Origin: an uncultured virus (IMG/VR IMGVR_UViG_3300035698_005365) | Lineage: Duplodnaviria; Heunggongvirae; Uroviricota; Caudoviricetes | DNA length: 64,000 nt | IMG/VR virus record: IMGVR_UViG_3300035698_005365 | Strand: one strand, 5' to 3' | Shown: piece by piece, positions 1 through 64,000 of the stretch | How positions within the stretch are numbered: position 1 is the first letter of the stretch | How the letters are laid out: the number at the start of each line of letters is the position of its first letter | Notes under the pieces: model-generated | Told to the model about the DNA's origin: nothing | Databases searched by the model: none | What the model saw: the letters and a program-made list of their open reading frames with translations, nothing else | Translations under genes and position numbers: made by a program

Positions 1-1648
1 CCTGTCCTCCATTTAAAGATATACTTCCACCAGATGCACCCATTTGAGTTCCGCCACCTGCTGTTTGAGTTATACTTCCACCTGCTGTTGCACCTGCACC
101 TGCTACATGGTTTATGTTTCCACCAATACCAGTGACTATCCCCGAAACACCAGCAGTAACGGAATATCCTGCTCCTGCTGCATTATTATTTGATTGTGCA
201 GTTCCAGTAAATGTAGCCAATGTTGAATCTGTAGCAGATGAAACTACATTTAATTTTGCGGTTGGAGAAGTTGTTCCTATTCCAACATTTCCATCGACAT
301 CAACACTTAAGGCAGGGTTGGGACTTCCATCACTTGCACTTAGTTCTGAATGTCTATGCAATGTGTCTGCCATTGAATCGTCTGTTAATACAAGATAATC
401 AGCATCTAATCTTAATAAATATTGAGTATGGTCATCATCGGACAAGCCCGTTAGGTTTCCGTGGTCTATGCTGCTCTCAAATGTGCTAAAGTCTATATCT
501 TCCCATTTTGAGGATGTTGTATTATAACTTAATAAAGCACTATTAGTTGGCGATGTTATTGTTGTATTACTAAGATTGTCTATTGTTGTAATATGCGGGT
601 TTGTTGTTAATCCACGGTGTGTTGTATTTAGCCCGAAGTCTACATATTCGGCAGCCGTTAGGTGCTTAAAATCTGCATTGTTTAATCCTGCTAAGTTATT
701 GTGAGTTACTGTGGAACCGAATGTTACCCATGCAGTTCCATTGTAAGTATAAACCTTATCTTCATCTTCTATCCATAAAGCAAATCCCTCTTCTGGTAAC
801 TGAAAATCCCATGAACTTCCATTCCATTGAGCTATGTCATCTTCATGTGTTGCCCAGTCTCCTGTAGCTGTAGCCGTAATAAGATATCTATCACTTGTAC
901 TTGGACTTCCAGGTGGTGTTGTTGTCATATCTATGACTGGTTCTTGCCATTTAATTCCCTGTACTAATGAATCAACATAATCTTTGGTTGTTAAGTGAGA
1001 ACCCATTATTGGTGTTACACCAGTTGTTACGCTATCGAATGTATAAGCTCCTGTGCCAAACGTACCTGCCGTTATATCACTCGCTGGTATATTAGATAAA
1101 CTTGAACCAGTATGCGTATGTCCTGGATTAGCACCACTTGTCACATTAGCTCCAACGATAGATGCTCCTGTAATTGTGTTCTGAACTGTAAGATTAGCAG
1201 ATGTCGCCCCTATAAAATTACTATTAGTAATATTTACATTACTTGTTTTAATATCTACATCAGCTGCAGCTGACACACCATCTGTATTATTAATCCTAAA
1301 TACACCACTCGCCGTATCAGATATTAAGTTTAATGTTGCCCCAGTTGGCGAAAATGTCCACGCGGGCACTCCAGAATTAGTTAATTGAATCTCTTCTGCT
1401 TGTAATGATATAATAAATCCATCTAGATCTATACTAGCTCCAGATAAAGTAAGCGACCCACTAGTACTTTTTATCCATGGCGTCCCTACATAACTTCCAA
1501 CAATTGCACTCCCTGCTACTGCCAGGTTAGTCATATCTCGAGATCCATCAATTAATAGATATTGAGTATGGTCATCCACTAAGAGATTTTGTAATAAGCC
1601 ATGGTCAGACACTCTGCCGTTATTTTGTAGAAGGATATTAGCTGTCAT
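1..1648 (-). CDS. Tail-fiber/virion structural protein with DUF2793-like segment and Gly-rich repeats (3'-partial, runs off the window edge)
   Basis: Not in the ORF track. ATG at 1648-1646 gives MTANILLQNNGRVSDHGLLQNLLVDDHTQYLL. The same frame gives sensible protein at the points checked down to position 2. Contains PSTSDRYLITATATGDWATHEDDIAQWNGSSWDF (DUF2793-like) and GGSIxxxxG repeats. BRE/TATA upstream. Confidence 0.75.
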   Translation of the reverse strand, partial: MTANILLQNNGRVSDHGLLQNLLVDDHTQYLLIDGSRDMTNLAVAGSAIVGSYVGTPWIKSTSGSLTLSGASIDLDGFIISLQAEEIQLTNSGVPAWTFSPTGATLNLISDTASGVFRINNTDGVSAAADVDIKTSNVNITNSNFIGATSANLTVQNTITGASIVGANVTSGANPGHTHTGSSLSNIPASDITAGTFGTGAYTFDSVTTGVTPIMGSHLTTKDYVDSLVQGIKWQEPVIDMTTTPPGSPSTSDRYLITATATGDWATHEDDIAQWNGSSWDFQLPEEGFALWIEDEDKVYTYNGTAWVTFGSTVTHNNLAGLNNADFKHLTAAEYVDFGLNTTHRGLTTNPHITTIDNLSNTTITSPTNSALLSYNTTSSKWEDIDFSTFESSIDHGNLTGLSDDDHTQYLLRLDADYLVLTDDSMADTLHRHSELSASDGSPNPALSVDVDGNVGIGTTSPTAKLNVVSSATDSTLATFTGTAQSNNNAAGAGYSVTAGVSGIVTGIGGNINHVAGAGATAGGSITQTAGGGTQMGASGGSISLNGGQ

Positions 1649-1695
1649 TTTTAAAGATATAAAAATTCTTACCTAATAATTAAGTTTTAAATTAT

Positions 1696-1712
1696 GCTTT
1701 ATAAAGGTTTCG
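1696..1712 (-). promoter_or_regulatory. Archaeal-type promoter (BRE + TATA)
   Basis: Minus strand reads CGAAACCTTTATAAAGC about 48 nt upstream of the ATG at 1648. Confidence 0.7.
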
Positions 1713-1753
1713 ATTGGCCACCATTGCTAGTGACCCGAAACTAGAAATTGTTT

Positions 1754-2038
1754 TTACTTTTTAAATTTAAATGATGGTTTTTGTTTAATTGGTTTACTTA
1801 CAGGGACTTCCTTAGGAACCTCTGCTGCAATACTAGTTGTTTCTGGGATACCAACCACATTTAATATTTTTCTTTCTTCACCACTAATGGTTAGATACTC
1901 ATCATACAAGATACTAATTTTTCCACTGCTAAATACACTATAACGGTTCATTCCATTATAATGTGTTGTAATTATAGCTCTAGATCTTCCAGTCTCTGCC
2001 TTTAATGAAATATCAACATATATATCTTTATTTCTCAT
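1754..2038 (-). CDS. Hypothetical protein downstream of the major capsid gene (possible head-associated protein)
   Basis: 94-aa ORF with AGGTGA RBS. Confidence 0.6.
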   Translation of the reverse strand: MRNKDIYVDISLKAETGRSRAIITTHYNGMNRYSVFSSGKISILYDEYLTISGEERKILNVVGIPETTSIAAEVPKEVPVSKPIKQKPSFKFKK

Positions 2039-2050
2039 TATAAATCACCT

Positions 2051-2084
2051 TAAAAAAAAGAATTGTGCCAGTATATCGGCACAA
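2051..2084 (-). terminator. Hairpin + T-tract terminator after the major capsid gene
   Basis: Minus strand TTGTGCC-gatatact-GGCACAA followed by TTCTTTTTTTT. Confidence 0.6.
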
Positions 2085-2099
2085 TAAAAATTACTACCC

Positions 2100-3086
2100 T
2101 TAAGCGTCGGCTGCTCTGATTAAAATTACAGAGTTTTTAACTAACACTTTCTGATCAAACATAAGATCAACTATGATATATGTTCCGTGTCTCCGAATGT
2201 CGTTCCAAGATCTGATCCTTTCTGCAGTAGACTTTCGTCCGTAAGCAGCTGAGATTTTCTTCTTGAATACAGCAACTGGATGTCCGCTATTAACATAAGA
2301 TGTCGTAGCTGAACCCACAGTTCCATTTACTAGTTCAGTGGATATAATTTCCATATTATCATAGCTTGTTAATTCGCCATTGATAAATGTAGCTTTATCA
2401 CTTACACGGTACGTATCATTTCGTAAATCAGTAGACTGATTGAATTGATTAAGTTGTGTTGGGTGCATTAAAACTGCATCTGGAATATATACGTCTGATC
2501 CTGTTGATAAGATAGCTTTCGCGTCACTTAAATCAAATGGTCCTAGAGTACTTCCTGTAACTACTGAGCCTGCAATTGTAAATCCACCAGCAGCGTAAAT
2601 ACGGCTACCTGATTCTCCACCGAGAGCGGTCTCACTTAATAGTGTGTTGTTGATAATCGTTCTATCCATGAAGCGCTGAGCTGCAACAGATAGTCGTTCA
2701 ACATGTTCGTCAAAGCTAGCTTTGTTAGTTAATAGCAAAGCTGTTTCTGTAACAAAGATTCCTGCACTACGTAGCACTGGTCGTAATTGAATGTAATCAA
2801 TTGCGCTGACAGATGACATTGATAGATCTGATCCTGTATCAGAACCTGTACCGCTTAAATCAGTAAATGATAGATCAAAGTTCTTAAATACTGGAACTGT
2901 TCCAATATCGACTTGACCATCAACTTCTACGCCACGCATAATGCCCTTTTGCTCAACTACTAGAGTTGGCATAGCTGCAATAACTGCGTCACTAAAAATC
3001 TGATCCACTGTACTTCCACCAACATCAAGGACTGCTCGTGTACTGGGAGTTCCAGTTACGTTTCCTAATTCTTGATAATGTTTCAT
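2100..3086 (-). CDS. Major capsid protein (HK97-like fold)
   Basis: Follows portal-protease-scaffold; about 328 aa; VLMHPTQ and GELTSYDNMEIISTE segments typical of HK97-fold capsid proteins; start moved to MKHYQEL behind AAGGTGAA RBS. Confidence 0.8.
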   Translation of the reverse strand: MKHYQELGNVTGTPSTRAVLDVGGSTVDQIFSDAVIAAMPTLVVEQKGIMRGVEVDGQVDIGTVPVFKNFDLSFTDLSGTGSDTGSDLSMSSVSAIDYIQLRPVLRSAGIFVTETALLLTNKASFDEHVERLSVAAQRFMDRTIINNTLLSETALGGESGSRIYAAGGFTIAGSVVTGSTLGPFDLSDAKAILSTGSDVYIPDAVLMHPTQLNQFNQSTDLRNDTYRVSDKATFINGELTSYDNMEIISTELVNGTVGSATTSYVNSGHPVAVFKKKISAAYGRKSTAERIRSWNDIRRHGTYIIVDLMFDQKVLVKNSVILIRAADA

Positions 3087-3102
3087 ACTTGTTTCACCTT
3101 TA

Positions 3103-3855
3103 TTAGTATTGTGGTATGTTACCACTATACTGGTTTTGTAATTTTTGAATTTTTTTAAATGCTATATCCGATGCAGATTCTTTTACCTCTGTTAAAGGTG
3201 TCTTCTCTGCTGGTTCTTCGGCTGGTTGGCTTGATGGTGTTACTGCCCGAGGTGCTGGAGTATTCTCAAGCTGAGTTGTAATCATGCCCTCAATTTCTCC
3301 TAATGCCTCTGGTCCTAGTTGCTTCAATGATTGAAACTTCTCTTCTGCGCCATCTTGTTTTAAAAGACCCGCAGTTACCATCTTGTTAACAATACTATTC
3401 ACGTACTGCCCATGCTCGTTATCTTTAGTTTCCTTTCGTTCTGCTTCGATAACTTCTAATCGAGCTTTAAATGTAACAAGCTCTTCATCCTTTTGTTTAA
3501 CACTAGCTTCCAATTTTGCACGCTCTATCTTGTCAATTTCTTCTTGCTTAAGCTTCTCTTCTGCTGATAATTTGCTATCGGCAATCTTCTTATTGTCGTC
3601 GACTATTTTCTTTGCTGCTGCTTGTTCTTTATTAAGCTTTAGCTTTGAATTTTCAGCGGCAATCTGCTCTGATTTCAATGTAGCGTTTTCAACTTCCAAT
3701 GCCTTCTTTTTTTGTTCGGCTTGTAGTCGTGCGTTCTCTTGTTCTGCCATCTTAATAGCAGCTTCACTTAATATACCTTGGCTCTCGGTTAATTTCTCTG
3801 TCATTTTATTCAACAACTCCGTGGCGTCTATACCACTGTTTTTTTTCTCTGTCAT
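3103..3855 (-). CDS. Capsid scaffolding protein (coiled-coil)
   Basis: E/K/A/Q-rich coiled coil with Pro-rich C-terminal linker, between protease and capsid genes; likely start MTEKKNS. Confidence 0.7.
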   Translation of the reverse strand: MTEKKNSGIDATELLNKMTEKLTESQGILSEAAIKMAEQENARLQAEQKKKALEVENATLKSEQIAAENSKLKLNKEQAAAKKIVDDNKKIADSKLSAEEKLKQEEIDKIERAKLEASVKQKDEELVTFKARLEVIEAERKETKDNEHGQYVNSIVNKMVTAGLLKQDGAEEKFQSLKQLGPEALGEIEGMITTQLENTPAPRAVTPSSQPAEEPAEKTPLTEVKESASDIAFKKIQKLQNQYSGNIPQY

Positions 3856-3868
3856 TTTTACTCCATCA

Positions 3869-4423
3869 TTACAATGGTTGAACGGATGCATTTCTGTCTT
3901 GTCCACTCATGACTAATGATAGTTCGTTGAAGTAAACCTCTGTTGCGGTCTTTACTCCATTGATAACTGATACTGAGGCACCTATACCTACAGATACAGC
4001 ATTTATAATTTTACTAAAGATCTTCTCTGATACTTTCTTTGCAGTTAAGATACCCTTCCAGACTATACCGCCTGCCGTTTCATCGTATACTGCTTCAGTA
4101 ACTTTGCCAACCTCGTTGCTCTCATTGATGTTATGCTTAGCTCCATTGGTTGCATAATCGAAATAAATCTTCTTACCAATCAACTTACTAGCATCTTGCT
4201 TTAATACTTCTTCAGTATATAAGGGGCCATCTCTATATGAGCCTGGGGTTAATGCAACTCCACCTACTAATGTACCGTCTGTTCCATTACTTAACTCTTG
4301 AACAACTTTAATATCAGATGATAGTTCCTGGTAAGCTGTAATTGAATTGACCTGTCGGTGGAATGACCGTCTGGTCTCGTCTAAGTTAGAAATGTAGTCG
4401 GTTAATTTATTAAGATATTCCAT
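3869..4423 (-). CDS. Prohead protease (HK97/herpes-like fold)
   Basis: GGVALTPG...YTEEVL, His in KHN, VGKV, AVSVG (catalytic Ser), FNELSLV; located between portal and scaffold. Confidence 0.75.
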   Translation of the reverse strand: MEYLNKLTDYISNLDETRRSFHRQVNSITAYQELSSDIKVVQELSNGTDGTLVGGVALTPGSYRDGPLYTEEVLKQDASKLIGKKIYFDYATNGAKHNINESNEVGKVTEAVYDETAGGIVWKGILTAKKVSEKIFSKIINAVSVGIGASVSVINGVKTATEVYFNELSLVMSGQDRNASVQPL

Positions 4424-4448
4424 TCTATTTAAATAAATATATTTAATT

Positions 4449-4464
4449 GTTTATAAGTTTTTCG
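4449..4464 (-). promoter_or_regulatory. Archaeal-type promoter for the protease-scaffold-capsid operon
   Basis: Minus strand CGAAAAACTTATAAAC about 25 nt upstream of ATG 4423 (near-leaderless). Confidence 0.65.
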
Positions 4465-4474
4465 TTTTTAAAGC

Positions 4475-5905
4475 CTATTCCGTAGGTAAAACGTTGATAT
4501 TCTCTGCAATTGGGTTCTGATTAGTGGCTGGTGGAGTCTTTCCAACATCTACTTGGTTTGAAACTTTAGTAGCTCGATCTTCAATTTCTACTTCATCGAA
4601 TTCTTTAAGAGCCTCTTTGATATCATATACTTGATCTTTTGGAATTAATGCAAATACATTTTTAGCTTCTTCTGTTAATCCGTTCTTTAATAGCTGTAGT
4701 GCTGAGTTAGTTAAGTTAAGAATTGCCAGCGACTTCTCTTTAAGTCTGTCAATGATAGCGTCTTCTGAATCAATAGAATCATTTAGTTTAAATTTTGGGA
4801 AGTCTTTAAAGTCTGCCCCGAACTTCATCTTACAAGCAGGCTCTATAATCTGAGCATTAATAGTTTGCTCTAGTTTAAATTCATCAGCCATATTATCATC
4901 ACGTAAGAAATCTGTCTGCTCTCGTAATGTAGCCTTGTTAGTAGAAGTTCCATCTAATAAGATTAGCGGCTTAGGAATACCAAGCTTAACAGCCAGCAAG
5001 CTAATAAACCTATCATGATAATCAACGAAGTTGGTTAATCCCGGGTTTATAATATCAACGTCATTACCTTCAGTCATAATGATTGAGTCACGATCATTGA
5101 TATTAGCTACTTGTGCTGCAAACTTCTCCAAATCTGCGCGCTCTCTAATTGTTGTTGTAAATTTATATCGAGGATTAGCAGTTCTGTATCCCGCTTCTGC
5201 GGCTGCACTCTCGATGTTAAGAACATAATTTAGAATATTAATAATATAACGGATGACTGAAATGCCCTCTACTTCGTCGCCCCATAGATCAAATGCAAGA
5301 TGTGCAACTTTGTCTAATGCGATTCGCTCCCCTGTTGGTTCTATCCTACCACTAATGTATTGGTACTGCCTATACCCAACTGGCTCCTGCGTCCTCTCAT
5401 CTAATATAACATATAATTTATCTCCAGCATCTATATCAACTCTATTGAGTGGTTGCTTCCGCTCCTTATCAAAACTGAAGTATACTGGATGTATTGGTGA
5501 TAACTTGAGGACCTCTGTCCCTTCTTTGTTAGGTACTAGCTCTACGAACCCTGTCCCGAAACCATATCCATCTTCAACCCAACGCTTTACAAATGTAATG
5601 TCGCCAGACTCTGTAAATATATTCTGCATATATTCAACGGACTCTGTATGATCGCCAAGAACACTAAACCCGCGTGCCACCATACGATTGGCCTTGATCT
5701 CAATTCCCCGTGGAATAACTGGATGTAAGAATAATAGCTGCTCAATCTTTCTAAGATCCATGGCCTCAATCTTAATTTCAGACCTGCCACCGATAACTAC
5801 TGCCGTTGCAGCAACTTCTTTGTTTAATGTGCTTGGATCTATTGCCAGCTCCTGGTTTTCTATGCCTGCCACTGGAAAGTATTGAAATTTAGAATTATCT
5901 ACCAT
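4475..5905 (-). CDS. Portal protein
   Basis: 476 aa right after TerL; GFGTGFVEL, LSPIHP, GISVI, LGIPKPLI and TNKATL resemble portal motifs. Confidence 0.8.
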   Translation of the reverse strand: MVDNSKFQYFPVAGIENQELAIDPSTLNKEVAATAVVIGGRSEIKIEAMDLRKIEQLLFLHPVIPRGIEIKANRMVARGFSVLGDHTESVEYMQNIFTESGDITFVKRWVEDGYGFGTGFVELVPNKEGTEVLKLSPIHPVYFSFDKERKQPLNRVDIDAGDKLYVILDERTQEPVGYRQYQYISGRIEPTGERIALDKVAHLAFDLWGDEVEGISVIRYIINILNYVLNIESAAAEAGYRTANPRYKFTTTIRERADLEKFAAQVANINDRDSIIMTEGNDVDIINPGLTNFVDYHDRFISLLAVKLGIPKPLILLDGTSTNKATLREQTDFLRDDNMADEFKLEQTINAQIIEPACKMKFGADFKDFPKFKLNDSIDSEDAIIDRLKEKSLAILNLTNSALQLLKNGLTEEAKNVFALIPKDQVYDIKEALKEFDEVEIEDRATKVSNQVDVGKTPPATNQNPIAENINVLPTE

Positions 5906-5934
5906 TATTACCTATATATTAAATTTATTTTTAA

Positions 5935-5952
5935 GCTTTATAAACGTTTCGG
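5935..5952 (-). promoter_or_regulatory. Archaeal-type promoter for the portal gene
   Basis: Minus strand CCGAAACGTTTATAAAGC about 30 nt upstream of ATG 5905. Confidence 0.7.
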
Positions 5953-5961
5953 TTATCTACC

Positions 5962-7527
5962 CTAATCCTGCAATATAATGTGCGCAGGTGCTGTGTTCTC
6001 GCCCTGTGCAGCCAGATTGGCCAACCATAATGCATCCACAGTATCATCATGCCCACTGAGGGCCTCCATAGTTTCCTTCCCACGCTTAATACGAATACCG
6101 AATGCCACCAACTCCTCGTACAGTGCCCGCAACTCTGGGTACGTCTCGAACTCTACTGGACAATGAATACGTCCACGAGAGATTTCATTTTGTAAATATC
6201 TAATGGCCCCTTCCTTCTTGGGACGATCTGTCACAAACTCTTCAACATTAACATTACGTTTAATTAATTCTTGAATGAGTGCCACACCCACGTTGTTCTT
6301 TTCTACGAGGACAAGACATCTGTTAAAATCATTAGCCATCATCTCTAGAGTATCTATCTGTTTAGATACATCCATCCCCTTCACACGCTTGATATGAACG
6401 ACAGTCTTCGTACCATCAGTCTTATTAATACGTAATACTAAGAATGCTGAGAAATCTGCACTGACCGCTCCACTTGTTGCAACATCGGCTGCAATAACGT
6501 ACCTACCTTCTGGATCCCCTACCTCTTCCCACTCGGCACTCGGGTCCAAGAACTTTTTCTTAAGGAGGGTCATTGGGAAGATGGCCGTCTTATCACTAAG
6601 GCAGTGACACATGTATTCTTTTTGGAAACCCAGCTCGCCTTGCACTTCTCGTATTCTCATTAATTCCTCAAAACTAAGGAGGTCCGGTAGGAGGACCTCC
6701 TTCGTCTCCCAATTCTTGATGGCCCTAAAGACTTTAGAGTAAAAATATTTAGCTGACATCCCTCCATCTGAAATGAGAACCCCATGACGGTCTGTCATAT
6801 ATTCATGAAAGATATCATCTACGGACTGTGGCGTCCCCACTAGGAAGATACGCCCCTTCTTTCTTTGAACTGTAGGCAATACAGAGTTCTTAAAGTAATC
6901 AAAGATATATTCCTTAGAATATGTACCATCATCCCGCAATATATCGTCTGCAATGAGCAGATTAACATGTAGGCCTCGTACAACTCCACCGAGAGATCGA
7001 GTATAGACTGAAGATTTATTATACTCGATCTCATCTTGATTCCACTTGGCATCTTTGTCTGTCGGCCGCTTACTATCTAATAACTCGTTATCAGAGATGA
7101 TATCCTTTAGTTTCTTGAAATTATTAGAGACTTGCTTCGCAGTATTCCCTATTAATAGAACTTCGGCCCTCTGAAATAGAAATGTTATATAGATTGGGTA
7201 CAATATAGAAAAGAAGAAGCTTTTACCAAAGCCTCTTGAGGCCATGATGGCCGCCCTCGGTTCTTTTTTTACGATGGTCCAAAATTCACTGACTAATGGA
7301 TTCCATATTTTAATATCACTGACTGGATCCTTCCCCACAACAAACTCGGTAAAGTACCAGAAACCCATCTCCTTATCATAGAGCCTCTCGTAAAGAGATG
7401 CCAGCAAGGCAGCTCTTTCCTGGGCATCCTTGATTGTGGCACCCACGTCCAGGTCCACGCCCTTCTTTACCAACCAACTTCCATACTCGTAGAGTATATT
7501 GTCGATTGATCTGATATAATCTGACAT
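5962..7527 (-). CDS. terL: Terminase large subunit
   Basis: Walker A ASRGFGKS, RGLHVNLLIADD (Walker B), VGTP motif, nuclease domain IAADVA...DFSA and HDDTVDALW. Confidence 0.93.
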   Translation of the reverse strand: MSDYIRSIDNILYEYGSWLVKKGVDLDVGATIKDAQERAALLASLYERLYDKEMGFWYFTEFVVGKDPVSDIKIWNPLVSEFWTIVKKEPRAAIMASRGFGKSFFFSILYPIYITFLFQRAEVLLIGNTAKQVSNNFKKLKDIISDNELLDSKRPTDKDAKWNQDEIEYNKSSVYTRSLGGVVRGLHVNLLIADDILRDDGTYSKEYIFDYFKNSVLPTVQRKKGRIFLVGTPQSVDDIFHEYMTDRHGVLISDGGMSAKYFYSKVFRAIKNWETKEVLLPDLLSFEELMRIREVQGELGFQKEYMCHCLSDKTAIFPMTLLKKKFLDPSAEWEEVGDPEGRYVIAADVATSGAVSADFSAFLVLRINKTDGTKTVVHIKRVKGMDVSKQIDTLEMMANDFNRCLVLVEKNNVGVALIQELIKRNVNVEEFVTDRPKKEGAIRYLQNEISRGRIHCPVEFETYPELRALYEELVAFGIRIKRGKETMEALSGHDDTVDALWLANLAAQGENTAPAHIILQD

Positions 7528-7967
7528 TATATATCATCTCCACTAGATAATTTTGAATATATTTTTTGTTGGTTTGTATTCTCTGGATCAAAAATAATTA
7601 TAGCAGATGCAAACGGAGCACTCCCCTTATCGTCATTAAATTTTAACCTTCCACGAATAAACCATATCTCATTCGCCCGTAATATAAAATCGTGCCAATA
7701 TTTAGTGTCGCCCCTCACTGGTATCAAAAAAACAACTAGTTTATTTTTTAAATATTCTTCATACCCCTTCTCTATCCATTTAGAAATTTCCTTCCCGTAA
7801 GGAGGATTTACAAAATTCCTACTACCCCACGCCACATTTAACCCATCAAAGGATGGAACACTAGGGCATGGATCAAAATTAAAATTAAATTTGTTATTTA
7901 GTTTTTTATATAGAGCTCGTGGCGTATTCCAAAAGATTGAGTCCGATTTAAATATTACACGGGTCAC
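7527..7967 (-). CDS. Phage-type DNA N6-adenine methyltransferase
   Basis: W-x-TP, FNFDPC, FVNPPY, LIPVRGDTKYWH, IRGRLKF, APF. Confidence 0.88.
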   Translation of the reverse strand: MTRVIFKSDSIFWNTPRALYKKLNNKFNFNFDPCPSVPSFDGLNVAWGSRNFVNPPYGKEISKWIEKGYEEYLKNKLVVFLIPVRGDTKYWHDFILRANEIWFIRGRLKFNDDKGSAPFASAIIIFDPENTNQQKIYSKLSSGDDI

Positions 7968-8596
7968 TATTCATCACCCTCTTCCTCAGATGAATTAGTA
8001 CTATTGTTATTGAGATCTTCAGGCGAAATAACAATAGTACTCGCCACCTCTAGGATCTCGGCCCTCTTATCACGGTTCTGAGTCTCCATTGCCTCCCCTA
8101 TGGCACGCCCAACGTTGATATTGATTTCTTTACTGTCGGATAACATACCAGACACCTGTGCCCACAGCTTGAGGTTGTTGATCATAGAATTATGTAAGGA
8201 TGATACGCCCGAATAGTTTTTCTCATCACGCGCATCGTGTAACATGTCCAAGACGACGTCCTGCATCTGGGTGAGCGTCGTCTTGAATTTTACATTGGCG
8301 TCCACATGTCGAACGGCCGTCGCTGCATCGCCGCGTATGAGGGCCTTATTAATCTCTCCGTTCCGAATGAGAAAGAGATCAAGATCTTTTTTAGAGAAGT
8401 CTTGGTTAGGGTAAGTTGCTTGTAATTTCACAAGCACCTCCTGCCAGGTGTACCCGGCTGCCATCCACTCCATGACCTCGCCCTCCGCTTTACATTTTTC
8501 TATCTGGCTTACCGTCAACGGCAAGTCAGCAGATAGTGGGGCATAGTTTTCATAGATCTCGTTGGCATCTTCTTCAGAATTGTTTGGGCGCTTCAT
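7967..8596 (-). CDS. Putative terminase small subunit
   Basis: 209-aa helical protein first in the packaging operon; call is positional. Confidence 0.5.
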   Translation of the reverse strand: MKRPNNSEEDANEIYENYAPLSADLPLTVSQIEKCKAEGEVMEWMAAGYTWQEVLVKLQATYPNQDFSKKDLDLFLIRNGEINKALIRGDAATAVRHVDANVKFKTTLTQMQDVVLDMLHDARDEKNYSGVSSLHNSMINNLKLWAQVSGMLSDSKEININVGRAIGEAMETQNRDKRAEILEVASTIVISPEDLNNNSTNSSEEEGDE

Positions 8597-8760
8597 GTTT
8601 TGTGTCTCACAATTAATATAAGCTTTCCTTTCAGTTTGAAAGGGAAGAATAAGCGTGGTTCTCCCACGATTTGGAGGTTATCCTGCCCGGATGGCAAGAT
8701 ACTAGAGATGTGGCACTCAAAAAGTAACACATAGGATATATGATATTATATCTTTCATTC

Positions 8761-8776
8761 CTTATAAAGGTTGTGA
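8761..8776 (-). promoter_or_regulatory. Probable promoter of the packaging operon
   Basis: Minus strand TCACAACCTTTATAAG; the same CACAAyCTTTATAA motif occurs on + at 11726 and 12446. Confidence 0.5.
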
Positions 8777-9177
8777 TTTTGCCCTGATATAGGGCAATAT
8801 ATGGGGCATATCACCCATATATCGCCTATATTGCCCTGATATGGGGGCATAAGTCCCCCGATACGCCCAATATTTTTTATATGGTACCCCTATGAAACTG
8901 AAATTACCATTATCTTTTTTGATAATGGTAAACTGACACCCCCCCCCCCAACTACGCTCTCAGTTCCCTGATACGAAGATCTACTACGCCCAGGATGTTA
9001 TTGTGTTAATAACATCCTTTATAAAGGAACTGAAACGAAAATTTGGTACGTATATACCGCCGACCCCTACATACCAATTTTCCTGATGCCTAAGAGCAAA
9101 CAATATAGACACCCCAACCTATATATTCAAGACTCTATATATTTATAAAGAAAATTCCCCAAAAAACTACTATAATC

Positions 9178-9250
9178 AACAACAACAAAAAACAAAAACA
9201 AAAACAAAAACAAAAACAAAAACAAAAAAAACAAAAAACAAAAACTAAAA
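9178..9250 (+). repeat. (CAAAAA)n low-complexity tandem repeat
   Basis: caacaacaacaaaaaacaaaaacaaaaacaaaaacaaaaacaaaaac... visible directly. Confidence 0.9.
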
Positions 9251-9261
9251 GGTGAAATAAA

Positions 9262-9318
9262 GGTATATATGCCTTTTGTGTATATAAGCATATTATATAT
9301 ACAAAAGGTTTATATACT
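9262..9318. repeat. About 57-bp imperfect palindrome containing mirrored TATA-like elements
   Basis: CCTTTTGTGTATATAA (9272-9287) vs TTATATATACAAAAGG (9293-9308), one mismatch, with outer GTATATA/TATATAC arms. Confidence 0.8.
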
Positions 9319-9701
9319 TAACCTCCTTAAGTACTATTATAATTAAGCGTACATATATATAAGTAGTTTGGATTAACTACCCAAAGGATTTAAATTTAAG
9401 CATGGGAATGTTTGGGTTTAAGTCACGCATACACTACTGAGTAGTAGTATGCTGACATAAGGTTGAAACACTACCACTTCCTAGTGAGAACTAGGTTTAA
9501 AGCGACTGTAGTAATTATGGTAGTTGCAACGCGGCATATCCACCCGTACACAAAAAAATTCTAAATAAGAATCTATAAGGTCGTAAGACTGAAAAGAATC
9601 TTTAGGGCAATAATAAAATAACTTTTTTAATTATAAGTTTCTGACATAAATTTAGAGTGTCGTTTAAAGAAATCTAGATATAAATTTAAAGGTGAAATAC
9701 C

Positions 9702-9989
9702 ATGAATGACTTAAAAGGAATTATGACAATAGTGCCATCATTAGATAGCAAAAGCGAGAAGGTACACTTAGGCAGTCTAAAGCCTGAGCAGTTCCAAGAG
9801 TATGTAGTAGAAACTTTTGAAGCTTTGAGAGGGAAACCTTTCACAGAAGTAGAACTATTAACATTAAGATTGAGTGCTAAAAAATCTATTGTTGATGTTC
9901 TGTTTGCATTAAAGCAGTTAGCACTTAACGATAATGCAGAACCTACTGAAGAAGAAGTTTCAGAAAATGCAACTGAAGTAGTAGAGTAA
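9702..9989 (+). CDS. Hypothetical early protein with acidic C-terminus
   Basis: AAGGTGAA RBS; followed by hairpin and T-tract. Confidence 0.7.
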   Translation: MNDLKGIMTIVPSLDSKSEKVHLGSLKPEQFQEYVVETFEALRGKPFTEVELLTLRLSAKKSIVDVLFALKQLALNDNAEPTEEEVSENATEVVE

Positions 9990-10030
9990 TTAGTGCCACT
10001 ATCTAGTAGCAACTAACTTTTTTCTTTTTT
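9990..10030 (+). terminator. Hairpin + T-tract terminator
   Basis: TAGTGCCACTATCTAGTAGCAACTA followed by T-tracts. Confidence 0.55.
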
Positions 10031-10056
10031 ATATTAACTAAATCTAAAAGGTAAAA

Positions 10057-10482
10057 ATGGAAAACAATAAAATAGTTTCAACACGACAACAGATTTATTA
10101 TCCAACAGATTCAATTGGACTGGCTCAAATCTTATTTAACCGCCGTCGAATATCCAAAAATGATTTTATGGTAATCAAATTTAAGAAAGTTAAGAGCACA
10201 TCTTATAAGCCACTCATGGCTAAATTAAATCTCTTTAGAAAAGAAATTGCAAAGAACAACAGATTTAAGGAACAGATGCACAATATAAAGCCACAATCAA
10301 AGAGAACCAAGATTAACACTCCTAGGGGTATCTATTCAATACCATTAACCAAGATAGCATCAAAGAATATTATTAATGATGTCTTTATATTTGAGGGAAT
10401 CGATAGACTTATTGACCATCAAGTAGAACAAGAAGGACAACAAGAAATAGAAACCAAGTTATCACTACATAATAACTATTAA
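10057..10482 (+). CDS. Hypothetical basic protein
   Basis: 141-aa ORF with AAGGT RBS. Confidence 0.6.
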   Translation: MENNKIVSTRQQIYYPTDSIGLAQILFNRRRISKNDFMVIKFKKVKSTSYKPLMAKLNLFRKEIAKNNRFKEQMHNIKPQSKRTKINTPRGIYSIPLTKIASKNIINDVFIFEGIDRLIDHQVEQEGQQEIETKLSLHNNY

Positions 10483-10496
10483 ACCACTACATCTAT

Positions 10497-10570
10497 ATAT
10501 AGTTGTCACTTTCTAGTGGCAACTATATCTTTATTTTTTTTTATTTTTTTTTATTTTTTTATTTTTTTTC
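10497..10570 (+). terminator. Hairpin followed by (T7-9A)n tract
   Basis: ATATAGTTGTCACT-TTCT-AGTGGCAACTATAT then four T-runs separated by single A. Confidence 0.65.
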
Positions 10571-10678
10571 TTATTAAAATTAGACGCGGGTGTATATTTT
10601 ACGCGCCCATGTATATATTTTACGCGTGGGCGTAATTCTGGGCGATGTTGCCCACAATAACAATTAAAGGTGAATACT

Positions 10679-11026
10679 ATGACAGAATATGAGAAATATA
10701 CAGGAGCCGATGGGCTAATACACCTACGGATTGTTTATCCAGAGGTTAAACAATTTAAACCTAAAGATGCAAGGGCTACAGGTATGTCCATTAAAAAACT
10801 GAAACGGTTTGACGAATCGGCAAACCGTTTGGCTTCCCATATGACACAGGTGCCTAAGAATACCCACATATCATGGGGGTGTGGGACTGTGTACTCTACA
10901 AGAGCACACAGTAATATTAAGACCGCATTTTCTCCTGCGGTCTCCAAGCATGAAGAAGCTAAGACTATTCCGAACCATGATTGTGGTATTAGGAACCTAG
11001 AGCATGGAACATTCAGTATTAATTAA
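10679..11026 (+). CDS. Hypothetical protein
   Basis: AAGGTGAA RBS favours the ATG at 10679 (MTEYEKY). Confidence 0.6.
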   Translation: MTEYEKYTGADGLIHLRIVYPEVKQFKPKDARATGMSIKKLKRFDESANRLASHMTQVPKNTHISWGCGTVYSTRAHSNIKTAFSPAVSKHEEAKTIPNHDCGIRNLEHGTFSIN

Positions 11027-11038
11027 GAGGTAATCAAT

Positions 11039-11230
11039 ATGGGAACAATGAACAATAGTTATGAGACTGAGTTAGACAATGCAAAAATAGATATGGCAAA
11101 CCTATTATATTACAGTGCCCACATGAACACTGCTGATAAAATGTTTGATACATTTAAGGCGAGTATGGGTGGACAGGTAGTAGCTACATATACGCCCCCA
11201 GAGAGGGTATTATCAACGCCCTCTTATTAA
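11039..11230 (+). CDS. Hypothetical protein
   Basis: 63 aa, GAGGT RBS. Confidence 0.55.
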   Translation: MGTMNNSYETELDNAKIDMANLLYYSAHMNTADKMFDTFKASMGGQVVATYTPPERVLSTPSY

Positions 11231-11245
11231 ACGCATACTCAATTA

Positions 11246-11650
11246 GTTGAAACAATAGATGAATCATCTAGATACAACAATAAGAGACAAAAAAGAAATG
11301 GCTCCCAGCGGGCAGGTCACGTGATGGTGACCACCATTTTTTACATTCAAGTGGTTGAAACAATATCTTAGGATTGGAAACAACACGATGAAGAAGTGCA
11401 CCGCCGTGGTGAGGGACTTACCCCCACGGCTTATATTTATTGATAACCCCGTACATGACCCCCAATGGTGTAGCCTTCCTTCTTAAGGTCGGTTACACCT
11501 TATGCTCAGATGTTACATTGCTACTAGGAATACCATTCGTGGTGGACTATTGGTAGCTGGGTGATAGCATAATGGTCTCTTCGGAGTAGTTATGCTATTA
11601 TATTCATTGATTTCTATCCTTAACTGGAAACACCCTCTTTAATTAGAGGG
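11246..11650 (+). ncRNA. Putative structured non-coding RNA region (array of about 8 hairpins)
   Basis: No ORF of 60 aa or more; consecutive GC-rich stems, a C-UUCG-G tetraloop at about 11580, G-U pairs on the + strand. Confidence 0.55.
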
Positions 11651-11827
11651 TTTATATTGCTAAAATTACCCCTTTATAAAGATTTATATTCTCCAGTATA
11701 TAGGTTAGAGTATATAGGTTTAAGACCACAACCTTTATAAAGAATCACTTGAAGTTATATATAAAGGCTTCGGTTTTCTACTCAGGGGTTTCAGAACTAA
11801 CAACCTCTGAGACCATTTCCATTCAAA

Positions 11828-12031
11828 ATGAAACAACCATTACTAAAATTTACAGGAAGACATCCAGAGAGTCTTAGAGTTGTAGATATGGAGTTCTATA
11901 GCCTAAAACAAGCTAAGTTCTATAATCCACACTTAATTGAAGTCAAGCAGGTACTCAGAGTGTACTCCTTTATAAAGGTTCTACCTACCTTTATAAACAA
12001 AATAGCGGATACATTCGAGAAGGCTGTTTAA
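11828..12031 (+). CDS. Hypothetical protein (uncertain)
   Basis: 67 aa, no clear RBS; 3' part overlaps two TTTATAAA boxes. Confidence 0.35.
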   Translation: MKQPLLKFTGRHPESLRVVDMEFYSLKQAKFYNPHLIEVKQVLRVYSFIKVLPTFINKIADTFEKAV

Positions 12032-12554
12032 AGGCGATCTGAGCCACTTTAAAAAGTTCAAGGTATGTTTGCATTAAGACACTACTAATCTTGCCTTGTA
12101 GGTACCTCTATGGAGCTTAGAGCCCTATCTGTGCATTGAGATAGAACCCCAAAATCACGTACTATTAATTAAAGGGGCATTAAAGGGCGTTATAGAAGGG
12201 CGTATTAGAGGGTACCCTCAATCAAAGAACCCCTTTAAACAAAGGGTACCCTCACTCTAAGGGTACTCTCAATCTACTAGTATGGGACTTACACTAGGTC
12301 TACTACTAGGTAAACCTACTGGTAGATTACTAGTATATTAGAATGAGAGTATTACTAAGAGTATTTTTCTTAATTAAAGGGTAGTAATGTGTGTGCCGTA
12401 TACGCCACCGTATACTCTTTAACTACTAGTATACGGTGTTGCAAACCACAATCTTTATAAAGGGTGGATTTGCAACAAATTACAACAAATACTATCAATT
12501 CTTTTATAAAGGATTGGTAGATTCTGGGCGATTCACTGGGGTGAGGTTACAATC

Positions 12555-12878
12555 ATGAAGATAAAGCAAAAGCATCATCAAGCACTAAGGGCATTTATTA
12601 ATGTAGAATTAGAAGATTATTCTGAATTAAGAGAGGATAAATATCTAAAACAAACTCTTTTAAAGGATGTTGTCGCTCATATAGAAGATAATATTATTAA
12701 GAAAGATATTGAAATTTTAGTTATAGAGACACTTACAAATATTGGACTGGTGCTCAATTCATTAAGGTTATATATTAATGATAGGTTGCCTAGTAAGACT
12801 ATGACTATCTTTATAATGCCAACATTAGCTAGGCGTGGTGTTAAAGATAGCATTAGGATAGAAGTGGTGGGTAATTAA
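12555..12878 (+). CDS. Hypothetical protein
   Basis: GGGGTGAGG RBS; TATA at about 12501. Confidence 0.65.
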   Translation: MKIKQKHHQALRAFINVELEDYSELREDKYLKQTLLKDVVAHIEDNIIKKDIEILVIETLTNIGLVLNSLRLYINDRLPSKTMTIFIMPTLARRGVKDSIRIEVVGN

Positions 12879-12879
12879 G

Positions 12880-13292
12880 ATGACAAACGATGTAATAATA
12901 AATCAAAACGAGTATGGTCGATTTAACTTATTGAACCCAAGTCAATATAAAACAACTTTAGGGTTTACCATTAAGGGTATCAAGTTTCGTTTTGACTTTG
13001 AGGACGATGTGCGATATTATGGTAATGATATTAATGAAGCTTTAAATGGTGCCGACCTTGCTGATGCAATTAAGGATGCTTATTATGTAATGATGATGAT
13101 GTTTTATTAGCCTTCTGTACTGATGGGCTTAATAAATATTTTAAGGCGAAGAAAGATAACTTTCTTGACCATCATCACCATGAAATCAACAGTATTAATG
13201 AACGATTTGCTAAACCAGTAGAGCAAGATAAAGAAACACTTGTGGCATCTTTAGACGCTATTCAAAAGAAGGGTGTTGAGTTGGGGCTTTAA
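12880..13292 (+). pseudogene. Hypothetical gene split by a -1 frameshift near 13085 (pseudogene, programmed shift or assembly error)
   Basis: Track ORF ends YYVMMMMFY* at 13110; the -1 frame reads CNDDDVLLAFCTDGLNKYFK...GVELGL* to 13292 with no own ATG. Confidence 0.5.
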
Positions 13293-13343
13293 GGGCGTCG
13301 CAGTCCGACCGAGGTTAAGATGAAAACCAAAAGGTAATTTAAG

Positions 13344-13517
13344 ATGGAAAAGAAGCGGGTTTATATCATTGTTAAGCAGTATGTTCCTCAATGGTTTGTT
13401 TCTATTTATAATATATTAAGCAATAAGATGCGTCTTAGTAATAGGACATTGTTTACAAAAAGAGAATTAGAGAATTATAATAAACTATATCTTAGGATTA
13501 AGGGGAAATTAAGATGA
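13344..13517 (+). CDS. Small basic hypothetical protein (57 aa)
   Basis: MEKKRVYII...IKGKLR; AAGGT RBS; stop overlaps next ATG. Confidence 0.5.
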   Translation: MEKKRVYIIVKQYVPQWFVSIYNILSNKMRLSNRTLFTKRELENYNKLYLRIKGKLR

Positions 13518-13654
13518 ATAAGCGATGGTCAATGTTTGATAAGGAAGAAAGAGCCAAGTGTATTGTAAGTAATAAATGTCCTTACGAATGTCCTACTTGC
13601 CCAGTTAGGCCAGCAGTAGTTAAGAGATACTTTAGGGTATGTACAGGTTATTAA
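13514..13654 (+). CDS. Small Cys-rich protein (46 aa)
   Basis: MNKRWS...KCIVSNKCPYECPTCPVR...VCTGY; ATGA overlap. Confidence 0.5.
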   Translation: MNKRWSMFDKEERAKCIVSNKCPYECPTCPVRPAVVKRYFRVCTGY

Positions 13655-13655
13655 G

Positions 13656-13793
13656 ATGGAAAACTATGCAGAATATAGGGCGAAATATATACACTGGTAT
13701 CCAGAGTCCTCAGAAGAAGAGAACAATCACCAGTATCAGCTATATCGAAAGAGAGAATTATTAAGGCAAGAGCAAGATGAAAGAAATAATTAA
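13656..13793 (+). CDS. Small hypothetical protein (45 aa)
   Basis: MENYAEYRAKY...; TAAGATG coupling. Confidence 0.5.
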   Translation: MENYAEYRAKYIHWYPESSEEENNHQYQLYRKRELLRQEQDERNN

Positions 13794-13911
13794 AGTAACT
13801 TATACTCAAGATGATAAGAATATAGTTGCAACAGAACTTTATTCTGATGGTTCTTTTAAGAAAACAAACTTAAAGAACAGACGGCTTTCACATTATATAT
13901 TACATGGATGA
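13777..13911 (+). CDS. Small hypothetical protein (44 aa)
   Basis: MKEIIKVTYTQDDK...; overlaps previous stop. Confidence 0.45.
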   Translation: MKEIIKVTYTQDDKNIVATELYSDGSFKKTNLKNRRLSHYILHG

Positions 13912-14072
13912 TCATAATGTTTTGGAATCTATTCAAGAAAAAGAAGCCTATTATTATTGAGCGGGAAGTGCCACACTGTGCAGAATGCGGTGGACGATTA
14001 GGGTTGGGCATTCCTGTTACTAGTAACGATAAAGGTATTGTACATTTAGGATGCGATCATACTAGAAGGTAA
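13908..14072 (+). CDS. Small zinc-finger-like protein (54 aa)
   Basis: HCAECGG...VHLGC (CxxC...HxxC); ATGA overlap. Confidence 0.5.
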   Translation: MIIMFWNLFKKKKPIIIEREVPHCAECGGRLGLGIPVTSNDKGIVHLGCDHTRR

Positions 14073-14077
14073 TCATA

Positions 14078-14167
14078 ATGAACTTAATAACAATATTAGT
14101 ACTATTATTAGTAATCGACAAAGTAATAAATAAAGCCATCCGTTTTCATAAGTGGCTAAGTAAATAA
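14078..14167 (+). CDS. Small hydrophobic peptide (29 aa)
   Basis: MNLITILVLLLVIDKVINKAIRFHKWLSK; AAGGT RBS. Confidence 0.4.
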   Translation: MNLITILVLLLVIDKVINKAIRFHKWLSK

Positions 14168-14172
14168 TCAAG

Positions 14173-14502
14173 ATGAAAATAACTAAAGAACTAAAAGAAT
14201 TTATTAGAGCAGAATTAAGGAAAAAAGATGATGCTTCTTATAATAAGAAGAACAAAGAGTTTGCTAAGTCATCTGATCATAAGGCACTAGTTAAAGCTAA
14301 AGCCCAATATGACAAAGCCTTTGATGCTGTAGAAAAAAAGTACAGTAGCCGAGTAACTTGTCAAGTTGACAAAACATTTAAGTTTATTCGAGGCTATTCA
14401 ATTTATGGTTCAAGTCCAGATTTAAATGAAATTTGCGTACGACTTCAATATGAAGCAAAGAATATTAAGGATGTAAAGAATATACTTAAAGAGTATGATT
14501 AG
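14173..14502 (+). CDS. Hypothetical Lys-rich protein
   Basis: 109-aa ORF in a tightly packed operon. Confidence 0.65.
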   Translation: MKITKELKEFIRAELRKKDDASYNKKNKEFAKSSDHKALVKAKAQYDKAFDAVEKKYSSRVTCQVDKTFKFIRGYSIYGSSPDLNEICVRLQYEAKNIKDVKNILKEYD

Positions 14503-14513
14503 GTGAATAGTTT

Positions 14514-15182
14514 ATGACAGAAAAAATAAAAGAAGATACTATTAAGTTACCATCATTCAACGTTAAGGGTAAATGTAACTTAATAGTTAGAGCGGGTAGA
14601 GGAACATTAACGTCGGGCATCGGGTGCCATGATATGTTTGTAAATAAGTTTTTAAACTATCGACACAATATGGAACCATATAAGTTTTCATTCACAAATG
14701 CTAGAACAGAGACACCATTCAAAGTTAGAGAGATAGTAAAGCATCTACAAAAAATATGTGATTATTATAGAGTATCTGTAAACATTACATATAATAATGA
14801 TAATATTATTAACTGTATAGTACCAGCCAAACATCCTATATACCTTTCATTCTTATTAAAGGCCGTTAGGGAGGCATGGGCATTTAATTTAGCCAATACT
14901 GGTAATAAGTATTATAAAAATACAATTGACGCCAACTATCCAGCTGTATTTAATGAGCGATGCATATTAGCAAATATTAGAGATGTTCCATATGATTATA
15001 GGTATCAGATGTTTTATTTAACTGGTAGATTTTCAATAGAAGCAATGAGATTATTAGAGATGTCAATGTTATTTCCAGAATTTAAAAACATAAGACAAAA
15101 TGGAATATATGCATATTGTTATGAGGCATATAATCTTATACAAGGGGTACAGAATAATCGAAAGAAGGTAACTAAAAAATGA
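14514..15182 (+). CDS. Hypothetical protein (amidoligase-cluster associated)
   Basis: 222 aa, AGGTGA RBS, overlaps the start of the PuuD-like gene. Confidence 0.65.
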   Translation: MTEKIKEDTIKLPSFNVKGKCNLIVRAGRGTLTSGIGCHDMFVNKFLNYRHNMEPYKFSFTNARTETPFKVREIVKHLQKICDYYRVSVNITYNNDNIINCIVPAKHPIYLSFLLKAVREAWAFNLANTGNKYYKNTIDANYPAVFNERCILANIRDVPYDYRYQMFYLTGRFSIEAMRLLEMSMLFPEFKNIRQNGIYAYCYEAYNLIQGVQNNRKKVTKK

Positions 15183-15859
15183 CTAAAATTAAATTAGTTG
15201 GGGTACTCCAGAGTGGGTATCTAGAAAACAACGAAACATATGTAGAGTGGATACAAGCTAGGGGCTTTGCAACGATGCTTATTCCTTATTCTGTCCATGA
15301 TGATGATGAAACTGTTAAGAGATTAATTAAGGCCTGTGACGCCATTGTGTGTCCAGGGGGTGCCGATGTGCACCCATCACATTATAATGCAACTATTGAT
15401 GGAGCAAGGGCATGCTACTATTATTTTGACATATGGCAATTAATGTTTGTTGCAGAGGCAGTTAAGCAAAAGAAAAAGATCTTTGGAATTTGTCGTGGAC
15501 ATCAACTAATTAATGTGTACTTTAATGGTTCAATAATTCAAAACTTAGATTCAAATAAATCTATGGGTGCCCACTATCAAACCAATGGCCTCTTTGGATT
15601 TGGACGTGGTGAACCATTTCATAGGATTACATCTATCCTAAACAAAAAAGATAATAGAGATGTTAATTCAATGCACCATCAAGGAATAACAACCTTAGAG
15701 TTAGGTAATGGATTAATGCCACTCTATGAAAGTAAAGATACCATCATTGAAATTATGAAGCATGAAATATTGCCAATTCTTTCTGTACAATTTCATCCAG
15801 AAGAAATGGATATTGATACATGGAACGATTACTTTGAGGCATTTGTTAATAGCGAATAA
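15179..15859 (+). CDS. Gamma-glutamyl-gamma-aminobutyrate hydrolase-like class I glutamine amidotransferase (peptidase C26, PuuD-like)
   Basis: PGGADVHP, FGICRGHQLIN (nucleophile Cys), VNSMHHQG, VQFHPE. Confidence 0.9.
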   Translation: MTKIKLVGVLQSGYLENNETYVEWIQARGFATMLIPYSVHDDDETVKRLIKACDAIVCPGGADVHPSHYNATIDGARACYYYFDIWQLMFVAEAVKQKKKIFGICRGHQLINVYFNGSIIQNLDSNKSMGAHYQTNGLFGFGRGEPFHRITSILNKKDNRDVNSMHHQGITTLELGNGLMPLYESKDTIIEIMKHEILPILSVQFHPEEMDIDTWNDYFEAFVNSE

Positions 15860-15888
15860 TTATAACTTCTTTCTTGTGTATTAACTTT

Positions 15889-15963
15889 TCCCCTATCGAA
15901 AATGTATTATGGCCGCCAGTCATGATATCTAGGATGTGTGATGGTTCGAGACCATCTAGGGGA
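15889..15963 (+). tRNA. tRNA-like element or degenerate tRNA; identity not assignable
   Basis: 75 nt; acceptor stem TCCCCTA/TAGGGGA and T-arm GATGG-TTCGAGA-CCATC are perfect; D and anticodon stems do not pair canonically. Confidence 0.45.
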
Positions 15964-15966
15964 GTC

Positions 15967-16279
15967 TGTGTTAAGCTAAGGCTTAACACATTATATAATG
16001 TAAACAAGTAGGTAATCATACTATTGAAACACTTACATTATATTTTCTACTCATTAAATCCGCTAAACAGCACATGTAGAGCAAGAATTGTAGCAATACA
16101 GGAGATTCTGCTACATGTAAAAACAACCAGTGGTCTCAGAGAACAAGGGTGTATTCCCGTCTATCTGGTTGTGCTGGGCGAGAGATATTGTGAAGGTTAA
16201 GACCTTCACAATCATTATTATGGGCGGTTGGTCTAGTGTTCACCGCCCTCTATTTATACGCTCACCTATGGGCTGAGCG
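15967..16279 (+). ncRNA. Putative structured RNA region (7 consecutive hairpins)
   Basis: For example TGTGTTAAGC-taag-GCTTAACACA, ATTGTGAAGGT-taag-ACCTTCACAAT, GGGCGGT/ACCGCCC. Confidence 0.55.
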
Positions 16280-16393
16280 GCTTTATATTTAAGGTGAATT
16301 AAATGCCAGTATGGGCTCCAAGGGCACTCAACTATAAGACTATGAAGTGTGGTAAATGGGTTGCAACAGTTGTAGAGTTAGAGGTGCATTTAA

Positions 16394-16630
16394 ATGAGCG
16401 TCGACGAAAGGGTTATACAAATAGAGTCATCAATCCAGAGGGCACTTGATTTAGGGGACATTGTCGGACAGTGTTGCGACTGTAGGATTATGTTCAAACC
16501 AGGTGGCACTGAAGATTGGATAGAGACCACCATAGTTCCACCTGATTATAAAAATATATCACATGGGTATTGTCCACCATGCCATAAAGCCGTCATTGCT
16601 CAAGTTAGAGAGTATAATAACAAACAGTAA
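16394..16630 (+). CDS. Small Zn-binding protein (CxxC...W...SHGxCPxC)
   Basis: QCCDC...EDW...ISHGYCPPC; GAGGTG RBS. Confidence 0.65.
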   Translation: MSVDERVIQIESSIQRALDLGDIVGQCCDCRIMFKPGGTEDWIETTIVPPDYKNISHGYCPPCHKAVIAQVREYNNKQ

Positions 16631-16763
16631 TTACACTTATATCTTCTGTTGTAGAACAAAAAATAAGGTATAAAGGTTCGTAACTGAACTTAGGGTGCAG
16701 ATAAAATATTACGTAGCCTCTGAGCTTGTATGATGTTTTATTTGTGCCCACCTTCTATTCACA

Positions 16764-17111
16764 ATGAAAATTCTTCATATAGACAATTGTCCCAAGAATG
16801 CAGCCCTCATTAAGGCGACCTTTGATAAGGATACTGTCCATCATGTTCAAACTGGGAGTCAAGCTCTTGAGAAGCTCGACTTATATAAATATAATATCAT
16901 TATTATGGAGACCTGCCTTGATACGGTTAATGGTTACCAATTGATGAAACATATTAGAAGGTTTGATAAAGAGATTCCAATTTTAGTATTATCATTTAGG
17001 ACGATGGTGCTTGATAAGTTTATGGCAATCCGTCATGGAGCAACTGACTATATGACAAAGCCAACAGATAAACAACAACTATTATTTAGGATGAAGTACT
17101 ATAGGAAGTGA
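16764..17111 (+). CDS. Stand-alone response-regulator receiver (CheY-like) domain, atypical
   Basis: MKILHIDN, GSQALE, IIIME, NGYQL, IPILVLS, GATDYMTKP. Confidence 0.85.
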   Translation: MKILHIDNCPKNAALIKATFDKDTVHHVQTGSQALEKLDLYKYNIIIMETCLDTVNGYQLMKHIRRFDKEIPILVLSFRTMVLDKFMAIRHGATDYMTKPTDKQQLLFRMKYYRK

Positions 17112-17115
17112 TACT

Positions 17116-17781
17116 ATGACAAAAGAAATTACGAGCATTTACAATAAGAAAAGTTGGAATGGCAACGTATTAAAGAACAAATACCAAACTACATATATGC
17201 TTATGCAGGAACATTCAACAGTCTGCACAAATGAGTCATGTCAAGAAGAAATGTTAAGGCGAATGTATGATTATGGTAATTTAAATCAACAAAGTTCACG
17301 TATTATGGTAGATGTTTCTACGTTTAAATTATCAACAAAACAATTTAATAATATTATTTCATTTTATAAAAGAGTTAAGTTATACTATTCTTTCCCACGT
17401 TCATTAAATATTTGTTATTCTAAAAATTTAAACATAATATTAATTACTTTACCTGATTCATATCCTGCAACATTAGGCTTTACTATGCGTCTTATAAGAC
17501 AATCATTATTTATGGTGACCACTTTTCCTAAAGCTAACTTTGCCATAATGTCTGATAAATTATTTATTAAATATATCAAACCATCTAAAATAAATAGTAG
17601 TCTAGAGCGTTTCTTATTAACAATGAACTTAACTAAAGATGATATTAAGGCGGTTAAGAAGGCTAGAAATATAAATAATAAATTTGATGATGATGCTTCT
17701 GGTGTATTCTCGGCAGTAAGTTCTGCTGATGAAACAATAGAAAATAATAAAACAGGTACCTATTCAGGATTTGGATATTAA
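17116..17781 (+). CDS. Hypothetical protein
   Basis: 221-aa ORF in operon. Confidence 0.65.
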   Translation: MTKEITSIYNKKSWNGNVLKNKYQTTYMLMQEHSTVCTNESCQEEMLRRMYDYGNLNQQSSRIMVDVSTFKLSTKQFNNIISFYKRVKLYYSFPRSLNICYSKNLNIILITLPDSYPATLGFTMRLIRQSLFMVTTFPKANFAIMSDKLFIKYIKPSKINSSLERFLLTMNLTKDDIKAVKKARNINNKFDDDASGVFSAVSSADETIENNKTGTYSGFGY

Positions 17782-17798
17782 AAGGGTGGTAACTCATA

Positions 17799-18176
17799 AT
17801 GAAAAAAATAAATAAAGATGAAGTGCGGTTTGTATATGGAACATTAAAGAGTGGCTTTGGTCTTCACAGTGGGTGTGGTCTTGACAATGAAAAGATTGCA
17901 ACATTAGAGGGCGTTGCTACTATAAAGGGCTACGATATGTGGTCTATGGGTTACCCTGTAGTTAAGAGGGGTACTGGTACCATCTTCATAGAGGCATATC
18001 ATATTAAGAGCCAAGAGATACGAGATAGAATTGATCGCATTGAGTCTGGTGCTGGGTACTGCACAGAAGAGATAACAGTAACCCTTGAGAATAAGAAAAC
18101 AATTACAGGAAGTATTTACATCTACAAAGGAGACACTGGTCGGTTAGAGCAAATTAAGAGTGGTGTATACAAATAA
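17799..18176 (+). CDS. Gamma-glutamylcyclotransferase (GGCT/AIG2-like)
   Basis: FVYGTLKSG, GYP, IDRIE (catalytic Glu), IYIY, IKSG. Confidence 0.88.
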   Translation: MKKINKDEVRFVYGTLKSGFGLHSGCGLDNEKIATLEGVATIKGYDMWSMGYPVVKRGTGTIFIEAYHIKSQEIRDRIDRIESGAGYCTEEITVTLENKKTITGSIYIYKGDTGRLEQIKSGVYK

Positions 18177-18189
18177 GAGATGATTAATT

Positions 18190-18834
18190 ATGGGCGACTT
18201 TAAATTATATACACATAGTACATTCTTAAACATGTGTCTACAAAAAACATTTACCCCAGCGAAGGGCTGGTATGCCTTCCTTAAGGTGCACTCAAGTAGG
18301 GACTTAAGAACCACTGCACATTTTAATGTGCACAAAACAGCAGTTCAGTTACATGTAAATAATAAATATAAAAGAGAACCTCCAACATATACGATTGGAT
18401 CGAATGGTGAACTTCAATCAAGTGACCCACCACCAGTAGAAAAGAAAAAGAAAGATGATGTAATTGTATATTATGAGAGTCCATGGGGAACGAGGGAATT
18501 TAATAAAAAGAATATAGAATTTATTAGAGGAAATAAAAACCTAATTATTATACGTGTACGAACTGAATCAAAACTATATGATTTTATTTTACAAAGAAGA
18601 AAACAATATTTAACGTGGAGCCAGATGCAATTTTATTTCTGGCGTAAACGATTAAAAAACAATAAACCAAAAGGTACCAAAATATTAAACACTCCACTAG
18701 TTAAGCCAGAGACCTTCGGTCTACCTAATGTAGAAGAAATATTAAGGAGACATGAGGATATTCAAGCTCCACCTAGAAGCACATTTACTATTTCAAACAA
18801 TTCAAATGAAGTTAGATTTTCAAGGAGGGATTAA
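18190..18834 (+). CDS. Hypothetical protein
   Basis: 214-aa ORF. Confidence 0.6.
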   Translation: MGDFKLYTHSTFLNMCLQKTFTPAKGWYAFLKVHSSRDLRTTAHFNVHKTAVQLHVNNKYKREPPTYTIGSNGELQSSDPPPVEKKKKDDVIVYYESPWGTREFNKKNIEFIRGNKNLIIIRVRTESKLYDFILQRRKQYLTWSQMQFYFWRKRLKNNKPKGTKILNTPLVKPETFGLPNVEEILRRHEDIQAPPRSTFTISNNSNEVRFSRRD

Positions 18835-19395
18835 ATGGCAACCAGAGTATATTTAACAGTTACAGGAAGAACCTTAGCTAAGACTAAATGTAAAGTTAAG
18901 ATTCATGTGGAATCTAGATTTATAATCACATATATCTCAGCTACCAATAATTATTCATTAGACATTATGCGTCCTGGAGATGAGAAGTCAACCATCTATC
19001 TTATATCAAAGACAGAAGGAGAAAGAGTATTTATGTTCTTCTTACGTAATGAGCGGGCTGTAATAGCAGATGGAACATGTTATACTTTACAGAAAATGAA
19101 GTATCTATGGTATTGTAGCCATGCCTATAAACCAGATGCCACCGACTTTAGTGTTCTATCTCAAGCAGATTCAGAGGATTTATTAAGTGGCGACATCCCA
19201 ACCGCAGATGAAGTATTAGATGGGCTCGATGGAATTGAAACCATAATAGAAGATGCGACTGGACAAGTTGGCCTCCCTAAATTTAATCAACCAATTTTGC
19301 CACCACCTAAGCCAAAAATTATTCATGATGTATCAATTGATTTTTTTAAGTTGAGTGATTTAAAAAAGAAGGGTGAGCAACTTGACAAAATTTGA
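18835..19395 (+). CDS. Hypothetical protein
   Basis: 186 aa, GGAGG RBS. Confidence 0.6.
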   Translation: MATRVYLTVTGRTLAKTKCKVKIHVESRFIITYISATNNYSLDIMRPGDEKSTIYLISKTEGERVFMFFLRNERAVIADGTCYTLQKMKYLWYCSHAYKPDATDFSVLSQADSEDLLSGDIPTADEVLDGLDGIETIIEDATGQVGLPKFNQPILPPPKPKIIHDVSIDFFKLSDLKKKGEQLDKI

Positions 19396-19858
19396 TGCAA
19401 GAGAAGTATACAACAACAATTTAAATGCGGCCATGGATAAAGCCCACTTGTTTTTATGTTTCAAGTATCACTTAGTTCCAGAGCGAGGGCCCAACTCATT
19501 TATAGTTAGTCATCATGATAAATCTGAATATCAGTTTGCACACAATTGTAGATTTTCTGCAAAACAAAAACCATTCAAGAAAATATTAAAGGTCACCACA
19601 TTGTTGGCCAACCAACTAATACTTATACTAAATACAAATTATTATTTATCAAAAATAAATACCAATAAGTATTTAGAGGCCTGGGGTAAAGATGTAAATC
19701 AAATGGTGTTTTTATATCGCTTATCATATTTAAAGTATTACACTCGGTCAGGTGATAGATACAATAGTGTCTATTCATTACTAAATTTTTTATTTAATAA
19801 ACAAGAAGAAGTATACACCAACCTAATTGAAGTAGAAACAGGTGAACATAAAAAATGA
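19373..19858 (+). CDS. Hypothetical protein (start uncertain, GTG 19373 or TTG 19382)
   Basis: 161-aa ORF filling the gap in the operon. Confidence 0.55.
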   Translation: MSNLTKFDAREVYNNNLNAAMDKAHLFLCFKYHLVPERGPNSFIVSHHDKSEYQFAHNCRFSAKQKPFKKILKVTTLLANQLILILNTNYYLSKINTNKYLEAWGKDVNQMVFLYRLSYLKYYTRSGDRYNSVYSLLNFLFNKQEEVYTNLIEVETGEHKK

Positions 19859-20943
19859 AAGATATAAAGGAGTTTGTTAAGACCCTACCGGGCACTAGTA
19901 TGCCACCACATCAGAAGATTGGAGCGGACCCAGAGTTCTTCCTTGAAATTGATGGCAAGGTTGTAGAGACAGCCAAGGTCTTACCAGATCAAGCGGGCGA
20001 TAGTCACAATAGAAATGAAGCAGTCAATGATGGATTTCAAGGCGAGTTCCATGTACAGGCAGAACAATGTAGAGAAACCCTAATTAATAATTTAGGTAAA
20101 GCATATAAAGACTTATATAAGTTTCTTGATACGAAAAAGATTGGGAACTATAGAGTATTAAGCTCAAGTGTAGTTTCTTTATCAAGCGATGACTTGACTA
20201 ATCTATCTAAGGCAAGTATGCAATTCCATTGTGCATCAACTAAGAGTGCCTATGGTGAAGAGATGAAAACAATAGATGCAAGTAAGCATCCCAAACGATA
20301 TGCAGGTGGGCACATGCACTTTAGTTTACAGGGAATCCCCACCCCATACAAAAGACCAAAGCAAATTATTAAATTGATGGATGCGTTCATTGGACTAGCA
20401 ACAGTAATATCATCTAACAATCCTAGAGCTGAAGCAGAACGAAGAAAGATGTATGGGCGTGCTGGTGAATTTAGATACAAAGAGAAGAGTGATGTATTAG
20501 AGTATCGGGTCCCAAGTAACTATTGGATAATGTCTCCAACATTAATGTCGGCACTATTTCATTATGGACGTCTTGCGCTTAACATTGCACACATTGGGTT
20601 TAGTTCACCACTATTAAAGCTACTGCCACAAGATCAAATCCAAAATGCAATTAATAATTGTGATTATGAATTAGCAGAAAAGCTTTGGTGTAGGTTTATT
20701 GTACCAATTATAAAACATTATGAGAATGTATTTGATATTAATTTTGGTGGATATGCCCAATATGCGACCCCAGAAGAGGCATTCCATTTTAATCCAAAAA
20801 CATATCAAACCACTGGCCCATACAATACAGGTATCTGGACATATAATTTACATAATGATCTTGGAATGATTGTTAGAATGAGCAAGTGTGGATACAAGGT
20901 TGCCACAAGCATGCTAGAGGGATATGGACTTTTCCATAAATAA
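19855..20943 (+). CDS. phiEco32-like COOH-NH2 ligase (glutamine-synthetase-fold amidoligase), copy 1
   Basis: IGADPEFFL, DGFQGEF, AGGHMHF, RRKMYGRAGEFR, LEYRVPSNYW. Confidence 0.88.
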   Translation: MKDIKEFVKTLPGTSMPPHQKIGADPEFFLEIDGKVVETAKVLPDQAGDSHNRNEAVNDGFQGEFHVQAEQCRETLINNLGKAYKDLYKFLDTKKIGNYRVLSSSVVSLSSDDLTNLSKASMQFHCASTKSAYGEEMKTIDASKHPKRYAGGHMHFSLQGIPTPYKRPKQIIKLMDAFIGLATVISSNNPRAEAERRKMYGRAGEFRYKEKSDVLEYRVPSNYWIMSPTLMSALFHYGRLALNIAHIGFSSPLLKLLPQDQIQNAINNCDYELAEKLWCRFIVPIIKHYENVFDINFGGYAQYATPEEAFHFNPKTYQTTGPYNTGIWTYNLHNDLGMIVRMSKCGYKVATSMLEGYGLFHK

Positions 20944-20951
20944 TATTTAAA

Positions 20952-21335
20952 ATGGTAACAATATTAAATGCGGCACAGATCGGACAGCCAGTTACATTAG
21001 TGTCACTGTCTGGACTCGAGAAACATAATGGTGGAATGAGCAGGATTAAAGAGACTCACACTATTGATAACTTTTTTATTTATATAGTAGTAAATGCACA
21101 ATTAGATGTAAGCAAAACACCAGAGATAGTTATGTATGATATTATCCCTTTGGCCTCTATACAACAGTATAAGTATACGAGATCTAGTGGCAGGTTTCCA
21201 CAGCATTTACAAATTAAAGTATCATCAGATAATATTAAATTATTGAAGGCTGAAGATATTTTAAAAGAGAACGCCAAACAACTTTCTAATGCAAAGAAAA
21301 TTGCAAAGGCAGTTGAGAAAGAATTATTATTGTAG
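20952..21335 (+). CDS. Hypothetical protein
   Basis: 127-aa ORF. Confidence 0.6.
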   Translation: MVTILNAAQIGQPVTLVSLSGLEKHNGGMSRIKETHTIDNFFIYIVVNAQLDVSKTPEIVMYDIIPLASIQQYKYTRSSGRFPQHLQIKVSSDNIKLLKAEDILKENAKQLSNAKKIAKAVEKELLL

Positions 21336-21462
21336 AGCGAAGTTGAAATTCATTGCACCTCGTATTAAAGGAGCAATGATAATAAGACAATGTGGGGTGT
21401 TAGATTATCATATAATCTAATATTCATACATTATTATTTGAAGATGGAGGAAGGTACTTCGT

Positions 21463-22005
21463 ATGAGAGAGAATACACAAGAAGAAATTTTGGTGACTTG
21501 CGACAATATATTTAACATTCTTATGGGACGTTTTGTTTCATGCCTTCGCAGGTCGCCTTTTATATTCGTTCCATCAAGGGAAATTGGGAATATGATTAAA
21601 CGGCAATTGCCGAACTATACCAGAATAAATGATGGTGAGTTTATGAAACTAGGATATGCAAATTTAATTACAATTATTGATGCAGATTCTATTACATGCA
21701 ATGAAGAAATATTTGTACAATTAAATAAAGGTACAAAATTAATATCAGAAGGGTATGCTTTAAATTTAACTGGAGTATTTGAAAAAACTATGAAAGAGTA
21801 TATAAAATACTTTCTAGGTATTCATCCAAATATAAAGTTAGGCTTAAAGAAAGTATTCTTTAGATACTTAAACAAAGAAGTCTTATGCTGGGTATTCTAT
21901 TTACCACGTCGGTATCAAGATAGCACTGGCATAGACTTTTATAAAATTATGGACAATAGAAAAGATATTGATGAGGCACAAAAAGAATGGCAAAAGATAA
22001 AGTAA
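21463..22005 (+). CDS. Hypothetical protein
   Basis: 180 aa, GGAGG upstream. Confidence 0.6.
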   Translation: MRENTQEEILVTCDNIFNILMGRFVSCLRRSPFIFVPSREIGNMIKRQLPNYTRINDGEFMKLGYANLITIIDADSITCNEEIFVQLNKGTKLISEGYALNLTGVFEKTMKEYIKYFLGIHPNIKLGLKKVFFRYLNKEVLCWVFYLPRRYQDSTGIDFYKIMDNRKDIDEAQKEWQKIK

Positions 22006-23177
22006 AAATAACAATAGGTGCAGATCCTGAATTTACATTTTGTACTGGACTCGGTGACAAAGTTTTAGCAAACAAATTTTTGCCACAGGAGAATGCACAC
22101 AATACAGGCGGTGAACAGAATCCAAAAGTTGGATGCGATGGTCACTCTGAGACTGGTGAATTTAGACCAAGCCCACAGGCGTGCCCATTAAGTTTAGTTA
22201 AAGAACTTGAAGATAATATTAAGACGGCTGCTAGAATGTGCACCCCAGAATATAGAATTCAAGGCGGGTACTGTCCTAACAACGAATACACTGGGGGACA
22301 TATACATTTTAATTTAAAGTCTACTCATAACTTAACAAGGTGTCTTGATTTGTTTGTAGCAGTGCCACTACTAATGATATCTAATCCTAAAAGTATGAGT
22401 GACAGAATTAAGATGTCCCCAAGGATGCGAGGTTCAAATGGCAACATGTATGGAAGACTATCTGATGTTAGGAAGCCAGCACATGGCGGCTTCGAATATA
22501 GAACATTGGGCTCATGGCTCTGCAGTAAACCAATAACAGCGGCGGCCCTTGCACTCTCATATGTAATAGCAGATGCGGTCACCAACTATAATTATAAATT
22601 AGATGCAAAAATATATGAGAGATATATGGACTTTGAAAAGTATGTATCATGCGACAAGACATATTATAAAGACATTGCCCTCTCTACCTTTGCAGTAATT
22701 AAGGACTTCCCACTATATAAAAAATATGAAAAGACCATACTTCCATTATATCAAATGATATGTAAGAATCAAGTATGGAATGAAAAGAGAGATATCTTTT
22801 TAGAGTGGGGCACCCGTCCAGTAAAAGATTATAAGAATAAAATTATATCATCAAAGGATAAGTTTCTTAAACCAATCACCAACCATAAATATAAGACTGG
22901 TTCAGCAGGAATTAACTTATATGTATATGGTATTAACGATGGGCACAGTACAGATATATTAATTACAACATCTACATTATTAAAATTGTTTAACAAAACA
23001 ATTAGGGATGTGACCATTAGTAATAGGAGCCCCATAGTTAATGTTTCACAGATTGGTGAAAAAGTAAAAGAGTATAGATATGGAATTGGATTCTCTTTAG
23101 AAATGAGAAAGAAGCATCCAGACTTATGTGCAGAGATTGTACAAGATATATTAAGATACAACCCGAGTGTATTTTAA
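21987..23177 (+). CDS. phiEco32-like COOH-NH2 ligase (amidoligase), copy 2
   Basis: IGADPEF, GCDG...GEFRP, GGHIHF, YGRLSDVR..HGGFEYRTLGSW. Confidence 0.88.
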   Translation: MAKDKVKITIGADPEFTFCTGLGDKVLANKFLPQENAHNTGGEQNPKVGCDGHSETGEFRPSPQACPLSLVKELEDNIKTAARMCTPEYRIQGGYCPNNEYTGGHIHFNLKSTHNLTRCLDLFVAVPLLMISNPKSMSDRIKMSPRMRGSNGNMYGRLSDVRKPAHGGFEYRTLGSWLCSKPITAAALALSYVIADAVTNYNYKLDAKIYERYMDFEKYVSCDKTYYKDIALSTFAVIKDFPLYKKYEKTILPLYQMICKNQVWNEKRDIFLEWGTRPVKDYKNKIISSKDKFLKPITNHKYKTGSAGINLYVYGINDGHSTDILITTSTLLKLFNKTIRDVTISNRSPIVNVSQIGEKVKEYRYGIGFSLEMRKKHPDLCAEIVQDILRYNPSVF

Positions 23178-23191
23178 GGAGGATAAAGACA

Positions 23192-24727
23192 ATGTGTAAA
23201 CTTTTTGGAGTTATTAAATTATCAGGATTTAATAAGAAGAACAATAAATACCTAAAGGAATTATTAACCAAGCTGGCCGTCGAGGCTAAGGATGTTAATA
23301 ATAAAGATGCCACTGGTATTATGACCATTATAAACGATGGACTAACATTTGCTAAAGATGGTGTCGAGTCACCAGTGTTTGTTAAGTCTACTAAATGGAA
23401 AAAGTTCCTTACGGTCGTCGATAAGGGCGTCTTCTTTTCTGGGCATACTAGAATAAGTACCCACGGAAATGCAAACAATAATAAGAACAATCATCCAGTT
23501 GTAGATAAAGCGACTGGCATCGGTGTAACACATAATGGTATAATTGGAAATCATATTGATGTTGCTAAAGCAGAAAAGATTAAATTGGTTGCTGATGTTG
23601 ATAGTGAAATATTATTACAATTATGGAAGAAGTATCGAACCATTGAAGATACAGTTGCTAAGCCAAGTGGCTCATATACATTTGCTGTATTAGATTCATC
23701 GAAGCCAAATGAATTGAACATGTTTAATTATGGACGTTCATTAACATTGGCATACCTACCAGAGGTGCGGTTATTAATATATGCAACTAATGCAGGCATT
23801 ATAGAAAGAACTATGACTGAGACTTTGATTGGTTTATTTAAAGTTAGTAAGGAGAAGTTTTATATTAAAGATATAGCCCGCTCCCATCATGTGCATATTG
23901 ATGTAACTTTACCAGATGACCAAGTTGTTACAATAAAGTATATTGATGTTCCTAATTGGAAGAATCCTTATGCAAAAGGTAGAGTGACCACTTATGAACG
24001 TAATATTCCAACTCACTACAATAATAGTACCCCAACTTATGACAATCATCGTGGCGGTGCCTCTGGTAGAGGAGAGACTATGGGGGACCAGAAGGCAGTC
24101 CAAGCTTTATTCGATGGATCCAGCGAGGCACAATGTGAATACACTGCATTGGCAGAGTATCCTAGGTTTAGTAAGATTAGGACACTTAATGATAGATTTA
24201 CAGGAGTATATATAAAAAATGTAACTATTCCAAGCAATGGAACTGTAAATTTTACATGTGATTATTGGTTTTATAATAATACACTCAAATCAAAATGTAA
24301 AGAGTGGAAGGACTTGATAGGAGAGCCAACATATGGTTTTGATAATACAAAACAGAAGGGGGCTAGCTCTTATGTGTCTGTAAGAATTGCACCGAAGATA
24401 ACCCGTAAAAAAGATGGTCACAATAGGTTAGCTAAGTTACTAATGGAACTTGACGGTAAACATTATAACCATCATAGTGGAGAGGAGGTACAACTTAGAG
24501 CACCGAAGCCACTCTCACCATGTGATCAATATTATCAAACAAAAGAGTTAGATCAACTTAACATTCAGCTTGATAACTTAGTAGCTCTACAAACGCATTG
24601 TGCACAGCCACATAGGTATGAACAAGAGATTGCAGAATTAAACAGTAAGATTTATTTATTAGGAATGAATCACCAAGATGAGATAGATACAACAAAAAAA
24701 GATTTAATCGAACGCGGATTATATTAA
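23192..24727 (+). CDS. Class II (Ntn) glutamine amidotransferase with long C-terminal extension
   Basis: Start moved to MCKLFG (Cys2 nucleophile) behind GGAGG; DATG, GHTRISTHG, NNHP, HNGII, VDSE. Confidence 0.88.
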   Translation: MCKLFGVIKLSGFNKKNNKYLKELLTKLAVEAKDVNNKDATGIMTIINDGLTFAKDGVESPVFVKSTKWKKFLTVVDKGVFFSGHTRISTHGNANNNKNNHPVVDKATGIGVTHNGIIGNHIDVAKAEKIKLVADVDSEILLQLWKKYRTIEDTVAKPSGSYTFAVLDSSKPNELNMFNYGRSLTLAYLPEVRLLIYATNAGIIERTMTETLIGLFKVSKEKFYIKDIARSHHVHIDVTLPDDQVVTIKYIDVPNWKNPYAKGRVTTYERNIPTHYNNSTPTYDNHRGGASGRGETMGDQKAVQALFDGSSEAQCEYTALAEYPRFSKIRTLNDRFTGVYIKNVTIPSNGTVNFTCDYWFYNNTLKSKCKEWKDLIGEPTYGFDNTKQKGASSYVSVRIAPKITRKKDGHNRLAKLLMELDGKHYNHHSGEEVQLRAPKPLSPCDQYYQTKELDQLNIQLDNLVALQTHCAQPHRYEQEIAELNSKIYLLGMNHQDEIDTTKKDLIERGLY

Positions 24728-24743
24728 TGGAGGAAAACAAAAA

Positions 24744-25763
24744 ATGAATTATATATTTTATAAACGAGGAAGGACTGCCCAGACTGGGAGACTATTGACA
24801 AGAGAGTTATCTATTAGATCAAACAGAAGCTTAGAGCGTGGACTCCAACAACCATCTAATGTAAGAAGGTTAATTAGATGGGGAGAATCAAACTCTGAAT
24901 ATGAACAACAATTAAATAATACTACTCATGTTTTAAATGGGGCACCAGCTATTAGTTTAGCAGCTAATAAATTAAGGGCACTAGAGGCCCTCCAGTCGGC
25001 GGACATTAGAATACCATTCTTTACAACAGATAAAGAAATAGCTATAGATCATATGGCTGACAATGAAGTAGAAATGATTGGACGTACTTCATCCCACCAA
25101 GGCGGTAGTGGATTTACATTATGTAGAAATGCTTATAACATTGGTAGAGATAATACCTCATCTCATTGGATGGAGAAGATTGATATTCAAGAAGAGTACA
25201 GAGTCCATGTCTTTAGAGGAGAAGTTATAGGAATATCTAAAAAGACTGATCAAGATGTTGAAGATAGAATTACTAATAGAGATGCTCGTAACCATGAGAA
25301 TGGATGGAGATTTGTTTTATTAGATATTGAGCAAGCACAACCTAGACTAAAGCAAATTGCAATAGATGCAGTTGCCGCACTGGGCCTAGACTTTGGAGCA
25401 GTAGACATTGTACTATCAACACGACCAAGAAGGTACTATGTATTAGAAGTTAATACGGCGGCCTGTCTAGAAGAAGGTTCTACAATATTAGCCAACTACA
25501 TTACTAAGTTTAGAGAGTGGTTGGAATCGCCAACCTCTCGTGAGGCTGTCGATGTTATTGCTAATACTGATGTAGAAGAAGTTCAAGAGGAGATTATGGA
25601 AGATGTGCGACCAGAACCAGATCGCACATCTATGAGTTTTAATCTACGGGTTAGTACTGAACACGGTAGTGATCTTACTAGACAACAGATTGAAGAAATG
25701 TTAAACTCAATATTAGAAGATGAGTTAATGGCGACTGGAGTTACACTTGAAAGTTGTGAATAA
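24744..25763 (+). CDS. ATP-grasp peptide ligase (RimK/YheCD/phiEco32-like) with acidic C-terminal domain
   Basis: IRWG, AANKL, HQGGSG, EYRVHVF, LGLDFGAVDI, VLEVNTA. Confidence 0.88.
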   Translation: MNYIFYKRGRTAQTGRLLTRELSIRSNRSLERGLQQPSNVRRLIRWGESNSEYEQQLNNTTHVLNGAPAISLAANKLRALEALQSADIRIPFFTTDKEIAIDHMADNEVEMIGRTSSHQGGSGFTLCRNAYNIGRDNTSSHWMEKIDIQEEYRVHVFRGEVIGISKKTDQDVEDRITNRDARNHENGWRFVLLDIEQAQPRLKQIAIDAVAALGLDFGAVDIVLSTRPRRYYVLEVNTAACLEEGSTILANYITKFREWLESPTSREAVDVIANTDVEEVQEEIMEDVRPEPDRTSMSFNLRVSTEHGSDLTRQQIEEMLNSILEDELMATGVTLESCE

Positions 25764-25765
25764 AG

Positions 25766-25969
25766 ATGATAGAAAGAAGCATGCGATTTTTAAAGGGGTC
25801 ACCAGTACACGACCTTAATATTCAAATTCAAAATACGATAAGAGAAATCGATGCAGTTGGCTCTTCTAAAAAACTAGAAGATAAGTTAGAGAAATTAATG
25901 CACCATAAGGAGGCAATGATAGATGACTACAAAAGAAATAGAACAAGTAAAACGAATCAAGAAGATTGA
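25766..25969 (+). CDS. Hypothetical protein
   Basis: 67-aa ORF. Confidence 0.5.
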   Translation: MIERSMRFLKGSPVHDLNIQIQNTIREIDAVGSSKKLEDKLEKLMHHKEAMIDDYKRNRTSKTNQED

Positions 25970-26219
25970 TTATAAATATGCTAAACAGTGTGATAATTGC
26001 GACTCAATGAACACAGAGCTGATGCCAGTTGGTATACAGTATGTGGTTCCAGATACAGGGTCACAACCTTTCAGTGGAAAGGCTGTGAGTTACAAGGAAG
26101 CATGCTTCGAGGCTGACATAGTTTGTAAGGTCTGCAAGGAATGCCATGTTAGTGGGTTTGTTAAGGCCGGCGATGTTGATACTGTATTTACATACGAGGA
26201 GTTGATGGTTAATAAATGA
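25923..26219 (+). CDS. Zn-ribbon-like protein
   Basis: CDNC...CKEC; GGAGG RBS. Confidence 0.6.
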   Translation: MTTKEIEQVKRIKKIDYKYAKQCDNCDSMNTELMPVGIQYVVPDTGSQPFSGKAVSYKEACFEADIVCKVCKECHVSGFVKAGDVDTVFTYEELMVNK

Positions 26220-26383
26220 CTGGCTCATTAGATGAAATAGTTGAAGAACTATTAAAGATACATCATGCATTTATGCAGGCTCATTTAAAAACTGGAGAGG
26301 AGCATCCAGCATACTTTATATTACAGCGACTTTTCGATAAGTATAATATAAAGACAGAACAACAATATAGGTATAGGAAATGA
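26216..26383 (+). CDS. Small hypothetical protein (55 aa)
   Basis: MTGSLDEIVEELLK...; ATGA overlaps at both ends. Confidence 0.5.
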   Translation: MTGSLDEIVEELLKIHHAFMQAHLKTGEEHPAYFILQRLFDKYNIKTEQQYRYRK

Positions 26384-26559
26384 AAATACTTAAAGATGAA
26401 ATGACACCATCAGATGAATACTTATATCATGAAATGAATTCATTGGCCATGTGCCAAACAGATACAGCCCGAAAACGAGTACTGATGCGGGTGTTTAGTA
26501 ATGGTTGGGATGCAGGAGCATTCTTTGAAACAGATGACAACAAACAAAAGCCCGCATGA
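26380..26559 (+). CDS. Small hypothetical protein (59 aa)
   Basis: MKILKDEMTPSDE...; ATGA overlap. Confidence 0.5.
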   Translation: MKILKDEMTPSDEYLYHEMNSLAMCQTDTARKRVLMRVFSNGWDAGAFFETDDNKQKPA

Positions 26560-26875
26560 TCTCCAGTTAGAACGGATACTCAATCATCCTAATCTAATAG
26601 GACTTGAGCCTGGCTCCATTGAATGGATTGTAGCAGAGATGCGGATCATGAGAAACAAGAGGTTATTCTGTGAAATAGATATTGTTGCTAAAGCAGGTGG
26701 CTACTTTGTTGGTGAATACAAAAGATCCAATGCTCATTTTAAAAAAGCAATGTTACAATTAGAGCGTGCAAGTCAATCAATAGAAGAAATGTTTGGACAC
26801 ACGCCAACTAAAATATATATACTTGGTCCAAGATTAAAGACTGAATATATTTATGAAAAACATAAGAGGAGATAA
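26534..26875 (+). CDS. PD-(D/E)xK nuclease-fold protein
   Basis: EIDIV...VGEYK...AMLQL pattern; likely start MTTNKSPH. Confidence 0.6.
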   Translation: MTTNKSPHDLQLERILNHPNLIGLEPGSIEWIVAEMRIMRNKRLFCEIDIVAKAGGYFVGEYKRSNAHFKKAMLQLERASQSIEEMFGHTPTKIYILGPRLKTEYIYEKHKRR

Positions 26876-26963
26876 TCGAACACCTTATATATAATAAAAG
26901 ACATAACATACTTACAGACATCTTTTTTATGCTCCATTATTTTAATTTTTATTTGGAATAAAC

Positions 26964-29003
26964 ATGACTTGGAAAAATATAGTATTTGATATCGAGACAT
27001 CTTCTATCTTTGAGAAGACAATCCACATGAGAATGTGGGGCATCTTAGACATAGACTCCGGTCTAATAAAGACTGGAGTTAGTGGTACGGAGTTAGAGCC
27101 GTATATCCGTAATGCTGAATGTATTATAGGATATAATCAGAAGGCGTTTGATTTACCAGTTATAGAACAATATAATATAGCTCCAAGTAAATGGTGTAAC
27201 ATAGTGGACTTATATGAGGTCCTAGCCCCACGCCCACTTAAGGAGGGCGACCCTAAAGGTAAAGGTCGTGCAGCAATCATTGGTGAGTTACGATTAGATG
27301 GTCTCAAAGATAATAGGTTTCCAAATTTAAAACTTGGGACTGTCATTAAACACTTAAAGAAAGTATTTAAAGACAGATATAAGTTTGAGAATTTAAAAGG
27401 AGAGTACGATTATAAAAAATTAAATGGCCCTCTTACTAAAGAAGACCTTCAAGAACTGAAGGTCTATTTAGAAGGAGACCTCCTCGCAACGAGAGACTTA
27501 TATAATTTTTTTGACGATTATTTTTCTGGATTCCAAGTTCTACTTCCTCCAGAAACTAAAGGAAAGAATATTCACATTACAGCATCGACCGCCTCAATAG
27601 GGTATAAAGCCCTCTGTCACAACTGTGACCTCTTAGAGGCATATGGAGACCACGTCTCTATGAAACGCCCTGGGGCCTTTGTATTAGAGCCTCAGGGGCA
27701 AATCTTTTTAGGTGATGGGCGTTGTGTGGACTTTGCCAGTCAGCACCCACACCATCAATGGTCGGCTAATCTATTTACACCTGTTCACAAATGTGAACAT
27801 AAAGTTAATGGCATGTGTCCAAACCCATACAAGGGAGATGGTAAGATCTTTAATCTTGACGGAACTTATTGTAGTTGTGCCATGGGAAAGATTGAAAAGT
27901 TTATTAGAAAATTATATTTCAAGCGGCTGTTTTATAAACGAAAGGCTATCATGCCAGACAGTACTGAGGTTAAGTATGTTAACCTTAAGGTAAATGATAA
28001 GTTCTTATTTATAAATGAAGATACATTTGATTTAGAAACAATCATTATAACAGAAGATAATATTAAATGGTATCATGATTGTGGGCGGACTGGAACAGAT
28101 GCTAGAGAATATACTATCAAAATTATTATTAACGCCATCTATGGTGTATCATATTCACCAGTATTCTTATCAACATATAATGCAACCACTGGTAGAGATA
28201 CAATTAATATGTCGATTCAATCGACTGCCTTCATGATGAAGTGGTTTACCGACCACGGCTATGAAGTAGTCTACTCTGATACTGATTCAGCTTATGTATT
28301 TGATCCATTCAAAAACGAAGAGAGACTCCTTCGAATTATGGAAGAAGGAGTCTCCAAGATTAGGGATGCCCTACCCTTTGTAGACCCTACATATAATATG
28401 ACTGTAGATGCCGAATACGGTGCCCAGTTCTTTCCCAAAGACCCATCATTCAAACCAATGAAGAAGGTTGATGAGAAGAATAAACTATATTTAAAGAAGT
28501 CTTACATTTATATAGACCACTTACCAGAAAATATCGATCAAGTTAGTGATGAAGATCTCGAGAAATATTTCCATATTAAAGGTACCCAGATTGTTAAGGC
28601 TACCTGTACTCAACTATCCAAACATATATTTAAGAAGTATCTATTGCGACCAATGGTTACTAAGTATAACTTTCTATTTGATAAAGATTATATTAGGCGG
28701 TGCATTGATACTGAAATTAGAAATGATGTTACATTGGTTGCTCAGAGATTCTCTGTGAAGCCCACCCAGCATTATGCGTGGACTGGAATATTAAACTATC
28801 ATATCTCTAAGAAGTATGGAGAGGGTGTGCACTTTTTAATTAAGAACGCCGTGATGGGAGTTGGACAAGGTGTCAAGTATTGTACTATTAATGAGGCAAA
28901 GAAGTTGCCTCTGTCGGCGATTGATTTAACTAAGACTTGGTCTGAGCTGTCACCCTTTATAAAAGAAGAACATAAGCAAGAAGATTTAGGGAAGTGGTTT
29001 TAA
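26964..29003 (+). CDS. polB: Family B DNA polymerase with 3'-5' exonuclease
   Basis: ExoI FDIET, ExoII YNQKAFD, ExoIII YLEGD; motif A VDFASQHP, motif B KIIINAIYG, motif C YSDTDS. Confidence 0.92.
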   Translation: MTWKNIVFDIETSSIFEKTIHMRMWGILDIDSGLIKTGVSGTELEPYIRNAECIIGYNQKAFDLPVIEQYNIAPSKWCNIVDLYEVLAPRPLKEGDPKGKGRAAIIGELRLDGLKDNRFPNLKLGTVIKHLKKVFKDRYKFENLKGEYDYKKLNGPLTKEDLQELKVYLEGDLLATRDLYNFFDDYFSGFQVLLPPETKGKNIHITASTASIGYKALCHNCDLLEAYGDHVSMKRPGAFVLEPQGQIFLGDGRCVDFASQHPHHQWSANLFTPVHKCEHKVNGMCPNPYKGDGKIFNLDGTYCSCAMGKIEKFIRKLYFKRLFYKRKAIMPDSTEVKYVNLKVNDKFLFINEDTFDLETIIITEDNIKWYHDCGRTGTDAREYTIKIIINAIYGVSYSPVFLSTYNATTGRDTINMSIQSTAFMMKWFTDHGYEVVYSDTDSAYVFDPFKNEERLLRIMEEGVSKIRDALPFVDPTYNMTVDAEYGAQFFPKDPSFKPMKKVDEKNKLYLKKSYIYIDHLPENIDQVSDEDLEKYFHIKGTQIVKATCTQLSKHIFKKYLLRPMVTKYNFLFDKDYIRRCIDTEIRNDVTLVAQRFSVKPTQHYAWTGILNYHISKKYGEGVHFLIKNAVMGVGQGVKYCTINEAKKLPLSAIDLTKTWSELSPFIKEEHKQEDLGKWF

Positions 29004-29004
29004 G

Positions 29005-29190
29005 ATGAAATTAACTAATGATAAATTAGAAAAAATTAAAGCAATATATCAGAATTGGTACAATAACGATTTAGAAGAAAGCGTATTGGCTATACAGACA
29101 TTATATAAAATAGGAGAGACACTTTACGACAAACCTATTAAAAGTTTGTATCCTAATAAAAACTTATTCATCAATATAGAAGTTGATTGA
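29005..29190 (+). CDS. Hypothetical protein
   Basis: 61 aa, TAAGATG coupling. Confidence 0.5.
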   Translation: MKLTNDKLEKIKAIYQNWYNNDLEESVLAIQTLYKIGETLYDKPIKSLYPNKNLFINIEVD

Positions 29191-29243
29191 GTGCCGTATA
29201 CGTATGTATTGTCTTTTATACTTTAAATAACTACCGATATAAA

Positions 29244-30011
29244 ATGAAAACATTTATAATAGCAGACATCCATGGAAGATATTCCGCCCTCATTGAGATA
29301 TTCAAGAAGGCAGGATTTAATAAGAAGATAGACAGACTTATCATTATAGGAGACGTTGTCGATGGTGGCCCCTCTTCAGCATCTGTAGTTGAGGAACTAT
29401 TAGAGATAGAGCACCGAACCTTTATATATGGAAACCATGACATTCTATTTAAAGAGTTTATAAAGTCTGGTCACATAGATCCTGCATGGATCTCAGTCGG
29501 TGGCCGAGCAACATTACGTTCATATGGATATGAAATATTACCGCCTACAAATTCAATCGACGAGATTGAATTAATGGCGGATGGTGAGATCCCCGACACA
29601 CATAAAGAATTTTTTAATTCTGGGGCCTTCTATCACTTAGAAGATAATATACTTTATGTTCATGGTGGCCTCCGTCCATATATACCACTATCATCCCAGA
29701 CCGAACATGATTTAACTTGGGATAGACTTATGTTTTCAAGGTGGGCACCAATATCAAAGATATCGTTTATGAAGGGAAGAGAGTTATATACACCCAAGCA
29801 TATCTTCTGTGGACATACTACTACACAACTTATAAACAATGGGACACTTCCCCTTACTTATAATAACGTTACTAATATAGATACAGGCGGTGGGTTTGAC
29901 GGAAAATTAACTATGATGGATATCACAGGTTTTATAAAGGGTAATATTAAATCTGTCTCAAGCTGCAGGAAATACCAATCAAAGAAGCAGGTACCAGGTA
30001 TAACTGTCTGA
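29244..30011 (+). CDS. Metallophosphoesterase (Ser/Thr protein phosphatase-like)
   Basis: ADIHG, GDVVDGG, GNHD, VHGG, GHT, NIDTG; start MKTFII. Confidence 0.9.
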   Translation: MKTFIIADIHGRYSALIEIFKKAGFNKKIDRLIIIGDVVDGGPSSASVVEELLEIEHRTFIYGNHDILFKEFIKSGHIDPAWISVGGRATLRSYGYEILPPTNSIDEIELMADGEIPDTHKEFFNSGAFYHLEDNILYVHGGLRPYIPLSSQTEHDLTWDRLMFSRWAPISKISFMKGRELYTPKHIFCGHTTTQLINNGTLPLTYNNVTNIDTGGGFDGKLTMMDITGFIKGNIKSVSSCRKYQSKKQVPGITV

Positions 30012-30461
30012 GATAGTCCTGAGACGCCCATAGTTGCGATCTGAGCCAAGATAATTAACAAGAGGTACATTACTATGACAATTAAAACAACCAGTCAAAT
30101 GATTAGAGAATTAGTTAGAGCAGATATAGAATCCTTTATTAAAAAGAATAAAGGATTATTTGAGGACTTAAAATGAAAGATATTATGATAGAGGATTGGG
30201 ATGAAATGCCTAAGGATAATCGATGTCTTTGTGAGATTAGTATAAATGAAAGTTATCCGTACACATGTAGTTGTTGTGGAAAAAGATGGCGACTGTAATA
30301 TATTTAAATCCCATTCAAATAATTTTAATATTTATGATATTTGGATTTATTGCAGTATCATGTATGAATATATTACTTAAGGTATATAATAAATATTGGC
30401 CAACAAGATAAACTTTATAAATGATTAAAGCTCGCTTTATATATAGGGAGGCTGTTTATAA

Positions 30462-30773
30462 ATGGATGATGGAGCACTATTGGAAGAAATCTGTGAAGGG
30501 TGTACAAAGTATTGTACACTGAAAGAGTTAATGTTACATGGGGGAATGCCAGATAGGATGGCCCTCCAGCTCAAGATGATTGAGCGATTCAAGTGGGAAT
30601 GGAACAAGGGGCAGACAGTAGAGATTGAATGGGATGCAGCTGCCCGCAGATTTATATCAGATGGGTATGCTGCCAAGTTTGCAGGCATATATAATTCGGG
30701 TGAACAGTACCACCATGTAGAAGCAATGTATAAGAATCTGGTACAATATACATCACCACCGAGGAAACCATGA
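30462..30773 (+). CDS. Hypothetical protein (DUF4032-like motif), own promoter
   Basis: IERFKWE...IEWDAA...GYAAKF; TATA at about 30413 and GGGAGG RBS. Confidence 0.6.
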   Translation: MDDGALLEEICEGCTKYCTLKELMLHGGMPDRMALQLKMIERFKWEWNKGQTVEIEWDAAARRFISDGYAAKFAGIYNSGEQYHHVEAMYKNLVQYTSPPRKP

Positions 30774-30870
30774 AGATAAATAAAGAATGGAAGAATAAAT
30801 TCAGAAAATATTTTGACGAATGTCTAGCGGATTCAAAAATAAAAATAGAGAATGGAGAGGAGATAGATTA

Positions 30871-31356
30871 ATGGTATATTATTTTACATCAGACAACCAC
30901 TTTGGGCACAAAGCTATTATTGAATATTGTGGTCGGCCATTTAAAAACACAAAGCAGATGGATACTGAAATGATTAAACGATGGAATTCGACTGTTAGTA
31001 ATAACGATACAGTCTTCCACTTGGGCGACTTCGGTGGCTGGAATAACTTCTCTAAAATGAAGAAGAAGCTCAATGGAAACATCATCCTTATAAAGGGTAA
31101 CCACGACCCCAGTTCTGAGAGCATCGTTAGAGAATTAAAAATTAAACATGGGGGCATCATTTGGACACTGGTCCACAATCCAACAGAGACCGATGCAACT
31201 AATGTTATATGTGGACACGTCCACGAATATTGGAAGATCAAACGAATTAAAAACAAAACATTTGTTAATGTTGGCGTCGACGTTTGGGACTTTTACCCAG
31301 TAACAATTAATCAAATTCTTAAGGCCATAGCGGCCCCTATTATTGTAACTACTTAG
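30871..31356 (+). CDS. Calcineurin-like phosphoesterase
   Basis: YFTSDNHFGH, HLGDF, KGNHD, CGHVH, NVGVD. Confidence 0.9.
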   Translation: MVYYFTSDNHFGHKAIIEYCGRPFKNTKQMDTEMIKRWNSTVSNNDTVFHLGDFGGWNNFSKMKKKLNGNIILIKGNHDPSSESIVRELKIKHGGIIWTLVHNPTETDATNVICGHVHEYWKIKRIKNKTFVNVGVDVWDFYPVTINQILKAIAAPIIVTT

Positions 31357-31376
31357 TTACACAAATAAGTTTAGTG

Positions 31377-31393
31377 CCGAAAGGTTTATAAGT
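31377..31393 (+). promoter_or_regulatory. Archaeal-type promoter (BRE + TATA)
   Basis: CCGAAAGGTTTATAAGT about 30 nt upstream of ATG 31425. Confidence 0.7.
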
Positions 31394-31424
31394 CTAGAAG
31401 TCTATATATACTATAGGAGTGAAC

Positions 31425-31577
31425 ATGATGAAATATACAAGAGATTATTCAATTGAATGGAAAGAAGAGTGCCAAGCAAATAGCTTTGAAGAAGCTGAAA
31501 AAATATTAGATGCACAGGCCGTTAACAATGCTCCCGATATAACTTTTTATGGAGAGGTTGAGAAACATGATGAATAA
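31425..31577 (+). CDS. Small hypothetical protein (50 aa)
   Basis: MMKYTRDYSIEW...; GGAGTGA RBS behind the promoter. Confidence 0.55.
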   Translation: MMKYTRDYSIEWKEECQANSFEEAEKILDAQAVNNAPDITFYGEVEKHDE

Positions 31578-32451
31578 AATAATTAGATTCTTTAAGGGAA
31601 ACTATGAAGATCAATTAGAGAAAAAGAATGTGCACACGGTAGCTATCATAGATGGCCGTGCTCAATGTTTAGTTTCCAAGAAGATTGATATTACCTCATT
31701 AGATAAGAAGGATGTTATAGCATCCACTGTTCGCAGTGGATGGCGGTTCTATAAAACTAAAGTAACTGAGGCAGATATTCCGAAGGCACAAATCCTTAGA
31801 GATAGAGAGATACAGCCAGATGGTACTATGAATGTAGGAACTATTGGAGGGGCAGTCACTTTGTATACATCATATCTTCCAATATCAAAAGCAGCTGCAA
31901 AGAAATTAAAAGATTCTAACCATCATGTTAATGAACAACTATATGGTATTACAAATGCCCACGTTCTTAGTGAACAGTATAGGGCACAGGGTGGAGCAAT
32001 CAAAATGAATAAACCATTTAGAGGCCCTCTATCATTTATAGGACAAGTAATTAGTATGGCAAAGAAAGAGGGGTTCCATGATATTGGAGTATTATATCCA
32101 GTAACCAATTCTGCTAAGAATTGGTTGGAAACTAAACATAATCAAACCTCCCGTGGAACTAGTCGCCCTCCATTATTAACTAAAGTAAATAAATCAGGCA
32201 GAACCACTGGCAATACTGCAGGGAAGATTTATGCATATAATGCAATCTCTTATGTGGCATATCCTTACGGAAGTGTCAAAATAAAGAATCTTATTCTTTG
32301 TAGTTACATGTCAAAGGCGGGCGACTCTGGTTCCATTATCCGGGAAAGTACTACTGGAAAAGCAGTAGCACTTTTATTTGCGGGGAGTAGTAAATATACT
32401 TACGGTATCCCAGCTGATACCATTGAAAGAGATTTTCAAATATATTTTTAA
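31567..32451 (+). CDS. Trypsin-like serine protease
   Basis: GTIG, ITNAHV (His), HDIGV (Asp), KSGRTTGNTAG, AGDSGS (Ser), ALLFAG. Confidence 0.85.
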   Translation: MMNKIIRFFKGNYEDQLEKKNVHTVAIIDGRAQCLVSKKIDITSLDKKDVIASTVRSGWRFYKTKVTEADIPKAQILRDREIQPDGTMNVGTIGGAVTLYTSYLPISKAAAKKLKDSNHHVNEQLYGITNAHVLSEQYRAQGGAIKMNKPFRGPLSFIGQVISMAKKEGFHDIGVLYPVTNSAKNWLETKHNQTSRGTSRPPLLTKVNKSGRTTGNTAGKIYAYNAISYVAYPYGSVKIKNLILCSYMSKAGDSGSIIRESTTGKAVALLFAGSSKYTYGIPADTIERDFQIYF

Positions 32452-32463
32452 TAGGTGAACTAT

Positions 32464-32673
32464 ATGCCAAAAACAAAAACAAAATCAATTGCAGAAATTA
32501 AAGTATATTCTGTATTATTGAAGAATGAAGACAACGAATGGGAAGTTATGAAACTTTTCTACAGGACTGATAAAGATTTAACGACTTGTCAGGCAGCTCG
32601 TGAATATGCAAACGAACTTAAAGTATTATATCCACGAAAAGTAAAAACGAAATCATCAGTACTAACTGTATAA
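32464..32673 (+). CDS. Hypothetical protein
   Basis: AGGTGA RBS then ATG (MPKTKT). Confidence 0.55.
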   Translation: MPKTKTKSIAEIKVYSVLLKNEDNEWEVMKLFYRTDKDLTTCQAAREYANELKVLYPRKVKTKSSVLTV

Positions 32674-32741
32674 GTTAGTACTTATGATTTACTAATTAAA
32701 TGATATTGTGGCTTTATGCTACAATATCTCAAGTGATACTA

Positions 32742-33008
32742 ATGGACATTAAAGAACAAATCGAACACGAATTAGAACAAGAACGTACAGTTGGAAAGAC
32801 GTTGAGATCTATTCCATTTATAGAATTAGATCCATTAACTTTTAATGAAATTGTTAAGAAGGGTTACCAATTAGAGTTTTGTTATGAAATAGAAGAGGAA
32901 GATTATTACATTGGCGATGTTGCAATGACAGAGACCGGTGCAGTAATCGTATTCCCAAACATTAAAGATGAGAAGGGATTACGATCACTAATTAAACATT
33001 ATGGGTGA
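32742..33008 (+). CDS. Hypothetical acidic protein
   Basis: Likely start MDIKEQ. Confidence 0.55.
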   Translation: MDIKEQIEHELEQERTVGKTLRSIPFIELDPLTFNEIVKKGYQLEFCYEIEEEDYYIGDVAMTETGAVIVFPNIKDEKGLRSLIKHYG

Positions 33009-33016
33009 AAAATAAA

Positions 33017-33913
33017 ATGCCAGATTTAAGAACGAATAAACAAGCAAGTATTATTGGAAAGCCATTCGCAGTTGTAAGAGACAATATCTTAGCAACATAT
33101 ATGCGGTGGGACGATGCACAGAAGACGAGTCGTATTGCTCGGATCAATCAGAAGACAAATGATTTTGAAATGTATTCTCGAGATTTAAAACAATGGGTTC
33201 CCATTGAATATAAGAAAGAGGATGGATGGAGAAAACAATTCATGCGTGTTGTGTATTTTGATCAAGAGTATACCTTTGAAAACTTATGGGACAATGAGGC
33301 TAAGAAGGCTGGAACATTTACTACTAGAGTTTTAAAGGTACCGTTAGGATCCTCTGTTGAAACTAAAATTCAAGAGAAGCTTGCCGACGAACGCCGAAGA
33401 GGAAGTACGCCATTTAAGATGTATATGAATCTTACACAGAAGAGTACTGGTGATAGGCCGATTGATGTTGAATATAATTTAGAATTTTCCAAGAATATGG
33501 ACGATGCTGATTTTAACGCAATGATGGCGGCTACTAGTACCGATGGTGGACAGCAACAGTCGTTGGCACCTACGGCACCAACGCCTGCAGTGGCTCCGGC
33601 CCCTACACCAGCCCCAGTAGCAACAGAGACACAGACTGGTGGAACTGCGGCACCAGACTTTAATTTAGATATAGCTCCAGCAGCACCTGCACCCGCTGAA
33701 GAAGACCCAGAAACGACAAGACAGAAACAACTAGTAATTGAAGTTGTAGGTAACATTGAATCTAGAACCACTAGCATCCCAAAGGAAAGTATAGGCAACT
33801 ATAAGGCTAGTATGGTATCTCAGGTGGCTTCATATTTTGAAGCAAACAATATTACATATACAACACCTGAAGCAGTAATCGACGAGTTAATAACAAAAAT
33901 ATCAAGTGCTTAA
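33017..33913 (+). CDS. Hypothetical two-domain protein with Pro/Ala/Thr linker (possible ssDNA-binding replication protein)
   Basis: GGGTGA RBS; APTAPTPAVAPAPTPAP linker; lies among replication genes; function is inference. Confidence 0.5.
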   Translation: MPDLRTNKQASIIGKPFAVVRDNILATYMRWDDAQKTSRIARINQKTNDFEMYSRDLKQWVPIEYKKEDGWRKQFMRVVYFDQEYTFENLWDNEAKKAGTFTTRVLKVPLGSSVETKIQEKLADERRRGSTPFKMYMNLTQKSTGDRPIDVEYNLEFSKNMDDADFNAMMAATSTDGGQQQSLAPTAPTPAVAPAPTPAPVATETQTGGTAAPDFNLDIAPAAPAPAEEDPETTRQKQLVIEVVGNIESRTTSIPKESIGNYKASMVSQVASYFEANNITYTTPEAVIDELITKISSA

Positions 33914-33925
33914 ATAACTTCTAGT

Positions 33926-34002
33926 GGGCCAAGTTCTACGTTTATTGATCTTGATTTACTTGATATGGGGATAACACCCCATATGCTTGGCTCCTTTTTT
34001 TT
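33926..34002 (+). terminator. Hairpin + T-tract terminator
   Basis: GGGCCAAG...CTTGGCTC outer stem, inner ATATGGGG/CCCCATAT stem, then T8. Confidence 0.5.
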
Positions 34003-34094
34003 AATAGTGATGTGATGAATCGGACATTAGGTATATTTGGAGATAATATTGCAGGATTCGAACATGTATTAAAATATTTAAAAGGAGAATTAAA

Positions 34095-34421
34095 ATGAGA
34101 AAAGGCACAAAATATGATTCGGAAAAAATTTTATACAATCTCTTAGACTTTAAATTTATAGATGGTATTGTAAGAATATTAACCATGGGTGCTAAAAAGT
34201 ATGCACCTAAAAATTGGATGTTAGTAGAAGATGCTGAAGAACGATACAAAGCAGCCCTCATGCGACATACTTCATCCTATCTACAAGGAGAAGATTTAGA
34301 TCCTGAGAGTGGAGAGTCACACCTATATCATATAGGATGTTGCTTAATGTTCTTAGATTATTTCAGGAGGCAAAGATGCCACGAGCAAGACACACAACAA
34401 GAAAACAAAGACAAGAGGTGA
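34095..34421 (+). CDS. dATP/dGTP diphosphohydrolase-like protein (DUF5664-like)
   Basis: KYDSEK, LTMGAKKYAPKNW, ALMRH, GEDLDPESGESHLYH. Confidence 0.85.
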   Translation: MRKGTKYDSEKILYNLLDFKFIDGIVRILTMGAKKYAPKNWMLVEDAEERYKAALMRHTSSYLQGEDLDPESGESHLYHIGCCLMFLDYFRRQRCHEQDTQQENKDKR

Positions 34422-34427
34422 TTAATT

Positions 34428-36077
34428 ATTCCGGAAGAAGAAAAGATAGATACAGATGATTTTGAATTAGATCTTTCATTCGCAACAGAAAACCCGAACC
34501 TTTCACAGGTTCGCAAATGGTACGAACATAGGGGCCTTGTTGGTGAAGAGAAACTATCTATATTACAGACATTGCTGGCCATTAAGAAGGCACACTTCGG
34601 TGTAGAAGCCCTCTCTGGTAGTGGTAAGAGTGCATCAGTAGATCTACTCTGCAACTATAAGAAATATGGAGACGACATTCTATTACCGAAAGAGAATGTA
34701 TATATTCTAGGTCTAGCTAGTAAGACAGCGGCCCATTACGATAATGAGGCAATCAATAAAGCTAAACTCATTTATATTGAAGAGTTACAGAAGGCTGGAA
34801 ACTCATTAGAGATGACTGAGCTCCTTAAGAACTTAGGAGAAGGTAAAGAGAATTCTAGAAAAGTTAGAGATCAAGCAAATAGAGAAGTTGTTGATTATAC
34901 TATTAAAGGAGACAAGGGCGTCGTATATACATTGGCCCTCGAGAACCAATATAAGAACGATGCTGAAATGAAACGGCGTTATGTTGTTCTTACAACTGAC
35001 GTCTCCCAGAAGCAAACCAAGAGCGTCGTTAAACGCAAGGGTGCTGAGCGTTTCGCAAAAGATAGATTAAAAATCCTAACAGATAGAGAAGAAGAACATT
35101 TAAAGGCACACATTGCTGACTGTATGACACAGGGAAAGATTAGATATGAGAACCCCTTCGCTGAATACTTAGCCAGCAAGATGCCGACACCCGATCAGAA
35201 GATTCGGAGCTTCACAGATCATTACTTTAATTTAATTGAAGCATGTGCCCTCTATCATTATAAAGAGAGAGTTATGTTTACAACAGGAACTAAGAAGCCA
35301 AGAACACACTTGGTCATCAGTATACAAGACATTATATTAATTAACTTATTATATTCATCATTCTTTAATTGCGATATACACTCAATACCGCCATTAGGAT
35401 TAGAGATCCTCGACGCCTTTAAACATATTGATGTAAAGAAGACTGTTAATGTCACACGTAATATGACAATCTCTGCCTTTGAAGAGAATGATACCACCCC
35501 TAAAGTGTGGGCAGGAGTTGCAGATGTACGAGATTCACTAAAAGAAAATCAGAATATTATCTTAAGCCATAAGGTGGCTAAGGATACCTGTGATGCCCTT
35601 TATAATGCTGGCTATTTAGTAATGAATAGTGGTGCCAAGGGTATGATAGAATATTGTGTAGCAGATAAGGTTACTGACTTCAATGAAGAAATTAACTGGG
35701 AAGAATGTTTCCAATCTGGTTCAGATAATATGAAGAATCTATATTCGGAGCATTTTGATGAATGGTATGCTGTTCAACAAGATGAAGGTAAGATAACATT
35801 CAGACATCCTATTCTAAATGAAGACATAACTTTAGATGTCCATTTAAAAAACATCAAGGCCAAGAAGCATGAAAAAACGAAAACTATATTAAGGAGTAAT
35901 TCCATATATAACTATATACAAAAAATACAGGAGTTTCAACCACTCTCTTCTTCCCAATTGGGATCTTTTGTACCGTTAGAAGTTATCGATCAACTTGTTG
36001 TAGATGATCTTATCTACACGGATGATAAAGGGATGTTTATGGTCCATGATAATATCGAGGTAAAGAATGACGAATAA
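34428..36077 (+). CDS. AAA+ ATPase / replicative helicase (MCM-like or primase-associated); probable ATT start
   Basis: Walker A LSGSGKS, Walker B IYIEE, EMKRR; frame open from 34422; adjacent to primase. Confidence 0.7.
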   Translation: MPEEEKIDTDDFELDLSFATENPNLSQVRKWYEHRGLVGEEKLSILQTLLAIKKAHFGVEALSGSGKSASVDLLCNYKKYGDDILLPKENVYILGLASKTAAHYDNEAINKAKLIYIEELQKAGNSLEMTELLKNLGEGKENSRKVRDQANREVVDYTIKGDKGVVYTLALENQYKNDAEMKRRYVVLTTDVSQKQTKSVVKRKGAERFAKDRLKILTDREEEHLKAHIADCMTQGKIRYENPFAEYLASKMPTPDQKIRSFTDHYFNLIEACALYHYKERVMFTTGTKKPRTHLVISIQDIILINLLYSSFFNCDIHSIPPLGLEILDAFKHIDVKKTVNVTRNMTISAFEENDTTPKVWAGVADVRDSLKENQNIILSHKVAKDTCDALYNAGYLVMNSGAKGMIEYCVADKVTDFNEEINWEECFQSGSDNMKNLYSEHFDEWYAVQQDEGKITFRHPILNEDITLDVHLKNIKAKKHEKTKTILRSNSIYNYIQKIQEFQPLSSSQLGSFVPLEVIDQLVVDDLIYTDDKGMFMVHDNIEVKNDE

Positions 36078-37077
36078 AGTAATTGAATTAGCACAGGAGT
36101 TTTGTGACGATGCCGTTGAAATAATGCTTGTGCTGAATGGTAACTTTTTACGTCAGTTTAGAGTAGGAGAAGAGTCTCCCCGTTTTGATAAGGAACAAGT
36201 ATTTTCTAGCAAAGAAATTGACTTTTCTAAAATGGAAATTCATAGATCTATTGTTTGTAATAATGGAGATATCTTATTTACATTAGACATTGACTTCCAC
36301 GATAAACAAATACAGGAGGGGCTCGCTCTAGCTAAGGAGGCTGCCCAAAAGATTGAAGATAAATTTCCAGGTATGTTCCTATGGTCATTCTCTGGACGTA
36401 ATATTCATGGACACGCATACATTAGATATAATAAATCAAATGAACAACATGTTGTAAGATATGGCCGCATATATGATTTCTGTAAATCAATTATATTCTT
36501 TATGAAGAATGAATTATATGTAGACCTCGACGATGTAATGTATCATTATAAAGGAACTATCAAAAGTATGGGCTCCTATCACAAAGTAACTGGCTTCTAT
36601 AAGATACCAATTACATTAGATATGGGCATCGATGAAATTCTGACTAGATCGGCAACCTTTGATTACGACGAGGATTACAAGATTCCAGATTTAGATGTTG
36701 ATTTAATTAGGAAGGTTGTGCCCATTTATGGATTCGATTTTAAGAAGACTAGCTATATGCCGAACACCGAAGATAAGGTGCCCGTTGATATGGCCAAGTA
36801 TCCATCATGTATGTTACAGATGATGAATATTAAAACTAAAGGAAATAAAATTAGATATGATCTATTACGATATTTCTTCTTCTTACATAAGAAGTCTGAT
36901 GCCAAGAAGGTTATGCGACTTATATGTACAACAGAGGAGTTCAATCATATGATGAGAGAGAAGCAATTCGACATGATATATGCTCGTAACTATCCTCCAC
37001 CTACTGCCGCCTATATTGAAGGTGAGTATGGATTCCCTTGTGATAGAGTTCATCCAACAATATTAAATACTGATTAA
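36067..37077 (+). CDS. Archaeo-eukaryotic primase (PriS-like) with C-terminal PriL/PriX-like helical domain
   Basis: TLDID, SFSGRNIH, DLDD; C-terminal YPSCM...RYDLLRYF. Confidence 0.7.
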   Translation: MTNKVIELAQEFCDDAVEIMLVLNGNFLRQFRVGEESPRFDKEQVFSSKEIDFSKMEIHRSIVCNNGDILFTLDIDFHDKQIQEGLALAKEAAQKIEDKFPGMFLWSFSGRNIHGHAYIRYNKSNEQHVVRYGRIYDFCKSIIFFMKNELYVDLDDVMYHYKGTIKSMGSYHKVTGFYKIPITLDMGIDEILTRSATFDYDEDYKIPDLDVDLIRKVVPIYGFDFKKTSYMPNTEDKVPVDMAKYPSCMLQMMNIKTKGNKIRYDLLRYFFFLHKKSDAKKVMRLICTTEEFNHMMREKQFDMIYARNYPPPTAAYIEGEYGFPCDRVHPTILNTD

Positions 37078-37078
37078 T

Positions 37079-37618
37079 ATGAAGAATATAGTATTAAGTG
37101 GGCCATCATCATGTGGGAAGACAAGTCTTTTATTAAGGTTACAGGAGCACGGCTATACTGCTGTTCCTGAATCAGCATCCAGTGTTATTATACGAAATAA
37201 GAAATTTGGAGGACCACTATTTGATACAGATCCAGTGGCCTTCCAACAAGATATATTTCAGTTAGCATATGCTAATGAAGAATATCATTTAAAGTACAGA
37301 CCTCATGGTCGAGCTATGTTTTTAGACAGAGCCCTCCCAGATGTTCTAGCATATATGAGATATTTAAAGGTACCCGTCACAAACAAACATAGAATAGATA
37401 TACCATTAAATAGATACAATATATGTTTCTTATTAGAGCCACTTTCATCTGATGAAGACAATGGAATTCGTTGGAAAGAAGATCATAGTAAAATATTAGA
37501 ATTACTGCGTGAAGAGTATGCGGCCATTGAGTGTCCAACCATATTAGTACCAGATATGGGACTAGAGGAACGAGTCCAATTTATTATAGACATAGTTGAG
37601 GGAAATCATAATGACTAA
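37079..37618 (+). CDS. NadR/AAA_28-type P-loop nucleotide kinase-like protein
   Basis: SGPSSCGKTS, VPESA, FLDRALPDVLAY. Confidence 0.8.
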   Translation: MKNIVLSGPSSCGKTSLLLRLQEHGYTAVPESASSVIIRNKKFGGPLFDTDPVAFQQDIFQLAYANEEYHLKYRPHGRAMFLDRALPDVLAYMRYLKVPVTNKHRIDIPLNRYNICFLLEPLSSDEDNGIRWKEDHSKILELLREEYAAIECPTILVPDMGLEERVQFIIDIVEGNHND

Positions 37619-39485
37619 ATTAACGGAATTAGGGAATTTAATATTCAAACAAAGGTATGCCATTAATCCAGAAGAGACCTGGGAACAGGCAGCAGATAGA
37701 GTAACCAATTGGGTATGCAGTAATGAGAGTGATGAATATAAAGCCTCACTATCATCAATGATTAAAAATAAAATCATTGTTCCTGCTGGTCGCACTATTC
37801 ATGGTTCTGGTCAGAAACCTTATGGGTTAGTCAATTGTTTTATATTAGATGTAGAAGACAATAGAGAATCAATTGCAGCCTTAATGAGTAATATGTATAA
37901 GATTACTTGTGCTGGTGGTGGCGTAGGTTGTAACTACAGTAAGATACGACCTAAAGGGGCCAACATCCAAGGTAATAAAGGATCTGCCCCAGGAGCACTA
38001 TCTGTCATTCAGATGATTGACGGCATTGGTAATGAAGTTAAGACTGGTGGCGGAAGACGATGCGCCCTTATGGGAATGTTGCAAATAGACCATCCCGATG
38101 TACTAGAATTCATAGATGCTAAGAGTGAGACGAATCGATTAAATAACCATAACGTTTCGTTAGTTATTACCAAGGACTTCCTTAAAAAAGTTAAGGAAGA
38201 CCTTCCAGCAACATTTACATTTGATGGCATCGAGTGGAAGACATATAAAGTTACTCGTATAGTTAAAGATAAGCCTGATGATACGGAGATATTACATATT
38301 AATGCTCCCAATAAAGAATATTTAAAAGTTAAACTAGAGAATCATTATAAAGAAAATTTCACAGATACCTTTGGTTCAGTTGAAATAAAGGGTATGCCTG
38401 CACGAAAACTATGGAATTCAATAGTTGACCACTCCATTCAATGTGGAGAGCCAGGTCTTGTATTTAAAGATAACATAGAGAGAAACTTTGCACCAAAGTA
38501 TTATGCAGACTGGGTTGCAACAAACCCCTGTGGTGAAGCAGTCACCGAAGCAAACGGCAATTGTACACTAGGTAGCATCAACCTATCTGAATTAGTTAAA
38601 GACGGTATGATGGACTGGAGCTTATTATATGATGCCATAACAAATATTGTCCGCTTTCTGGACAATGTTCTCGATACTAATAATTTTCCAACCCCCGAGG
38701 CAGCCAAACAGGCATTAGATTCTCGTAGAATAGGTGTTGGAGTTATGGGGTATCACTACATGCTAATTAAACTGGGACTTAAATATGGGTCCCCCGAGGC
38801 TATAGCTTTTACTCATAAGTTAATGAGAGTTATTCGTGATTGGACCTTCTTAGCATCAATTAAGTTAGCTAGAGAGAAAGGACCATTCCTTAAATTTGAC
38901 GCTGAAAAATATTGTGATAATGATTATACAAAAACCTTGGGACCTAATATTATTAATGGAATCAAGAAGTTTGGCATCCGTAATGTAGCGATTCTTTCTA
39001 TCGCTCCGACAGGAACCATATCAACAGTTATGGGCGTATCCTCGAGCATCGAACCAATCTTTGCCCCAGTATACGAGAGGAAGTTCTTTGATAAAAACTC
39101 ACTCAGAACTGAGTTAGTTTTCGATCCTCTATTAACTGAATTAGTTAAGGATGGAAAATCAATTGAACATATTGTAGGAGCATATGATGTGACACCTGAA
39201 GAACACATTAAGACACAGGCCACCATACAAGAGTATGTAGACCAGGCCATCAGTAAGACGATTAATATTTCAGCAGACTTTAAGAATGAGAATATGGCAG
39301 ATCTCTTATTGGAGTATAGTAATATCCTTAAGGGCGTCACCGTGTACAAAGCAGGAAGCCGAGGCAACGAGCCATTAAAGATTATTCATTTAACTGAAGA
39401 GGAAATCAAAGACCATCTTACAAAGAAAGATGTTAAGGTTGAATCTAAAAATCAAGCGTGTGCAACTGGGGCATGTGAATTATGA
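37611..39485 (+). CDS. nrdJ: Class II (adenosylcobalamin-dependent) ribonucleotide reductase
   Basis: PAGR, NCF, GGGVG, TNPCGE, CTLGSINL, RRIGVGVMG, APTGTIS, GVTVYKAGSR, C-terminal CATGAC; no beta-subunit gene in the window. Confidence 0.9.
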   Translation: MTKLTELGNLIFKQRYAINPEETWEQAADRVTNWVCSNESDEYKASLSSMIKNKIIVPAGRTIHGSGQKPYGLVNCFILDVEDNRESIAALMSNMYKITCAGGGVGCNYSKIRPKGANIQGNKGSAPGALSVIQMIDGIGNEVKTGGGRRCALMGMLQIDHPDVLEFIDAKSETNRLNNHNVSLVITKDFLKKVKEDLPATFTFDGIEWKTYKVTRIVKDKPDDTEILHINAPNKEYLKVKLENHYKENFTDTFGSVEIKGMPARKLWNSIVDHSIQCGEPGLVFKDNIERNFAPKYYADWVATNPCGEAVTEANGNCTLGSINLSELVKDGMMDWSLLYDAITNIVRFLDNVLDTNNFPTPEAAKQALDSRRIGVGVMGYHYMLIKLGLKYGSPEAIAFTHKLMRVIRDWTFLASIKLAREKGPFLKFDAEKYCDNDYTKTLGPNIINGIKKFGIRNVAILSIAPTGTISTVMGVSSSIEPIFAPVYERKFFDKNSLRTELVFDPLLTELVKDGKSIEHIVGAYDVTPEEHIKTQATIQEYVDQAISKTINISADFKNENMADLLLEYSNILKGVTVYKAGSRGNEPLKIIHLTEEEIKDHLTKKDVKVESKNQACATGACEL

Positions 39486-39679
39486 AAGACTTAACAACAA
39501 ATAGTAAACTTAATATTCCAGTTGGTGCCCATCGAGAGGCCGACAATAAAGAAGTTAGGAAAAGAAATATACAGTGCCCATATTGTAAAGCAACAGTGAC
39601 CCAAGTCAGTTCTAAACCAGGTATTGAAAAGAATATCAAATGTTGGAACTGCGGTGGACTTATGAAACATACAGAGTAA
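39482..39679 (+). CDS. Small Zn-ribbon protein
   Basis: CPYC...CWNCG. Confidence 0.6.
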   Translation: MKDLTTNSKLNIPVGAHREADNKEVRKRNIQCPYCKATVTQVSSKPGIEKNIKCWNCGGLMKHTE

Positions 39680-39683
39680 TAAC

Positions 39684-40613
39684 ATGGTATACAAAAATCA
39701 TAAAGAAATAACGTTATCTCCATCGTCAATAAATACATTTTATGGACATCCATATAAATGGTGGCTTACATATCATTGTGGCTATAAGACAGAACCCTCT
39801 ATTCATTTGGTTAAGGGATCCGCAGTTCATGCGGCACTTGAGAATATGTTCGAGGAACGTTTTTGGCTTGGTAACAAAGATTACAAAAACGTTCTACTAG
39901 AGAAAGCAATGTTCTATTTCGATCGTGAATGGACTGAAAGAAACCTTAGAGGAATTGAATGGACATTTAAAACTGAAGAAGAGAATGTTGCCCAGTTGCA
40001 ATTACATAAAGAGGATGGGCAGTTTATGGTCAAGTCCTTTGTAAATATTTTATGTAATCAAATTGAAGGAATGTTATATGGTGGCAAAGTTACAAGTGCC
40101 GGCATGGCCCTCAAACTATTACAACCTACCTTTAAAGAACAATACTTAAAGGAGCCCAAGCTTAAGGTGGCCGGCTATGTGGATGCAATATTTGATAACA
40201 ATGGTAAGATTACAATCATTGATTATAAGACATCTAATAAACATGATGATGGAATGCCTGAAGATTATGCACGTCAGCTAGCTATCTATGCTTATCTATA
40301 TAATGAAATTAAAGGCGTCATGCCAGCATGGGTTGGAATTAACTTTCTTCGATTCGGCCTCATGAATAATATACAAGTATCACCATCACTGATTGAATAT
40401 GCAAAGAATACCATATCATATGTTAGATCTTTCATTGATAATTATGATGAAGAAATTTGGTACCTACCGAAGCCAGAAGATATTAGAGAGAAGGATGGGG
40501 CCATTAAACAGGCCAACGGATTCTACTTTCTTGTGGACCATGAGAAGAAATTAATTCGAAGTCCATACAAGTTAAAGAAAATTAATCCAAAATTAATAGA
40601 GGCTGGCCAATGA
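39684..40613 (+). CDS. PD-(D/E)xK RecB/Cas4-like exonuclease
   Basis: LSPSSI, GSAVHAALE, GYVDAI, IIDYKTS, QLAIYA. Confidence 0.85.
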   Translation: MVYKNHKEITLSPSSINTFYGHPYKWWLTYHCGYKTEPSIHLVKGSAVHAALENMFEERFWLGNKDYKNVLLEKAMFYFDREWTERNLRGIEWTFKTEEENVAQLQLHKEDGQFMVKSFVNILCNQIEGMLYGGKVTSAGMALKLLQPTFKEQYLKEPKLKVAGYVDAIFDNNGKITIIDYKTSNKHDDGMPEDYARQLAIYAYLYNEIKGVMPAWVGINFLRFGLMNNIQVSPSLIEYAKNTISYVRSFIDNYDEEIWYLPKPEDIREKDGAIKQANGFYFLVDHEKKLIRSPYKLKKINPKLIEAGQ

Positions 40614-40975
40614 TAGAACTAACCAAGAAGGAATGTATATCATACCTTCAGCAATTAATAAAAATGTTGACTGATCAATTAGGAGAAGATACAAAATTAA
40701 TAATTAAACATCCAGTTAAGAATGTTTGTTTGTTGGCAACCACAAAAGAATCATTAGATCAATTAGAATCTTTTGTTCGTCTTCTTTCATCAGTAAATGT
40801 TTCCAATGCTAAGAAACATAAGTTTTATTTAGATCCAATTAGCAAATCTATACATAAGGCACATAAAGCCCCCGAAGCAATTATGGATAAGATCGAAGAG
40901 GAGATGCAAGATTATTTTCCAGAAGAAGTTCCAGTAGTTGATATTAAGCAAGAGTTAAACTCATATATAGGATGA
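40610..40975 (+). CDS. Hypothetical protein
   Basis: 121-aa ORF. Confidence 0.6.
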   Translation: MIELTKKECISYLQQLIKMLTDQLGEDTKLIIKHPVKNVCLLATTKESLDQLESFVRLLSSVNVSNAKKHKFYLDPISKSIHKAHKAPEAIMDKIEEEMQDYFPEEVPVVDIKQELNSYIG

Positions 40976-40980
40976 TTAAA

Positions 40981-41148
40981 ATGAACAATAAAGAAGAATT
41001 AAATAAACAAAAGAAATTATATCTAAGATTTGCTGCTAAGAATCCAAAGATTCATGATGCACTTATGGGGTCAATTATTGGCTCCTTTTGGATCGGTGGA
41101 GTACTCGGAATAATTATAGGCATTATAGCCGGTGTACTTATATGGTAA
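40981..41148 (+). CDS. Small membrane protein (55 aa)
   Basis: C-terminal GSIIGSFWIGGVLGIIIGIIAGVLIW hydrophobic glycine-zipper-like helix. Confidence 0.55.
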   Translation: MNNKEELNKQKKLYLRFAAKNPKIHDALMGSIIGSFWIGGVLGIIIGIIAGVLIW

Positions 41149-41663
41149 ATTACAAGAAGGCAGGTGCCGTCTTTGAAGATGAAGTTAAACGAGGCCTAGC
41201 CCTCGCTGCCCCATGGTATTTTAAGATACCAGATACGCAGATGCTTCACTTTGTCAATATACAATTGATACGTCTTGGGATGCATCCCATTACATTCCCA
41301 AAGGTGCCCGCTGACTTTATTGCCCATGGTGACTCTAGCAAAGTTTATTATATCGAAGCTAAGAATACCTACAGAAATAATTTCTTTATTTCTGATTCAG
41401 TTAAAGAGCATCAATTAGTAATTGGATGCACAGTAGATAGCATAGGCCCCCATTGTGATTATAGAATAGTCATTCATATGAAACAACATAAGCGGGTCTT
41501 TAGTATTAGACCATCAATCCTTCTTGACTTCTTAAAGGCTGGAAGATCTTCATTAAATGTAAATGAATTACATGAGCATGGAGAAGAACTTATTAGATAT
41601 ACAGAATCAAAGCACCCCACCAAAGCTGGGGCATTCGTAGACTTTACATCAATAATAAAATGA
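41142..41663 (+). CDS. Holliday-junction resolvase (RecU/Hjc-like)
   Basis: GAVFEDEV, KIPD, PADF, IEAKNT, KEHQ. Confidence 0.75.
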   Translation: MVNYKKAGAVFEDEVKRGLALAAPWYFKIPDTQMLHFVNIQLIRLGMHPITFPKVPADFIAHGDSSKVYYIEAKNTYRNNFFISDSVKEHQLVIGCTVDSIGPHCDYRIVIHMKQHKRVFSIRPSILLDFLKAGRSSLNVNELHEHGEELIRYTESKHPTKAGAFVDFTSIIK

Positions 41664-41751
41664 ATCCACATAGATCGTGGTGGTATTTTTATGATGAACT
41701 ATTAGACCCAGAGCGTAATAAGATTATACAAGATATACAGAGCAAGAAAAA

Positions 41752-42336
41752 ATGAAGATACTAATTATAGACTTAGAGACTGGTGGCCTATCCTGTAAAT
41801 ACCACCCCATTCTTACCATTGGCCTTGTGGCCGTTGAGTATAAAGAGAGTGGGGGCTTTACAGTTTTAGGCACAGAAGAATTGGCCGTCAAGCACGAGAA
41901 GTATAATTGCCAACCAATGGCCCTCAAGATTAATGGAATAAATATCCAGGAGCATGACAAGGTGGCCCTATCTCATAATGAAATAAAATTAAGGATTAGA
42001 AAATTCATTGCAAGGACTGGAACTAAAGGCGCCCCTCTTATGGGACAGAATCATATAAACTTCGATATTCCATTCTTGAGGAAGTTTTACGAAGAAGAAA
42101 AACTTCCTTTCAGTAGATATTATATTGACTTAATGAATCTATGGATAACCATGAAACACTCTGGCCTTATTCCATGGAAATTTAATAACAAGCTACAATC
42201 GATGGCAAATTTCTTTAACATCGATTACTCTAAGGCACACAATGCCCGTGATGATTGTCTTATTACATTAAATGTATATGATCATATATTAAGACTAATA
42301 AATAAAGATGAAAATATATCCAAACAAATACCTTAA
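41752..42336 (+). CDS. DEDDh 3'-5' exonuclease (DnaQ-like)
   Basis: IDLETGG, NFDIPFL, HNARDD. Confidence 0.9.
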   Translation: MKILIIDLETGGLSCKYHPILTIGLVAVEYKESGGFTVLGTEELAVKHEKYNCQPMALKINGINIQEHDKVALSHNEIKLRIRKFIARTGTKGAPLMGQNHINFDIPFLRKFYEEEKLPFSRYYIDLMNLWITMKHSGLIPWKFNNKLQSMANFFNIDYSKAHNARDDCLITLNVYDHILRLINKDENISKQIP

Positions 42337-42417
42337 TATATTTATTAAGGGTCCAACTAGTCAAGACGTTATATGTATAAGATCTCTTAAAGATCTAGAA
42401 AAAGGTGAATAAATAAA

Positions 42418-42606
42418 ATGAAAACAATGGAATTAATACAAGCAACAGCAACATTTTTAGAGAGAGTTGATTTGAAAGGAACTGAAGTAACTGCATTTTC
42501 TAAGGTTATGGATTGGTTAAGATTTGAAGCAAACGAACTGAAAATAGCACAGGGTAATGAAGAGCCATCAGCAGAACAGACAGAAAATGTCCAAGGTAAC
42601 AACTAA
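42418..42606 (+). CDS. Hypothetical protein
   Basis: AAGGTGAA RBS; FLERVDLKGTE. Confidence 0.6.
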   Translation: MKTMELIQATATFLERVDLKGTEVTAFSKVMDWLRFEANELKIAQGNEEPSAEQTENVQGNN

Positions 42607-43102
42607 GCAGGGCGATGGCGGTAAGACGCTCGTACGGCAAGGCATTAGACTATCTAAGGCCTCTATTGAGATAGAGGCAATAGGTATGTTTGATGAATTA
42701 CAAGTGGCCCTAGGGGGGCTTAACAGCTACTACAGTGACCCTCAGATTAATAGATTTATTACTAAGGTTCAACGACGTACCTTCTCATTTGTATCGAGTT
42801 TATTTAAAGGTGAGACGACGGCCCTATCTAATAAAGATATTACCGAGTTGGAGGAATTCCAAATTAAACTTGAACAGTCTATGGCCATCCCAGCTGACTG
42901 GGTATTAACTACTCCAGATAACTTTGCCTGCCAGTATGCACGAATTACATGCCGAAAGACTGAAAGAGCTGTAGTTAAGTTCATGGATGAGTTCGGAACT
43001 AACCCCAATAACGCACGCCTCCAAGTCTATTTAAACAGACTTTCAGACTTTCTATGGGTCTCTGGGTTCTTTATTTATAAAGGAACACCGGAACTTTTAT
43101 AA
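42587..43102 (+). CDS. pduO: PduO-type ATP:cob(I)alamin adenosyltransferase
   Basis: TKQGDGGKT, IEAIGMFDEL, RITCRKTER, YLNRLSDFLW. Confidence 0.88.
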   Translation: MSKVTTKQGDGGKTLVRQGIRLSKASIEIEAIGMFDELQVALGGLNSYYSDPQINRFITKVQRRTFSFVSSLFKGETTALSNKDITELEEFQIKLEQSMAIPADWVLTTPDNFACQYARITCRKTERAVVKFMDEFGTNPNNARLQVYLNRLSDFLWVSGFFIYKGTPELL

Positions 43103-43242
43103 AGGATAAATGACAATATATACTTAAGGGAGAACATAATACTCAATTATGTAGAGAATATAAATATTCGATACATTTCTTAACAAATATAAAAAATACC
43201 TAACAAACAGATTATGTAATCTAACAATATGGTGAATGATAT

Positions 43243-44028
43243 ATGAAACAAACGAAAACAAGACAAGCTTTGAAGATAGTTGCCGCAGTCGGCGTAGTTG
43301 CACTAGTTGGTGTAGGTGCTACATTGTGTGGAATCTCTTCACAGCAAGATACAATAGAGAGTTTAAATGCTCAAGTTGCAGTAGCAGCTGGACAATTAAA
43401 CGACACTGCATCTACTCTTTTAGCCACAAGTACAATCCTAGAATCTGCTAATATCCAAGTCGGAGAATTAACAGCTAACGTGGATTTACTTAATGCTGAA
43501 GCTGTAGAACAAGCTGCACTTAATGCTGAACAGGCTGCAGAAATTTTAGCACTTGGAGCTGTAGAACCAGTCGAAGTTGTTAATTATGATGCTGTACGTG
43601 ATGTATTAGTTGATTATCCATATGATGAAGATGATGAAACAGGTGTTGATTTACTTGATGATCTTAAGGATGATGAAGTAACTACTGAAATAATTGCCGA
43701 TCGTGCTGTTGCAGTTATCGATGCTATTAATTTAGCTGAACAATTAGCAGGAGATGCAGAGACATTAGTTGAATATATTGATGATGAAGAAGATATCTTT
43801 GGACGAGGAGACTTGAAAGAGTTCCGAGACAATGATGTCTATAGAGTAACCGTAGATAATGATAACACTATTGTTGAAGTTGAAGACTTTGATGATAAAG
43901 AATTCACAATCTTCGTTGAAGCTAAAATGAAACTTGATAATGATGATGATAAAGAAACTGTCAGAGTTATTGCTGAAGTTGAAGTTGAAGACGGCGTTGC
44001 TGAAATCGTTAATGTTGAATTAAAGTAA
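43243..44028 (+). CDS. Membrane-anchored or secreted acidic protein with coiled-coil stalk
   Basis: N-terminal hydrophobic helix IVAAVGVVALVGVGATL; D/E-rich C-terminus; TATA at about 43095, GGTGA RBS, hairpin terminator at 44051-44072. Confidence 0.7.
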   Translation: MKQTKTRQALKIVAAVGVVALVGVGATLCGISSQQDTIESLNAQVAVAAGQLNDTASTLLATSTILESANIQVGELTANVDLLNAEAVEQAALNAEQAAEILALGAVEPVEVVNYDAVRDVLVDYPYDEDDETGVDLLDDLKDDEVTTEIIADRAVAVIDAINLAEQLAGDAETLVEYIDDEEDIFGRGDLKEFRDNDVYRVTVDNDNTIVEVEDFDDKEFTIFVEAKMKLDNDDDKETVRVIAEVEVEDGVAEIVNVELK

Positions 44029-44111
44029 TTTAACAATTTTTAATTTTTAGTTCCAGGTTTATATCTGGAACATTTTTTTATTTTTTTTAATTTATTCGGA
44101 GGTGATTTATA

Positions 44112-44192
44112 ATGCCAAATAAAGATAGAACAGGTCCAAATGGAAAGGGTCCACGCACAGGGCGCGGCCGAGGAAATTGCGACCCAGAGTAA
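44112..44192 (+). CDS. DUF5320-like micro-protein (26 aa)
   Basis: MPNKDRTGPNGKGPRTGRGRGNCDPE matches MPxxDxTGPxGxGPxTGRGxGxC; GGAGGTGA RBS; hairpin and T-tract after. Confidence 0.65.
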   Translation: MPNKDRTGPNGKGPRTGRGRGNCDPE

Positions 44193-44271
44193 AATACTAG
44201 GAAACTAGTATTCTTTTATTTTTTTAATATCTTTTTATATTCATTATTGGGGAGGACCTAGGTGACTTATT

Positions 44272-45042
44272 ATGACAAAAAAAATTGAACAAACTCTTGT
44301 TATAGGCGATATTCATTTCCCATATCAAGACAAGCGCGCCATCAAATTAATTCTAAATTGGATTAAAGAATATAGACCAAACAAAATAATTCTCAATGGA
44401 GATATTATTGACTTTGATCAATTCGCAAGATTCCCAACTCCAGTTAAACGCTTAGTAGAACTACCAAAAGATATCAAGACAGCGCAATCATTCTTCGCTG
44501 CAATTCGTAGATATGTACCAACTGCAGAAATTATATATCTCGTCGGAAACCATGAGCGACGTTTTGAAGCTAGCCTAATTACAGAGAACAAGGCACTACA
44601 AGCAATGGGAGTCTTAGACAACCTCTTTACAGTCGAACAGATATTAGATCTAAAAAAATATAATATTACATATTGGAATAAGACCAAGTACGGAAAGGAA
44701 TCCTATTTCGAATATAAAGATTTCTTAATCGGACATTTTTTAAATGTCCGCAAGGATGGGGCCTATACTGCGAAGGCGCTAGCAGATAGATTCTGTAAGA
44801 ATATTATCCAAGGACACGTTCATAGAGGCGGTGCCCACTTTAGAAAGATTTGGAATAAGAACGTTCATACATATGAAGGATTCTGTTTATGTGACATGTC
44901 CCCTAAGTATATTCTTAAACCAAATTGGCAGCAAGGCTTTATGGTTCTAACATCTGAAGTTGGAAAGAATAAAGTTTTCGTCCGACCAATCTTCATAAAT
45001 AATTATGAATTTGAATTTGATAGTAAAATCTATAGAGGATAA
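44272..45042 (+). CDS. Metallophosphoesterase
   Basis: GDIHFP, NGDIIDF, GNHE, IGH, QGHVH, NWQQGF. Confidence 0.85.
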   Translation: MTKKIEQTLVIGDIHFPYQDKRAIKLILNWIKEYRPNKIILNGDIIDFDQFARFPTPVKRLVELPKDIKTAQSFFAAIRRYVPTAEIIYLVGNHERRFEASLITENKALQAMGVLDNLFTVEQILDLKKYNITYWNKTKYGKESYFEYKDFLIGHFLNVRKDGAYTAKALADRFCKNIIQGHVHRGGAHFRKIWNKNVHTYEGFCLCDMSPKYILKPNWQQGFMVLTSEVGKNKVFVRPIFINNYEFEFDSKIYRG

Positions 45043-45045
45043 AGA

Positions 45046-46254
45046 ATGGACAATAAGAAGATTATGTGGGTTAGCAACAACCCCTTATTGGTAACCGGGT
45101 ACGCCCACGTTACTAAGGAAATATGTAAACGATTGAGCGACAGGGGCCACGAGGTCTTTGTAGTTGGAGACCAATATATTGGACAGCCTACTAAGATGAA
45201 GGACTTCTTTGTTATGCCTAGATCCGATGCTGGTAAAGACTTATTATTTTCATGGATGAAGCAGGTTGATCCAGACTATGTTGTATTTTTAGAAGATACC
45301 TTTACTTTAGCAAAGCAGCAATTTGCTAATGTTGATTGGAGTCAAATGAAACCAAAAATCTTAATATATCATCCGCAAGATGGTTGGGGAATACCTACTC
45401 CAGGACTATCAGTTATGAAGGTTGCCGATCAGTTAGTAGCTATGTCTAAATTTGGACAAGAATTAACTAAGGTTGAGATGGACATTGATACGCCATTCAT
45501 TCATCATGGTATAGATCCTAAAACATTCAATCCTGTATCCAATGAACGTAAGATGGAGTTACGTAAGAAATATCAGATTCCAGAAGATGCATTTCTATTT
45601 TCATATGTTGGACGTAATAGTTTACGCAAGATGAATCAATTACTTCTTGAGACTATGGTTAAGTTTATGAAAGATCACAAGGATGTTTATTTTATGGGGC
45701 ATATTAGTAACCCAGGAGATGGCGGCCTTGATTTATATGATTTCTTAAAACGAGGAATTGCATCAAGAGCACGTAGTGATATATATGATGATGTAATTAA
45801 TAGTAATAGAATTAAATTCAATCCGAGAGCCCAATCATTAATGCTTGGTGCATCTAATGAAGAGATGGCAGAGATTTATCAAATGTCTGATTGTTATATT
45901 TCTTCAAGTTCTGGAGAGGGATTCGGAATGCCACTAACAGAGGCTATGGCCTGCGGCATCCCAGTAATCGCTACTGACTTTACAACAACAAAAGAATTAA
46001 TCCTTGACGGCCCACTAGAACCACGAGGCTTTGGAATAAAACCTCAAGCAATTTGGACAAGTTCTTTTAATGTAGATCATGCAATCTGGGATCAAGAAGA
46101 TGCCCTTAAGTGTATGGAACTTATGTATTCTGACGATGACCTAAGGGAAACTATGGGGAAGGCAGGAATAGAATTCATTCAAGACAATTGCCTTTGGGAC
46201 GACCTAGTTGATAAATGGGAAGTAGTATTTGAAAACACTGAAAAACGAAAATGA
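45046..46254 (+). CDS. Glycosyltransferase family 4 (GT-B)
   Basis: TGYA, IHHGID, VGRN, EGFGMPLTEAMACGIPVI. Confidence 0.9.
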   Translation: MDNKKIMWVSNNPLLVTGYAHVTKEICKRLSDRGHEVFVVGDQYIGQPTKMKDFFVMPRSDAGKDLLFSWMKQVDPDYVVFLEDTFTLAKQQFANVDWSQMKPKILIYHPQDGWGIPTPGLSVMKVADQLVAMSKFGQELTKVEMDIDTPFIHHGIDPKTFNPVSNERKMELRKKYQIPEDAFLFSYVGRNSLRKMNQLLLETMVKFMKDHKDVYFMGHISNPGDGGLDLYDFLKRGIASRARSDIYDDVINSNRIKFNPRAQSLMLGASNEEMAEIYQMSDCYISSSSGEGFGMPLTEAMACGIPVIATDFTTTKELILDGPLEPRGFGIKPQAIWTSSFNVDHAIWDQEDALKCMELMYSDDDLRETMGKAGIEFIQDNCLWDDLVDKWEVVFENTEKRK

Positions 46255-47177
46255 AGATAAATATTTTTTCACATAAGTATGGAAACCTAAATGAAATTCC
46301 AGATGGGACAGAAGATCCACAGGATCTTTTGGCCATTGGAATCAATTTACAAGATCGGCTACATACTGTGAAAATCTATGACATTCGTGAGTACCTTTTA
46401 TTTTTTAAGAAGTTTAATGCTGCCCCCGATACTATTAATATATTAGAGGTGCCTGCTAAGTCCAGCTATATGAATGGATTAGCCAGCATCGTAATACATA
46501 AATTATCTAATGTATATGTATATCATTCAGCAGATATGGGAGACTTAGAGGCCCTAGATGATGATAAGTTTGAAGTTTATTCAACTTTAATTAAGAAGTC
46601 CCATGGAGTCCTTTATAAATATAGTGATGCAGTCGATTATCTTTTATCATTAAATAAAAAGGTACAGAAGGTTGGCCACATAGTTAATGTGGGTTCATTG
46701 AAAGATGACCTCCATATAGCACAGGTAGCAAATAAAATATTATATGTCCCTGGGTACCAAGATCTTCTTTATAATAATATTTTAATTCAACGGCTCAGAA
46801 AGTTAACAGTTCCACAAGATGTATATGTATATCTGCCAAGTCCCAAGAGAGCAAAGAAGTGGTTTGCTAAATTTAAGTTAGACCATAACATACATATTAT
46901 TAGGAGACCGTTTGAAACGATCTTGGAACGTATGCAATTTATGTCAACATGTTCAGTAGTTATAAATTTTAACAATGATAACGATGCATATGATTTAAGT
47001 TATGAGGCAGCCTATTTGGGCATACCATGCTTCTGTAAATGTGAGAATGGCTACACTCACCATGGAGCATTTAAACAATTAGAAATGTTACCGTCCAGTA
47101 TAACGCCAGTTAAGATTGATTATAACTCAGATAGATTAATGAATGCAATCGAAGTATTCCTATGGGGGAGCCGTTAA
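46251..47177 (+). CDS. Divergent GT-B-like glycosyltransferase
   Basis: C-terminal SYEAAYLGIPC resembles the GT-B donor-binding motif; island context. Confidence 0.55.
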   Translation: MKINIFSHKYGNLNEIPDGTEDPQDLLAIGINLQDRLHTVKIYDIREYLLFFKKFNAAPDTINILEVPAKSSYMNGLASIVIHKLSNVYVYHSADMGDLEALDDDKFEVYSTLIKKSHGVLYKYSDAVDYLLSLNKKVQKVGHIVNVGSLKDDLHIAQVANKILYVPGYQDLLYNNILIQRLRKLTVPQDVYVYLPSPKRAKKWFAKFKLDHNIHIIRRPFETILERMQFMSTCSVVINFNNDNDAYDLSYEAAYLGIPCFCKCENGYTHHGAFKQLEMLPSSITPVKIDYNSDRLMNAIEVFLWGSR

Positions 47178-47178
47178 G

Positions 47179-47484
47179 ATGCCACGTCCAACTAAAATAA
47201 AACTACCAATATCCGTTATAGATGTAGAATATGTAGATGACCTAACCAGTGCCGATGATGATAAATTAAATGGCGCATGTTCATTAAGTAGAGAACATAT
47301 CTTAATGGAAAAATCTATTGGAAAGAATTTTATGAAACATGTATTACTACATGAATTATTTCATATGATGACTAGTAATTGTCAAATAGAACTAAATGAA
47401 ACTGAAGTAGATGTTATTTCATTACAATTACAATATCTTATAGAAAACAATCATGGGCTAATCAAATGGATACAGGAAAAATAA
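47179..47484 (+). CDS. Small HExxH zinc metallopeptidase-like protein
   Basis: VLLHELFH...ETEVD. Confidence 0.65.
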   Translation: MPRPTKIKLPISVIDVEYVDDLTSADDDKLNGACSLSREHILMEKSIGKNFMKHVLLHELFHMMTSNCQIELNETEVDVISLQLQYLIENNHGLIKWIQEK

Positions 47485-48494
47485 ATGTAATAATTACAAC
47501 CGAGATGGGCATAGTGGGTAAGGTCCCCGAAGACTATCCTAATATGCGAGTAGAGTTTGCATGGGCACGAGCCCTCGATGCAATCTTTGTGCCATTACTA
47601 AGCCTAAACAACTATCTATCAAACGCCGAGACATTAGCTAACACTATTATATTATTCATCTTACCAAATGGTTCTCGTCGCTACGATCATTATCCATTAG
47701 AAATAAAGAAACAATATGCCTGTAAGATTGGAGTCATTCAAGAGGGCCCCATAACTATATATCAAGATTGGTCGGTCACTGAACAATTAAATTACTTCCA
47801 TACTTTGGAGAATGTAGACGCACTCTGCGTCCACAATGTAGCTGATAAATTATATTTAAAAAACCTTTTAAATATAGATGTGAATAAGATTCACATCTTC
47901 CAAACGATTATTAATGATCGTATATTAAAAAAGGTAGTCCCACTTCCTATGGAGAAGAGGCGTGGTATTATTTTAAGTGGAAACTTTTCATCTTGGTATG
48001 GTGGCATGATGGCCTACAAGTTAGTTAGGAAGATGTTTCCTGATGAGAAGATTTATATGCCTGGCTCTGGGCGTGTCACTCGAGATGAACATATATTTAA
48101 AGATATCACAATCCTTCCATGGTATAGTTGGGAAGACTGGATGGAAATGCTTAATCAATTTAAAATAGGAATAAACTTAATGTCAACGCGGGCCGCAGGT
48201 ACATTCTCCCTAAACTGCGCCCTTCTTGGTATCCCATGTATCGGCTTCTCTGATCTTGATACGCAACTATTGACACAACTTGATACTTTAACTTTTGATA
48301 AAGAAAACTTACAACCTATACATCCTAAATATCCAAAAATACATGAAGTACTTTATACTTTATATAATGATAAGAATGTATATAAGATGGCCCAGGGATA
48401 TGGGCTACAGATTAGTAAACAATATTCAATTGAAAATAAAAAAGAATACTTTCAAAACATAATGAAGAAGATTTTAAAAGGTGGCCCCCAATGA
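47466..48494 (+). CDS. Divergent GT-B-like glycosyltransferase
   Basis: AAGTFSLNCALLGIPCIG; resembles 46251-47177. Confidence 0.6.
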   Translation: MDTGKINVIITTEMGIVGKVPEDYPNMRVEFAWARALDAIFVPLLSLNNYLSNAETLANTIILFILPNGSRRYDHYPLEIKKQYACKIGVIQEGPITIYQDWSVTEQLNYFHTLENVDALCVHNVADKLYLKNLLNIDVNKIHIFQTIINDRILKKVVPLPMEKRRGIILSGNFSSWYGGMMAYKLVRKMFPDEKIYMPGSGRVTRDEHIFKDITILPWYSWEDWMEMLNQFKIGINLMSTRAAGTFSLNCALLGIPCIGFSDLDTQLLTQLDTLTFDKENLQPIHPKYPKIHEVLYTLYNDKNVYKMAQGYGLQISKQYSIENKKEYFQNIMKKILKGGPQ

Positions 48495-48964
48495 AAGAAC
48501 CAAAGAGCATAGTAGTTGTATCTGGATACTTTGATCCAATACATGTAGGACATTTAGAATACTTTAATCAAGCACAAGATTATAAATTCGATAGTGAAGA
48601 TTCAGAAGTTGATAAATTTATTATCATCGTCAATAATGATAAACAACTTAAGTTAAAAAAGGGAACACCCTTCATGCCAGAGTTTGAGAGGCTTACTATA
48701 TTAGCTAATATAAAAACAGAAGCATATGATAGTGAAGTAGTTTTAGCACTAGACGATGATTCATCTGTATGTAGAACATTAGAATATATTCGAGCAACCA
48801 ATCCATATGATAATATTGTATTTGGAAATGGTGGCGACCGCAAGATTCAAGAAGTGCCAGAGAAAGCAACATGTGATAGACTTAATATTAATATGGTAGA
48901 TGGTCTTGGTAAAAAGATTCAGTCTAGTTCAGCTTTAATTGCGGGGTCTAAAGATGGGGCTTAA
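48491..48964 (+). CDS. Cytidylyltransferase-like nucleotidyltransferase (TagD/RfaE family)
   Basis: SGYFDPIHVGH, VNND, NGGDR, QSSS. Confidence 0.88.
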   Translation: MKEPKSIVVVSGYFDPIHVGHLEYFNQAQDYKFDSEDSEVDKFIIIVNNDKQLKLKKGTPFMPEFERLTILANIKTEAYDSEVVLALDDDSSVCRTLEYIRATNPYDNIVFGNGGDRKIQEVPEKATCDRLNINMVDGLGKKIQSSSALIAGSKDGA

Positions 48965-49223
48965 GATAATTAAATTTTATGCCGAGTGGTGTGGCCCTTG
49001 TAAACAACTTAAACCAGTCTTTGATGATGTATGTCCATTATATACAGATGTTGAATTTATGGATATTGATGTTGACGATACTGAATATGAATATTTAAAA
49101 AAAGAATATAACGTACGCTCAGTACCTAGAATTTTCTTTATAAAAAATAATGAACCAGTATTTGAACATACGGGATTTATATCTCGTGATCAACTTGTAG
49201 AAAAGATAGAGGAATTAAAATGA
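48954..49223 (+). CDS. trxA: Thioredoxin
   Basis: FYAEWCGPCK, VRSVP. Confidence 0.92.
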   Translation: MGLKIIKFYAEWCGPCKQLKPVFDDVCPLYTDVEFMDIDVDDTEYEYLKKEYNVRSVPRIFFIKNNEPVFEHTGFISRDQLVEKIEELK

Positions 49224-50152
49224 ATTTAGATAATAAAAAAATATTAATCGTTGGAGGAACTGGGTCATGGGGGCAGGCATTGACTAGACAAATTTTAGAT
49301 CAATATAATCCTAAGAGTATTAATATTTTATCTAGATGTGAACAGAAACAAGTTGATATGGAGAGACAGTTTAATAATAAACTTCTTAAGTTTCATATCG
49401 GTGACATTAGAGATAAGGACCGCCTCTTAGAAGTTATGGGCGATATAGATATTGTATTCCATTTGGCTGCACTTAAACATGTTCCAATTTGTGAAACACA
49501 TATAAATGAGACGGTTAAAACTAATATCCTTGGAACTCAAAATCTTATTGATGTGGCAAAGTACTATAATATTAAAAAGTTTATACTAATTTCAACCGAC
49601 AAGGCTGTCGATCCAATCAATACTTATGGACTATCTAAAGCATTAGCAGAGCGAATAGTTATTAATGCTGGATATATATGTATTAGGGCTGGTAATGTTC
49701 TTGGAACTAGCGGCTCAGTAGTACCATTATTTTATAAACTAGCCAAGGGCGGCCACCCAATAACTGTTACAGATCCATACATGACAAGATTTTCAATGTA
49801 TCTTAACGACGCCATTAATCTTATATTTAAAGCCCTCCAGTCGGCACAGTCTGGAGAAGTATATGTTATGAAAATGGATAGTTATTTATTAAAAGATTTA
49901 GCAGAATTATATTCGGAAAAATATAAAGTTCCAATTAATATAATTGGGACCCGTGCTGGTGAAAAGAAGCATGAGATTTTAGTTTCTAAATATGAGTTTG
50001 GTCGAGCAGAGGATGATGAAACATTCTTTAAAATTAAATCAATGACTTCAAAAAACCAATCAACATCTACACAATCGTTTCAATCCAACACTACAAATAT
50101 TATTCCAAAGAATGAATTGAAACAATTATTAGAAGAAGGTGGTTGGTTATGA
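49220..50152 (+). CDS. UDP-GlcNAc 4,6-dehydratase (PseB/FlaA1/CapD-like SDR)
   Basis: GGTGSWG, GDIRD, HLAALKHVP, STDKAVDP, YGLSK, GEKKHE. Confidence 0.9.
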   Translation: MNLDNKKILIVGGTGSWGQALTRQILDQYNPKSINILSRCEQKQVDMERQFNNKLLKFHIGDIRDKDRLLEVMGDIDIVFHLAALKHVPICETHINETVKTNILGTQNLIDVAKYYNIKKFILISTDKAVDPINTYGLSKALAERIVINAGYICIRAGNVLGTSGSVVPLFYKLAKGGHPITVTDPYMTRFSMYLNDAINLIFKALQSAQSGEVYVMKMDSYLLKDLAELYSEKYKVPINIIGTRAGEKKHEILVSKYEFGRAEDDETFFKIKSMTSKNQSTSTQSFQSNTTNIIPKNELKQLLEEGGWL

Positions 50153-50907
50153 ATACATTAGTTACTGGTGGGAGTGGGCGCCTCGGCTCTATGTTTAAAA
50201 AGAAACACCCAAAGTTTTTATATCCAACCGTGAAAGAACTTGATATAATCGATCCATCTTCAATCCACAAATATTTAAATACACACAAAATATCAAACAT
50301 TATTCATTTGGCGGCCATGACAGCTGTCGATAAATGTGAGACTAATCGTGAGCTGGCCTATGAAATAAATGTGGTCGGCACTCAAAACCTATACAGAGAA
50401 AGTATATATGGTGGCATACCATCATTTATATATGTAAATTCTGCATGCATCTTTGGCGGGAATCGAGAAGAGGTTGCGTACGAAGATACTATTCCAGTCC
50501 CAGATAATTATTATGGAGTAACTAAACTCCTAGCAGAGCACTCGCTATTATCAATGTATGATATGGCGCCCATTGGTGATGTTTTTTATAAGTTAAATAT
50601 TGTAAGAACAAACTTCACTTCGATGCCGTGGGAATATCCTGCAGCATTCACTGATAGATATGGTACTTATTTATTCACTGAAAATGTTGTTGATGGAATA
50701 ATGGATGTATTTAACACGGTATGCACCCCAACAATTATTCATTTATGTGGAGATAAAAAAATGAGCATGTATGAATATGCAACACTTGGTAAATCAAATG
50801 TTAAAAAAATTACAATGGCTGACTATAATGGTCCAGCTAAATTAACTAAGAACATGAGTCTTGGTACAAAGCACTGGACTCCCTATGAGGCAAAATTAGC
50901 AAAATGA
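50143..50907 (+). CDS. NDP-4-keto-6-deoxysugar reductase (RmlD-like)
   Basis: TGGSGRLG, AAMTAVDKCE, INVVGT, YGVTKL. Confidence 0.82.
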   Translation: MVMNTLVTGGSGRLGSMFKKKHPKFLYPTVKELDIIDPSSIHKYLNTHKISNIIHLAAMTAVDKCETNRELAYEINVVGTQNLYRESIYGGIPSFIYVNSACIFGGNREEVAYEDTIPVPDNYYGVTKLLAEHSLLSMYDMAPIGDVFYKLNIVRTNFTSMPWEYPAAFTDRYGTYLFTENVVDGIMDVFNTVCTPTIIHLCGDKKMSMYEYATLGKSNVKKITMADYNGPAKLTKNMSLGTKHWTPYEAKLAK

Positions 50908-51686
50908 AAATCGATGTATTTATACCAACGATACCTGAGACGCAAGAATATTTAAAACTTTGTTTACTCGGATTAGAAAAAAACAAAGAGTATATAAATA
51001 AAATTCATATTTATGGAAACAAATATTCACAAGAGAACTTAGAAGATCTACAAGTCTTAGAGGGTAAGTGTACTATTCCAACGAATGTTTATATTAACCC
51101 CCGCAATATGGGGCAAGCAATTGTTATGAATGAGTTTGTTATTAATAATTGCGAAACAGAATACTTTATGATTATAAATGATGATATGGTTTGTGATAAA
51201 AATATGTTAAAGAATATGCAATTTCATTTAACTAACGATAACCTCCCATACGAATTACTATGTCCTAAAATAGTAGAGCCAGGTACTAAGGTACCAGTGG
51301 CGCCCCAGTTTGTTACCTTAGATTGCGGGGATGATTCTACAAACTTTGATGTAAAAAAGTTTGAAGATTATTGTGATAATGCTCCACGATCATATGAAAA
51401 AATTAGAGAACACTCACTACCATTTATTATGAGACGACAATTATATATAGCGTTAGGTGGCTGGGATGAAAACTTAACATCTGGCCCATGTTCGGATACT
51501 GATTTCTATATGAAAATGGATATATTAAACTTAAACTATTATCAAGATCAATCATCTTTTTGTTACCACTTCAGTGGGAAGGCCAGTCGTCTTAATCCTA
51601 AATGTGATTTTGCAAATAGCTTTCAAGCACTAGAAACTAAGAACCTTAAATATTTAAATAGTAAATGGAGACAAAATGGGAATTGA
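50904..51686 (+). CDS. Glycosyltransferase family 2 (GT-A)
   Basis: VFIPT, INDDM, GGWDE, SDTDF. Confidence 0.82.
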   Translation: MKIDVFIPTIPETQEYLKLCLLGLEKNKEYINKIHIYGNKYSQENLEDLQVLEGKCTIPTNVYINPRNMGQAIVMNEFVINNCETEYFMIINDDMVCDKNMLKNMQFHLTNDNLPYELLCPKIVEPGTKVPVAPQFVTLDCGDDSTNFDVKKFEDYCDNAPRSYEKIREHSLPFIMRRQLYIALGGWDENLTSGPCSDTDFYMKMDILNLNYYQDQSSFCYHFSGKASRLNPKCDFANSFQALETKNLKYLNSKWRQNGN

Positions 51687-53316
51687 GAATATAGGAAAGA
51701 TTGGTGTGGACTTTACAGAACACTCGGATATATTATATTATTTATGTAATGCATTCAAAGTAAAATCAATTTTAGAATTAGGAGTAGCGAACGGTTGTTC
51801 AACCCTAGCGTTTGCTGAATATGCTAAAGAGGCCAAGGTTCCATTTACTTCTGTAGATATGACACCAATGGCCCCCCATACCAAAGAGTATATGGATTTA
51901 AACTATGCAGGCCTTTGGAAATTTATTTTATCTGATGATATTAAACTTGAATGGATAGAAGATGTTGATTTAGTATTTATAGATACTAGTCATGAATATG
52001 AACACACTCTTAAGGAATTAAATAAGTATGGGAAACATGCCAACAAACTTATTGTGCTACATGACACAGAACAGGTTGGAGAATTAGATGGCCAGGTGCA
52101 ACGTGCAATAACTGAATATTGTGACCAAGAGAATTTACCATGGTCTAAATTTACAAATCAGTATGGGCTTGCATTTATATATAAACACTTTGAGGAACCG
52201 AATATGGAAGTAAGTATTATTATAAAAACAAAAAACAACTTTGATTATTTATTAACATGTTGCCAAGCTATACGTAATCATATGAAATACAATCATGAGA
52301 TCGTAATTGTGTTTAATGGATGTAATAAGGAAGATGAAGAGAAGTTTGTTAAAGACTTCGATGATAACAATACTAAGATTATATCTCTAAAGGAGCCTGG
52401 TTTATGTACAGCCACCAATGCGGGTATCAGGGAAGCATCTAATGAATGGGTCTGGTTGTTTGATGATGATTATATTCCAGGATTATTATCCGATGAATTT
52501 ATAGCAAAGGGCCTAAAGATCAATACTGTATATTCAAACATATTAGTTGAGCCAGGTAACCAACCAGTGTCTCCATTTTTAATTGAAAAGAACTTTGGTC
52601 GTGAACTAAATGAATTTAAGGCAGACGCCTTTGATGACTTTGTTCTTAAGACTATAAGTGAAACCACTCGACCGAATGAAGTATCTTATCCTGTCCTAGT
52701 GCATAGAGATGTAATAAATAAAGCGGGCAACCTAGATCCTAGATTTGATCGGGCATACGCTAATGATCCCGACCTATGGTATCGCCTTAAATTAAGTGGT
52801 GCCTCCTTTGAAAGAAATTGCTCATCAATCTTTTATCATTTTAGTGGGAAGGCTAATGCAGCCGAACATGCAGGGCAGGCCAGCGCAAAACGTAAAGAGA
52901 TTGAGTTAGCATGCAATAAAGATTTTATTCGAAAGTGGGGTGAGATGTTTAATTATTCATTTGGTAGCGATGTTAAACCACAAGTACCATGCCATCGCAA
53001 ACAGAGTCAATACAAGCCACTATCATTAGGAATAATTTCAGACTCTATGGATTATATAAAGGCTATTATTAAATTCGAACCTTTCTTTGATAAAATTGAA
53101 ATTAAAACAAACCTATCAGGTTTCGATGTGAATCAAGTTTTATATAATTATATTATAAATGAAAAAAGTGTTGATTATTTATTTTCTAAGTTTAAAATTG
53201 TAAAGGAAATAAATACAGATATAACCTTACAAGATGGCGCGGTATTGTTTATTGATACAGTTGTGCAGGCCCGACGTAATTTATATATCAAAAAGGATGT
53301 GACTAATAATGAATGA
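51676..53316 (+). CDS. Class I SAM methyltransferase (Methyltransf_24-like) fused to a GT2 glycosyltransferase
   Basis: N-terminal LELGVANGCST, FIDTSHEYE, LHDT; then VSIII, LFDDD, DPDLWYR. Confidence 0.82.
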   Translation: MGIENIGKIGVDFTEHSDILYYLCNAFKVKSILELGVANGCSTLAFAEYAKEAKVPFTSVDMTPMAPHTKEYMDLNYAGLWKFILSDDIKLEWIEDVDLVFIDTSHEYEHTLKELNKYGKHANKLIVLHDTEQVGELDGQVQRAITEYCDQENLPWSKFTNQYGLAFIYKHFEEPNMEVSIIIKTKNNFDYLLTCCQAIRNHMKYNHEIVIVFNGCNKEDEEKFVKDFDDNNTKIISLKEPGLCTATNAGIREASNEWVWLFDDDYIPGLLSDEFIAKGLKINTVYSNILVEPGNQPVSPFLIEKNFGRELNEFKADAFDDFVLKTISETTRPNEVSYPVLVHRDVINKAGNLDPRFDRAYANDPDLWYRLKLSGASFERNCSSIFYHFSGKANAAEHAGQASAKRKEIELACNKDFIRKWGEMFNYSFGSDVKPQVPCHRKQSQYKPLSLGIISDSMDYIKAIIKFEPFFDKIEIKTNLSGFDVNQVLYNYIINEKSVDYLFSKFKIVKEINTDITLQDGAVLFIDTVVQARRNLYIKKDVTNNE

Positions 53317-54010
53317 TACCGATAGGCTTACATTACAAAACTTAAATATTAACAAGGAGCCTTCAATAGCAATTGGCGTCCTTGTTGGCGAAAAGGATGC
53401 AAACAAAATATATAACTTTCTTCGAAAGAATGAGCCATACTTTAATAAGGTATATATTATTGCAGACTGTGGGCCAGACGATATCCCTATTATAAAAGAA
53501 GTTGGTCGCTATGTATCAGATGAAACTGAAAAATCTAAACTCTTTTCATCAAACAAGATTACAATATTACCACACTTATTAAATGATGATTTCGCAGCTA
53601 TGCGGAATGCCGCCGTTGCTATTAATGAATGTGAGTGGCTATTCATGTTGGATGCTGATGAGACATTAGAAGCGAAGGGCCTCGTTCATTTTAGAACTAT
53701 TATCCAAAAGATGGAAGAGGATGAGGCCGTAGATGTGGTTGGATTTCCAAGGGCAAACTTCATCGACGGCAAACAGACTCCAGTATATCCCGACTACCAA
53801 TTTAGATTAGTACGTAAGGGGATCAAGTGGACCAATACCAGTCCAAGTGTGGGCGCAGTCCCTGGGTGCCACGAGTATCCTGAGCCAGCAATTAGGCGCG
53901 AGCGCGTTGGCGTCTTAAGAGAGCCACAAATTCTACACCCAAAAACAACAATAGAACAAGAAGCACAAAATAAATATTATAAAGAAATAGAAGGTAAGCA
54001 AGATGAATAA
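53309..54010 (+). CDS. Glycosyltransferase family 2
   Basis: DFAAMRN, WLFMLDADE, PDYQFRL, CHE. Confidence 0.85.
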   Translation: MNDTDRLTLQNLNINKEPSIAIGVLVGEKDANKIYNFLRKNEPYFNKVYIIADCGPDDIPIIKEVGRYVSDETEKSKLFSSNKITILPHLLNDDFAAMRNAAVAINECEWLFMLDADETLEAKGLVHFRTIIQKMEEDEAVDVVGFPRANFIDGKQTPVYPDYQFRLVRKGIKWTNTSPSVGAVPGCHEYPEPAIRRERVGVLREPQILHPKTTIEQEAQNKYYKEIEGKQDE

Positions 54011-54467
54011 GGATATAAAGACACAAGAAGTGCCACCAGATATGGCAATTGATGAGAAAGAAGTTATTAAGATTAATGAAGATGTTGCAATCTTAGAGAG
54101 GCCCGAGCTTGATGAAATTATAGCTAAGTTCCAGAAGTCTCTTGGTAATACTGAGACATGGCAAAAGTTAACTGTATTTTATTTTCAATGTTTAGATAAA
54201 TACAGCGACCTAACCAGTGAAGAGATAGTTGAAAAAGATTATCTATATTTAATGATTGGACTACGAAACCCAAGTAACCCAGCAGCAATTATTGGAGTTA
54301 TGCCCATTGCCTTTAAGAATGAAATACTTTCATTTAGACAGGAAGATTATAATCAGATATGTAATATGCTTGAGATGGAATTTCCTGTACGACTATCAGT
54401 ATATAATGATAAGATGACCGTTGGTGTCAAGGAGGTTAAAGATGAGAGTTCTAATAAAGAAGAATGA
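54003..54467 (+). CDS. Hypothetical protein
   Basis: 154-aa ORF. Confidence 0.6.
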   Translation: MNKDIKTQEVPPDMAIDEKEVIKINEDVAILERPELDEIIAKFQKSLGNTETWQKLTVFYFQCLDKYSDLTSEEIVEKDYLYLMIGLRNPSNPAAIIGVMPIAFKNEILSFRQEDYNQICNMLEMEFPVRLSVYNDKMTVGVKEVKDESSNKEE

Positions 54468-54684
54468 AGATGGTAAGTATACCACCCTTATTGGCGACCT
54501 TGATGTGAGCCAATATGTTTCTGGATTCTCAGTAGATGCGAGGGTTGATAAGAGTCCCCAAGTCTATTTAATCTTGACGCCAGATTGTGTCGATATAGAT
54601 CTAGAGGATATCGAGTTACGCTCGATATCTTATACTAAGTTAAAGAAAATCGAGGGGCATGGGGACCCCGACATCGTTCTTTAA
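54442..54684 (+). CDS. Hypothetical protein
   Basis: GGAGG RBS before MRVLIKK. Confidence 0.55.
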   Translation: MRVLIKKNEDGKYTTLIGDLDVSQYVSGFSVDARVDKSPQVYLILTPDCVDIDLEDIELRSISYTKLKKIEGHGDPDIVL

Positions 54685-54685
54685 A

Positions 54686-55765
54686 ATGGCTAAGATATTA
54701 TTCAACTCGGTCTTATATACTCCCGAGGGTATCACCAAGCATGCCCGTGAGGAAGCGAAGGAATTGCTGGCTAGAGGCCATCAATTATTTGTTACTGATA
54801 TTAACTACAAGAAAGAGTATGGTGAGGAGTATACAAAAATGTATACCCCTTTTGATAGGACTAAAGATGACTATATTCATTATATGATTCAGCCACCAAT
54901 ACGACCTAATAATATACCAGCATGTCTAGCAGGCTATACTAATGAGAAGAGATTGTTTTATTTTCTAGCATTTGAGGCATCATTGCCGAAGCAGTGGGTT
55001 GAAGTAATCAACTATGCGCAGATGAAATGTATCATTGTGCCTAGCATGTATAATAAAAAGGTATTCGAGCGGTCCGGCATTCGGCATCCTATTGAAATAC
55101 TGCCACATGGCATAGATCCTAGCTTCGCATACAAGGCTAAGCAGAGCCCATCTGAGGCACTTAAATTATTGTGGGCTGGTACCCTTCACAACTCAAGAAA
55201 GGGCCTCAGAGAGGCTTATATGGCCTTTAAGACCCTATCTGAGAGATACCCACACCTTACCCTAACAATAAAGGCCAGTGGAGTCTATGGATGCAGTGAA
55301 AAGTATAAAGAAATCTTAGATGAAGCAAGCAAGAATCCTCGCATTAATATTATAACAGATATCCTTTCAGATGCTGAAATGGTAACCTTATTTCAAGACC
55401 ATCATATATATTTAAGCCCCCATACTAGTGAAGGTTTCGGTATGCATATACTTGAGGCCCTCGGAACAGGGACACCTGTCGTTTGCAGTGGCTGGAGTGG
55501 CAATGTAGACTTCACAAAGAACGTCGCCCTCCATATAGACTTCGATGAAGAGTATAAAGTAGAAGAGGCCCCATATACAGGGCAGATATGGAAGCGTCCA
55601 TCTGTATCTAGTATCATTGATGTAACCAGTAAATTAATAGAGAACTATGATGATTATGCTAAGCTATTTAAAAAGCATAGTGTTGATATCCATAAAAAGT
55701 ACTCATGGATCAATATAGTAGACCAATTAGAGGATCTGTTTATAAAGTATGGTGCAATAAACTAA
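54686..55765 (+). CDS. Glycosyltransferase family 4
   Basis: PHGID, RKG, EGFGMHILEALGTGTPVV. Confidence 0.88.
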   Translation: MAKILFNSVLYTPEGITKHAREEAKELLARGHQLFVTDINYKKEYGEEYTKMYTPFDRTKDDYIHYMIQPPIRPNNIPACLAGYTNEKRLFYFLAFEASLPKQWVEVINYAQMKCIIVPSMYNKKVFERSGIRHPIEILPHGIDPSFAYKAKQSPSEALKLLWAGTLHNSRKGLREAYMAFKTLSERYPHLTLTIKASGVYGCSEKYKEILDEASKNPRINIITDILSDAEMVTLFQDHHIYLSPHTSEGFGMHILEALGTGTPVVCSGWSGNVDFTKNVALHIDFDEEYKVEEAPYTGQIWKRPSVSSIIDVTSKLIENYDDYAKLFKKHSVDIHKKYSWINIVDQLEDLFIKYGAIN

Positions 55766-55809
55766 AGCTTTATAAAGAATAAACGGTACATCTAATATGG
55801 GGAGTACAC

Positions 55810-55986
55810 ATGATGCCATACTGGATACTATTGTTAGTATCGTCTGATCGAGCACTATACCGCCATCTAGGCCAACGTTGTTTTAATTGGTATAGACGGT
55901 ATCTTTTAAAAATGCCATATATCACAATGAAGTTAGATAAGAAAGATAAATATATCTTTCTATATTCTAGCGACTTTGATATTTAA
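55810..55986 (+). CDS. Small hypothetical protein (58 aa) with own promoter
   Basis: TATA AAAGCTTTATAAAG at 55764-55777, GGGGAG RBS, MMPYWILLL... Confidence 0.4.
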   Translation: MMPYWILLLVSSDRALYRHLGQRCFNWYRRYLLKMPYITMKLDKKDKYIFLYSSDFDI

Positions 55987-57335
55987 TCTAATCTATATTT
56001 ACCATCAATAATATTAATAAGTTGTGGCCTACCATGGGGATATAATGCACAATGTGTATTTAACCAACTGCTGGCCCCCCTATTATATTCTAATTGTAGA
56101 TTCGTACTAGTTCCAACTACCCATGTATTCCGCTGAATCTGTGGACTGTGGGCGTGTCCTGAGATCGACTTCCCAGTACTATTCTCCATACTTCTTATAG
56201 ATCCCCTGGCACCATTGGCACCCAAGTCTCCATGATTAGCAAGCTGGTATCCCCGCACCTTGAAGTCATCATCTCGTCCTAAGAATGTAACAGCTGGCAC
56301 CTTGCCATGTGTATATTCAATGCCACGCTCTAATGGATCAGCCCCCTGAAGATAATCCTGTGCCAACTTACATGATAGATCTAAATTTTTAGGGTCATCT
56401 GTAAACCTTCCCTCCTGTAGATATCTTTCAATGAATTCATCATGATTAGATTTAACAACAATAACTGCCCCATCTTCTGGAAGAAGTGCCTGCAGTGTAT
56501 CTAGTGTTTCACCACACATATTAAGTTCGCTTTCTAAATCGTCTCCACCGGCCTTAGCCTTAGCGGCCCTAATCATTAATTGTTTCTGGTGATGATGAGA
56601 AATACTATATGCATCAAATAGATCATGTATGATAAGATATTTTGGGCGTAGTTCTGCAATCAATTCTTTAGTTGCCTTAAGCACTTCGTCATTAATGGCC
56701 CCCGTGTGCAAGTCCCCTAATACAAGTGCCTCTGCACGATCATACATTGGCGTCGCCGCTCCTGCAAATTCTATTCCAAGATCATACATTCGTCCAGTGG
56801 TATTAGCCTGTAGTTGCCTATAATGGAATGAGTCTTTATTTGCTTCTACTAAGATGCCCCCAAAGACATGATCTAGGCGGGCCTTCGTATCCCAGTTACC
56901 ATCTCGATAGTGTGGCATAGTACAAGCGCCCGTAGTCATTAGGACCTTCGGCTTATGCGTATTAGAATTAGGTATTACTTGCATCCGTTGCTTTGGACTT
57001 GCAAAGATTGCAGACTTATCATATTGAACGAAGCGCCCCCATCCAGTGAGTGGATCTATCTGCTGTGCCTTTACTGGGAAGCGTCTAATATCTAGATCCC
57101 TATGAATAGGCATATCGCCATCTACTATAGAATGTTTTTGTAGACTTGGATGTAGGAGTTCATCTTCAGATGAACTCTTCGATGTTGGTGCCTGACCATT
57201 GGTCGGCAAGATTAAGATTTCAGCGTCATGATATGATGCTGCTGATTCAAGAGATTCAATAAATTTTTTGTGGGGTGGTGCTCCACGTTGCGCTGTAGTT
57301 ATTATATACTTACTTACTTTATCATCTAATGTCAT
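55983..57335 (-). CDS. Large metallophosphoesterase-fold protein, possibly T5 A1-like nuclease
   Basis: C-terminal half LGDLH, HDLFD, SNHDE, NHGD, GHAH; N-terminal YIITTAQ. The A1 resemblance is from recall and is unverified. Confidence 0.65.
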   Translation of the reverse strand: MTLDDKVSKYIITTAQRGAPPHKKFIESLESAASYHDAEILILPTNGQAPTSKSSSEDELLHPSLQKHSIVDGDMPIHRDLDIRRFPVKAQQIDPLTGWGRFVQYDKSAIFASPKQRMQVIPNSNTHKPKVLMTTGACTMPHYRDGNWDTKARLDHVFGGILVEANKDSFHYRQLQANTTGRMYDLGIEFAGAATPMYDRAEALVLGDLHTGAINDEVLKATKELIAELRPKYLIIHDLFDAYSISHHHQKQLMIRAAKAKAGGDDLESELNMCGETLDTLQALLPEDGAVIVVKSNHDEFIERYLQEGRFTDDPKNLDLSCKLAQDYLQGADPLERGIEYTHGKVPAVTFLGRDDDFKVRGYQLANHGDLGANGARGSIRSMENSTGKSISGHAHSPQIQRNTWVVGTSTNLQLEYNRGASSWLNTHCALYPHGRPQLINIIDGKYRLD

Positions 57336-57403
57336 TTATTCCCCCGATACTCTTTAAGATAGCTACCGCTATAATATAATAGTATCATGTTATTAAAAAA
57401 TAA

Positions 57404-57655
57404 TTACTTATTTGTTACTATATGAGTTGCTGATAAATTTACCTTCATAAAGTAAAACTCTGCTATATCTAATACACACTTACCAAGAATAACTAATGGT
57501 AATGATCCGAATAGTGGCCATAGTTGTGGATACATTGCTACAACGCCAGTAACAACTGGGGTCATTAACTTAATCATATCTTTAATCTTGGGCCAATTTT
57601 TTTTAAACCAAATGCCCTTATTCCATCCTTTCAAACTTAAGTTTTTGCTTATCAT
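57404..57655 (-). CDS. Small membrane protein (holin-like candidate)
   Basis: Two hydrophobic segments; last gene of the tail operon; AGGTG RBS before MISKNL. Confidence 0.45.
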   Translation of the reverse strand: MISKNLSLKGWNKGIWFKKNWPKIKDMIKLMTPVVTGVVAMYPQLWPLFGSLPLVILGKCVLDIAEFYFMKVNLSATHIVTNK

Positions 57656-57665
57656 ATATATACAC

Positions 57666-58643
57666 CTATTTCGATAATAGTGAAAACCCTTTAATTGTTG
57701 GGACACCTGCCGCTGGACTACCAGTAGCTGCAGTTATCTTTACTAATACTCGAGTGGGCTCACTTGTAAATGCTGTGAAATCACTAATCTCTGGAGCTGT
57801 TCGCATACAGTTTAACCATCCACTATCCTCACTAACATTTTGTAATTTATATTCTATATTTGCACCATCTTCCCATGTTTCAAGTAATGGTACTCCAATT
57901 GCTGAAGATACTGTAGATCCAAGGGTTCCTGTTGGAATATCATGCCAGACTGTTCCATCCGATCCAGCAGTAGTTGTTGTATATTCTAAACTCCAATATA
58001 AATGATTTACGGAAGTGCCCGGGGCAATAGTATTTAATGCTAATCTAACTCCGGAACATGATGTTCCAATAGCAGTTGTCCCAGTAGCATTCCATAATTG
58101 AGTTGTACCATGACTACCAACAAATCCATATGCATCCCAAGAAGATCCATTATATGTATCTATTGCAAGCGATCCACTAGTCATATTGACTGCAGATACA
58201 CTATCTGTTCTAACACGCCATCTAACATCTAATACACTTTTAGTTGATCCAAAAAAATAACCTATTGATGTTGATTTTGTTCCGGCAGTAACTACTTCTA
58301 CGGCAGCGGTCGAATCATTAAAATCTGCAATCCATGTTGGATTTTGCATAACATTAGGATCATATAAAGAATTATAATCAGTTGACAACGCACTAACACC
58401 TATACCATAATGGTCTGTTGAAAATAACGCTGTTGTTGATCCAGCATTTACAGTATTTTTTCTACCAGAGGCATCTATATATGCTTCTGCCCACATATCA
58501 ATAAACCCAGTGGAAATATCTACATCACGGTCTTGTAATTCTCGAATTAAATTTAATCCATTTACAGTATAACATACACTAAAGTTATCATTCAACTGTG
58601 TTGATAATAAAGTCGCACGTCTTTTAAAGTCTTCTAATCCCAT
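57666..58643 (-). CDS. Virion structural protein (beta-rich, S/T/G-rich)
   Basis: Tail-region location; 8 Gly-Ser motifs. Confidence 0.6.
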   Translation of the reverse strand: MGLEDFKRRATLLSTQLNDNFSVCYTVNGLNLIRELQDRDVDISTGFIDMWAEAYIDASGRKNTVNAGSTTALFSTDHYGIGVSALSTDYNSLYDPNVMQNPTWIADFNDSTAAVEVVTAGTKSTSIGYFFGSTKSVLDVRWRVRTDSVSAVNMTSGSLAIDTYNGSSWDAYGFVGSHGTTQLWNATGTTAIGTSCSGVRLALNTIAPGTSVNHLYWSLEYTTTTAGSDGTVWHDIPTGTLGSTVSSAIGVPLLETWEDGANIEYKLQNVSEDSGWLNCMRTAPEISDFTAFTSEPTRVLVKITAATGSPAAGVPTIKGFSLLSK

Positions 58644-58687
58644 TTTTATCTCTTATTATTATAATTATATTTTATCCTTTATAAATA

Positions 58688-60103
58688 TTATTGTTTTAAA
58701 CTATATGCTATTTCCAATGAAAAGATTTTTGCACCATTCATCCCATCTACAAATAGGTATCCCTCATTGCTATCATTAGATATAGTCAATAAAGATCCAA
58801 TTTGATTACTGGATGTTTGCTGAAAATTAATAACTGACCCAGCCCCCGACCCAAAATAATAACCAATAGATCCAGTCTGTGTTATATTTTCAGTTGAAAT
58901 GATTTTAGATCCACTTATTAATGATGTATCATATATGTTAAATGAATCAATATCTCTTTCAATCCAGATTGGATTTGAGGAGCCAATAGCTATCCCAGAT
59001 CCAATAATACTTGTTGATCCAGTGGCTAAAGTATGTTTTATTATATAGGATGATCCGTTATAATTTGGATTAATATTATATGCTGTGGTTTCATTACTTT
59101 CAAAAATAGGTCCAAACACATTTGCTGTCACATCATTTTCAGCATCTATATAATATGTATAAGAATCCTTTTTGGGTTTATCATAATATGTATAACTTCC
59201 AAGATTGATATATGGAGTTGAACCAACGGTATCTAATGATGATGAATAATAGACACTTTGACCATTAGTATTTAAATTTAAATAATCATTAATTCCTAGG
59301 TATGAATCTGCTCCAGCTTTAAAAATAATTTTACCACTCCCAAGTGGTGATGTAATATCTTGAAAATCTAGAAAGTATCCACTGCCTAAATCCGTGGCAT
59401 CTTGTATATAAATCTTTTTATAATCTAACCTTGTATCAACTAAGATATTAAGATAGCTACCAGTATAAAACGATCCAGTTGTATTTAATTCTGTATGAAC
59501 TCCACTACTAACCTTATTAAATGATATACTACTTCCTAAGTTTAAATAGTAATGATTATTACTATCTTCATAATTAAAATATAAACTTCCAGCGGTCTTT
59601 AAATGATCATATCTAAATGTTGTTTTAAATAAATAATTATTTGCAACATTAAGTTCACTAGATCCACCAGTTAGAATATAATTACTAAAGTCTTTATTAT
59701 TTGGGGCACTGATATCTCTAGCTAGATATGTATCATTCGATACACTAAGCCCTGTCTCTTGTCCAAAAAACATAGTATCTAGGTATACGCTACCAGTGGA
59801 TAATCCACCAACGCTTAAATCAAATGATATAATTGAACCTATATCTGGGGCACCCGTCAAGGTACTACCTATTGATGATAGATTAAATCCAAACGATATT
59901 GGAATTGTATAATCAATAGAGCTCCCAATGTCTGTATTTAGATTAACTACAATGCTGCCAGAATCACCATTAGATGTATATACTATATGTAAAAGCGATG
60001 TATCAATAGATCCTATATTTTGAAACTGTGCCTGAGAGACTGACTCACCATTTCCTAATTTCAACATTTCTGTTCCTTGCACTATTGGGGTTATTTTAAT
60101 CAT
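58688..60103 (-). CDS. Virion structural protein with xGS repeats
   Basis: 471 aa, 24 Gly-Ser dipeptides by hand count; beta-rich composition. Confidence 0.6.
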   Translation of the reverse strand: MIKITPIVQGTEMLKLGNGESVSQAQFQNIGSIDTSLLHIVYTSNGDSGSIVVNLNTDIGSSIDYTIPISFGFNLSSIGSTLTGAPDIGSIISFDLSVGGLSTGSVYLDTMFFGQETGLSVSNDTYLARDISAPNNKDFSNYILTGGSSELNVANNYLFKTTFRYDHLKTAGSLYFNYEDSNNHYYLNLGSSISFNKVSSGVHTELNTTGSFYTGSYLNILVDTRLDYKKIYIQDATDLGSGYFLDFQDITSPLGSGKIIFKAGADSYLGINDYLNLNTNGQSVYYSSSLDTVGSTPYINLGSYTYYDKPKKDSYTYYIDAENDVTANVFGPIFESNETTAYNINPNYNGSSYIIKHTLATGSTSIIGSGIAIGSSNPIWIERDIDSFNIYDTSLISGSKIISTENITQTGSIGYYFGSGAGSVINFQQTSSNQIGSLLTISNDSNEGYLFVDGMNGAKIFSLEIAYSLKQ

Positions 60104-60187
60104 TATTATTCACGTATACTTAAAATGTTATATTCTTTTAATACCGATGATGAACACGGCTTTTGTATTTATTGTCATAATTATTTA

Positions 60188-60445
60188 CTACTCCTTTTTT
60201 ATAACAGATATCACTTCAATTTTACCATCAGTTTTTATTTTTCTTACTTCACATGGTTTCCCAGTATCGTCTTTTACATGGTCGCCATCAACTATGATAC
60301 CTTTAGGAGAAGTAAATTTTTCTTTATATTCTCCATATAGCGTTTCAGCTTCAGCATCTGTAGTAACATTTAGTCTGACCAAATTAGCTATTTCTGTTTG
60401 TAAATCTGTGTTTTCTTCTTTGATTTCTAAGTATTTGTGTACCAT
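60188..60445 (-). CDS. Hypothetical protein
   Basis: 85-aa ORF in the minus-strand tail operon. Confidence 0.55.
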   Translation of the reverse strand: MVHKYLEIKEENTDLQTEIANLVRLNVTTDAEAETLYGEYKEKFTSPKGIIVDGDHVKDDTGKPCEVRKIKTDGKIEVISVIKKE

Positions 60446-60457
60446 TTTTGTTTTTCC

Positions 60458-61162
60458 TTAATCATACTTTAATGCTGCTCCTGAGTCATATAAATCTGTG
60501 ATTTCTCCTGGTGTAAGTGTTTTGTTGGAAAGATAAATTTCATCCATCATCCCATCATAATAATCACCGAATCCTTTAGAACCCATATATGATGTTGTCT
60601 TCTGTGCTGCAAAGTTTGTTACTGTTGAATCTGTGTCAATTGATGTTCCGTCCTTATATAAAATCCACCCATTAACCGTATTATAGGTTATACTATACAT
60701 TCTCTTTGTCGTTGATAAAGATGAATCGCTAACCTTTACAGTCCATGCCCCCTGATTGCTTCTTACTTCTAGTGTTCCCGACAAGATTCTTAATTGTATT
60801 GACCCATAATCGTCTCCGAATGGTGCCCAAATATATGCTTCCGTTGATGTATCATCCGTTTGCATCCAGAGATTGATTGAAAAATTATTATTAACTGTTG
60901 TAACTATTAAATCGCCAGGGAGTGTTGTTGTGTCATTCGTTCCATCGAATCCCCTTCCGAAATTTAATTGCCCAGTCACCTGTGTCGTGCCTATATTAGT
61001 CCCGTTGTTGGCAGAAACCTCATCGACTATACTTGATGTTTCCATCTTAGAATACCAGACTAAGCCAGTTGATAGTGTCGGATGTGTTACTATTGAGTCC
61101 CAACTACCAGAAGATATTTTCTGACCTGATGCGACAATTCCAACTGAAAATGGTGATATCAT
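60458..61162 (-). CDS. LamG/concanavalin A-like lectin-domain virion protein
   Basis: GLVWYSKME, GFDGTND, FSINLW, LYKDG, YDGMMDEI, LTPGEITDLY. Confidence 0.8.
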   Translation of the reverse strand: MISPFSVGIVASGQKISSGSWDSIVTHPTLSTGLVWYSKMETSSIVDEVSANNGTNIGTTQVTGQLNFGRGFDGTNDTTTLPGDLIVTTVNNNFSINLWMQTDDTSTEAYIWAPFGDDYGSIQLRILSGTLEVRSNQGAWTVKVSDSSLSTTKRMYSITYNTVNGWILYKDGTSIDTDSTVTNFAAQKTTSYMGSKGFGDYYDGMMDEIYLSNKTLTPGEITDLYDSGAALKYD

Positions 61163-61825
61163 TTATGCAGCCTCTAAATCTCCTGAGAGAATCCACTCGT
61201 CTGTCCCTAATTTCAATAGCGAACATGATGTATATTGTGCTCTCATTAGCAATGTTTGTGGTGTCCTGATTGTTACCCCAGCTCCTGCCGTTATTGTAAC
61301 TTGTCCAGCTCCAAGCTGACTAATTAAAATTGACGTTCCTGTTACAAACGCTACCGAACTATTAGGTGGGACTGTTAATGTTGAAGCTCCCGCATTGTTC
61401 ATTGTAACTGGTTCTGATTTGTCTCCGGCTACCAATGTATATGATGTCCCTGTTTGCGTATTTATTGTGAATGTGTCTGCTGCCTTAGCATTAAGCTGTG
61501 TTTGAATTGCACTTGTTACGCCATTAACATATTCTATTTCTGCTGCCGTTGTAGTTGCTACTGCTACAAAACCACTGCCATCTGAAACTAATGCACGAGA
61601 TACTGTGGTGGCTGCCAATTTATTTAAAGCTATAGCTGCAGCAGCTTTAATGCTTGCATTAGCTAAATTTGTAATAGCGTTGCCAGTTCCATCCTCATTT
61701 ATTGTCTTGTTTGTTAATGTTGCCGTACCAGCTGCAGTAATCCGCGTCTTCTGGTCAGCAACGTGAGTATTCCATTCTGATGAACTTAACTCACTTCCTA
61801 TTCCTTTATTATCGTCCCAGGCCAT
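61163..61825 (-). CDS. Tail-fiber-like protein
   Basis: TLTNKTI, EIEYVNGVTSAIQTQLN, NTQTGTSYTLVAGD, LTVPPNSSVAF, GAGQVTI, WILSGDL. Confidence 0.75.
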   Translation of the reverse strand: MAWDDNKGIGSELSSSEWNTHVADQKTRITAAGTATLTNKTINEDGTGNAITNLANASIKAAAAIALNKLAATTVSRALVSDGSGFVAVATTTAAEIEYVNGVTSAIQTQLNAKAADTFTINTQTGTSYTLVAGDKSEPVTMNNAGASTLTVPPNSSVAFVTGTSILISQLGAGQVTITAGAGVTIRTPQTLLMRAQYTSCSLLKLGTDEWILSGDLEAA

Positions 61826-61869
61826 ATTATCACCATATTATTTATTTTTTATTCTTGTTTGTTTTATTA

Positions 61870-62211
61870 TTAAAATGTTGTTGGGAATGTCCATGGGAAT
61901 ATTGCAGAGCCTGTTATAGGTTCGGTATTTGATCCACTTGTTACAAAACTTCCGCTTCTAATTAAAGCATCATCCCATGTTTCTATATTTGATGTAAATT
62001 CTGATAAAACATATGTATTATTATTATCAGTATATGATTGATATTCCGCACTATGAGGGCTTCCGGAAAAGTAATCAATAACTATATTTGAAGCGCTACC
62101 AATATTAATATCAGCTATTAACTGTATTTCACTTACAGATAATAGAGATCCTGCGGGAGACATATTGTTTTTAACAATAGGGCCAACTAAATTTGGTATT
62201 CGGTTTGTCAT
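61870..62211 (-). CDS. Virion protein with xGS motifs
   Basis: 113 aa, 6 Gly-Ser motifs, C-terminal FPWTFPTTF. Confidence 0.55.
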   Translation of the reverse strand: MTNRIPNLVGPIVKNNMSPAGSLLSVSEIQLIADINIGSASNIVIDYFSGSPHSAEYQSYTDNNNTYVLSEFTSNIETWDDALIRSGSFVTSGSNTEPITGSAIFPWTFPTTF

Positions 62212-62214
62212 TAT

Positions 62215-62562
62215 TTATGGAAATAAAATGCTTCCGTCCGCAGCATTCTGACTCATTATGGTAAATCTATCATTTGTAAAATTTGTAAAAAATTTATTTA
62301 ATGAATTATATACAATGAATAAATTTTCAGTTTGTTCGTAGTCGGACCCAATCTTAACAACATCTAATTGTCCATTTACTGGATCATCTAATATGAAGGC
62401 GTTATTCTTAAGATTTTTAAAAATTTTAAACCGCGTATCAATAATCTTTAATGATTCTCTAGTAAATGTAATTCTTGGAACACTTGACGTTCCTCCCTGA
62501 AACTGTAATCTAGTATTATAATTTTGCTGACTTTGCTTTCCTAATGAAACTCCTAATGGCAT
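62215..62562 (-). CDS. Hypothetical tail protein
   Basis: AFILDDPVNGQLD; translationally coupled to the upstream gene. Confidence 0.55.
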   Translation of the reverse strand: MPLGVSLGKQSQQNYNTRLQFQGGTSSVPRITFTRESLKIIDTRFKIFKNLKNNAFILDDPVNGQLDVVKIGSDYEQTENLFIVYNSLNKFFTNFTNDRFTIMSQNAADGSILFP

Positions 62563-63989
62563 TATAATCTCACCGCCTTCTCTTCTGTCAATTCAACCTT
62601 ATCATCTTGTTCGTATTGAAGAAGAGTTGTCCACCCTCCAGTAATTGTAAACCGGTGCCGAACATTTACTAGTCGTTGATTCACAGATAAGTTTGATAAT
62701 GGATAAAAAATATTAGTAACATTCCCAGGAATATATGTATTTGCTCCAGGAAATACACTCTTATCAAATTTTCTTCTATTTTCTGATTCCATTTTTAATT
62801 GATCATTACCTATTTCTTGTGCACGAGCAACTGCCTGATCCTTGATTTTTTCTGAATATTCTCTATCATTACTAACGGCGGCAGTTACCCCATTGAATAT
62901 ATACAATGCCCCATTAACAGTAACGTCCTCGCCTATCATTGTCCATGGATACGCACTAGGAAAACCATCTACTTGAATACTTTCTCCAGAATTTCTATCG
63001 GCTCCATGATTAATCTCTTTATCTATGATTTCTTTTGCAATATCCATCATTGGTATAAACTTCCATTTTGGACCATTCTTAATAAATGATTCTGCATTAA
63101 TGACAAATGTTGGAGCATCTGAACCATCTGGAACAATGCCCGCATTTATAATATATGCATTTATTACATTATTATCTTGTCGCAATGAATCATCGTTATA
63201 ATCATCTTCAACAATAGCATCTAATGCAACATATGTTTTAAATTTCCAAGCTAACTCATTATTATTATTTATACTAGTAATATATGTTCCAGCATCGCTA
63301 TCACCAGTAAAAGATACTAATGATAATTCTTCTATATGCTGGTGAAGTGGCCTATATCCTTTGTTAAAAGAAACTGTTGGAAACTCAGTTCCATCTGATC
63401 GCGTATCTACTATAAATCCACCATTACTTTCAAGAGCAGCAGATAATTGTAGCGCCGAGTTGGCTCCTATAAATTGGTTTGCAGTTTGAACTAATTCTAT
63501 TATAAAATCATTAACTTGTTGTCTAATTTCTGAACCAGATACAACCCCCATAAGGGCTGGAGTAAGTGCTGATAATAATAACTCACTTCGATCTACGCCC
63601 TTAATTTTAAATTCTTTTTTTGAGTTAGAAACTTTTAGATCTACACTTTGAACAATTCCATCCATTAAAAGCGCATCGGTTTCAAAATCTAGTGGCTTAC
63701 TACCATACCATGCATATATTTTAATTCTATCTCCCGAACGAATAGGAGTTGTATCACCTGGCGAAAATAAAGTGTCGGTATCATATTTAATAGCTAATGC
63801 TCCAGTATTTGTTATTTGAGTTTCGTTAAGCTGTGTTGGAAATAAATTAAACTCAAAGGTATCACGTCTAGCTTCAATCCCTTTTTGAATATCAAGAGTA
63901 TTAAAATTAGATATAGGTCGAGGACTTGTCTCATACGTATTATCACTAATACGTTTGAATAGTTTTATTTCAACGCGTGGATTAAGCAT
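62562..63989 (-). CDS. Tail/baseplate hub-like protein
   Basis: DTFEF...GDRIKIY...MDGIV...IKGVD...LL and VRHRFT..GWTT resemble hub proteins. Confidence 0.6.
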   Translation of the reverse strand: MLNPRVEIKLFKRISDNTYETSPRPISNFNTLDIQKGIEARRDTFEFNLFPTQLNETQITNTGALAIKYDTDTLFSPGDTTPIRSGDRIKIYAWYGSKPLDFETDALLMDGIVQSVDLKVSNSKKEFKIKGVDRSELLLSALTPALMGVVSGSEIRQQVNDFIIELVQTANQFIGANSALQLSAALESNGGFIVDTRSDGTEFPTVSFNKGYRPLHQHIEELSLVSFTGDSDAGTYITSINNNNELAWKFKTYVALDAIVEDDYNDDSLRQDNNVINAYIINAGIVPDGSDAPTFVINAESFIKNGPKWKFIPMMDIAKEIIDKEINHGADRNSGESIQVDGFPSAYPWTMIGEDVTVNGALYIFNGVTAAVSNDREYSEKIKDQAVARAQEIGNDQLKMESENRRKFDKSVFPGANTYIPGNVTNIFYPLSNLSVNQRLVNVRHRFTITGGWTTLLQYEQDDKVELTEEKAVRL

Positions 63990-64000
63990 TTTAATTTGCG

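What the first reader, a model, noticed from the sequence alone, without database searches (positions are those of the whole stretch)
14514..25763. Complete gamma-glutamyl write-and-erase module (phiEco32-like) in an apparently archaeal virus
Seen: PuuD-like C26 hydrolase, GGCT, two COOH-NH2 ligases, an Ntn glutamine amidotransferase and an ATP-grasp ligase, interleaved with about 7 unknown ORFs. Established: a similar amidoligase/ATP-grasp/GATase/GGCT set occurs in phiEco32-like bacteriophages, where the product is only predicted. Inference: an archaeal host would most likely lack peptidoglycan, so the target may be protein glutamylation, an amine or polyamine metabolite, a cofactor tail, or an anti-defence molecule. 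Having both ligases and hydrolases implies reversibility. ORFs 14514 and 17116 are similar in size and share a Cys-(H/Q)-(D/E) motif, so they may be paralogous partners.
Basis: partly seen in the sequence, partly recalled or inferred. Interest (0 to 1): 0.75.

Follow-up and report, generated by a model that had tools for sequence, protein, structure and literature searches.

The report
Phage amide-ligase cassette, probable archaeal virus
An uncultured tailed virus that probably infects an archaeon carries an intact, divergent copy of a known phage enzyme cassette that makes and cuts glutamate-type amide bonds; its product is still unknown, and a host without a bacterial cell wall would rule out the usual guess at its target.

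Summary
Window 14514-25763 (+ strand) encodes a C26 hydrolase, a GGACT cyclotransferase, two PF14395 COOH-NH2 ligases, an Ntn class-II amidotransferase (true start 23192) and a RimK-like ATP-grasp ligase. All keep their catalytic residues. This is the known phiEco32/LUZ24/CW02 phage amide-ligase cassette, predicted in 2009 and never assayed. Here it is a variant: a second PF14395 ligase stands where Amidoligase_2 normally sits.

The 'archaeal virus' label is supported but not proven. The window has an over-represented CTTTATAAAG box (35 hits, 6.2 expected), CGAAAC-preceded before two late genes, and ribosome-binding sites skewed to GAGGTGA. TerL relatives carry GATAA/GAAA+TTTAWATA boxes ending 21-25 nt before start codons, and TFIIB-type zinc-ribbon mini-proteins. 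Portal, capsid and PolB match none of 50,697 phage records. Against this, the cassette and a T5 A1-like gene resemble bacteriophage genes most closely.

'Write-and-erase' reversibility is not supported. A pathway that uses gamma-glutamyl as a transient handle fits better. Paralogy of ORFs 14514 and 17116 has only weak support, and the proposed Cys motif does not align.

The parts
14173..14502 (+). 109-aa ORF of unknown function, 11 nt upstream of ORF 14514
   Evidence: ORF list. No Pfam, PHROG or NCBIfam family. Weak local similarity to ORF 18190 (Smith-Waterman 54, z 5.4).
14514..15182 (+). 222-aa ORFan; its stop overlaps the C26 gene start by 4 nt
   Evidence: No family. Only itself among 1.84e9 representatives. 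No relative in viral contigs. AF2 model has pLDDT 36.9 and is unusable.
15179..15859 (+). Class-I glutamine-amidotransferase-fold hydrolase of the Peptidase C26 family (gamma-glutamyl amide hydrolase type), stand-alone
   Evidence: PF07722 9.7e-33. phrog_7218 1.3e-25. GICRGHQ and VQFHPE align with AICRGMQ and VQWHPE of 3fij. PuuD model far below cut-off. Related to CW02 gp2.
15860..16393 (.). 534-nt gap inside the block, rich in hairpins, with a terminator-like hairpin at 16187-16212 and a TATA-like CTTTATATTTAAG before ORF 16394
   Evidence: RNA fold z -3.48, 0 of 100 shuffles as stable. No Rfam family.
16394..16630 (+). 78-aa protein with two CxxC pairs (zinc-ribbon-like), function unknown
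   Evidence: Translation. No family.
16764..17111 (+). Stand-alone receiver (REC) domain with Glu in place of the phospho-acceptor Asp: probable pseudo-receiver
   Evidence: PF00072 5.3e-18. Alignment to CtrA 4qpj puts NIIIMETCL against DIILLDLNL; the DD pair is DN here; Ser and Lys are kept.
17116..17781 (+). 221-aa ORF of unknown function; possible very distant paralogue of ORF 14514
   Evidence: No family. No relative in viral contigs. AF2 pLDDT 36.0. Smith-Waterman versus 14514: z 4.85; BLASTP not significant.
17799..18176 (+). AIG2/GGACT-type gamma-glutamyl(amine) cyclotransferase
   Evidence: PF06094 3.5e-16. phrog_2520 1.4e-13. YGTL and IDRIESGAGY align with YGTL and INEIEIGTGY of Pyrococcus PH0828, 1v30. 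Related to CW02 gp16.
18190..19858 (+). Three tightly packed unknown ORFs (18190-18834, 18835-19395, 19373-19858) directly upstream of ligase-1
   Evidence: No family. No match to phiEco32 or CW02 module ORFs.
19855..20943 (+). COOH-NH2 ligase 1 (glutamine-synthetase/GCS2 fold), the phiEco32 gp86 / CW02 gp5 type
   Evidence: PF14395 1.3e-12. phrog_3815 5.9e-30. phmmer to CW02 gp5 3.8e-17 and to phiEco32 gp86 1e-12. 225 phage records. Keeps all 16 invariant columns of alignment A2.
20952..22005 (+). Two unknown ORFs (20952-21335 and 21463-22005) between the two ligases; a TTTATAAA box at 21938-21945 lies 41 nt before the ligase-2 start
21987..23177 (+). COOH-NH2 ligase 2, a strong PF14395 member with a C-terminal extension of about 120 aa; it occupies the slot that Amidoligase_2 (PF12224) holds in the known cassettes
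   Evidence: PF14395 1.5e-45. Nearest non-self relatives are about 30% identical (Syntrophomonadaceae, Paenibacillus and unnamed metagenome proteins). No match in 50,697 phage records or in viral contigs. Distant paralogue of ligase-1, E 6e-9. Invariant residues kept.
23192..24727 (+). Ntn (class II) glutamine amidotransferase domain (residues 1 to about 210) plus a C-terminal part of about 300 aa with no known family; start corrected from 23126
   Evidence: GATase_6 4.5e-12. MCKLFGV start, HTRISTHG, HNGIIGNH and DSEI align with GlmS 1xff. The Atlas holds the 511-aa form; no usable look-alike for residues 215-511.
24744..25763 (+). RimK-like ATP-grasp ligase (phiEco32 gp80 / CW02 gp12 type)
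   Evidence: phrog_2599 2.9e-48. RimK family 3.4e-9 and MptN 1.5e-8, both far below cut-offs. GAVDIV...VLEVN aligns with RimK AGVDIL...VMEVN. phmmer to CW02 gp12 2.2e-30 and to phiEco32 gp80 2.9e-21. 312 phage records.
26964..29003 (+). Context: very divergent family-B DNA polymerase just downstream, so the cassette abuts the replication genes as in known phages
   Evidence: DNA_pol_B 1.6e-4 and RNase_H_2 1.8e-3. No tblastn match in the phage collection.
5936..5945 (-). Context: example of the CGAAAC + TTTATAAA promoter-like box, 31 nt before the portal start; others lie at 1697, 9017, 11672, 11733, 12453, 12502, 30413, 55768 and 58677
   Evidence: 35 matches to CTTTATAAAG with up to 1 mismatch, against 6.24 +/- 2.59 expected; 0 of 100 shuffles reach 35. 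Positions and oriented flanks.

Best explanation
The region is an intact, divergent copy of the phage amide-ligase cassette known from phiEco32, LUZ24/PaP3 and Salinivibrio phage CW02. It holds three ATP-dependent carboxylate-amine ligases (two GCS2-type PF14395 enzymes and one RimK-like ATP-grasp). It also holds three enzymes that cleave glutamine or gamma-glutamyl amides (an Ntn class-II amidotransferase, a C26 hydrolase and a GGACT cyclotransferase). The carrier is a tailed virus of an undescribed lineage whose host is probably an archaeon.

Shown here: family membership, intact catalytic residues, gene order (ligase, unknown ORFs, ligase, Ntn-GATase, ATP-grasp, then replication genes), and homology to the bacteriophage cassettes.

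Inferred: the enzymes act as a one-way pathway in the infected cell.
- The ligases join glutamate or another carboxylate to an amine.
- The Ntn domain supplies ammonia from glutamine or trims a glutamyl amide.
- GGACT (releasing 5-oxoproline) and C26 (releasing glutamate) remove a gamma-glutamyl group that served as a transient handle.

The product would be a small amide-linked compound, or a short tag on a macromolecule. If the host is an archaeon without murein, the target here is not peptidoglycan. The eight unknown ORFs and the Asp-to-Glu receiver domain are lineage-specific additions, not conserved cassette parts.

My odds: cassette identity about 0.9, archaeal host about 0.75, transient-handle pathway about 0.4.
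For: Enzyme calls:
- Catalytic residues are present. C26 has its Cys-His-Glu motifs. The Ntn enzyme has Cys2, Arg, Asn-Gly and Asp. GGACT has YGTL and the Glu of IESGAGY. The ATP-grasp has Asp and ExN.
- Both ligases keep 16 of 16 invariant columns of a 13-sequence alignment.

Cassette homology:
- The ATP-grasp matches 312 phage records and ligase-1 matches 225, phiEco32 among them.
- phmmer links C26, GGACT, ligase-1 and ATP-grasp to CW02 gp2, gp16, gp5 and gp12, and ligase-1 and ATP-grasp to phiEco32 gp86 and gp80.
- The composition of the reference cassettes was confirmed by Pfam.
- Gene order matches UFV-P2 ORF21-31 (table passage of PMC3890496).

Archaeal host, evidence in the window:
- The CTTTATAAAG box occurs 35 times against 6.24 +/- 2.59 expected.
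- 14 of 28 TTTATAAA sites are intergenic, although only 14% of the window is non-coding.
- Boxes end 31-44 nt before six start codons.
- CGAAAC lies directly upstream of the boxes before the tail-fibre and portal genes, and there is no -35 element.
- Ribosome-binding 4-mers are centred on GAGGTGA. GTGA occurs 15 times against 2.5 expected, and GGTG 14 against 3.1. GGAG occurs only 8 times against 3.2.

Archaeal host, evidence in the relatives:
- I examined 23 non-redundant metagenome loci with TerL 36-60% identical to the window's.
- 48 of 120 upstream regions hold TTTAWAWA, 56 boxes in all. 15 of the 56 end 21-25 nt before the start codon (binomial p 3.7e-6 against a uniform spread).
- Only 2 of the 17 boxes at 20-27 nt have an SD-like 4-mer behind them. 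This is the leaderless spacing expected of an archaeal TATA box.
- 35 of 56 boxes have GATAA or GAAA in the 10 nt upstream, against 7.4% in random 10-mers.
- Four distinct relatives encode 32-34-aa proteins whose best Pfam family is the TFIIB zinc ribbon PF08271 (E 1.4e-8 to 1.2e-6). 3 of the 4 are above the gathering score.

Other host evidence:
- No murein hydrolase and no sigma factor were found among the window's ORFs.
- Portal, capsid protein and PolB have no tblastn match in 50,697 phage records.
Against: - No direct host link exists: no tRNA, no spacer match (none could be sought), no named relative, and no relatives in genome contigs or viral contigs.
- The clearest archaeal signals (leaderless spacing, TFB ribbons) are in relatives that share only 36-41% TerL identity. 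They are not in the window itself. Its boxes lie 31-44 nt before starts, a spacing a bacterial -10 element could also give.
- The relatives are kin of each other, so the counts are not independent.
- The cassette enzymes and the T5 A1-like protein (36% identity; 1132 phage records, bacterial hosts in all rows shown) tie the virus to the bacteriophage gene pool.
- Several gene clusters end in a hairpin plus T-run, as bacterial intrinsic terminators do (23 found against 9.4 +/- 3.6 expected; sequences).
- The receiver domain's best matches are bacterial OmpR-type regulators.
- The named NrdJ hits are mixed: Woesearchaeota at 43% and Gammaproteobacteria at 44%.
- None of the 29 related loci carries the cassette in the DNA held.
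- PF12224, a part of the reference cassettes, is absent.
- Nothing here shows a substrate, a product or expression. The transient-handle pathway rests on analogy with solved pathways that I recall and did not test.
Confidence: 0.55

Rival explanations
1. The host is an uncultured low-GC bacterium (for example a candidate-phyla-radiation lineage). The cassette then does what was predicted for phiEco32 and LUZ24: it builds or alters unusual peptide links of the murein stem peptide, for instance to block superinfection.
For: - The cassette's nearest characterised relatives are all in bacteriophages.
- The literature calls it a putative peptidoglycan modification module (passages of PMC11945000; PMC10580990).
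- The T5 A1-like protein is shared with 1132 phage records.
- Terminators of the hairpin plus T-run type are present.
- The receiver domain is of bacterial type.
- The tail fibre carries DUF2793.
Against: - The lineage shows BRE/TATA-like boxes with leaderless spacing, and TFIIB-type zinc ribbons.
- No -35 element lies upstream of the window's boxes.
- Ribosome-binding sites are skewed to GAGGTGA.
- No murein hydrolase was found, although only 64 kb of the genome was seen.
- The murein prediction itself has never been tested. I found no experimental paper in searches.
Confidence: 0.2
2. One reading: a reversible write-and-erase system. The ligases put glutamyl marks on host or viral proteins (RimK-like C-terminal or side-chain glutamylation), and C26 or GGACT take them off again.
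For: - The ATP-grasp is RimK-like.
- GGACT enzymes act on gamma-glutamyl-amine links (family description; recalled).
- R2K and ATP-grasp phage enzymes have been proposed to modify host proteins (passages of PMC4431377 and PMC7824862).
- Both writers and erasers are intact.
Against: - There is no candidate substrate. The small ORFs in the block are orphans.
- Ribosomal protein S6, the RimK target, is bacterial.
- A lytic virus gains little from a reversible mark.
- In the solved pathways I recall, co-clustered glutamyl ligases and hydrolases act in sequence, not in opposition.
- The Ntn amidotransferase has no role in an erase step.
Confidence: 0.12
3. The cassette decorates nucleotides or viral DNA: an amino-acid-linked or amidated base hypermodification that protects the genome from host nucleases.
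For: - The cassette sits next to the replication genes here and in known phages.
- Amidoligase and amidotransferase domains co-occur with thymidine hypermodification genes in viral contigs (passages of PMC8989533).
- The window also holds a MazZ-like dATP/dGTP diphosphohydrolase domain (PF18909 5.1e-27), a Dam methylase, and a class II ribonucleotide reductase with an AAA_28 P-loop protein.
Against: - The window has no dUMP/dCMP hydroxymethylase, no aGPT-Pplase-like glycosylase, no PurZ and no radical-SAM or PLP enzyme.
- I know of no modified base reported for the cassette-bearing model phages (recalled).
I did not check that note.
Confidence: 0.1
4. The 11 kb are not one functional module. 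Only 19855-25763 (ligase, ligase, Ntn-GATase, ATP-grasp) is the cassette. The C26 gene with ORF 14514, the receiver domain and GGACT would be separate early genes that merely lie nearby.
For: - Gaps of 534, 133 and 127 nt split the region.
- A terminator-like hairpin lies at 16187-16212, and a TATA-like box lies 41 nt before ligase-2.
- The unknown ORFs are orphans.
- phiEco32 and UFV-P2 have no C26 gene in the stretches examined.
Against: - CW02 has the C26 gene at the head of its cassette and GGACT at its tail.
- phiEco32 and UFV-P2 have GGACT next to the ATP-grasp.
- So both enzymes are recurrent cassette members, and here all genes are co-directional within 11 kb.
Confidence: 0.25

Closest known systems
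Salinivibrio phage CW02 gp2-gp16 (Zobellviridae)
   Same: Closest in composition: C26 GATase (gp2), Ntn GATase (gp3), PF14395 ligase (gp5), a second ligase (gp9), RimK-like ATP-grasp (gp12) and GGACT (gp16). All are co-directional, interleaved with small unknown ORFs, and sit next to primase/helicase and DNA polymerase. phmmer links four of the window's enzymes to them.
   Different: The second ligase of CW02 is Amidoligase_2 (PF12224); here it is a second PF14395. Gene order differs: GGACT comes last in CW02 and lies upstream here. CW02 has no receiver domain. Identities are only about 23-33%. The CW02 host is a bacterium.
Escherichia phage phiEco32 genes 77-88, the type example behind Pfam PF14395
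   Same: GGACT (gp77), ATP-grasp (gp80), Ntn GATase (gp83), Amidoligase_2 (gp84) and PF14395 ligase (gp86), next to primase/helicase. Ligase-1 and the ATP-grasp of the window are homologous to gp86 and gp80.
   Different: phiEco32 has no C26 gene in the 16 kb examined. It has PF12224, which the window lacks. Its unknown partners gp85, gp87 and gp88 have no detectable counterpart here.
LUZ24/PaP3/UFV-P2 'putative peptidoglycan modification module'
   Same: Same order: PF14395 ligase, unknown ORF of about 186 aa, second ligase, Ntn GATase, small ORFs, ATP-grasp, GGCT, then replication genes (table passage of PMC3890496; PMC11945000 passages).
   Different: The host is Pseudomonas. The second ligase is PF12224. 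The murein target is a prediction only, and it cannot apply in a host without murein.
Gamma-glutamyl 'handle' pathways: butirosin BtrJ/BtrG, putrescine PuuA/PuuD, ergothioneine EgtA/EgtC, Campylobacter Cj1416-1418 (all recalled, none tested here)
   Same: They pair the same enzyme folds: an ATP-grasp or GS-like glutamyl ligase with a GGACT, C26 or Ntn hydrolase. This is the logic I propose: install a glutamyl group, do the chemistry, remove it.
   Different: There is no orthology. The PuuD, gamma-glutamyl-CDP-amidate hydrolase, RimK and MptN models all score far below their cut-offs. The substrates here are unknown.
Vyasavirus brisbanense (proposed Poseidoniales virus) with amidoligase and GATase genes
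   Same: The only printed report I found of such genes in a virus assigned to archaea (passages of PMC11706807).
   Different: Only amidoligase and GATase are named in the passages I read. Table S13 was not read. That genome is said to lack a DNA polymerase and to encode an N-acetylmuramoyl-L-alanine amidase, and its host prediction was inconsistent between methods. I did not test for relatedness to this window.

Membership tests
phiEco32-type phage amide-ligase cassette | A PF14395 COOH-NH2 ligase homologous to phiEco32 gp86 | tested here: met
   Ligase-1: PF14395 1.3e-12; phmmer 1e-12 to gp86; tblastn hit on phiEco32.
phiEco32-type phage amide-ligase cassette | A second ligase of the Amidoligase_2 (PF12224) family | tested here: not met
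   No PF12224 hit in any ORF of the block, even at E up to 5. The slot is held by a second PF14395 ligase (1.5e-45). phiEco32 gp84 and CW02 gp9 are PF12224.
phiEco32-type phage amide-ligase cassette | Ntn class-II amidotransferase with an N-terminal Cys and a long C-terminal part | tested here: met
   GATase_6 4.5e-12. MC start at 23192; Arg, Asn-Gly and Asp motifs align to GlmS. 511 aa, against 676 aa in phiEco32 and 437 aa in CW02.
phiEco32-type phage amide-ligase cassette | RimK-like ATP-grasp ligase homologous to phiEco32 gp80 | tested here: met
   phrog_2599 2.9e-48. phmmer 2.9e-21 to gp80 and 2.2e-30 to CW02 gp12.
phiEco32-type phage amide-ligase cassette | AIG2/GGACT cyclotransferase in the same co-directional block, next to replication genes | tested here: met
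   PF06094 3.5e-16. All genes are on the + strand from 14173 to 29003, and PolB starts at 26964.
PuuD (gamma-glutamyl-GABA hydrolase) equivalog | Score at or above the NCBIfam cut-off of NF008471 | tested here: not met
   35.8 bits against a cut-off of 266. Family C26 only.
R2K.3 clade of ATP-grasp enzymes | ExGD motif instead of ExN in the last strand (as described in PMC4431377, passage) | tested here: not met
   The protein has LEVN, the classical ExN. R2K_3 scores 22 bits, below its cut-off of 26.3.
Phosphorylatable response-regulator receiver | Asp at the phospho-acceptor position | tested here: not met
   Glu aligns with the acceptor Asp of CtrA and other receivers.
Virus of an archaeon | Host-type promoters: a TATA box with an upstream BRE-like element about 25 nt before the transcription start | tested here: inconclusive
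   Sequence patterns fit, most clearly in relatives. No transcription start was mapped.
Virus of an archaeon | Direct host link (spacer match, provirus in an archaeal genome, cultured host) | not testable with these tools
   No whole genome is held. No relative in genome contigs. No named TerL relatives. The records behind the loci are not held.

The most novel reading that the evidence does not exclude
A complete, catalytically intact phiEco32-type amide-ligase cassette works in a virus of a murein-less archaeon. If so, the peptidoglycan target predicted in 2009 cannot be the cassette's general target. Its conserved substrate would be something that bacteria and archaea share, such as a protein terminus, a polyamine, a nucleotide or a glutamylated cofactor. 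The carrier would belong to an undescribed lineage of archaeal tailed viruses. That lineage uses host BRE/TATA promoters, and its members encode stand-alone TFIIB-type zinc-ribbon mini-proteins that could act on the host RNA polymerase.
Probability: 0.35. Interest if true: 0.7.

Novelty: new variant of a known kind. Interest (0 to 1): 0.5.

Why it matters
The cassette occurs in hundreds of phages (312 records for the ATP-grasp alone), and its product has not been identified since it was predicted in 2009. The working label in print is 'peptidoglycan modification'. A complete copy in a virus whose host most likely has no murein would argue against that label. It would narrow the search to substrates common to both domains. 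It would also show that viruses of bacteria and of archaea exchange this gene set. The host is uncultured, so the point cannot be tested in this virus directly. The enzymes can, however, be expressed and assayed beside those of phiEco32, LUZ24 or CW02.

Tried and rejected
- Whole-genome context: none is held.
- tRNAs as a host clue: none in the window, and none in 29 related loci.
- Rfam: no family in the window.
- Close relatives of ligase-2, ORF 14514, ORF 17116 and the ATP-grasp in viral contigs: none.
- TerL profile in genome contigs and viral contigs: none.
- PseB-like protein in genome contigs, as a host clue: one irrelevant 33% hit.
- Names for TerL relatives: 10 clusters looked up; the only name returned was a generic terminase label and none gave an organism.
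- NrdJ relatives: the named hits are split between an archaeal and a bacterial label, so they are uninformative.
- Pfam on 72 ORFs of 12 related loci: no domain-specific replication or lysis genes.
- PDB sequence search for PolB, the 501-aa ORF and ligase-2: nothing usable.
- Single-sequence AF2 models of ORFs 14514 and 17116: pLDDT 36.9 and 36.0. These are too poor for any fold search, so none was run.
- Atlas search of the C-terminal part of the Ntn enzyme: no usable hit. The Atlas search of the capsid protein confirmed an HK97-type capsid, but the taxa listed were only 'Viruses'.
- Search of the records behind the related loci for PF14395: the records are not held.
- Iyer et al. 2009 (PMC3268129) could not be read. 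What I say of it comes from recall and from how other papers cite it.
- Rejected idea: the window is a magrovirus. I recall magroviruses as having PCNA, RFC and an archaeal primase, and none of these were found.
- Rejected idea: the CTTTATAAAG box is an operator only. It lies before early, replication and late genes alike, and its flanks are asymmetric.

Full report
WHAT IS THERE

Between 14173 and 29003 every ORF of note lies on the + strand.
- Peptidase_C26 at 15179-15859 (9.7e-33).
- GGACT at 17799-18176 (3.5e-16).
- COOH-NH2_lig at 19855-20943 (1.3e-12 in Pfam; 5.9e-30 to phrog_3815).
- COOH-NH2_lig at 21987-23177 (1.5e-45).
- A class-II (Ntn) amidotransferase domain in the ORF 23126-24727 (GATase_6, 4.5e-12).
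- An ATP-grasp at 24744-25763. It is only borderline in Pfam (RimK 21.4 bits at a cut-off of 21), but scores 2.9e-48 to phrog_2599.

Eight ORFs of 75 aa or more inside the stated range have no family in Pfam, PHROGs or NCBIfam, even at a Pfam E-value of 5.

'PuuD-like' is too narrow. The PuuD model scores 35.8 bits against a cut-off of 266. The best NCBIfam model, gamma-glutamyl-CDP-amidate hydrolase, scores 43.4 against 250.

ARE THE ENZYMES INTACT?

- C26: GICRGHQ and VQFHPE align with the nucleophile elbow and the His-Glu of 3fij.
- Ntn enzyme: two PHROG profiles align from residue 23 of the long ORF. Residue 23-24 is Met-Cys, so the likely start is 23192. This gives the N-terminal Cys that Ntn amidotransferases need and removes the overlap with ligase-2. 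HTRISTHG, HNGIIGNH and DSEI align with the Arg, Asn-Gly and Asp motifs of E. coli GlmS. The Atlas holds exactly this 511-aa form.
- GGACT: YGTL and the Glu of IESGAGY align with Pyrococcus PH0828.
- ATP-grasp: GAVDIV...VLEVN aligns with RimK AGVDIL...VMEVN. That is the classical ExN motif, not the ExGD that defines R2K.3 (passage of PMC4431377).
- The two ligases: they are distant paralogues (BLASTP 6e-9). Both keep all 16 invariant columns of a 13-sequence alignment with Firmicute homologues, phiEco32 gp86 and CW02 gp5.

LAYOUT

The block is co-directional but not one tight operon.
- 14173, 14514 and the C26 gene are packed together; 14514 and C26 overlap by 4 nt.
- A 534-nt gap follows. It holds several perfect hairpins (fold z -3.48, 0 of 100 shuffles as stable), a terminator-like hairpin at 16187-16212 and no Rfam family.
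- ORF 16394 stands alone.
- From 16764 to 21335 the genes are again packed. After a 127-nt gap, so are the genes from 21463 to 25969.
- A TTTATAAA box lies 41 nt before the ligase-2 start.

COMPARISON WITH THE KNOWN CASSETTE

By tblastn the ATP-grasp matches 312 records of the phage collection, and ligase-1 matches 225, phiEco32 included. All matches are below 60% identity, and the hosts are mostly Pseudomonas, Escherichia and Vibrio. I fetched two reference cassettes and ran Pfam on them.
- phiEco32: GGACT (gp77), ATP-grasp (gp80), Ntn GATase (gp83), Amidoligase_2 (gp84) and a PF14395 ligase (gp86).
- Salinivibrio phage CW02: C26 (gp2), Ntn GATase (gp3), PF14395 (gp5), Amidoligase_2 (gp9), ATP-grasp (gp12) and GGACT (gp16).

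phmmer links the window's C26, GGACT, ligase-1 and ATP-grasp to the CW02 proteins, and ligase-1 and ATP-grasp to phiEco32. The order 'PF14395 ligase, unknown ORFs, second ligase, Ntn GATase, ATP-grasp, then replication genes' is that of UFV-P2 ORF21-31 (table passage of PMC3890496).

Two differences stand out. No PF12224 enzyme is present, and its slot holds a strong PF14395 member. That enzyme's nearest non-self relatives are only about 30% identical (unnamed metagenome proteins, and named ones from Syntrophomonadaceae and Paenibacillus). It has no match in the phage collection or in viral contigs. The unknown ORFs have no counterpart in either reference cassette.

Eight earlier notes of this scan describe the same cassette type in other genomes, always with the product unknown. 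I treat these as leads only.

THE UNKNOWN ORFS

- ORF 14514 has no relative other than itself among 1.84 billion representatives.
- Neither 14514 nor 17116 has a relative in viral contigs.
- Single-sequence AF2 models of both are unusable (pLDDT 36.9 and 36.0).
- On paralogy of 14514 and 17116: BLASTP finds nothing (E 2.9). A Smith-Waterman alignment of residues 73-121 with 79-130 scores 61 (z 4.85; 3 of 1000 shuffles reach it). The two poor models show the same strand-helix-strand-strand-helix order there. This is weak support for very distant paralogy. No cysteine is aligned, so the proposed Cys-(H/Q)-(D/E) motif is not shared.
- Among the 36 pairs of unknown ORFs, one other pair, 14173 and 18190, reaches z 5.4.
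- The receiver domain has Glu where the phospho-acceptor Asp should be, and DN for the acidic pair. The conserved Ser and Lys remain. It probably does not depend on a kinase.

WHICH VIRUS, WHICH HOST?

The window is part of a tailed virus. It encodes:
- TerL, a Mu-like portal and a Dam methylase, and an HK97-type capsid protein.
- A very divergent PolB.
- A class II ribonucleotide reductase with a PduO-type adenosyltransferase, four metallophosphoesterases and a sugar/glycosyltransferase cluster.
- A T5 A1-like protein (phrog_1745, 1.8e-105).

No whole genome is held. Portal, capsid protein and PolB have no tblastn match among 50,697 phage records. TerL reaches only 24% identity there. TerL relatives of 35-60% identity exist only in unnamed metagenome data. 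None were found in genome contigs or viral contigs. A metagenome scan gave 29 loci. I used 79 window proteins as tblastn queries against these loci. Eight proteins hit them, including TerL, portal, capsid protein and the small ORF 7967. None of the cassette proteins did. L004 is an identical fragment of this virus.

Evidence for an archaeal host:

(a) Ribosome-binding sites. 46 of 78 upstream regions hold a 4-mer of the anti-SD complement. The enriched 4-mers centre on GAGGTGA: GTGA 15 against 2.5 expected, GAGG 18 against 3.6, GGTG 14 against 3.1, AGGT 15 against 3.4, but GGAG only 8 against 3.2. From recall, that skew is typical of archaea.

(b) A promoter-like box in the window. CTTTATAAAG with up to one mismatch occurs 35 times against 6.24 +/- 2.59 expected, and 0 of 100 shuffles reach 35. 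14 of 28 TTTATAAA sites are intergenic, though only 14% of the window is non-coding. Six boxes end 31-44 nt before a start codon, before early, replication and late genes alike. Oriented by the downstream gene, the boxes before the tail-fibre and portal genes are preceded by CGAAAC. Most others are preceded by an A-rich stretch, and none has a -35 hexamer at the right distance. TTTATAAA with CGAAA upstream is, from recall, a good match to the archaeal TATA box and BRE.

(c) The same box in the relatives.
- I used 23 loci. I dropped L004 (identical to the window) and L010, L013, L017, L018 and L027 (near-duplicates of L009, L012, L016, L016 and L020). I also dropped L001, L002 and L032, which are not relatives.
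- 48 of 120 upstream regions hold TTTAWAWA, 56 boxes in all.
- 15 of the 56 end 21-25 nt before the start codon (binomial p 3.7e-6 against a uniform spread).
- Only 2 of the 17 boxes at 20-27 nt have an SD-like 4-mer behind them, against 11 of the 26 boxes at 30-55 nt.
- 35 of 56 boxes have GATAA or GAAA in the 10 nt upstream, against 7.4% in random 10-mers.
- A box ending 22-25 nt before an ATG with no SD is the spacing of a leaderless archaeal promoter. It is not the spacing of a bacterial -10 element.
- The 13 and 7 upstream regions of the phiEco32 and CW02 stretches hold no such box. That is a very small control.

(d) TFIIB-type zinc ribbons. Four distinct relatives (seven loci) encode proteins of 32-34 aa of the form CPECG...CPxCGLVI. 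Their best Pfam family is the TFIIB zinc ribbon PF08271 (34.5, 30.9, 29.9 and 28.4 bits; gathering score 29). This domain belongs to archaeal and eukaryotic transcription. The window itself has none.

(e) No murein hydrolase or sigma factor turned up in the window.

Evidence against an archaeal host:
- The strongest signals come from relatives with only 36-41% TerL identity. The relatives are kin of each other, so the counts are not independent.
- The cassette and the A1-like protein (36% identity; 1132 phage records; bacterial hosts in all rows shown) tie the virus to the bacteriophage gene pool.
- Gene clusters end in a hairpin plus T-run (23 terminator-like sites against 9.4 +/- 3.6 expected; sequences).
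- The receiver domain resembles bacterial OmpR-type receivers.
- The named NrdJ relatives are one Woesearchaeota and one Gammaproteobacteria label.

I put the archaeal host at about 0.75.

HOW IT MOST LIKELY WORKS

Shown: three intact ATP-dependent carboxylate-amine ligases and three intact enzymes that cleave glutamine or gamma-glutamyl amides, in the conserved order next to the replication genes.

Inferred: they form a one-way pathway.
- The ligases make amide bonds to or from glutamate.
- The Ntn domain delivers ammonia from glutamine to its unknown C-terminal part, or trims a glutamyl amide.
- GGACT (as 5-oxoproline) and C26 (as glutamate) remove a gamma-glutamyl group that served as an activating or protecting handle.

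I prefer this to a reversible mark. In the pathways I recall that pair these folds (BtrJ/BtrG, PuuA/PuuD, EgtA/EgtC, Cj1416-1418), the two activities act in sequence. That is analogy, not a test. The substrate is open. If the host lacks murein, the printed label 'peptidoglycan modification module' (PMC11945000 passages) cannot hold here.

IN PRINT

I could not read Iyer et al. 2009. Papers that cite it give its prediction as cell-wall modification or secondary-metabolite synthesis to block superinfection (passages: PMC10580990; PMC11706807).

Four full-text searches found no experimental determination of the product (phiEco32/amidoligase/ATP-grasp; COOH-NH2 ligase/phage/GATase/GGCT; amidoligase/bacteriophage/hypermodification/anti-defense/glutamylation; archaeal virus/amidoligase/GATase/ATP-grasp). 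A deep-sea Planctomycetes study proposes a nitrogen-metabolism role for such genes without enzyme assays (passages of PMC10945688).

The only virus assigned to archaea for which I found such genes reported is Vyasavirus brisbanense (amidoligase and GATase). Its host prediction differed between methods, and the genome is said to encode a murein amidase (passages). Its Table S13 was not read.

VERDICT

This is a real, intact, divergent copy of a known but unexplained phage cassette: a new variant (two PF14395 ligases, no PF12224, an added pseudo-receiver, orphan partners). It sits in an undescribed virus lineage whose host is probably archaeal. The value of the finding lies in that host context, which is supported by sequence signals but not proven.

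Noticed in passing
L016:3098-3196(-), L020:923-1018(-), L021:1749-1844(-), L031:7251-7352(-): TerL relatives of this virus encode stand-alone 32-34-aa TFIIB/TFB-type zinc-ribbon proteins (PF08271, E 1.4e-8 to 1.2e-6). These are candidate viral modulators of archaeal RNA polymerase recruitment. The window has none.
   Followed up: partly
window 1697, 5936, 9017, 11672, 11733, 11968, 12453, 55768 and others: Palindromic box CTTTATAAAG, 35 hits against 6.2 expected, mostly intergenic, before early, replication and late genes. CGAAAC precedes it before the tail-fibre and portal genes.
   Followed up: yes
window 34095-34421 (+): 108-aa protein with the N-terminal domain of dATP/dGTP diphosphohydrolases (PF18909, 5.1e-27; phrog_801). 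I recall this family from 2-aminoadenine (Z-genome) phages. No PurZ was seen in the window.
   Followed up: no
window 16764-17111 (+): Stand-alone receiver domain with Glu at the phospho-acceptor position and DN for the acidic pair: a likely kinase-independent pseudo-receiver inside the enzyme block.
   Followed up: partly
window 55983-57335 (-): T5 A1-like metallophosphoesterase ('DNA transfer protein', phrog_1745 1.8e-105), up to 36% identical to proteins in 1132 phage records. It is the window's strongest tie to bacteriophages besides the cassette.
   Followed up: partly
window 37079-39485, 42557-43102, 48939-49223 (+): Class II (B12-dependent) ribonucleotide reductase preceded by an AAA_28 P-loop protein, plus a PduO-type cobalamin adenosyltransferase and a thioredoxin. 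Relatives L022 and L031 also pair a reductase with AAA_28 or a CobA-type adenosyltransferase.
   Followed up: no
window 45046-55765 (+): Sugar-modification cluster: PseB/FnlA-like UDP-GlcNAc 4,6-dehydratase (1.9e-81), RmlD-like reductase, a cytidylyltransferase-like protein, and several GT2/GT4 glycosyltransferases, one fused to a methyltransferase.
   Followed up: no
window 8597-9685 and 10483-10669: Long non-coding stretches with iteron-like GCCCTGATAT(A/G)GGG repeats, a C11 run, (CAAAAA)n repeats, and four consecutive T7-T9 runs after a 14-bp hairpin. Possibly an origin or packaging region.
   Followed up: no
window 15860-16393: 534-nt gap inside the block made of several perfect hairpins (fold z -3.48). 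No Rfam family.
   Followed up: partly
P0067, P0087, P0093 (TerL relatives); L005:8175-10613 (portal): Several relatives carry intein or LAGLIDADG homing-endonuclease domains inside TerL and the portal gene.
   Followed up: no
window 14173-14502 and 18190-18834: Weak local similarity between two unknown ORFs of the block (Smith-Waterman 54, z 5.4 against 200 shuffles).
   Followed up: no
window 2-1648 (-): Open-ended ORF of 549 aa or more with a DUF2793 domain (1.1e-17), probably a tail fibre. My first ORF list wrongly showed this stretch as a 1.3-kb gap.
   Followed up: partly

Follow-up and report, generated by a model that had tools for sequence, protein, structure and literature searches.

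The locus described here raises the question of whether a short sequence resembling the upper half of a tRNA, placed between protein-coding genes of a phage, is a functional RNA signal or what remains of a tRNA gene. It lies in an ORF-poor gap of a 64,000-nt stretch of viral DNA that was analysed as a whole and is referred to below as the window. The features at issue are the following:

15179..15859, + strand: class-I glutamine amidotransferase / peptidase C26 gene (PF07722, E 9.7e-33; PF00117; phrog_7218).
15860-16302: ORF-poor gap of 443 nt, holding the 75-nt element and seven hairpins.
15889..15963, + strand: tRNA top-half element, 75 nt, made of an acceptor stem, a non-tRNA middle and a T arm.
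16303..16449, + strand: first ORF past the gap, 48 aa, with AAGGTGA in front and no Pfam family.
16394-16630, + strand: Cys-rich ORF of 78 aa, overlapping the 48-aa ORF.

The amidotransferase stop codon and the 75-nt element are 30 nt apart, both on the + strand, as are all genes flanking the gap. Farther downstream, Pfam recognizes a receiver-domain protein, a gamma-glutamyl cyclotransferase-like protein and two phiEco32-type COOH-NH2 ligases, together with a class-II amidotransferase and an ATP-grasp protein. The virus that carries the element is a large, uncultured phage of the virulent type, and the window, which is part of its genome, encodes a terminase, a portal, a family-B-like polymerase, a ribonucleotide reductase and many auxiliary genes (Pfam and PHROG scans). 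Near-identical sequence is present in Logan contigs from runs labelled as salt-lake metagenome; no RNA run is among those listed as containing the stretch.

The phage is an orphan without close relatives, its protein relatives being at most 40% identical. No DNA match to the window was found in 50,697 phage records, and the nearest relative of the amidotransferase among 5.8 billion proteins is 40% identical. A profile search with this protein collected 80 loci from viral and 80 from metagenome sequence, none of them above 37% identity, whereas single-protein locus searches (second ligase, 221-aa ORF) were empty and a tblastn search of the phage records with the ligase gave no match. Many of the 161 amidotransferase-relative loci share the ligase / ATP-grasp / cyclotransferase set.

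Several other regions of the window deserve mention in their own right. At 8600-9700 the strand switches between divergent gene blocks and the GC skew changes sign. A ten-C run (about 8940-8950) is found there, along with several hairpins and an extended A-rich tandem tract (about 9170-9245), and the stretch may act in replication origin or control. The palindrome CTTTATAAAG (allowing up to one mismatch) occurs 35 times in the window versus 6.24 expected, a count reached in none of 100 shuffles. Its copies span 1697-55777 with a cluster at 9017-12462; seven are exact, and five of these (at 9017, 11672, 11733, 11968 and 12453) fall within or close to the early region, which is poor in ORFs; the palindrome is possibly a phage promoter or regulator site. 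A 108-aa protein (34095-34421) with the N-terminal domain of dATP/dGTP diphosphohydrolases (PF18909, E 5.1e-27) hints at nucleotide-pool manipulation or modified DNA. The block at 45046-55765 combines glycosyltransferases, sugar epimerases/dehydratases, a cytidylyltransferase and a methyltransferase-glycosyltransferase fusion, a sugar-metabolism module that is unusually large for a phage. On the - strand, 55983-57335 matches phrog_1745 ('DNA transfer protein', E 1.8e-105), which we take to be a T5 A1-type protein.

The anatomy of the element is that of a tRNA in its upper half. The two strands of the acceptor stem, TCCCCTA (15889-15895) and TAGGGGA (15957-15963), form Watson-Crick pairs at 7/7 positions, and the T arm (15940-15956, GATGG-TTCGAGA-CCATC) has a 5-bp stem and a 7-nt loop with the T54 T55 C56 R57 A58 pattern and the closing pair G53-C61. 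The discriminator is a G at 15964, CCA is not encoded, the base at position -1 is T, and position 3-70 of the acceptor stem is C-G, so that a G3-U70 pair is absent. When the gap is folded as a 441-nt sequence, the MFE and centroid structures both contain the two stems, whose pair probabilities are 0.70-0.998 in a 651-nt context. A perfect acceptor stem and T arm, as reported in the preliminary description of this DNA, were thus confirmed in coordinates and sequence, the stems being intact at all 12 pairs. The distance from acceptor strand to T stem is 44 nt here, versus 40-43 in most ARAGORN-called tRNAs from related loci in the same scan.

The 44-nt middle (15896-15939) has neither a D arm nor an anticodon arm, and none of its loops presents a GTT anticodon. 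The same description had spoken of scrambled D and anticodon arms; the arms are indeed absent, but the wording 'scrambled tRNA arms' is not borne out, as the middle has no detectable tRNA similarity. Aligned with the bodies of 11 distinct Asn/Gln tRNAs it reaches at best 26/44 identities, versus 24.3 +/- 1.8 for shuffled sequence, of which 71/300 do as well. Its MFE structure, a single 10-bp hairpin with a 5-nt loop and three G-U pairs, is not significant (z -0.84; 192/1000 shuffles fold at least as well). With a G+C content of 0.41, the middle is close to the window as a whole (0.358), while the top half stands at 0.55. The idea that the middle hairpin is a recurring swapped-in module was rejected: its 17-mer has just two identical viral matches, both without hairpin or tRNA-like context and resembling coding sequence by eye.

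The 75-nt element is not a functioning tRNA. ARAGORN at default settings finds no tRNA anywhere in the window, in which Rfam likewise has no family at gathering score, and on the element itself ARAGORN returns nothing at default, -ps95 or -ps90. A covariance-model search had been proposed together with the first account of the element; run with Rfam on 801-nt and 93-nt queries, it gave no tRNA or other family at E <= 10, the tRNA model included. A distorted 'tRNA-Gly(gcc)' called at -ps85 and -ps80 was dismissed as noise, since the window yields 4 and 19 calls at these settings versus 4.4 and 24 per shuffle. A tRNA-Glu-like reading of pairwise alignments was also discarded, the alignments being out of register. 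AsnRS requires the anticodon, and a G3-U70 pair permits alanine charging of minihelices. Under these identity rules an element with no anticodon, no G3-U70 and an asparagine-type top half is unlikely to be aminoacylated or to act as an aminoacyl carrier.

The top half, on the other hand, is non-random, and chance is excluded in practice. The motif GGTTCGARNCC occurs once in the window versus 0.05 expected. A strict scan (perfect 5-bp T stem, GTTCRANNC, perfect 7-bp acceptor immediately after the T stem, spacing 38-48) matched once in the window and never in 3000 single-strand shuffles, whereas a looser version, tolerating one G-U and a spacing of 25-130, has 4 matches in 200 shuffled windows. 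Applied to the 161 amidotransferase-relative loci (1.19 Mb), the looser scan matched only ARAGORN tRNAs and no 'top half only'. It had been suggested that the top half of a tRNA alone is kept here; this holds for one element in the window, and its pattern is unlike uniform point-mutation decay.

To place the top half among known sequences, we searched with its 3' signature, GGTTCGAGNCCNNNTAGGGGAG, which matched 27 viral and 61 genome loci. ARAGORN calls tRNAs at 34 of these 88, namely 30 tRNA-Asn(GTT) and 4 tRNA-Gln(TTG), and several of them share the exact acceptor stem TCCCCTA/TAGGGGA with the element. By this resemblance the top half is of the asparagine type, and it appears to be tRNA-derived. 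Its identities to tRNAs (24-27/32) are partly built in because the search pattern fixes 18/32 top-half positions; the exact 24-mer of T arm and acceptor has 0 matches in viral contigs. Ordinary phage tRNA-Asn(GUU) genes have the same acceptor stem, a discriminator G and the T loop TTCGAGN, whereas the element lacks their D and anticodon arms as well as a loop with GTT, and is negative in ARAGORN at default.

The remaining 54 loci, which are not tRNAs, are mostly a Micromonospora leader, with a few that resemble 3' fragments of tRNA-Asn. In 0/54 of them does the region 20-130 nt upstream hold a complementary 5' strand. The 5' strand of the element therefore reflects either inheritance from a complete tRNA or selection that kept the stem. 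The leader (L189-L248, mostly Micromonospora, match at 151-172) contains a conserved T-arm look-alike followed by TAGGGGAG; it recurs in ~40 Micromonospora genomes, ahead of a gene whose start was read by eye as secA. We rejected it as a relative of the element, since its T arm differs by one base but it has no 5' acceptor strand and is ARAGORN-negative. Six loci (L196, L198, L199, L201, L216 and L226) are lone tRNA-Asn 3' fragments, running from the anticodon loop or the T arm to the 3' end with no 5' half, and resemble the end duplications that arise when mobile DNA integrates into a tRNA gene. Three candidate-phyla MAG contigs (L192, L233 and L247, one labelled Saccharibacteria) carry a tRNA-Asn-type T arm and 3' end that ARAGORN does not call, the T arm being preceded by a conserved non-tRNA stretch (…CCCGACCGAGAGGCATTG…).

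The rest of the gap is occupied by hairpins, scored below as the number of 1000 shuffles that fold at least as well:

15967-15990, + strand: H1, perfect 10 bp, loop TAAG, -13.9 kcal/mol (0/1000).
15993-16043, + strand: H2, A/T-rich 11-bp outer stem with a 29-nt interior (8/1000).
16072-16118, + strand: H3, 8-bp outer stem plus an inner hairpin (6/1000).
16123-16172, + strand: H4, 8-bp outer stem, marginal and the weakest of the seven (41/1000).
16187-16212, + strand: H5, perfect 11 bp, loop TAAG (0/1000).
16222-16248, + strand: H6, G+C-rich 7-bp GGGCGGT/ACCGCCC with a 13-nt loop (3/1000).
16259-16279, + strand: H7, short, directly ahead of the ribosome-binding site of the next ORF (13/1000).

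All seven hairpins previously noted behind the element were located, the last ending at 16279, and the two with identical TAAG loops are H1 and H5. These two are perfect palindromes (24 and 26 bp), each of the form TGTG...TAAG...CACA. H1 begins 3 nt past the discriminator and is the most stable hairpin of the gap. H5, with the tail CATTATTATG, was flagged as terminator-like in the scan; H6, whose 13-nt loop exceeds the limits of that scan, has a T-rich tail (TCTATTTATA) and is possibly a terminator. The folding energy of the gap was -135.7 kcal/mol (z -5.09) for the + strand, compared with -117.1 kcal/mol (z -4.0) for the - strand. The + strand is better by 18.6 kcal/mol owing to G-U pairs, which points to RNA of the coding strand.

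The element and its hairpins had been taken, with a second array, for members of a family of tRNA-mimic small RNAs. The search for such a family failed: the window has no second strict top half and no shared repeats. Under relaxed top-half criteria the entire window yielded 5 matches versus 2.97 per shuffle, the other four all lying inside ORFs and outside the 15860-16302 gap. Compared with the window by blastn-short, the gap produced just 10-15-nt chance matches and its own inverted repeats; H1-H7 share no sequence family, and the palindromes have no copies elsewhere in the window. A second ORF-poor, hairpin-rich stretch at 11231-11830 (MFE -169.2 kcal/mol, z -4.54) is probably the 'array 1' of the preliminary description; it contains no T-arm-like element and has no sequence in common with the gap. 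H6 had been read as the 5' end of a tRNA, reaching into the D arm, fused to its 3' strand. Its 5' 15-mer, GGGCGGTNGGTCTAG, has 93 matches in viral contigs, at 0/93 of which an ARAGORN tRNA starts, and we therefore abandoned H6 as a tRNA remnant. The hairpins are ordinary RNA hairpins, not tRNA mimics.

What, then, is an intact tRNA top half for? By analogy with the t-elements of plant mitochondria, we tentatively favour a tRNA-derived processing signal, to which we assign a probability of about 0.42. The acceptor/T-arm helix is the half of a tRNA that end-processing enzymes read. According to this model, the element would be transcribed within the operon RNA, having no convincing promoter of its own (the scan gave 44 promoter-like sites versus 44.7 expected, none standing out). 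Host RNase P would cut just ahead of 15889 and a 3' tRNA-processing activity (RNase Z or exonucleases) after G15964, so that the upstream amidotransferase message is parted from the downstream RNA. The latter would start 3 nt ahead of H1, which could shield the new 5' end, while the other hairpins may serve as stabilisers and H5 and H6 as terminator-like structures. Transcription, cutting and protection are what we infer from the arrangement: the position 30 nt past a stop codon, the T at -1 and a stable H1 after 3 nt favour a processing signal. The intact state of 12/12 stem pairs and of the T-loop consensus next to a random-like middle points the same way, as evenly spread decay would not leave such a pattern.

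The processing model has its own weak points. The missing D-loop partner of the T loop and the lack of an encoded CCA may lower the efficiency of RNase P. As the element occurs once in 64 kb, it would not, if it is punctuation, belong to a general system in this phage, and H2 to H7 are left unexplained. Furthermore, an intact top half could persist without any selection if a tRNA gene had undergone a single replacement or deletion.

Such an event is the basis of the main rival, which we consider somewhat improbable: an asparagine-type phage tRNA gene would have lost its D and anticodon arms at one stroke and now be inert, neutral spacer DNA, with the hairpins as unrelated terminators or stabilisers. 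The rejection of the element as a tRNA by every program and model (the relaxed ARAGORN call being at noise level), its single copy in the window and a middle of genome-like G+C with neither significant structure nor tRNA similarity are all consistent with a relic. The replacement would, however, have had to preserve the 75-nt length, all 12 stem pairs and the T loop, and phage genomes shed useless DNA, yet the ~440-nt gap has been kept and is identical in runs dated 2017 and 2018. The contigs of salt-lake runs X2, X3, X4 and X6 show 0 differences over the element where they cover it; being identical, they are uninformative about selection. Some support for a relic might be seen in two distant phages with the same enzyme set, L001 and L016, which carry true tRNAs within 400 nt past the amidotransferase gene. 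We rejected this as synteny evidence, because 2/161 loci is close to what chance gives at the tRNA density of these loci. In L001 (4001-4971, a distant phage contig), the amidotransferase match covers just query residues 100-210, and behind it come genes for tRNA-His and tRNA-Phe, separated by 3 nt. If the element is a relic only, it amounts to a minor oddity in the decay of tRNA genes, in an otherwise uncharacterised salt-lake phage.

A trans-acting product appears considerably less likely than either. Here the element would be excised, receive CCA and persist as a stable small RNA that ties up enzymes recognizing the acceptor end of tRNAs. It could be a decoy for toxins of defence systems that modify the 3' ends of tRNAs, or a handle by which the hairpins behind it are set free as small RNAs. 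In the extended form of this idea, to which we would give long odds, the element heads a ~370-nt non-coding unit that would be processed by host RNase P, RNase Z and CCA-adding enzyme into a CCA-tailed 75-nt mimic and stable hairpin RNAs; if true, a bacterial virus would have its own equivalent of herpesvirus TMERs and plant t-elements. A tRNA-like element directly before stable hairpins is the layout of TMERs (PMC4838037). The strong structure of the gap on the coding strand (z -5.09) agrees with such a unit, which the terminator-looking H5 and H6 could close. The promoter scan described above, with nothing standing out, and the absence of a common sequence family among the hairpins argue against it, as does the improbable aminoacylation of an element with neither anticodon nor G3-U70. 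In addition, no CCA-adding enzyme, tRNA-related ligase or Ro60/TROVE protein is present among the 73 window ORFs scanned with Pfam.

The palindromic nature of H1 and H5, shared in its TGTG...TAAG...CACA form, and the over-representation of another palindrome, CTTTATAAAG, in this phage would suit a signal at the DNA level, with these and other palindromes as sites of a dimeric regulator or as replication/recombination signals and the tRNA-like piece as incidental. We regard this as improbable, since the advantage of the + strand in folding points to RNA, the likely origin or strand-switch region is elsewhere (8600-9700), and the palindromes of the gap are not repeated in the window. Finally, a purely accidental resemblance to a tRNA top half is hardly credible: the looser scan sometimes fires on shuffled sequence, but the strict scan never did in 3000 shuffles, the 5' strand is missing from all 54 control loci sharing the 3' signature, the length is exactly tRNA-like, and the discriminator and acceptor are of the asparagine type.

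The element can be compared with several known RNAs. The stable RNAs C and D of phage T4 are small non-tRNA RNAs that are encoded in a tRNA cluster and processed by tRNA enzymes. They lie among working tRNAs, whereas ARAGORN finds none in the window, and no Rfam or sequence relation to the element emerged. The tRNA-like domain of tmRNA also consists of an acceptor stem and T arm with the anticodon arm absent. Unlike tmRNA, the element has no G3-U70, no tag reading frame and no pseudoknot domain, with just 44 nt between its strands, and a tmRNA search of it was negative even when relaxed (ARAGORN -m, -ps80). YrlA-type Y RNAs of bacteria and phages are non-coding RNAs with a tRNA-like domain read by tRNA enzymes; for YrlA of M. 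smegmatis, PMC4201824 describes a 7-bp acceptor-like stem, cleavage by RNase P and addition of CCA. YrlA also has a D-arm mimic, a Ro60-binding helix and an adjoining Ro60 gene, whereas our locus has no Rfam match, and no TROVE domain is found among the 73 ORFs scanned.

The TMERs of MHV68 consist of a tRNA-like element with two hairpins and are processed by tRNase Z (PMC4838037), and they share with our locus a viral tRNA-like element directly followed by stable hairpins. They belong to a eukaryotic virus and have Pol III promoters within the tRNA-like part, Dicer processing and eight similar copies, whereas the phage has one copy, seven unlike hairpins and no microRNA machinery.

The t-elements of plant mitochondria are the parallel for the processing signal that we favour. 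Forner et al. 2007 (PMC1920247) describe them as tRNA-like sequences of ~74 nt in which the T arm is conserved but the cloverleaf is non-canonical; they are embedded in mRNA precursors, where RNase P and RNase Z cleave them to yield mRNA ends. That paper describes no such element in phages or bacteria. The phage element resembles them in length (~74-75 nt), in the conserved T arm and acceptor stem, in the non-canonical cloverleaf and in its position beside coding regions. Its T arm agrees with the t-element motif GGTTCRANYCC at 10/11 positions, with A instead of Y. The t-elements differ in being organellar, with mapped ends and CCA-type additions. The phage element also carries a caution for annotation: tRNA finders and Rfam overlook such elements completely, so that only a search for the acceptor/T-arm half finds them. 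If tRNA-processing enzymes do cut the element, it would be a compact, portable processing signal, and phages, like plant mitochondria, would reuse the upper half of a tRNA as punctuation of long messages.

Follow-up and report, generated by a model that had tools for sequence, protein, structure and literature searches.

The window, which is the whole stretch of 64,000 nt that was analysed, is part of the 74-kb circular genome of an uncultured virus with the layout of a Caudoviricetes siphovirus: an HK97-fold capsid, a portal, a terminase and a tape measure, the last of which, like the tail tube, was called by position and composition only. Many of its predicted virion proteins, encoded on the minus strand, are crowded with the dipeptide Gly-Ser (GS). 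The extreme case is a 471-aa orphan, predicted to be a tail-tip or decoration protein (58688..60103), with 24 GS against 6.8 expected and 7 of the reverse order, Ser-Gly (SG); Ser comes next after half of its 48 glycines, and the maximum reached in 100,000 shuffles was 19. Excess GS is also found in predicted virion proteins of 325 aa (57666..58643; 8 against 3.2) and 113 aa (61870..62211; 6 against 1.0), whose roles are read from position, for the former in the morphogenesis operon. The 341-residue HK97-fold major capsid protein (2100..3125, minus strand) has 8 against 2.8, and a predicted tail-tip protein of 115 aa (62215..62562) 2 against 0.5; beyond the window, the tail tube (7 against 2.3) and the neck and tail-tip genes are also in excess. 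These figures agree with the hand counts of the preliminary description (24 in 471 aa with 7 SG, 6, 8, and 8 in the capsid protein). The tail fibre, a protein of 1339 aa whose gene runs over the genome origin (5' part at 1..1648, minus strand), was also described as rich in GS, which holds for this part (12 against 6.6 in the first 549 aa, p 0.02) and not for the whole protein (22 against 20.0).

Several minus-strand neighbours show no GS excess: a Laminin_G_3 (ConA-like; LamG) domain protein (60458..61162; 3 against 2.7), a structural virion protein whose tail domain is widespread and which served as anchor for the control set (61163..61825; 2 against 1.6), and a 475-aa predicted baseplate hub, its role read from position (62562..63989; 3 against 2.2). 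The same is true of the portal (0 against 1.0), scaffold (0 against 0.6), protease (1 against 1.5) and tape measure (4 against 3.5). The 471-aa protein has no homolog among 7989 scored candidates; its single-sequence AlphaFold model is unusable (pLDDT 32), and Atlas leads to a beta-sandwich are weak and below the bar. Two read runs gave no other letters for its gene, the reads being without informative variation.

When 18 predicted virion proteins, assigned after the per-protein counts were known, are pooled, GS is the top-ranked dipeptide (118 against 56.1 expected, z 8.3), and none of 3000 shuffles matched this count. A label-free rule, taking ORFs with at least 23% Gly+Ser+Thr, gives 107 against 55.2, and all 33 minus-strand proteins together give 125 against 67. 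No excess is seen in the other 15 minus-strand proteins (7 against 10.9) or in the 54 plus-strand proteins (42 against 39.4). The GS excess is thus restricted to morphogenesis genes, and the earlier remark that internal head proteins and enzymes are poor in GS is borne out, non-virion proteins being at expectation. The pooled SG count (73 against 56.1, 1.30) equals the pooled control ratio of 1.30, within the control range, so SG is not enriched above background and a Ser-Gly (proteoglycan) order was rejected. An N-glycosylation sequon was likewise rejected, since N-x-S/T is not enriched (7 against 8.9 in 58688-60103; 5 against 3.0 in the capsid protein); N-G-S accounts for 6 of the 118 sites, with 7.6 expected.

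The signal resides at the protein level because both serine codon families are used: AGY codons encode 50/118 GS serines and 212/571 of all serines. With this AGY share, and with GATC under-represented, a DNA-level motif (Dam/GATC, codon bias) was rejected as the driver of GS. An origin by tandem repetition was also rejected, the flanks being varied and the sites, which lie 4–48 residues apart, being dispersed, as the preliminary description had it. Its further statement that most sites read (I/T/L/A/V/S)-G-S is confirmed by 81/118 sites, with ~58 expected; Ile or Leu at +2 hints at turns before strands.

The capsid protein offers the closest view of individual sites. Its GS serines (38, 95, 99, 174, 187, 192, 210 and 272) all lie in coil, and we take them to be surface-exposed from secondary structure and HK97 anatomy rather than from coordinates. 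Ser 38, 99, 187 and 192 are invariant in 30/30 capsid homologs and never Thr; six majority-Ser columns not preceded by Gly have a mean conservation of 63%. Across 29 capsid homologs, 202 GS were counted against 60.4 expected, compared with 53 against 45.7 (1.16) in 29 remote HK97 capsids. One homolog, P0030, has lost Ser at six sites together, where it carries Ala, Lys, Val, Thr, Asp and Ala, keeping five of the six glycines and the fold sequence of the family. With the trait columns removed it is nested among GS-rich capsids (SH-aLRT 98; AU p 0.035; quick trees), and therefore the fold does not need the GS serines; this loss is known from the capsid sequence alone and is not tied to the loss of a transferase. 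Glycines at several capsid sites are older than the serines. In relatives, GS is crowded in an inserted tail-tube domain and in the middle domain of the adaptor, at shifting positions. As single queries, the capsid protein, P0030 and 45046 (introduced below) found no match in viral contigs, nor did alignment A2 in genome contigs. Ser38 lies before a helix and may act as an N-cap.

On the plus strand lies an island of glycosylation-related genes, all encoding enzymes without membrane helices. Two soluble GT4 glycosyltransferases exceed the PF00534 cut-off of 26.4 bits: ‘GT-A’, the best candidate for an initiating transferase (45046..46254; 71.9 bits), and a second GT4 (54659..55765; 42.5 bits) distantly related to the ‘GT-B’ of sister viruses, scoring 95 bits against the GT-B profile compared with 237–585 for full-length members. 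Both read EGFGM...E, and E-x7-E is the GT4 donor-binding motif. Between them are a possible divergent glycosyltransferase (47466..48494; WsaF_C match below cut-off, E 0.0016), a cytidylyltransferase-like nucleotidyltransferase (48491..48964), a PseB/FnlA-like UDP-GlcNAc 4,6-dehydratase (49220..50152; below NCBIfam cut-offs), an RmlD-like NDP-4-keto-6-deoxy-sugar reductase (50143..50907), GT2-like proteins with matches below cut-off (50904..51686 and 53309..54010), and a methyltransferase fused to a GT2 glycosyltransferase (51676..53316). In profile comparison neither 46251-47177 nor 47466-48494 aligned significantly to GT-A, and the former is therefore left out of the transferase count. The island also contains a very weak Stealth match. 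DNA-hypermodifying glycosyltransferase systems have a base hydroxylase or hydroxymethylase gene alongside; neither had a Pfam match among 60 window proteins, a set that includes many without a family and leaves out small ORFs.

The preliminary description took the adjacent island as the obvious writer of GS sites, which proves too loose. Of ten island genes tested, just two have counterparts in related viruses rich in GS, namely 45046 and, by a more remote relationship, 54659; remote homologs of 45046 are present in phages that show no excess. In 20 viruses whose GT4 is sister to 45046-46254, virion-like proteins contain 1215 GS against 683 (O/E 1.78); all 20 records fetched exceed 1.1 and 16 reach at least 1.6. 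These viruses resemble the window in portal, terminase, protease or polymerase homology and have a common capsid family, with only 1–4 GS per capsid; of 13 window virion proteins searched against their records (phmmer, E 0.01), 12 had no match and one a single weak match. By comparison, 76 tail-matched control loci, with tail proteins as rich in Gly, Ser and Thr as the test set, hold 1416 GS against 1256 (1.13), with 4 at 1.6 or above; a weak partial GT-A match occurs in 1 of the 38 longest control records. No excess is seen in lambda (24 observed/23 expected) or HFTV1 (37/33), and none is clear in cultured phages with 24–28% homologs of 45046 (TJE1 20/20, phiPsal1 35/27, Mae-JY09 25/24). Two of the three refuting outcomes named in the preliminary description were checked and did not arise: the excess is not accounted for by composition, codon bias or a general preference for beta-turns, and it accompanies one GT4 lineage, controls without that lineage not having it.

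Of the island genes, GT-A is the one present wherever a GS-rich record is fully covered, and Gly-Ser and Gly-Thr viruses fall into separate parts of its tree, the latter belonging to a more distant, separate GT4 subclade (124 Gly-Thr against 49 in G400). Thr is the alternative O-acceptor following an identical Gly. Several GT-A subclades show no GS excess, and G387, with both GT4s present, reaches an O/E of only 1.15. Among relatives by the sister capsid, all of them close and most on short contigs, 59/68 scorable loci exceed 1.3; no complete genome without a glycosyltransferase was found among them, a GT4 match being present in 4/5 checked and the fifth being 34% complete. In G001, a 36% complete record of the window's own clade, a sugar epimerase carries an intein and no PF00534 match was seen. 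Because GT-A and the virus lineage have in large part been inherited together, the association represents ~2–3 independent origins, not twenty.

Because the excess follows one GT4 lineage, the GS serines are likely attachment points of a sugar coat. From sequence comparison, we consider it probable that a virus-encoded O-glycosylation system uses GS as its acceptor, with the GT4 at 45046-46254 as the most likely initiating enzyme. This enzyme would recognise a Gly at -1 in a flexible loop, where the Gly mostly follows a small or aliphatic residue and a strand comes next (Ile/Leu at +2). Transfer would take place in the cytoplasm, either to subunits or to particles already assembled. A 6-deoxy-HexNAc donor would come from the dehydratase and reductase, and the products of the GT2 genes, the additional GT4 and the methyltransferase gene would lengthen and cap the chain. 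If more glycan were favoured by selection, new Gly-Ser sites would arise in any loop able to accept them, in keeping with the way positions shift in exposed inserted domains, and 6–8 sites per capsid subunit would yield a dense coat on the particle. Candidate purposes of such a coat include a shield against proteases or host defences, stability, and adhesion to the host or to the host's host.

Alternatively, the serines could be modified by another writer, be it a GT2, 54659, a kinase or other cytoplasmic enzyme of the host, or a transferase of phospho-sugar or glycerol-phosphate that draws on the product of 48491. Sister viruses keep GT2 genes (38/50 records searched) as well as GT-B, the island has the cytidylyltransferase and the Stealth match, distant GT-A homologs occur without the motif, and a common host group is possible for the two clades. 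We nevertheless regard this as unlikely, given that no fully covered GS-rich record lacks GT-A and that its tree sets Gly-Ser viruses apart from Gly-Thr ones, and given that viral non-structural proteins in the same cytoplasm lack the excess. Among host enzymes, archaeal AglB, a membrane or secretory system, acts outside the membrane on Asn (PMC10384203); its site too is short and defined, but N-x-S/T is not enriched here.

Doubtful as well is a purely structural origin, in which Gly-Ser serves this lineage as a beta-turn or helix N-cap and the co-inherited glycosyltransferases act elsewhere, on DNA, the host surface or one fibre. The coil location of all eight capsid sites, the Ile/Leu at +2, the older glycines and the confounding of enzyme with virus lineage are all compatible with it, as is a generic Ser-Gly excess in tail proteins (control median 1.48). 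However, equally Gly/Ser/Thr-rich control tail proteins and remote HK97 capsids stay near expectation, P0030 keeps the fold sequence with six other residues in place of Ser, and turn preference leaves the Ser-only conservation, the concerted loss and the switch to Gly-Thr unexplained. It is improbable that the loops serve for non-covalent docking of a decoration protein, an ion, an ice or mineral surface or a host component. The loop location of the sites, on proteins predicted to be outer ones, and their variable number speak for it, but two residues shared by unrelated folds offer too little for specific binding, and neither the link to the GT4 lineage nor the Ser/Thr switch would follow.

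O-glycosylation started by GT-A can be compared with several known systems. The GT4s of Gram-positive adhesins (GtfA/Gtf1, SdgA) are soluble, cytoplasmic enzymes that place sugar on protein serine, with serine-rich tandem repeats as substrates; their matches to 45046 and 54659 are weak and far below family cut-offs, and the sites here are dispersed Gly-Ser loops. Proteoglycan xylosylation, a membrane or secretory system, also uses a short sequence-defined site, but in the reversed order. Virus-encoded virion glycosylation is already established in a few mycobacteriophages and giant viruses; in the literature searched, no sequon for it is described in head-tailed viruses. Che8-type glycosylation (Freeman et al. 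2023, as related in citing passages of PMC12619734, PMC11256854 and PMC10877033) involves, as here, a siphovirus with several soluble virus-encoded glycosyltransferases. Its glycans are placed by the passage in PMC12619734 on the capsid and tail tube, both GS-rich here, but at C-termini, in contrast to the many internal loop sites (38–272 of 341 in the capsid protein) that are implied across most outer proteins of the present virus. Che8 has no GS excess (50 against 51), and no Mycobacterium phage was among the 11 records matching 45046 or the 142 matching 54659, in a search made with these two GT4s.

The closest solved relative of the 45046 family is the chlorovirus GT4 B736L (NY-2A)/A546L (PBCV-1; PDB 3oy2, E 1.3e-19), the best of 22 PDB sequences, with a full-length alignment over positions 6–397 of profile A4. 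Chloroviruses also use soluble virus-encoded transferases and have a methyl-capped capsid glycan, and B736L binds GDP-mannose, with no activity shown and no acceptor established in the cited passages (PMC9614988). Unlike the present virus, they are giant viruses of algae, and their known capsid glycans are N-linked.

More tentatively, the sequence patterns are compatible with a family of tailed viruses, probably of DPANN archaea, that carry O-glycans on the whole particle through a minimal Gly-[Ser/Thr] sequon read by a soluble viral GT4, in which Ser or Thr would follow the enzyme lineage, a second GT4 of the sister viruses would write Ser-Gly-[Thr/Ala], and sites would be gained or shed in concert with enzymes. 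If so, the specificity of uncharacterised glycosyltransferases could be predicted from the dipeptide bias of virion proteins, and the enzyme, its two-residue site and the natural gain, loss and switch variants would form a set testable without culturing the virus. The B736L-like GT4s, an orphan family, would gain a candidate acceptor type, and glyco-engineering would have a small, soluble O-glycosyltransferase that needs only a minimal tag. The host is probably archaeal. One capsid homolog, the single strong match in 371 genomes, lies on an all-viral contig inside an Aenigmatarchaeota bin and a sister-type capsid in another, with binning error possible. Primase-like features fall near PriX/PriL clusters.

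The full record, of 74,075 bases, is a complete circular virus genome, as its termini overlap by 81 bases; the window is its first 64,000 bases. On the minus strand, the stretch 57666-8596, which spans the origin, encodes the HK97-fold capsid protein together with terminase, portal and tail genes. Genes for replication and metabolism occupy the plus strand and terminate in a sugar island (45046-55765). Gly-Ser was counted against the expectation from each protein's composition. In 18 predicted virion proteins (5536 residues), 118 Gly-Ser were observed versus 56.1 expected, a count reached in 0 of 3000 shuffles, so composition does not account for the excess; Gly-Ser is the top-ranked dipeptide (z 8.3, runner-up 3.4). 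A recount agrees with the per-protein counts from which the preliminary description had proposed x-Gly-Ser as an O-glycosylation sequon of virion proteins. Because the 18 proteins were picked with per-protein counts already seen, a label-free selection of ORFs was also scored, giving 107 versus 55.2, and the pooled virion count minus the fibre and the two richest proteins is still 66 versus 28.5. No excess was found in the 15 remaining minus-strand proteins (7 versus 10.9), the 54 plus-strand proteins (42 versus 39.4), the whole fibre (22 versus 20), the tape measure, the hub, the LamG protein or the 61163-61825 product. The Gly-Ser serines use both Ser codon families in background proportions and GATC is rarer than expected, which places the signal at the protein level. 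N-x-S/T and Ser-Gly show no special enrichment in the window virion proteins.

The capsid protein (2100-3125, minus strand) allows individual sites to be followed. Its 26 homologs at 35-66% identity contain 4-8 Gly-Ser apiece. All 30 clade members have Ser at 38, 99, 187 and 192; 25 retain Ser95 and 27 retain Ser210, and six majority-Ser columns lacking a preceding Gly average 63% conservation. Twenty-nine remote HK97 capsids have 53 Gly-Ser versus 45.7. In an AlphaFold model (mean pLDDT 76.5, the N-terminal 39 residues below 50), all eight sites lie in coil, and residues 95 and 99 are at the tip of a long hairpin, presumably the outer E-loop. Serine has been lost from all six conserved sites in one homolog, P0030, which retains Gly at five of them and has two Gly-Ser at other places. 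With the trait columns removed, it nests within the Gly-Ser-rich capsids (33 of the sequences available, quick LG tree, SH-aLRT 98); monophyly of these capsids, a group defined once the first tree had been inspected, has an AU p of 0.035 against it. The P0030 pattern looks like constraint released in concert. Four divergent capsids branching beside the Gly-Ser-rich ones (P0034, P0035, P0037 and P0039) have just 2-4 Gly-Ser, possibly a second loss or the true root. In related contigs, capsid, tube and adaptor are Gly-Ser-rich and scaffolds and chaperones have approximately zero or none; the relatives' motifs concentrate in an inserted tube domain and the adaptor middle domain, at positions that shift among relatives.

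The sugar island encodes two clear GT4 glycosyltransferases, a methyltransferase-GT2 fusion, two weak GT2-like genes, a PseB/FnlA-like dehydratase, an RmlD-like reductase and a nucleotidyltransferase, with no membrane helix in any island enzyme. The soluble GT4 of 45046-46254 (plus strand), referred to as GT-A, was aligned with six homologs; the alignment picked out 83 viral loci with relatives at 24-33% identity, of which the best 80 were retrieved. In a tree of 90 enzymes, 10 near-duplicates excluded, the window's group is sister to a clade from Gly-Ser-rich viruses (FastTree 0.965). Most of the sequence of 27 records was fetched for motif counts and their Gly/Ser/Thr-rich ORFs scored. Twenty sister-clade records have 1215 Gly-Ser versus 683 (observed/expected 1.15-2.27, at least 1.6 in 16) and a ratio of approximately 1.0 in their other ORFs; G382, branching just outside the clade, reaches 1.69. 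Six more distant records have ratios of 0.90-1.46 for Gly-Ser, and 1.48-2.51 for Gly-Thr in five of the six. By phmmer, 13 window virion proteins have no significant match among the sister viruses' virion-like proteins (one weak, E 0.0012), and the sister capsid is remotely related to the window's (profile E 7e-7 to 5e-4, five records) and has 1-4 Gly-Ser, so the motif sites were not individually inherited.

One subclade of a distant GT-A clade occurs in Gly-Thr-rich viruses: loci L074, L063, L081, L103, L104, L089 and L113 (genomes G400, G416, G420 and others) show a strong Gly-Thr excess in virion-like proteins (124 versus 49 in G400), mostly as G-T-[I/A/V/L]. They are likely a Thr-acceptor version of the Gly-Ser system.

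Equal enrichment without the glycosyltransferase was not seen in control loci anchored on the widespread tail domain common to 61163-61825 (80 loci, 76 scorable), which have 1416 Gly-Ser versus 1256 (median ratio 1.15, at least 1.6 in four). Among the 38 longest control records, nine of them at least 90% complete, GT-A is matched weakly and partially in one and GT2 in nine. Dereplication left 21 loci of at least 1500 residues (663 versus 606; at least 1.6 in one), which differ from the 20 sister records at p 3e-7 in a rank test that makes no correction for kinship and sets 20-kb loci against whole records. Lambda (24/23), HFTV1 (37/33) and Che8 (50/51) are near expectation. The controls show a generic rise in Ser-Gly (1.30) and a far smaller one in Gly-Ser. 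One control phage, L309 (G439), has 138 Gly-Thr versus 61 and 116 Ser-Gly versus 53; it encodes one GT2, gave no match to GT-A, and may have an unrelated tag system.

Tracking of Gly-Ser with glycosyltransferases, a check previously proposed, holds for the GT-A sister clade and fails in several GT-A subclades with neither motif. TJE1, phiPsal1 and Mae-JY09 encode 24-28% homologs of 45046, at most two genes from the capsid gene in two, and show no clear Gly-Ser or Gly-Thr excess in their first 28-31 kb, where ORF calling is unreliable at high GC. In phiPsal1 and Mae-JY09 (L260:6979-9351, L261:9787-10971), the GT4 lies within the head-tail operon, directly after the capsid gene, making them culturable test cases for virion glycosylation, albeit without Gly-Ser excess. 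G387 has both GT4s of the sister viruses and a ratio of just 1.15. The sister viruses are a single lineage with some homology to the window portal, terminase, protease and polymerase, which leaves few independent origins. A GT2 product is a possible writer of the mark, GT2 genes being common in the searched records (38 of 50).

Head-tailed particles assemble in the cytoplasm. AglB acts outside the membrane (PMC10384203), which puts the particles out of its reach. On balance, a viral enzyme probably glycosylates the serines, and GT-A is the leading candidate to start the chain; naming GT-A specifically is more tentative. GT-A would prime Ser following Gly in outer loops, and lineage-specific island genes would build the chain, then cap it. 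Its nearest solved relative is chlorovirus B736L, a GT4 that binds GDP-mannose and has no known acceptor (PMC9614988).

Sister viruses (G376-G412, L119-L163) have a second motif, Ser-Gly-[Thr/Ala], at approximately four times expectation (SGT 291 versus 65), alongside a conserved second GT4, GT-B. The window has only a distant GT-B relative (54659-55765, plus strand) and lacks the motif (15 versus 10.1). This division suggests that GT-A would serve Gly-[Ser/Thr] and GT-B Ser-Gly-[Thr/Ala]; two records, both incomplete, have the second motif and no detected GT-B, which keeps the idea a hypothesis.

Mycobacteriophage virion glycosylation (Freeman 2023, as outlined in citing work: PMC12619734, PMC11256854, PMC10877033) is similar in working and differs in site position and GT4 homology. 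The window system would be a variant of this known virus-encoded process, adding capsid-level invariance, concerted loss and a Ser-versus-Thr switch along one enzyme tree. No Gly-Ser or similar sequon for head-tailed viruses was found in a search of mostly open-access literature.

Near-identical DNA occurs in salt-lake metagenomes, with at least half of words in two of nine listed runs, one possibly the source. The host is probably archaeal: one Aenigmatarchaeota bin holds a viral contig with a homolog of the window capsid, another a capsid of the sister type, and the window primase-like gene resembles PriX/PriL clusters. Directly before the sugar island, 43243-44028 encodes an acidic protein that has no family match and whose N-terminus contains a membrane or signal segment. 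In a related virus, a sugar epimerase/dehydratase gene (L032:5785-8838), split by intein and LAGLIDADG domains, faces the tail genes, as the window's island does. A phiEco32-like amide-ligase cassette (15179-25763) comprises two COOH-NH2 ligases, amidotransferases, an ATP-grasp protein and a gamma-glutamyl cyclotransferase, and 34095-34421 may encode a dATP/dGTP diphosphohydrolase domain such as occurs in phages with modified bases. A ribonucleotide reductase (weak class II insertion-domain match) and a cobalamin adenosyltransferase (37596-39485 and 42557-43102) may mean that the virus itself supplies the B12 cofactor step. Four metallophosphoesterase-family genes (29187-30011, 30820-31356, 44272-45042 and 55983-57335) occur in this one 74-kb genome.
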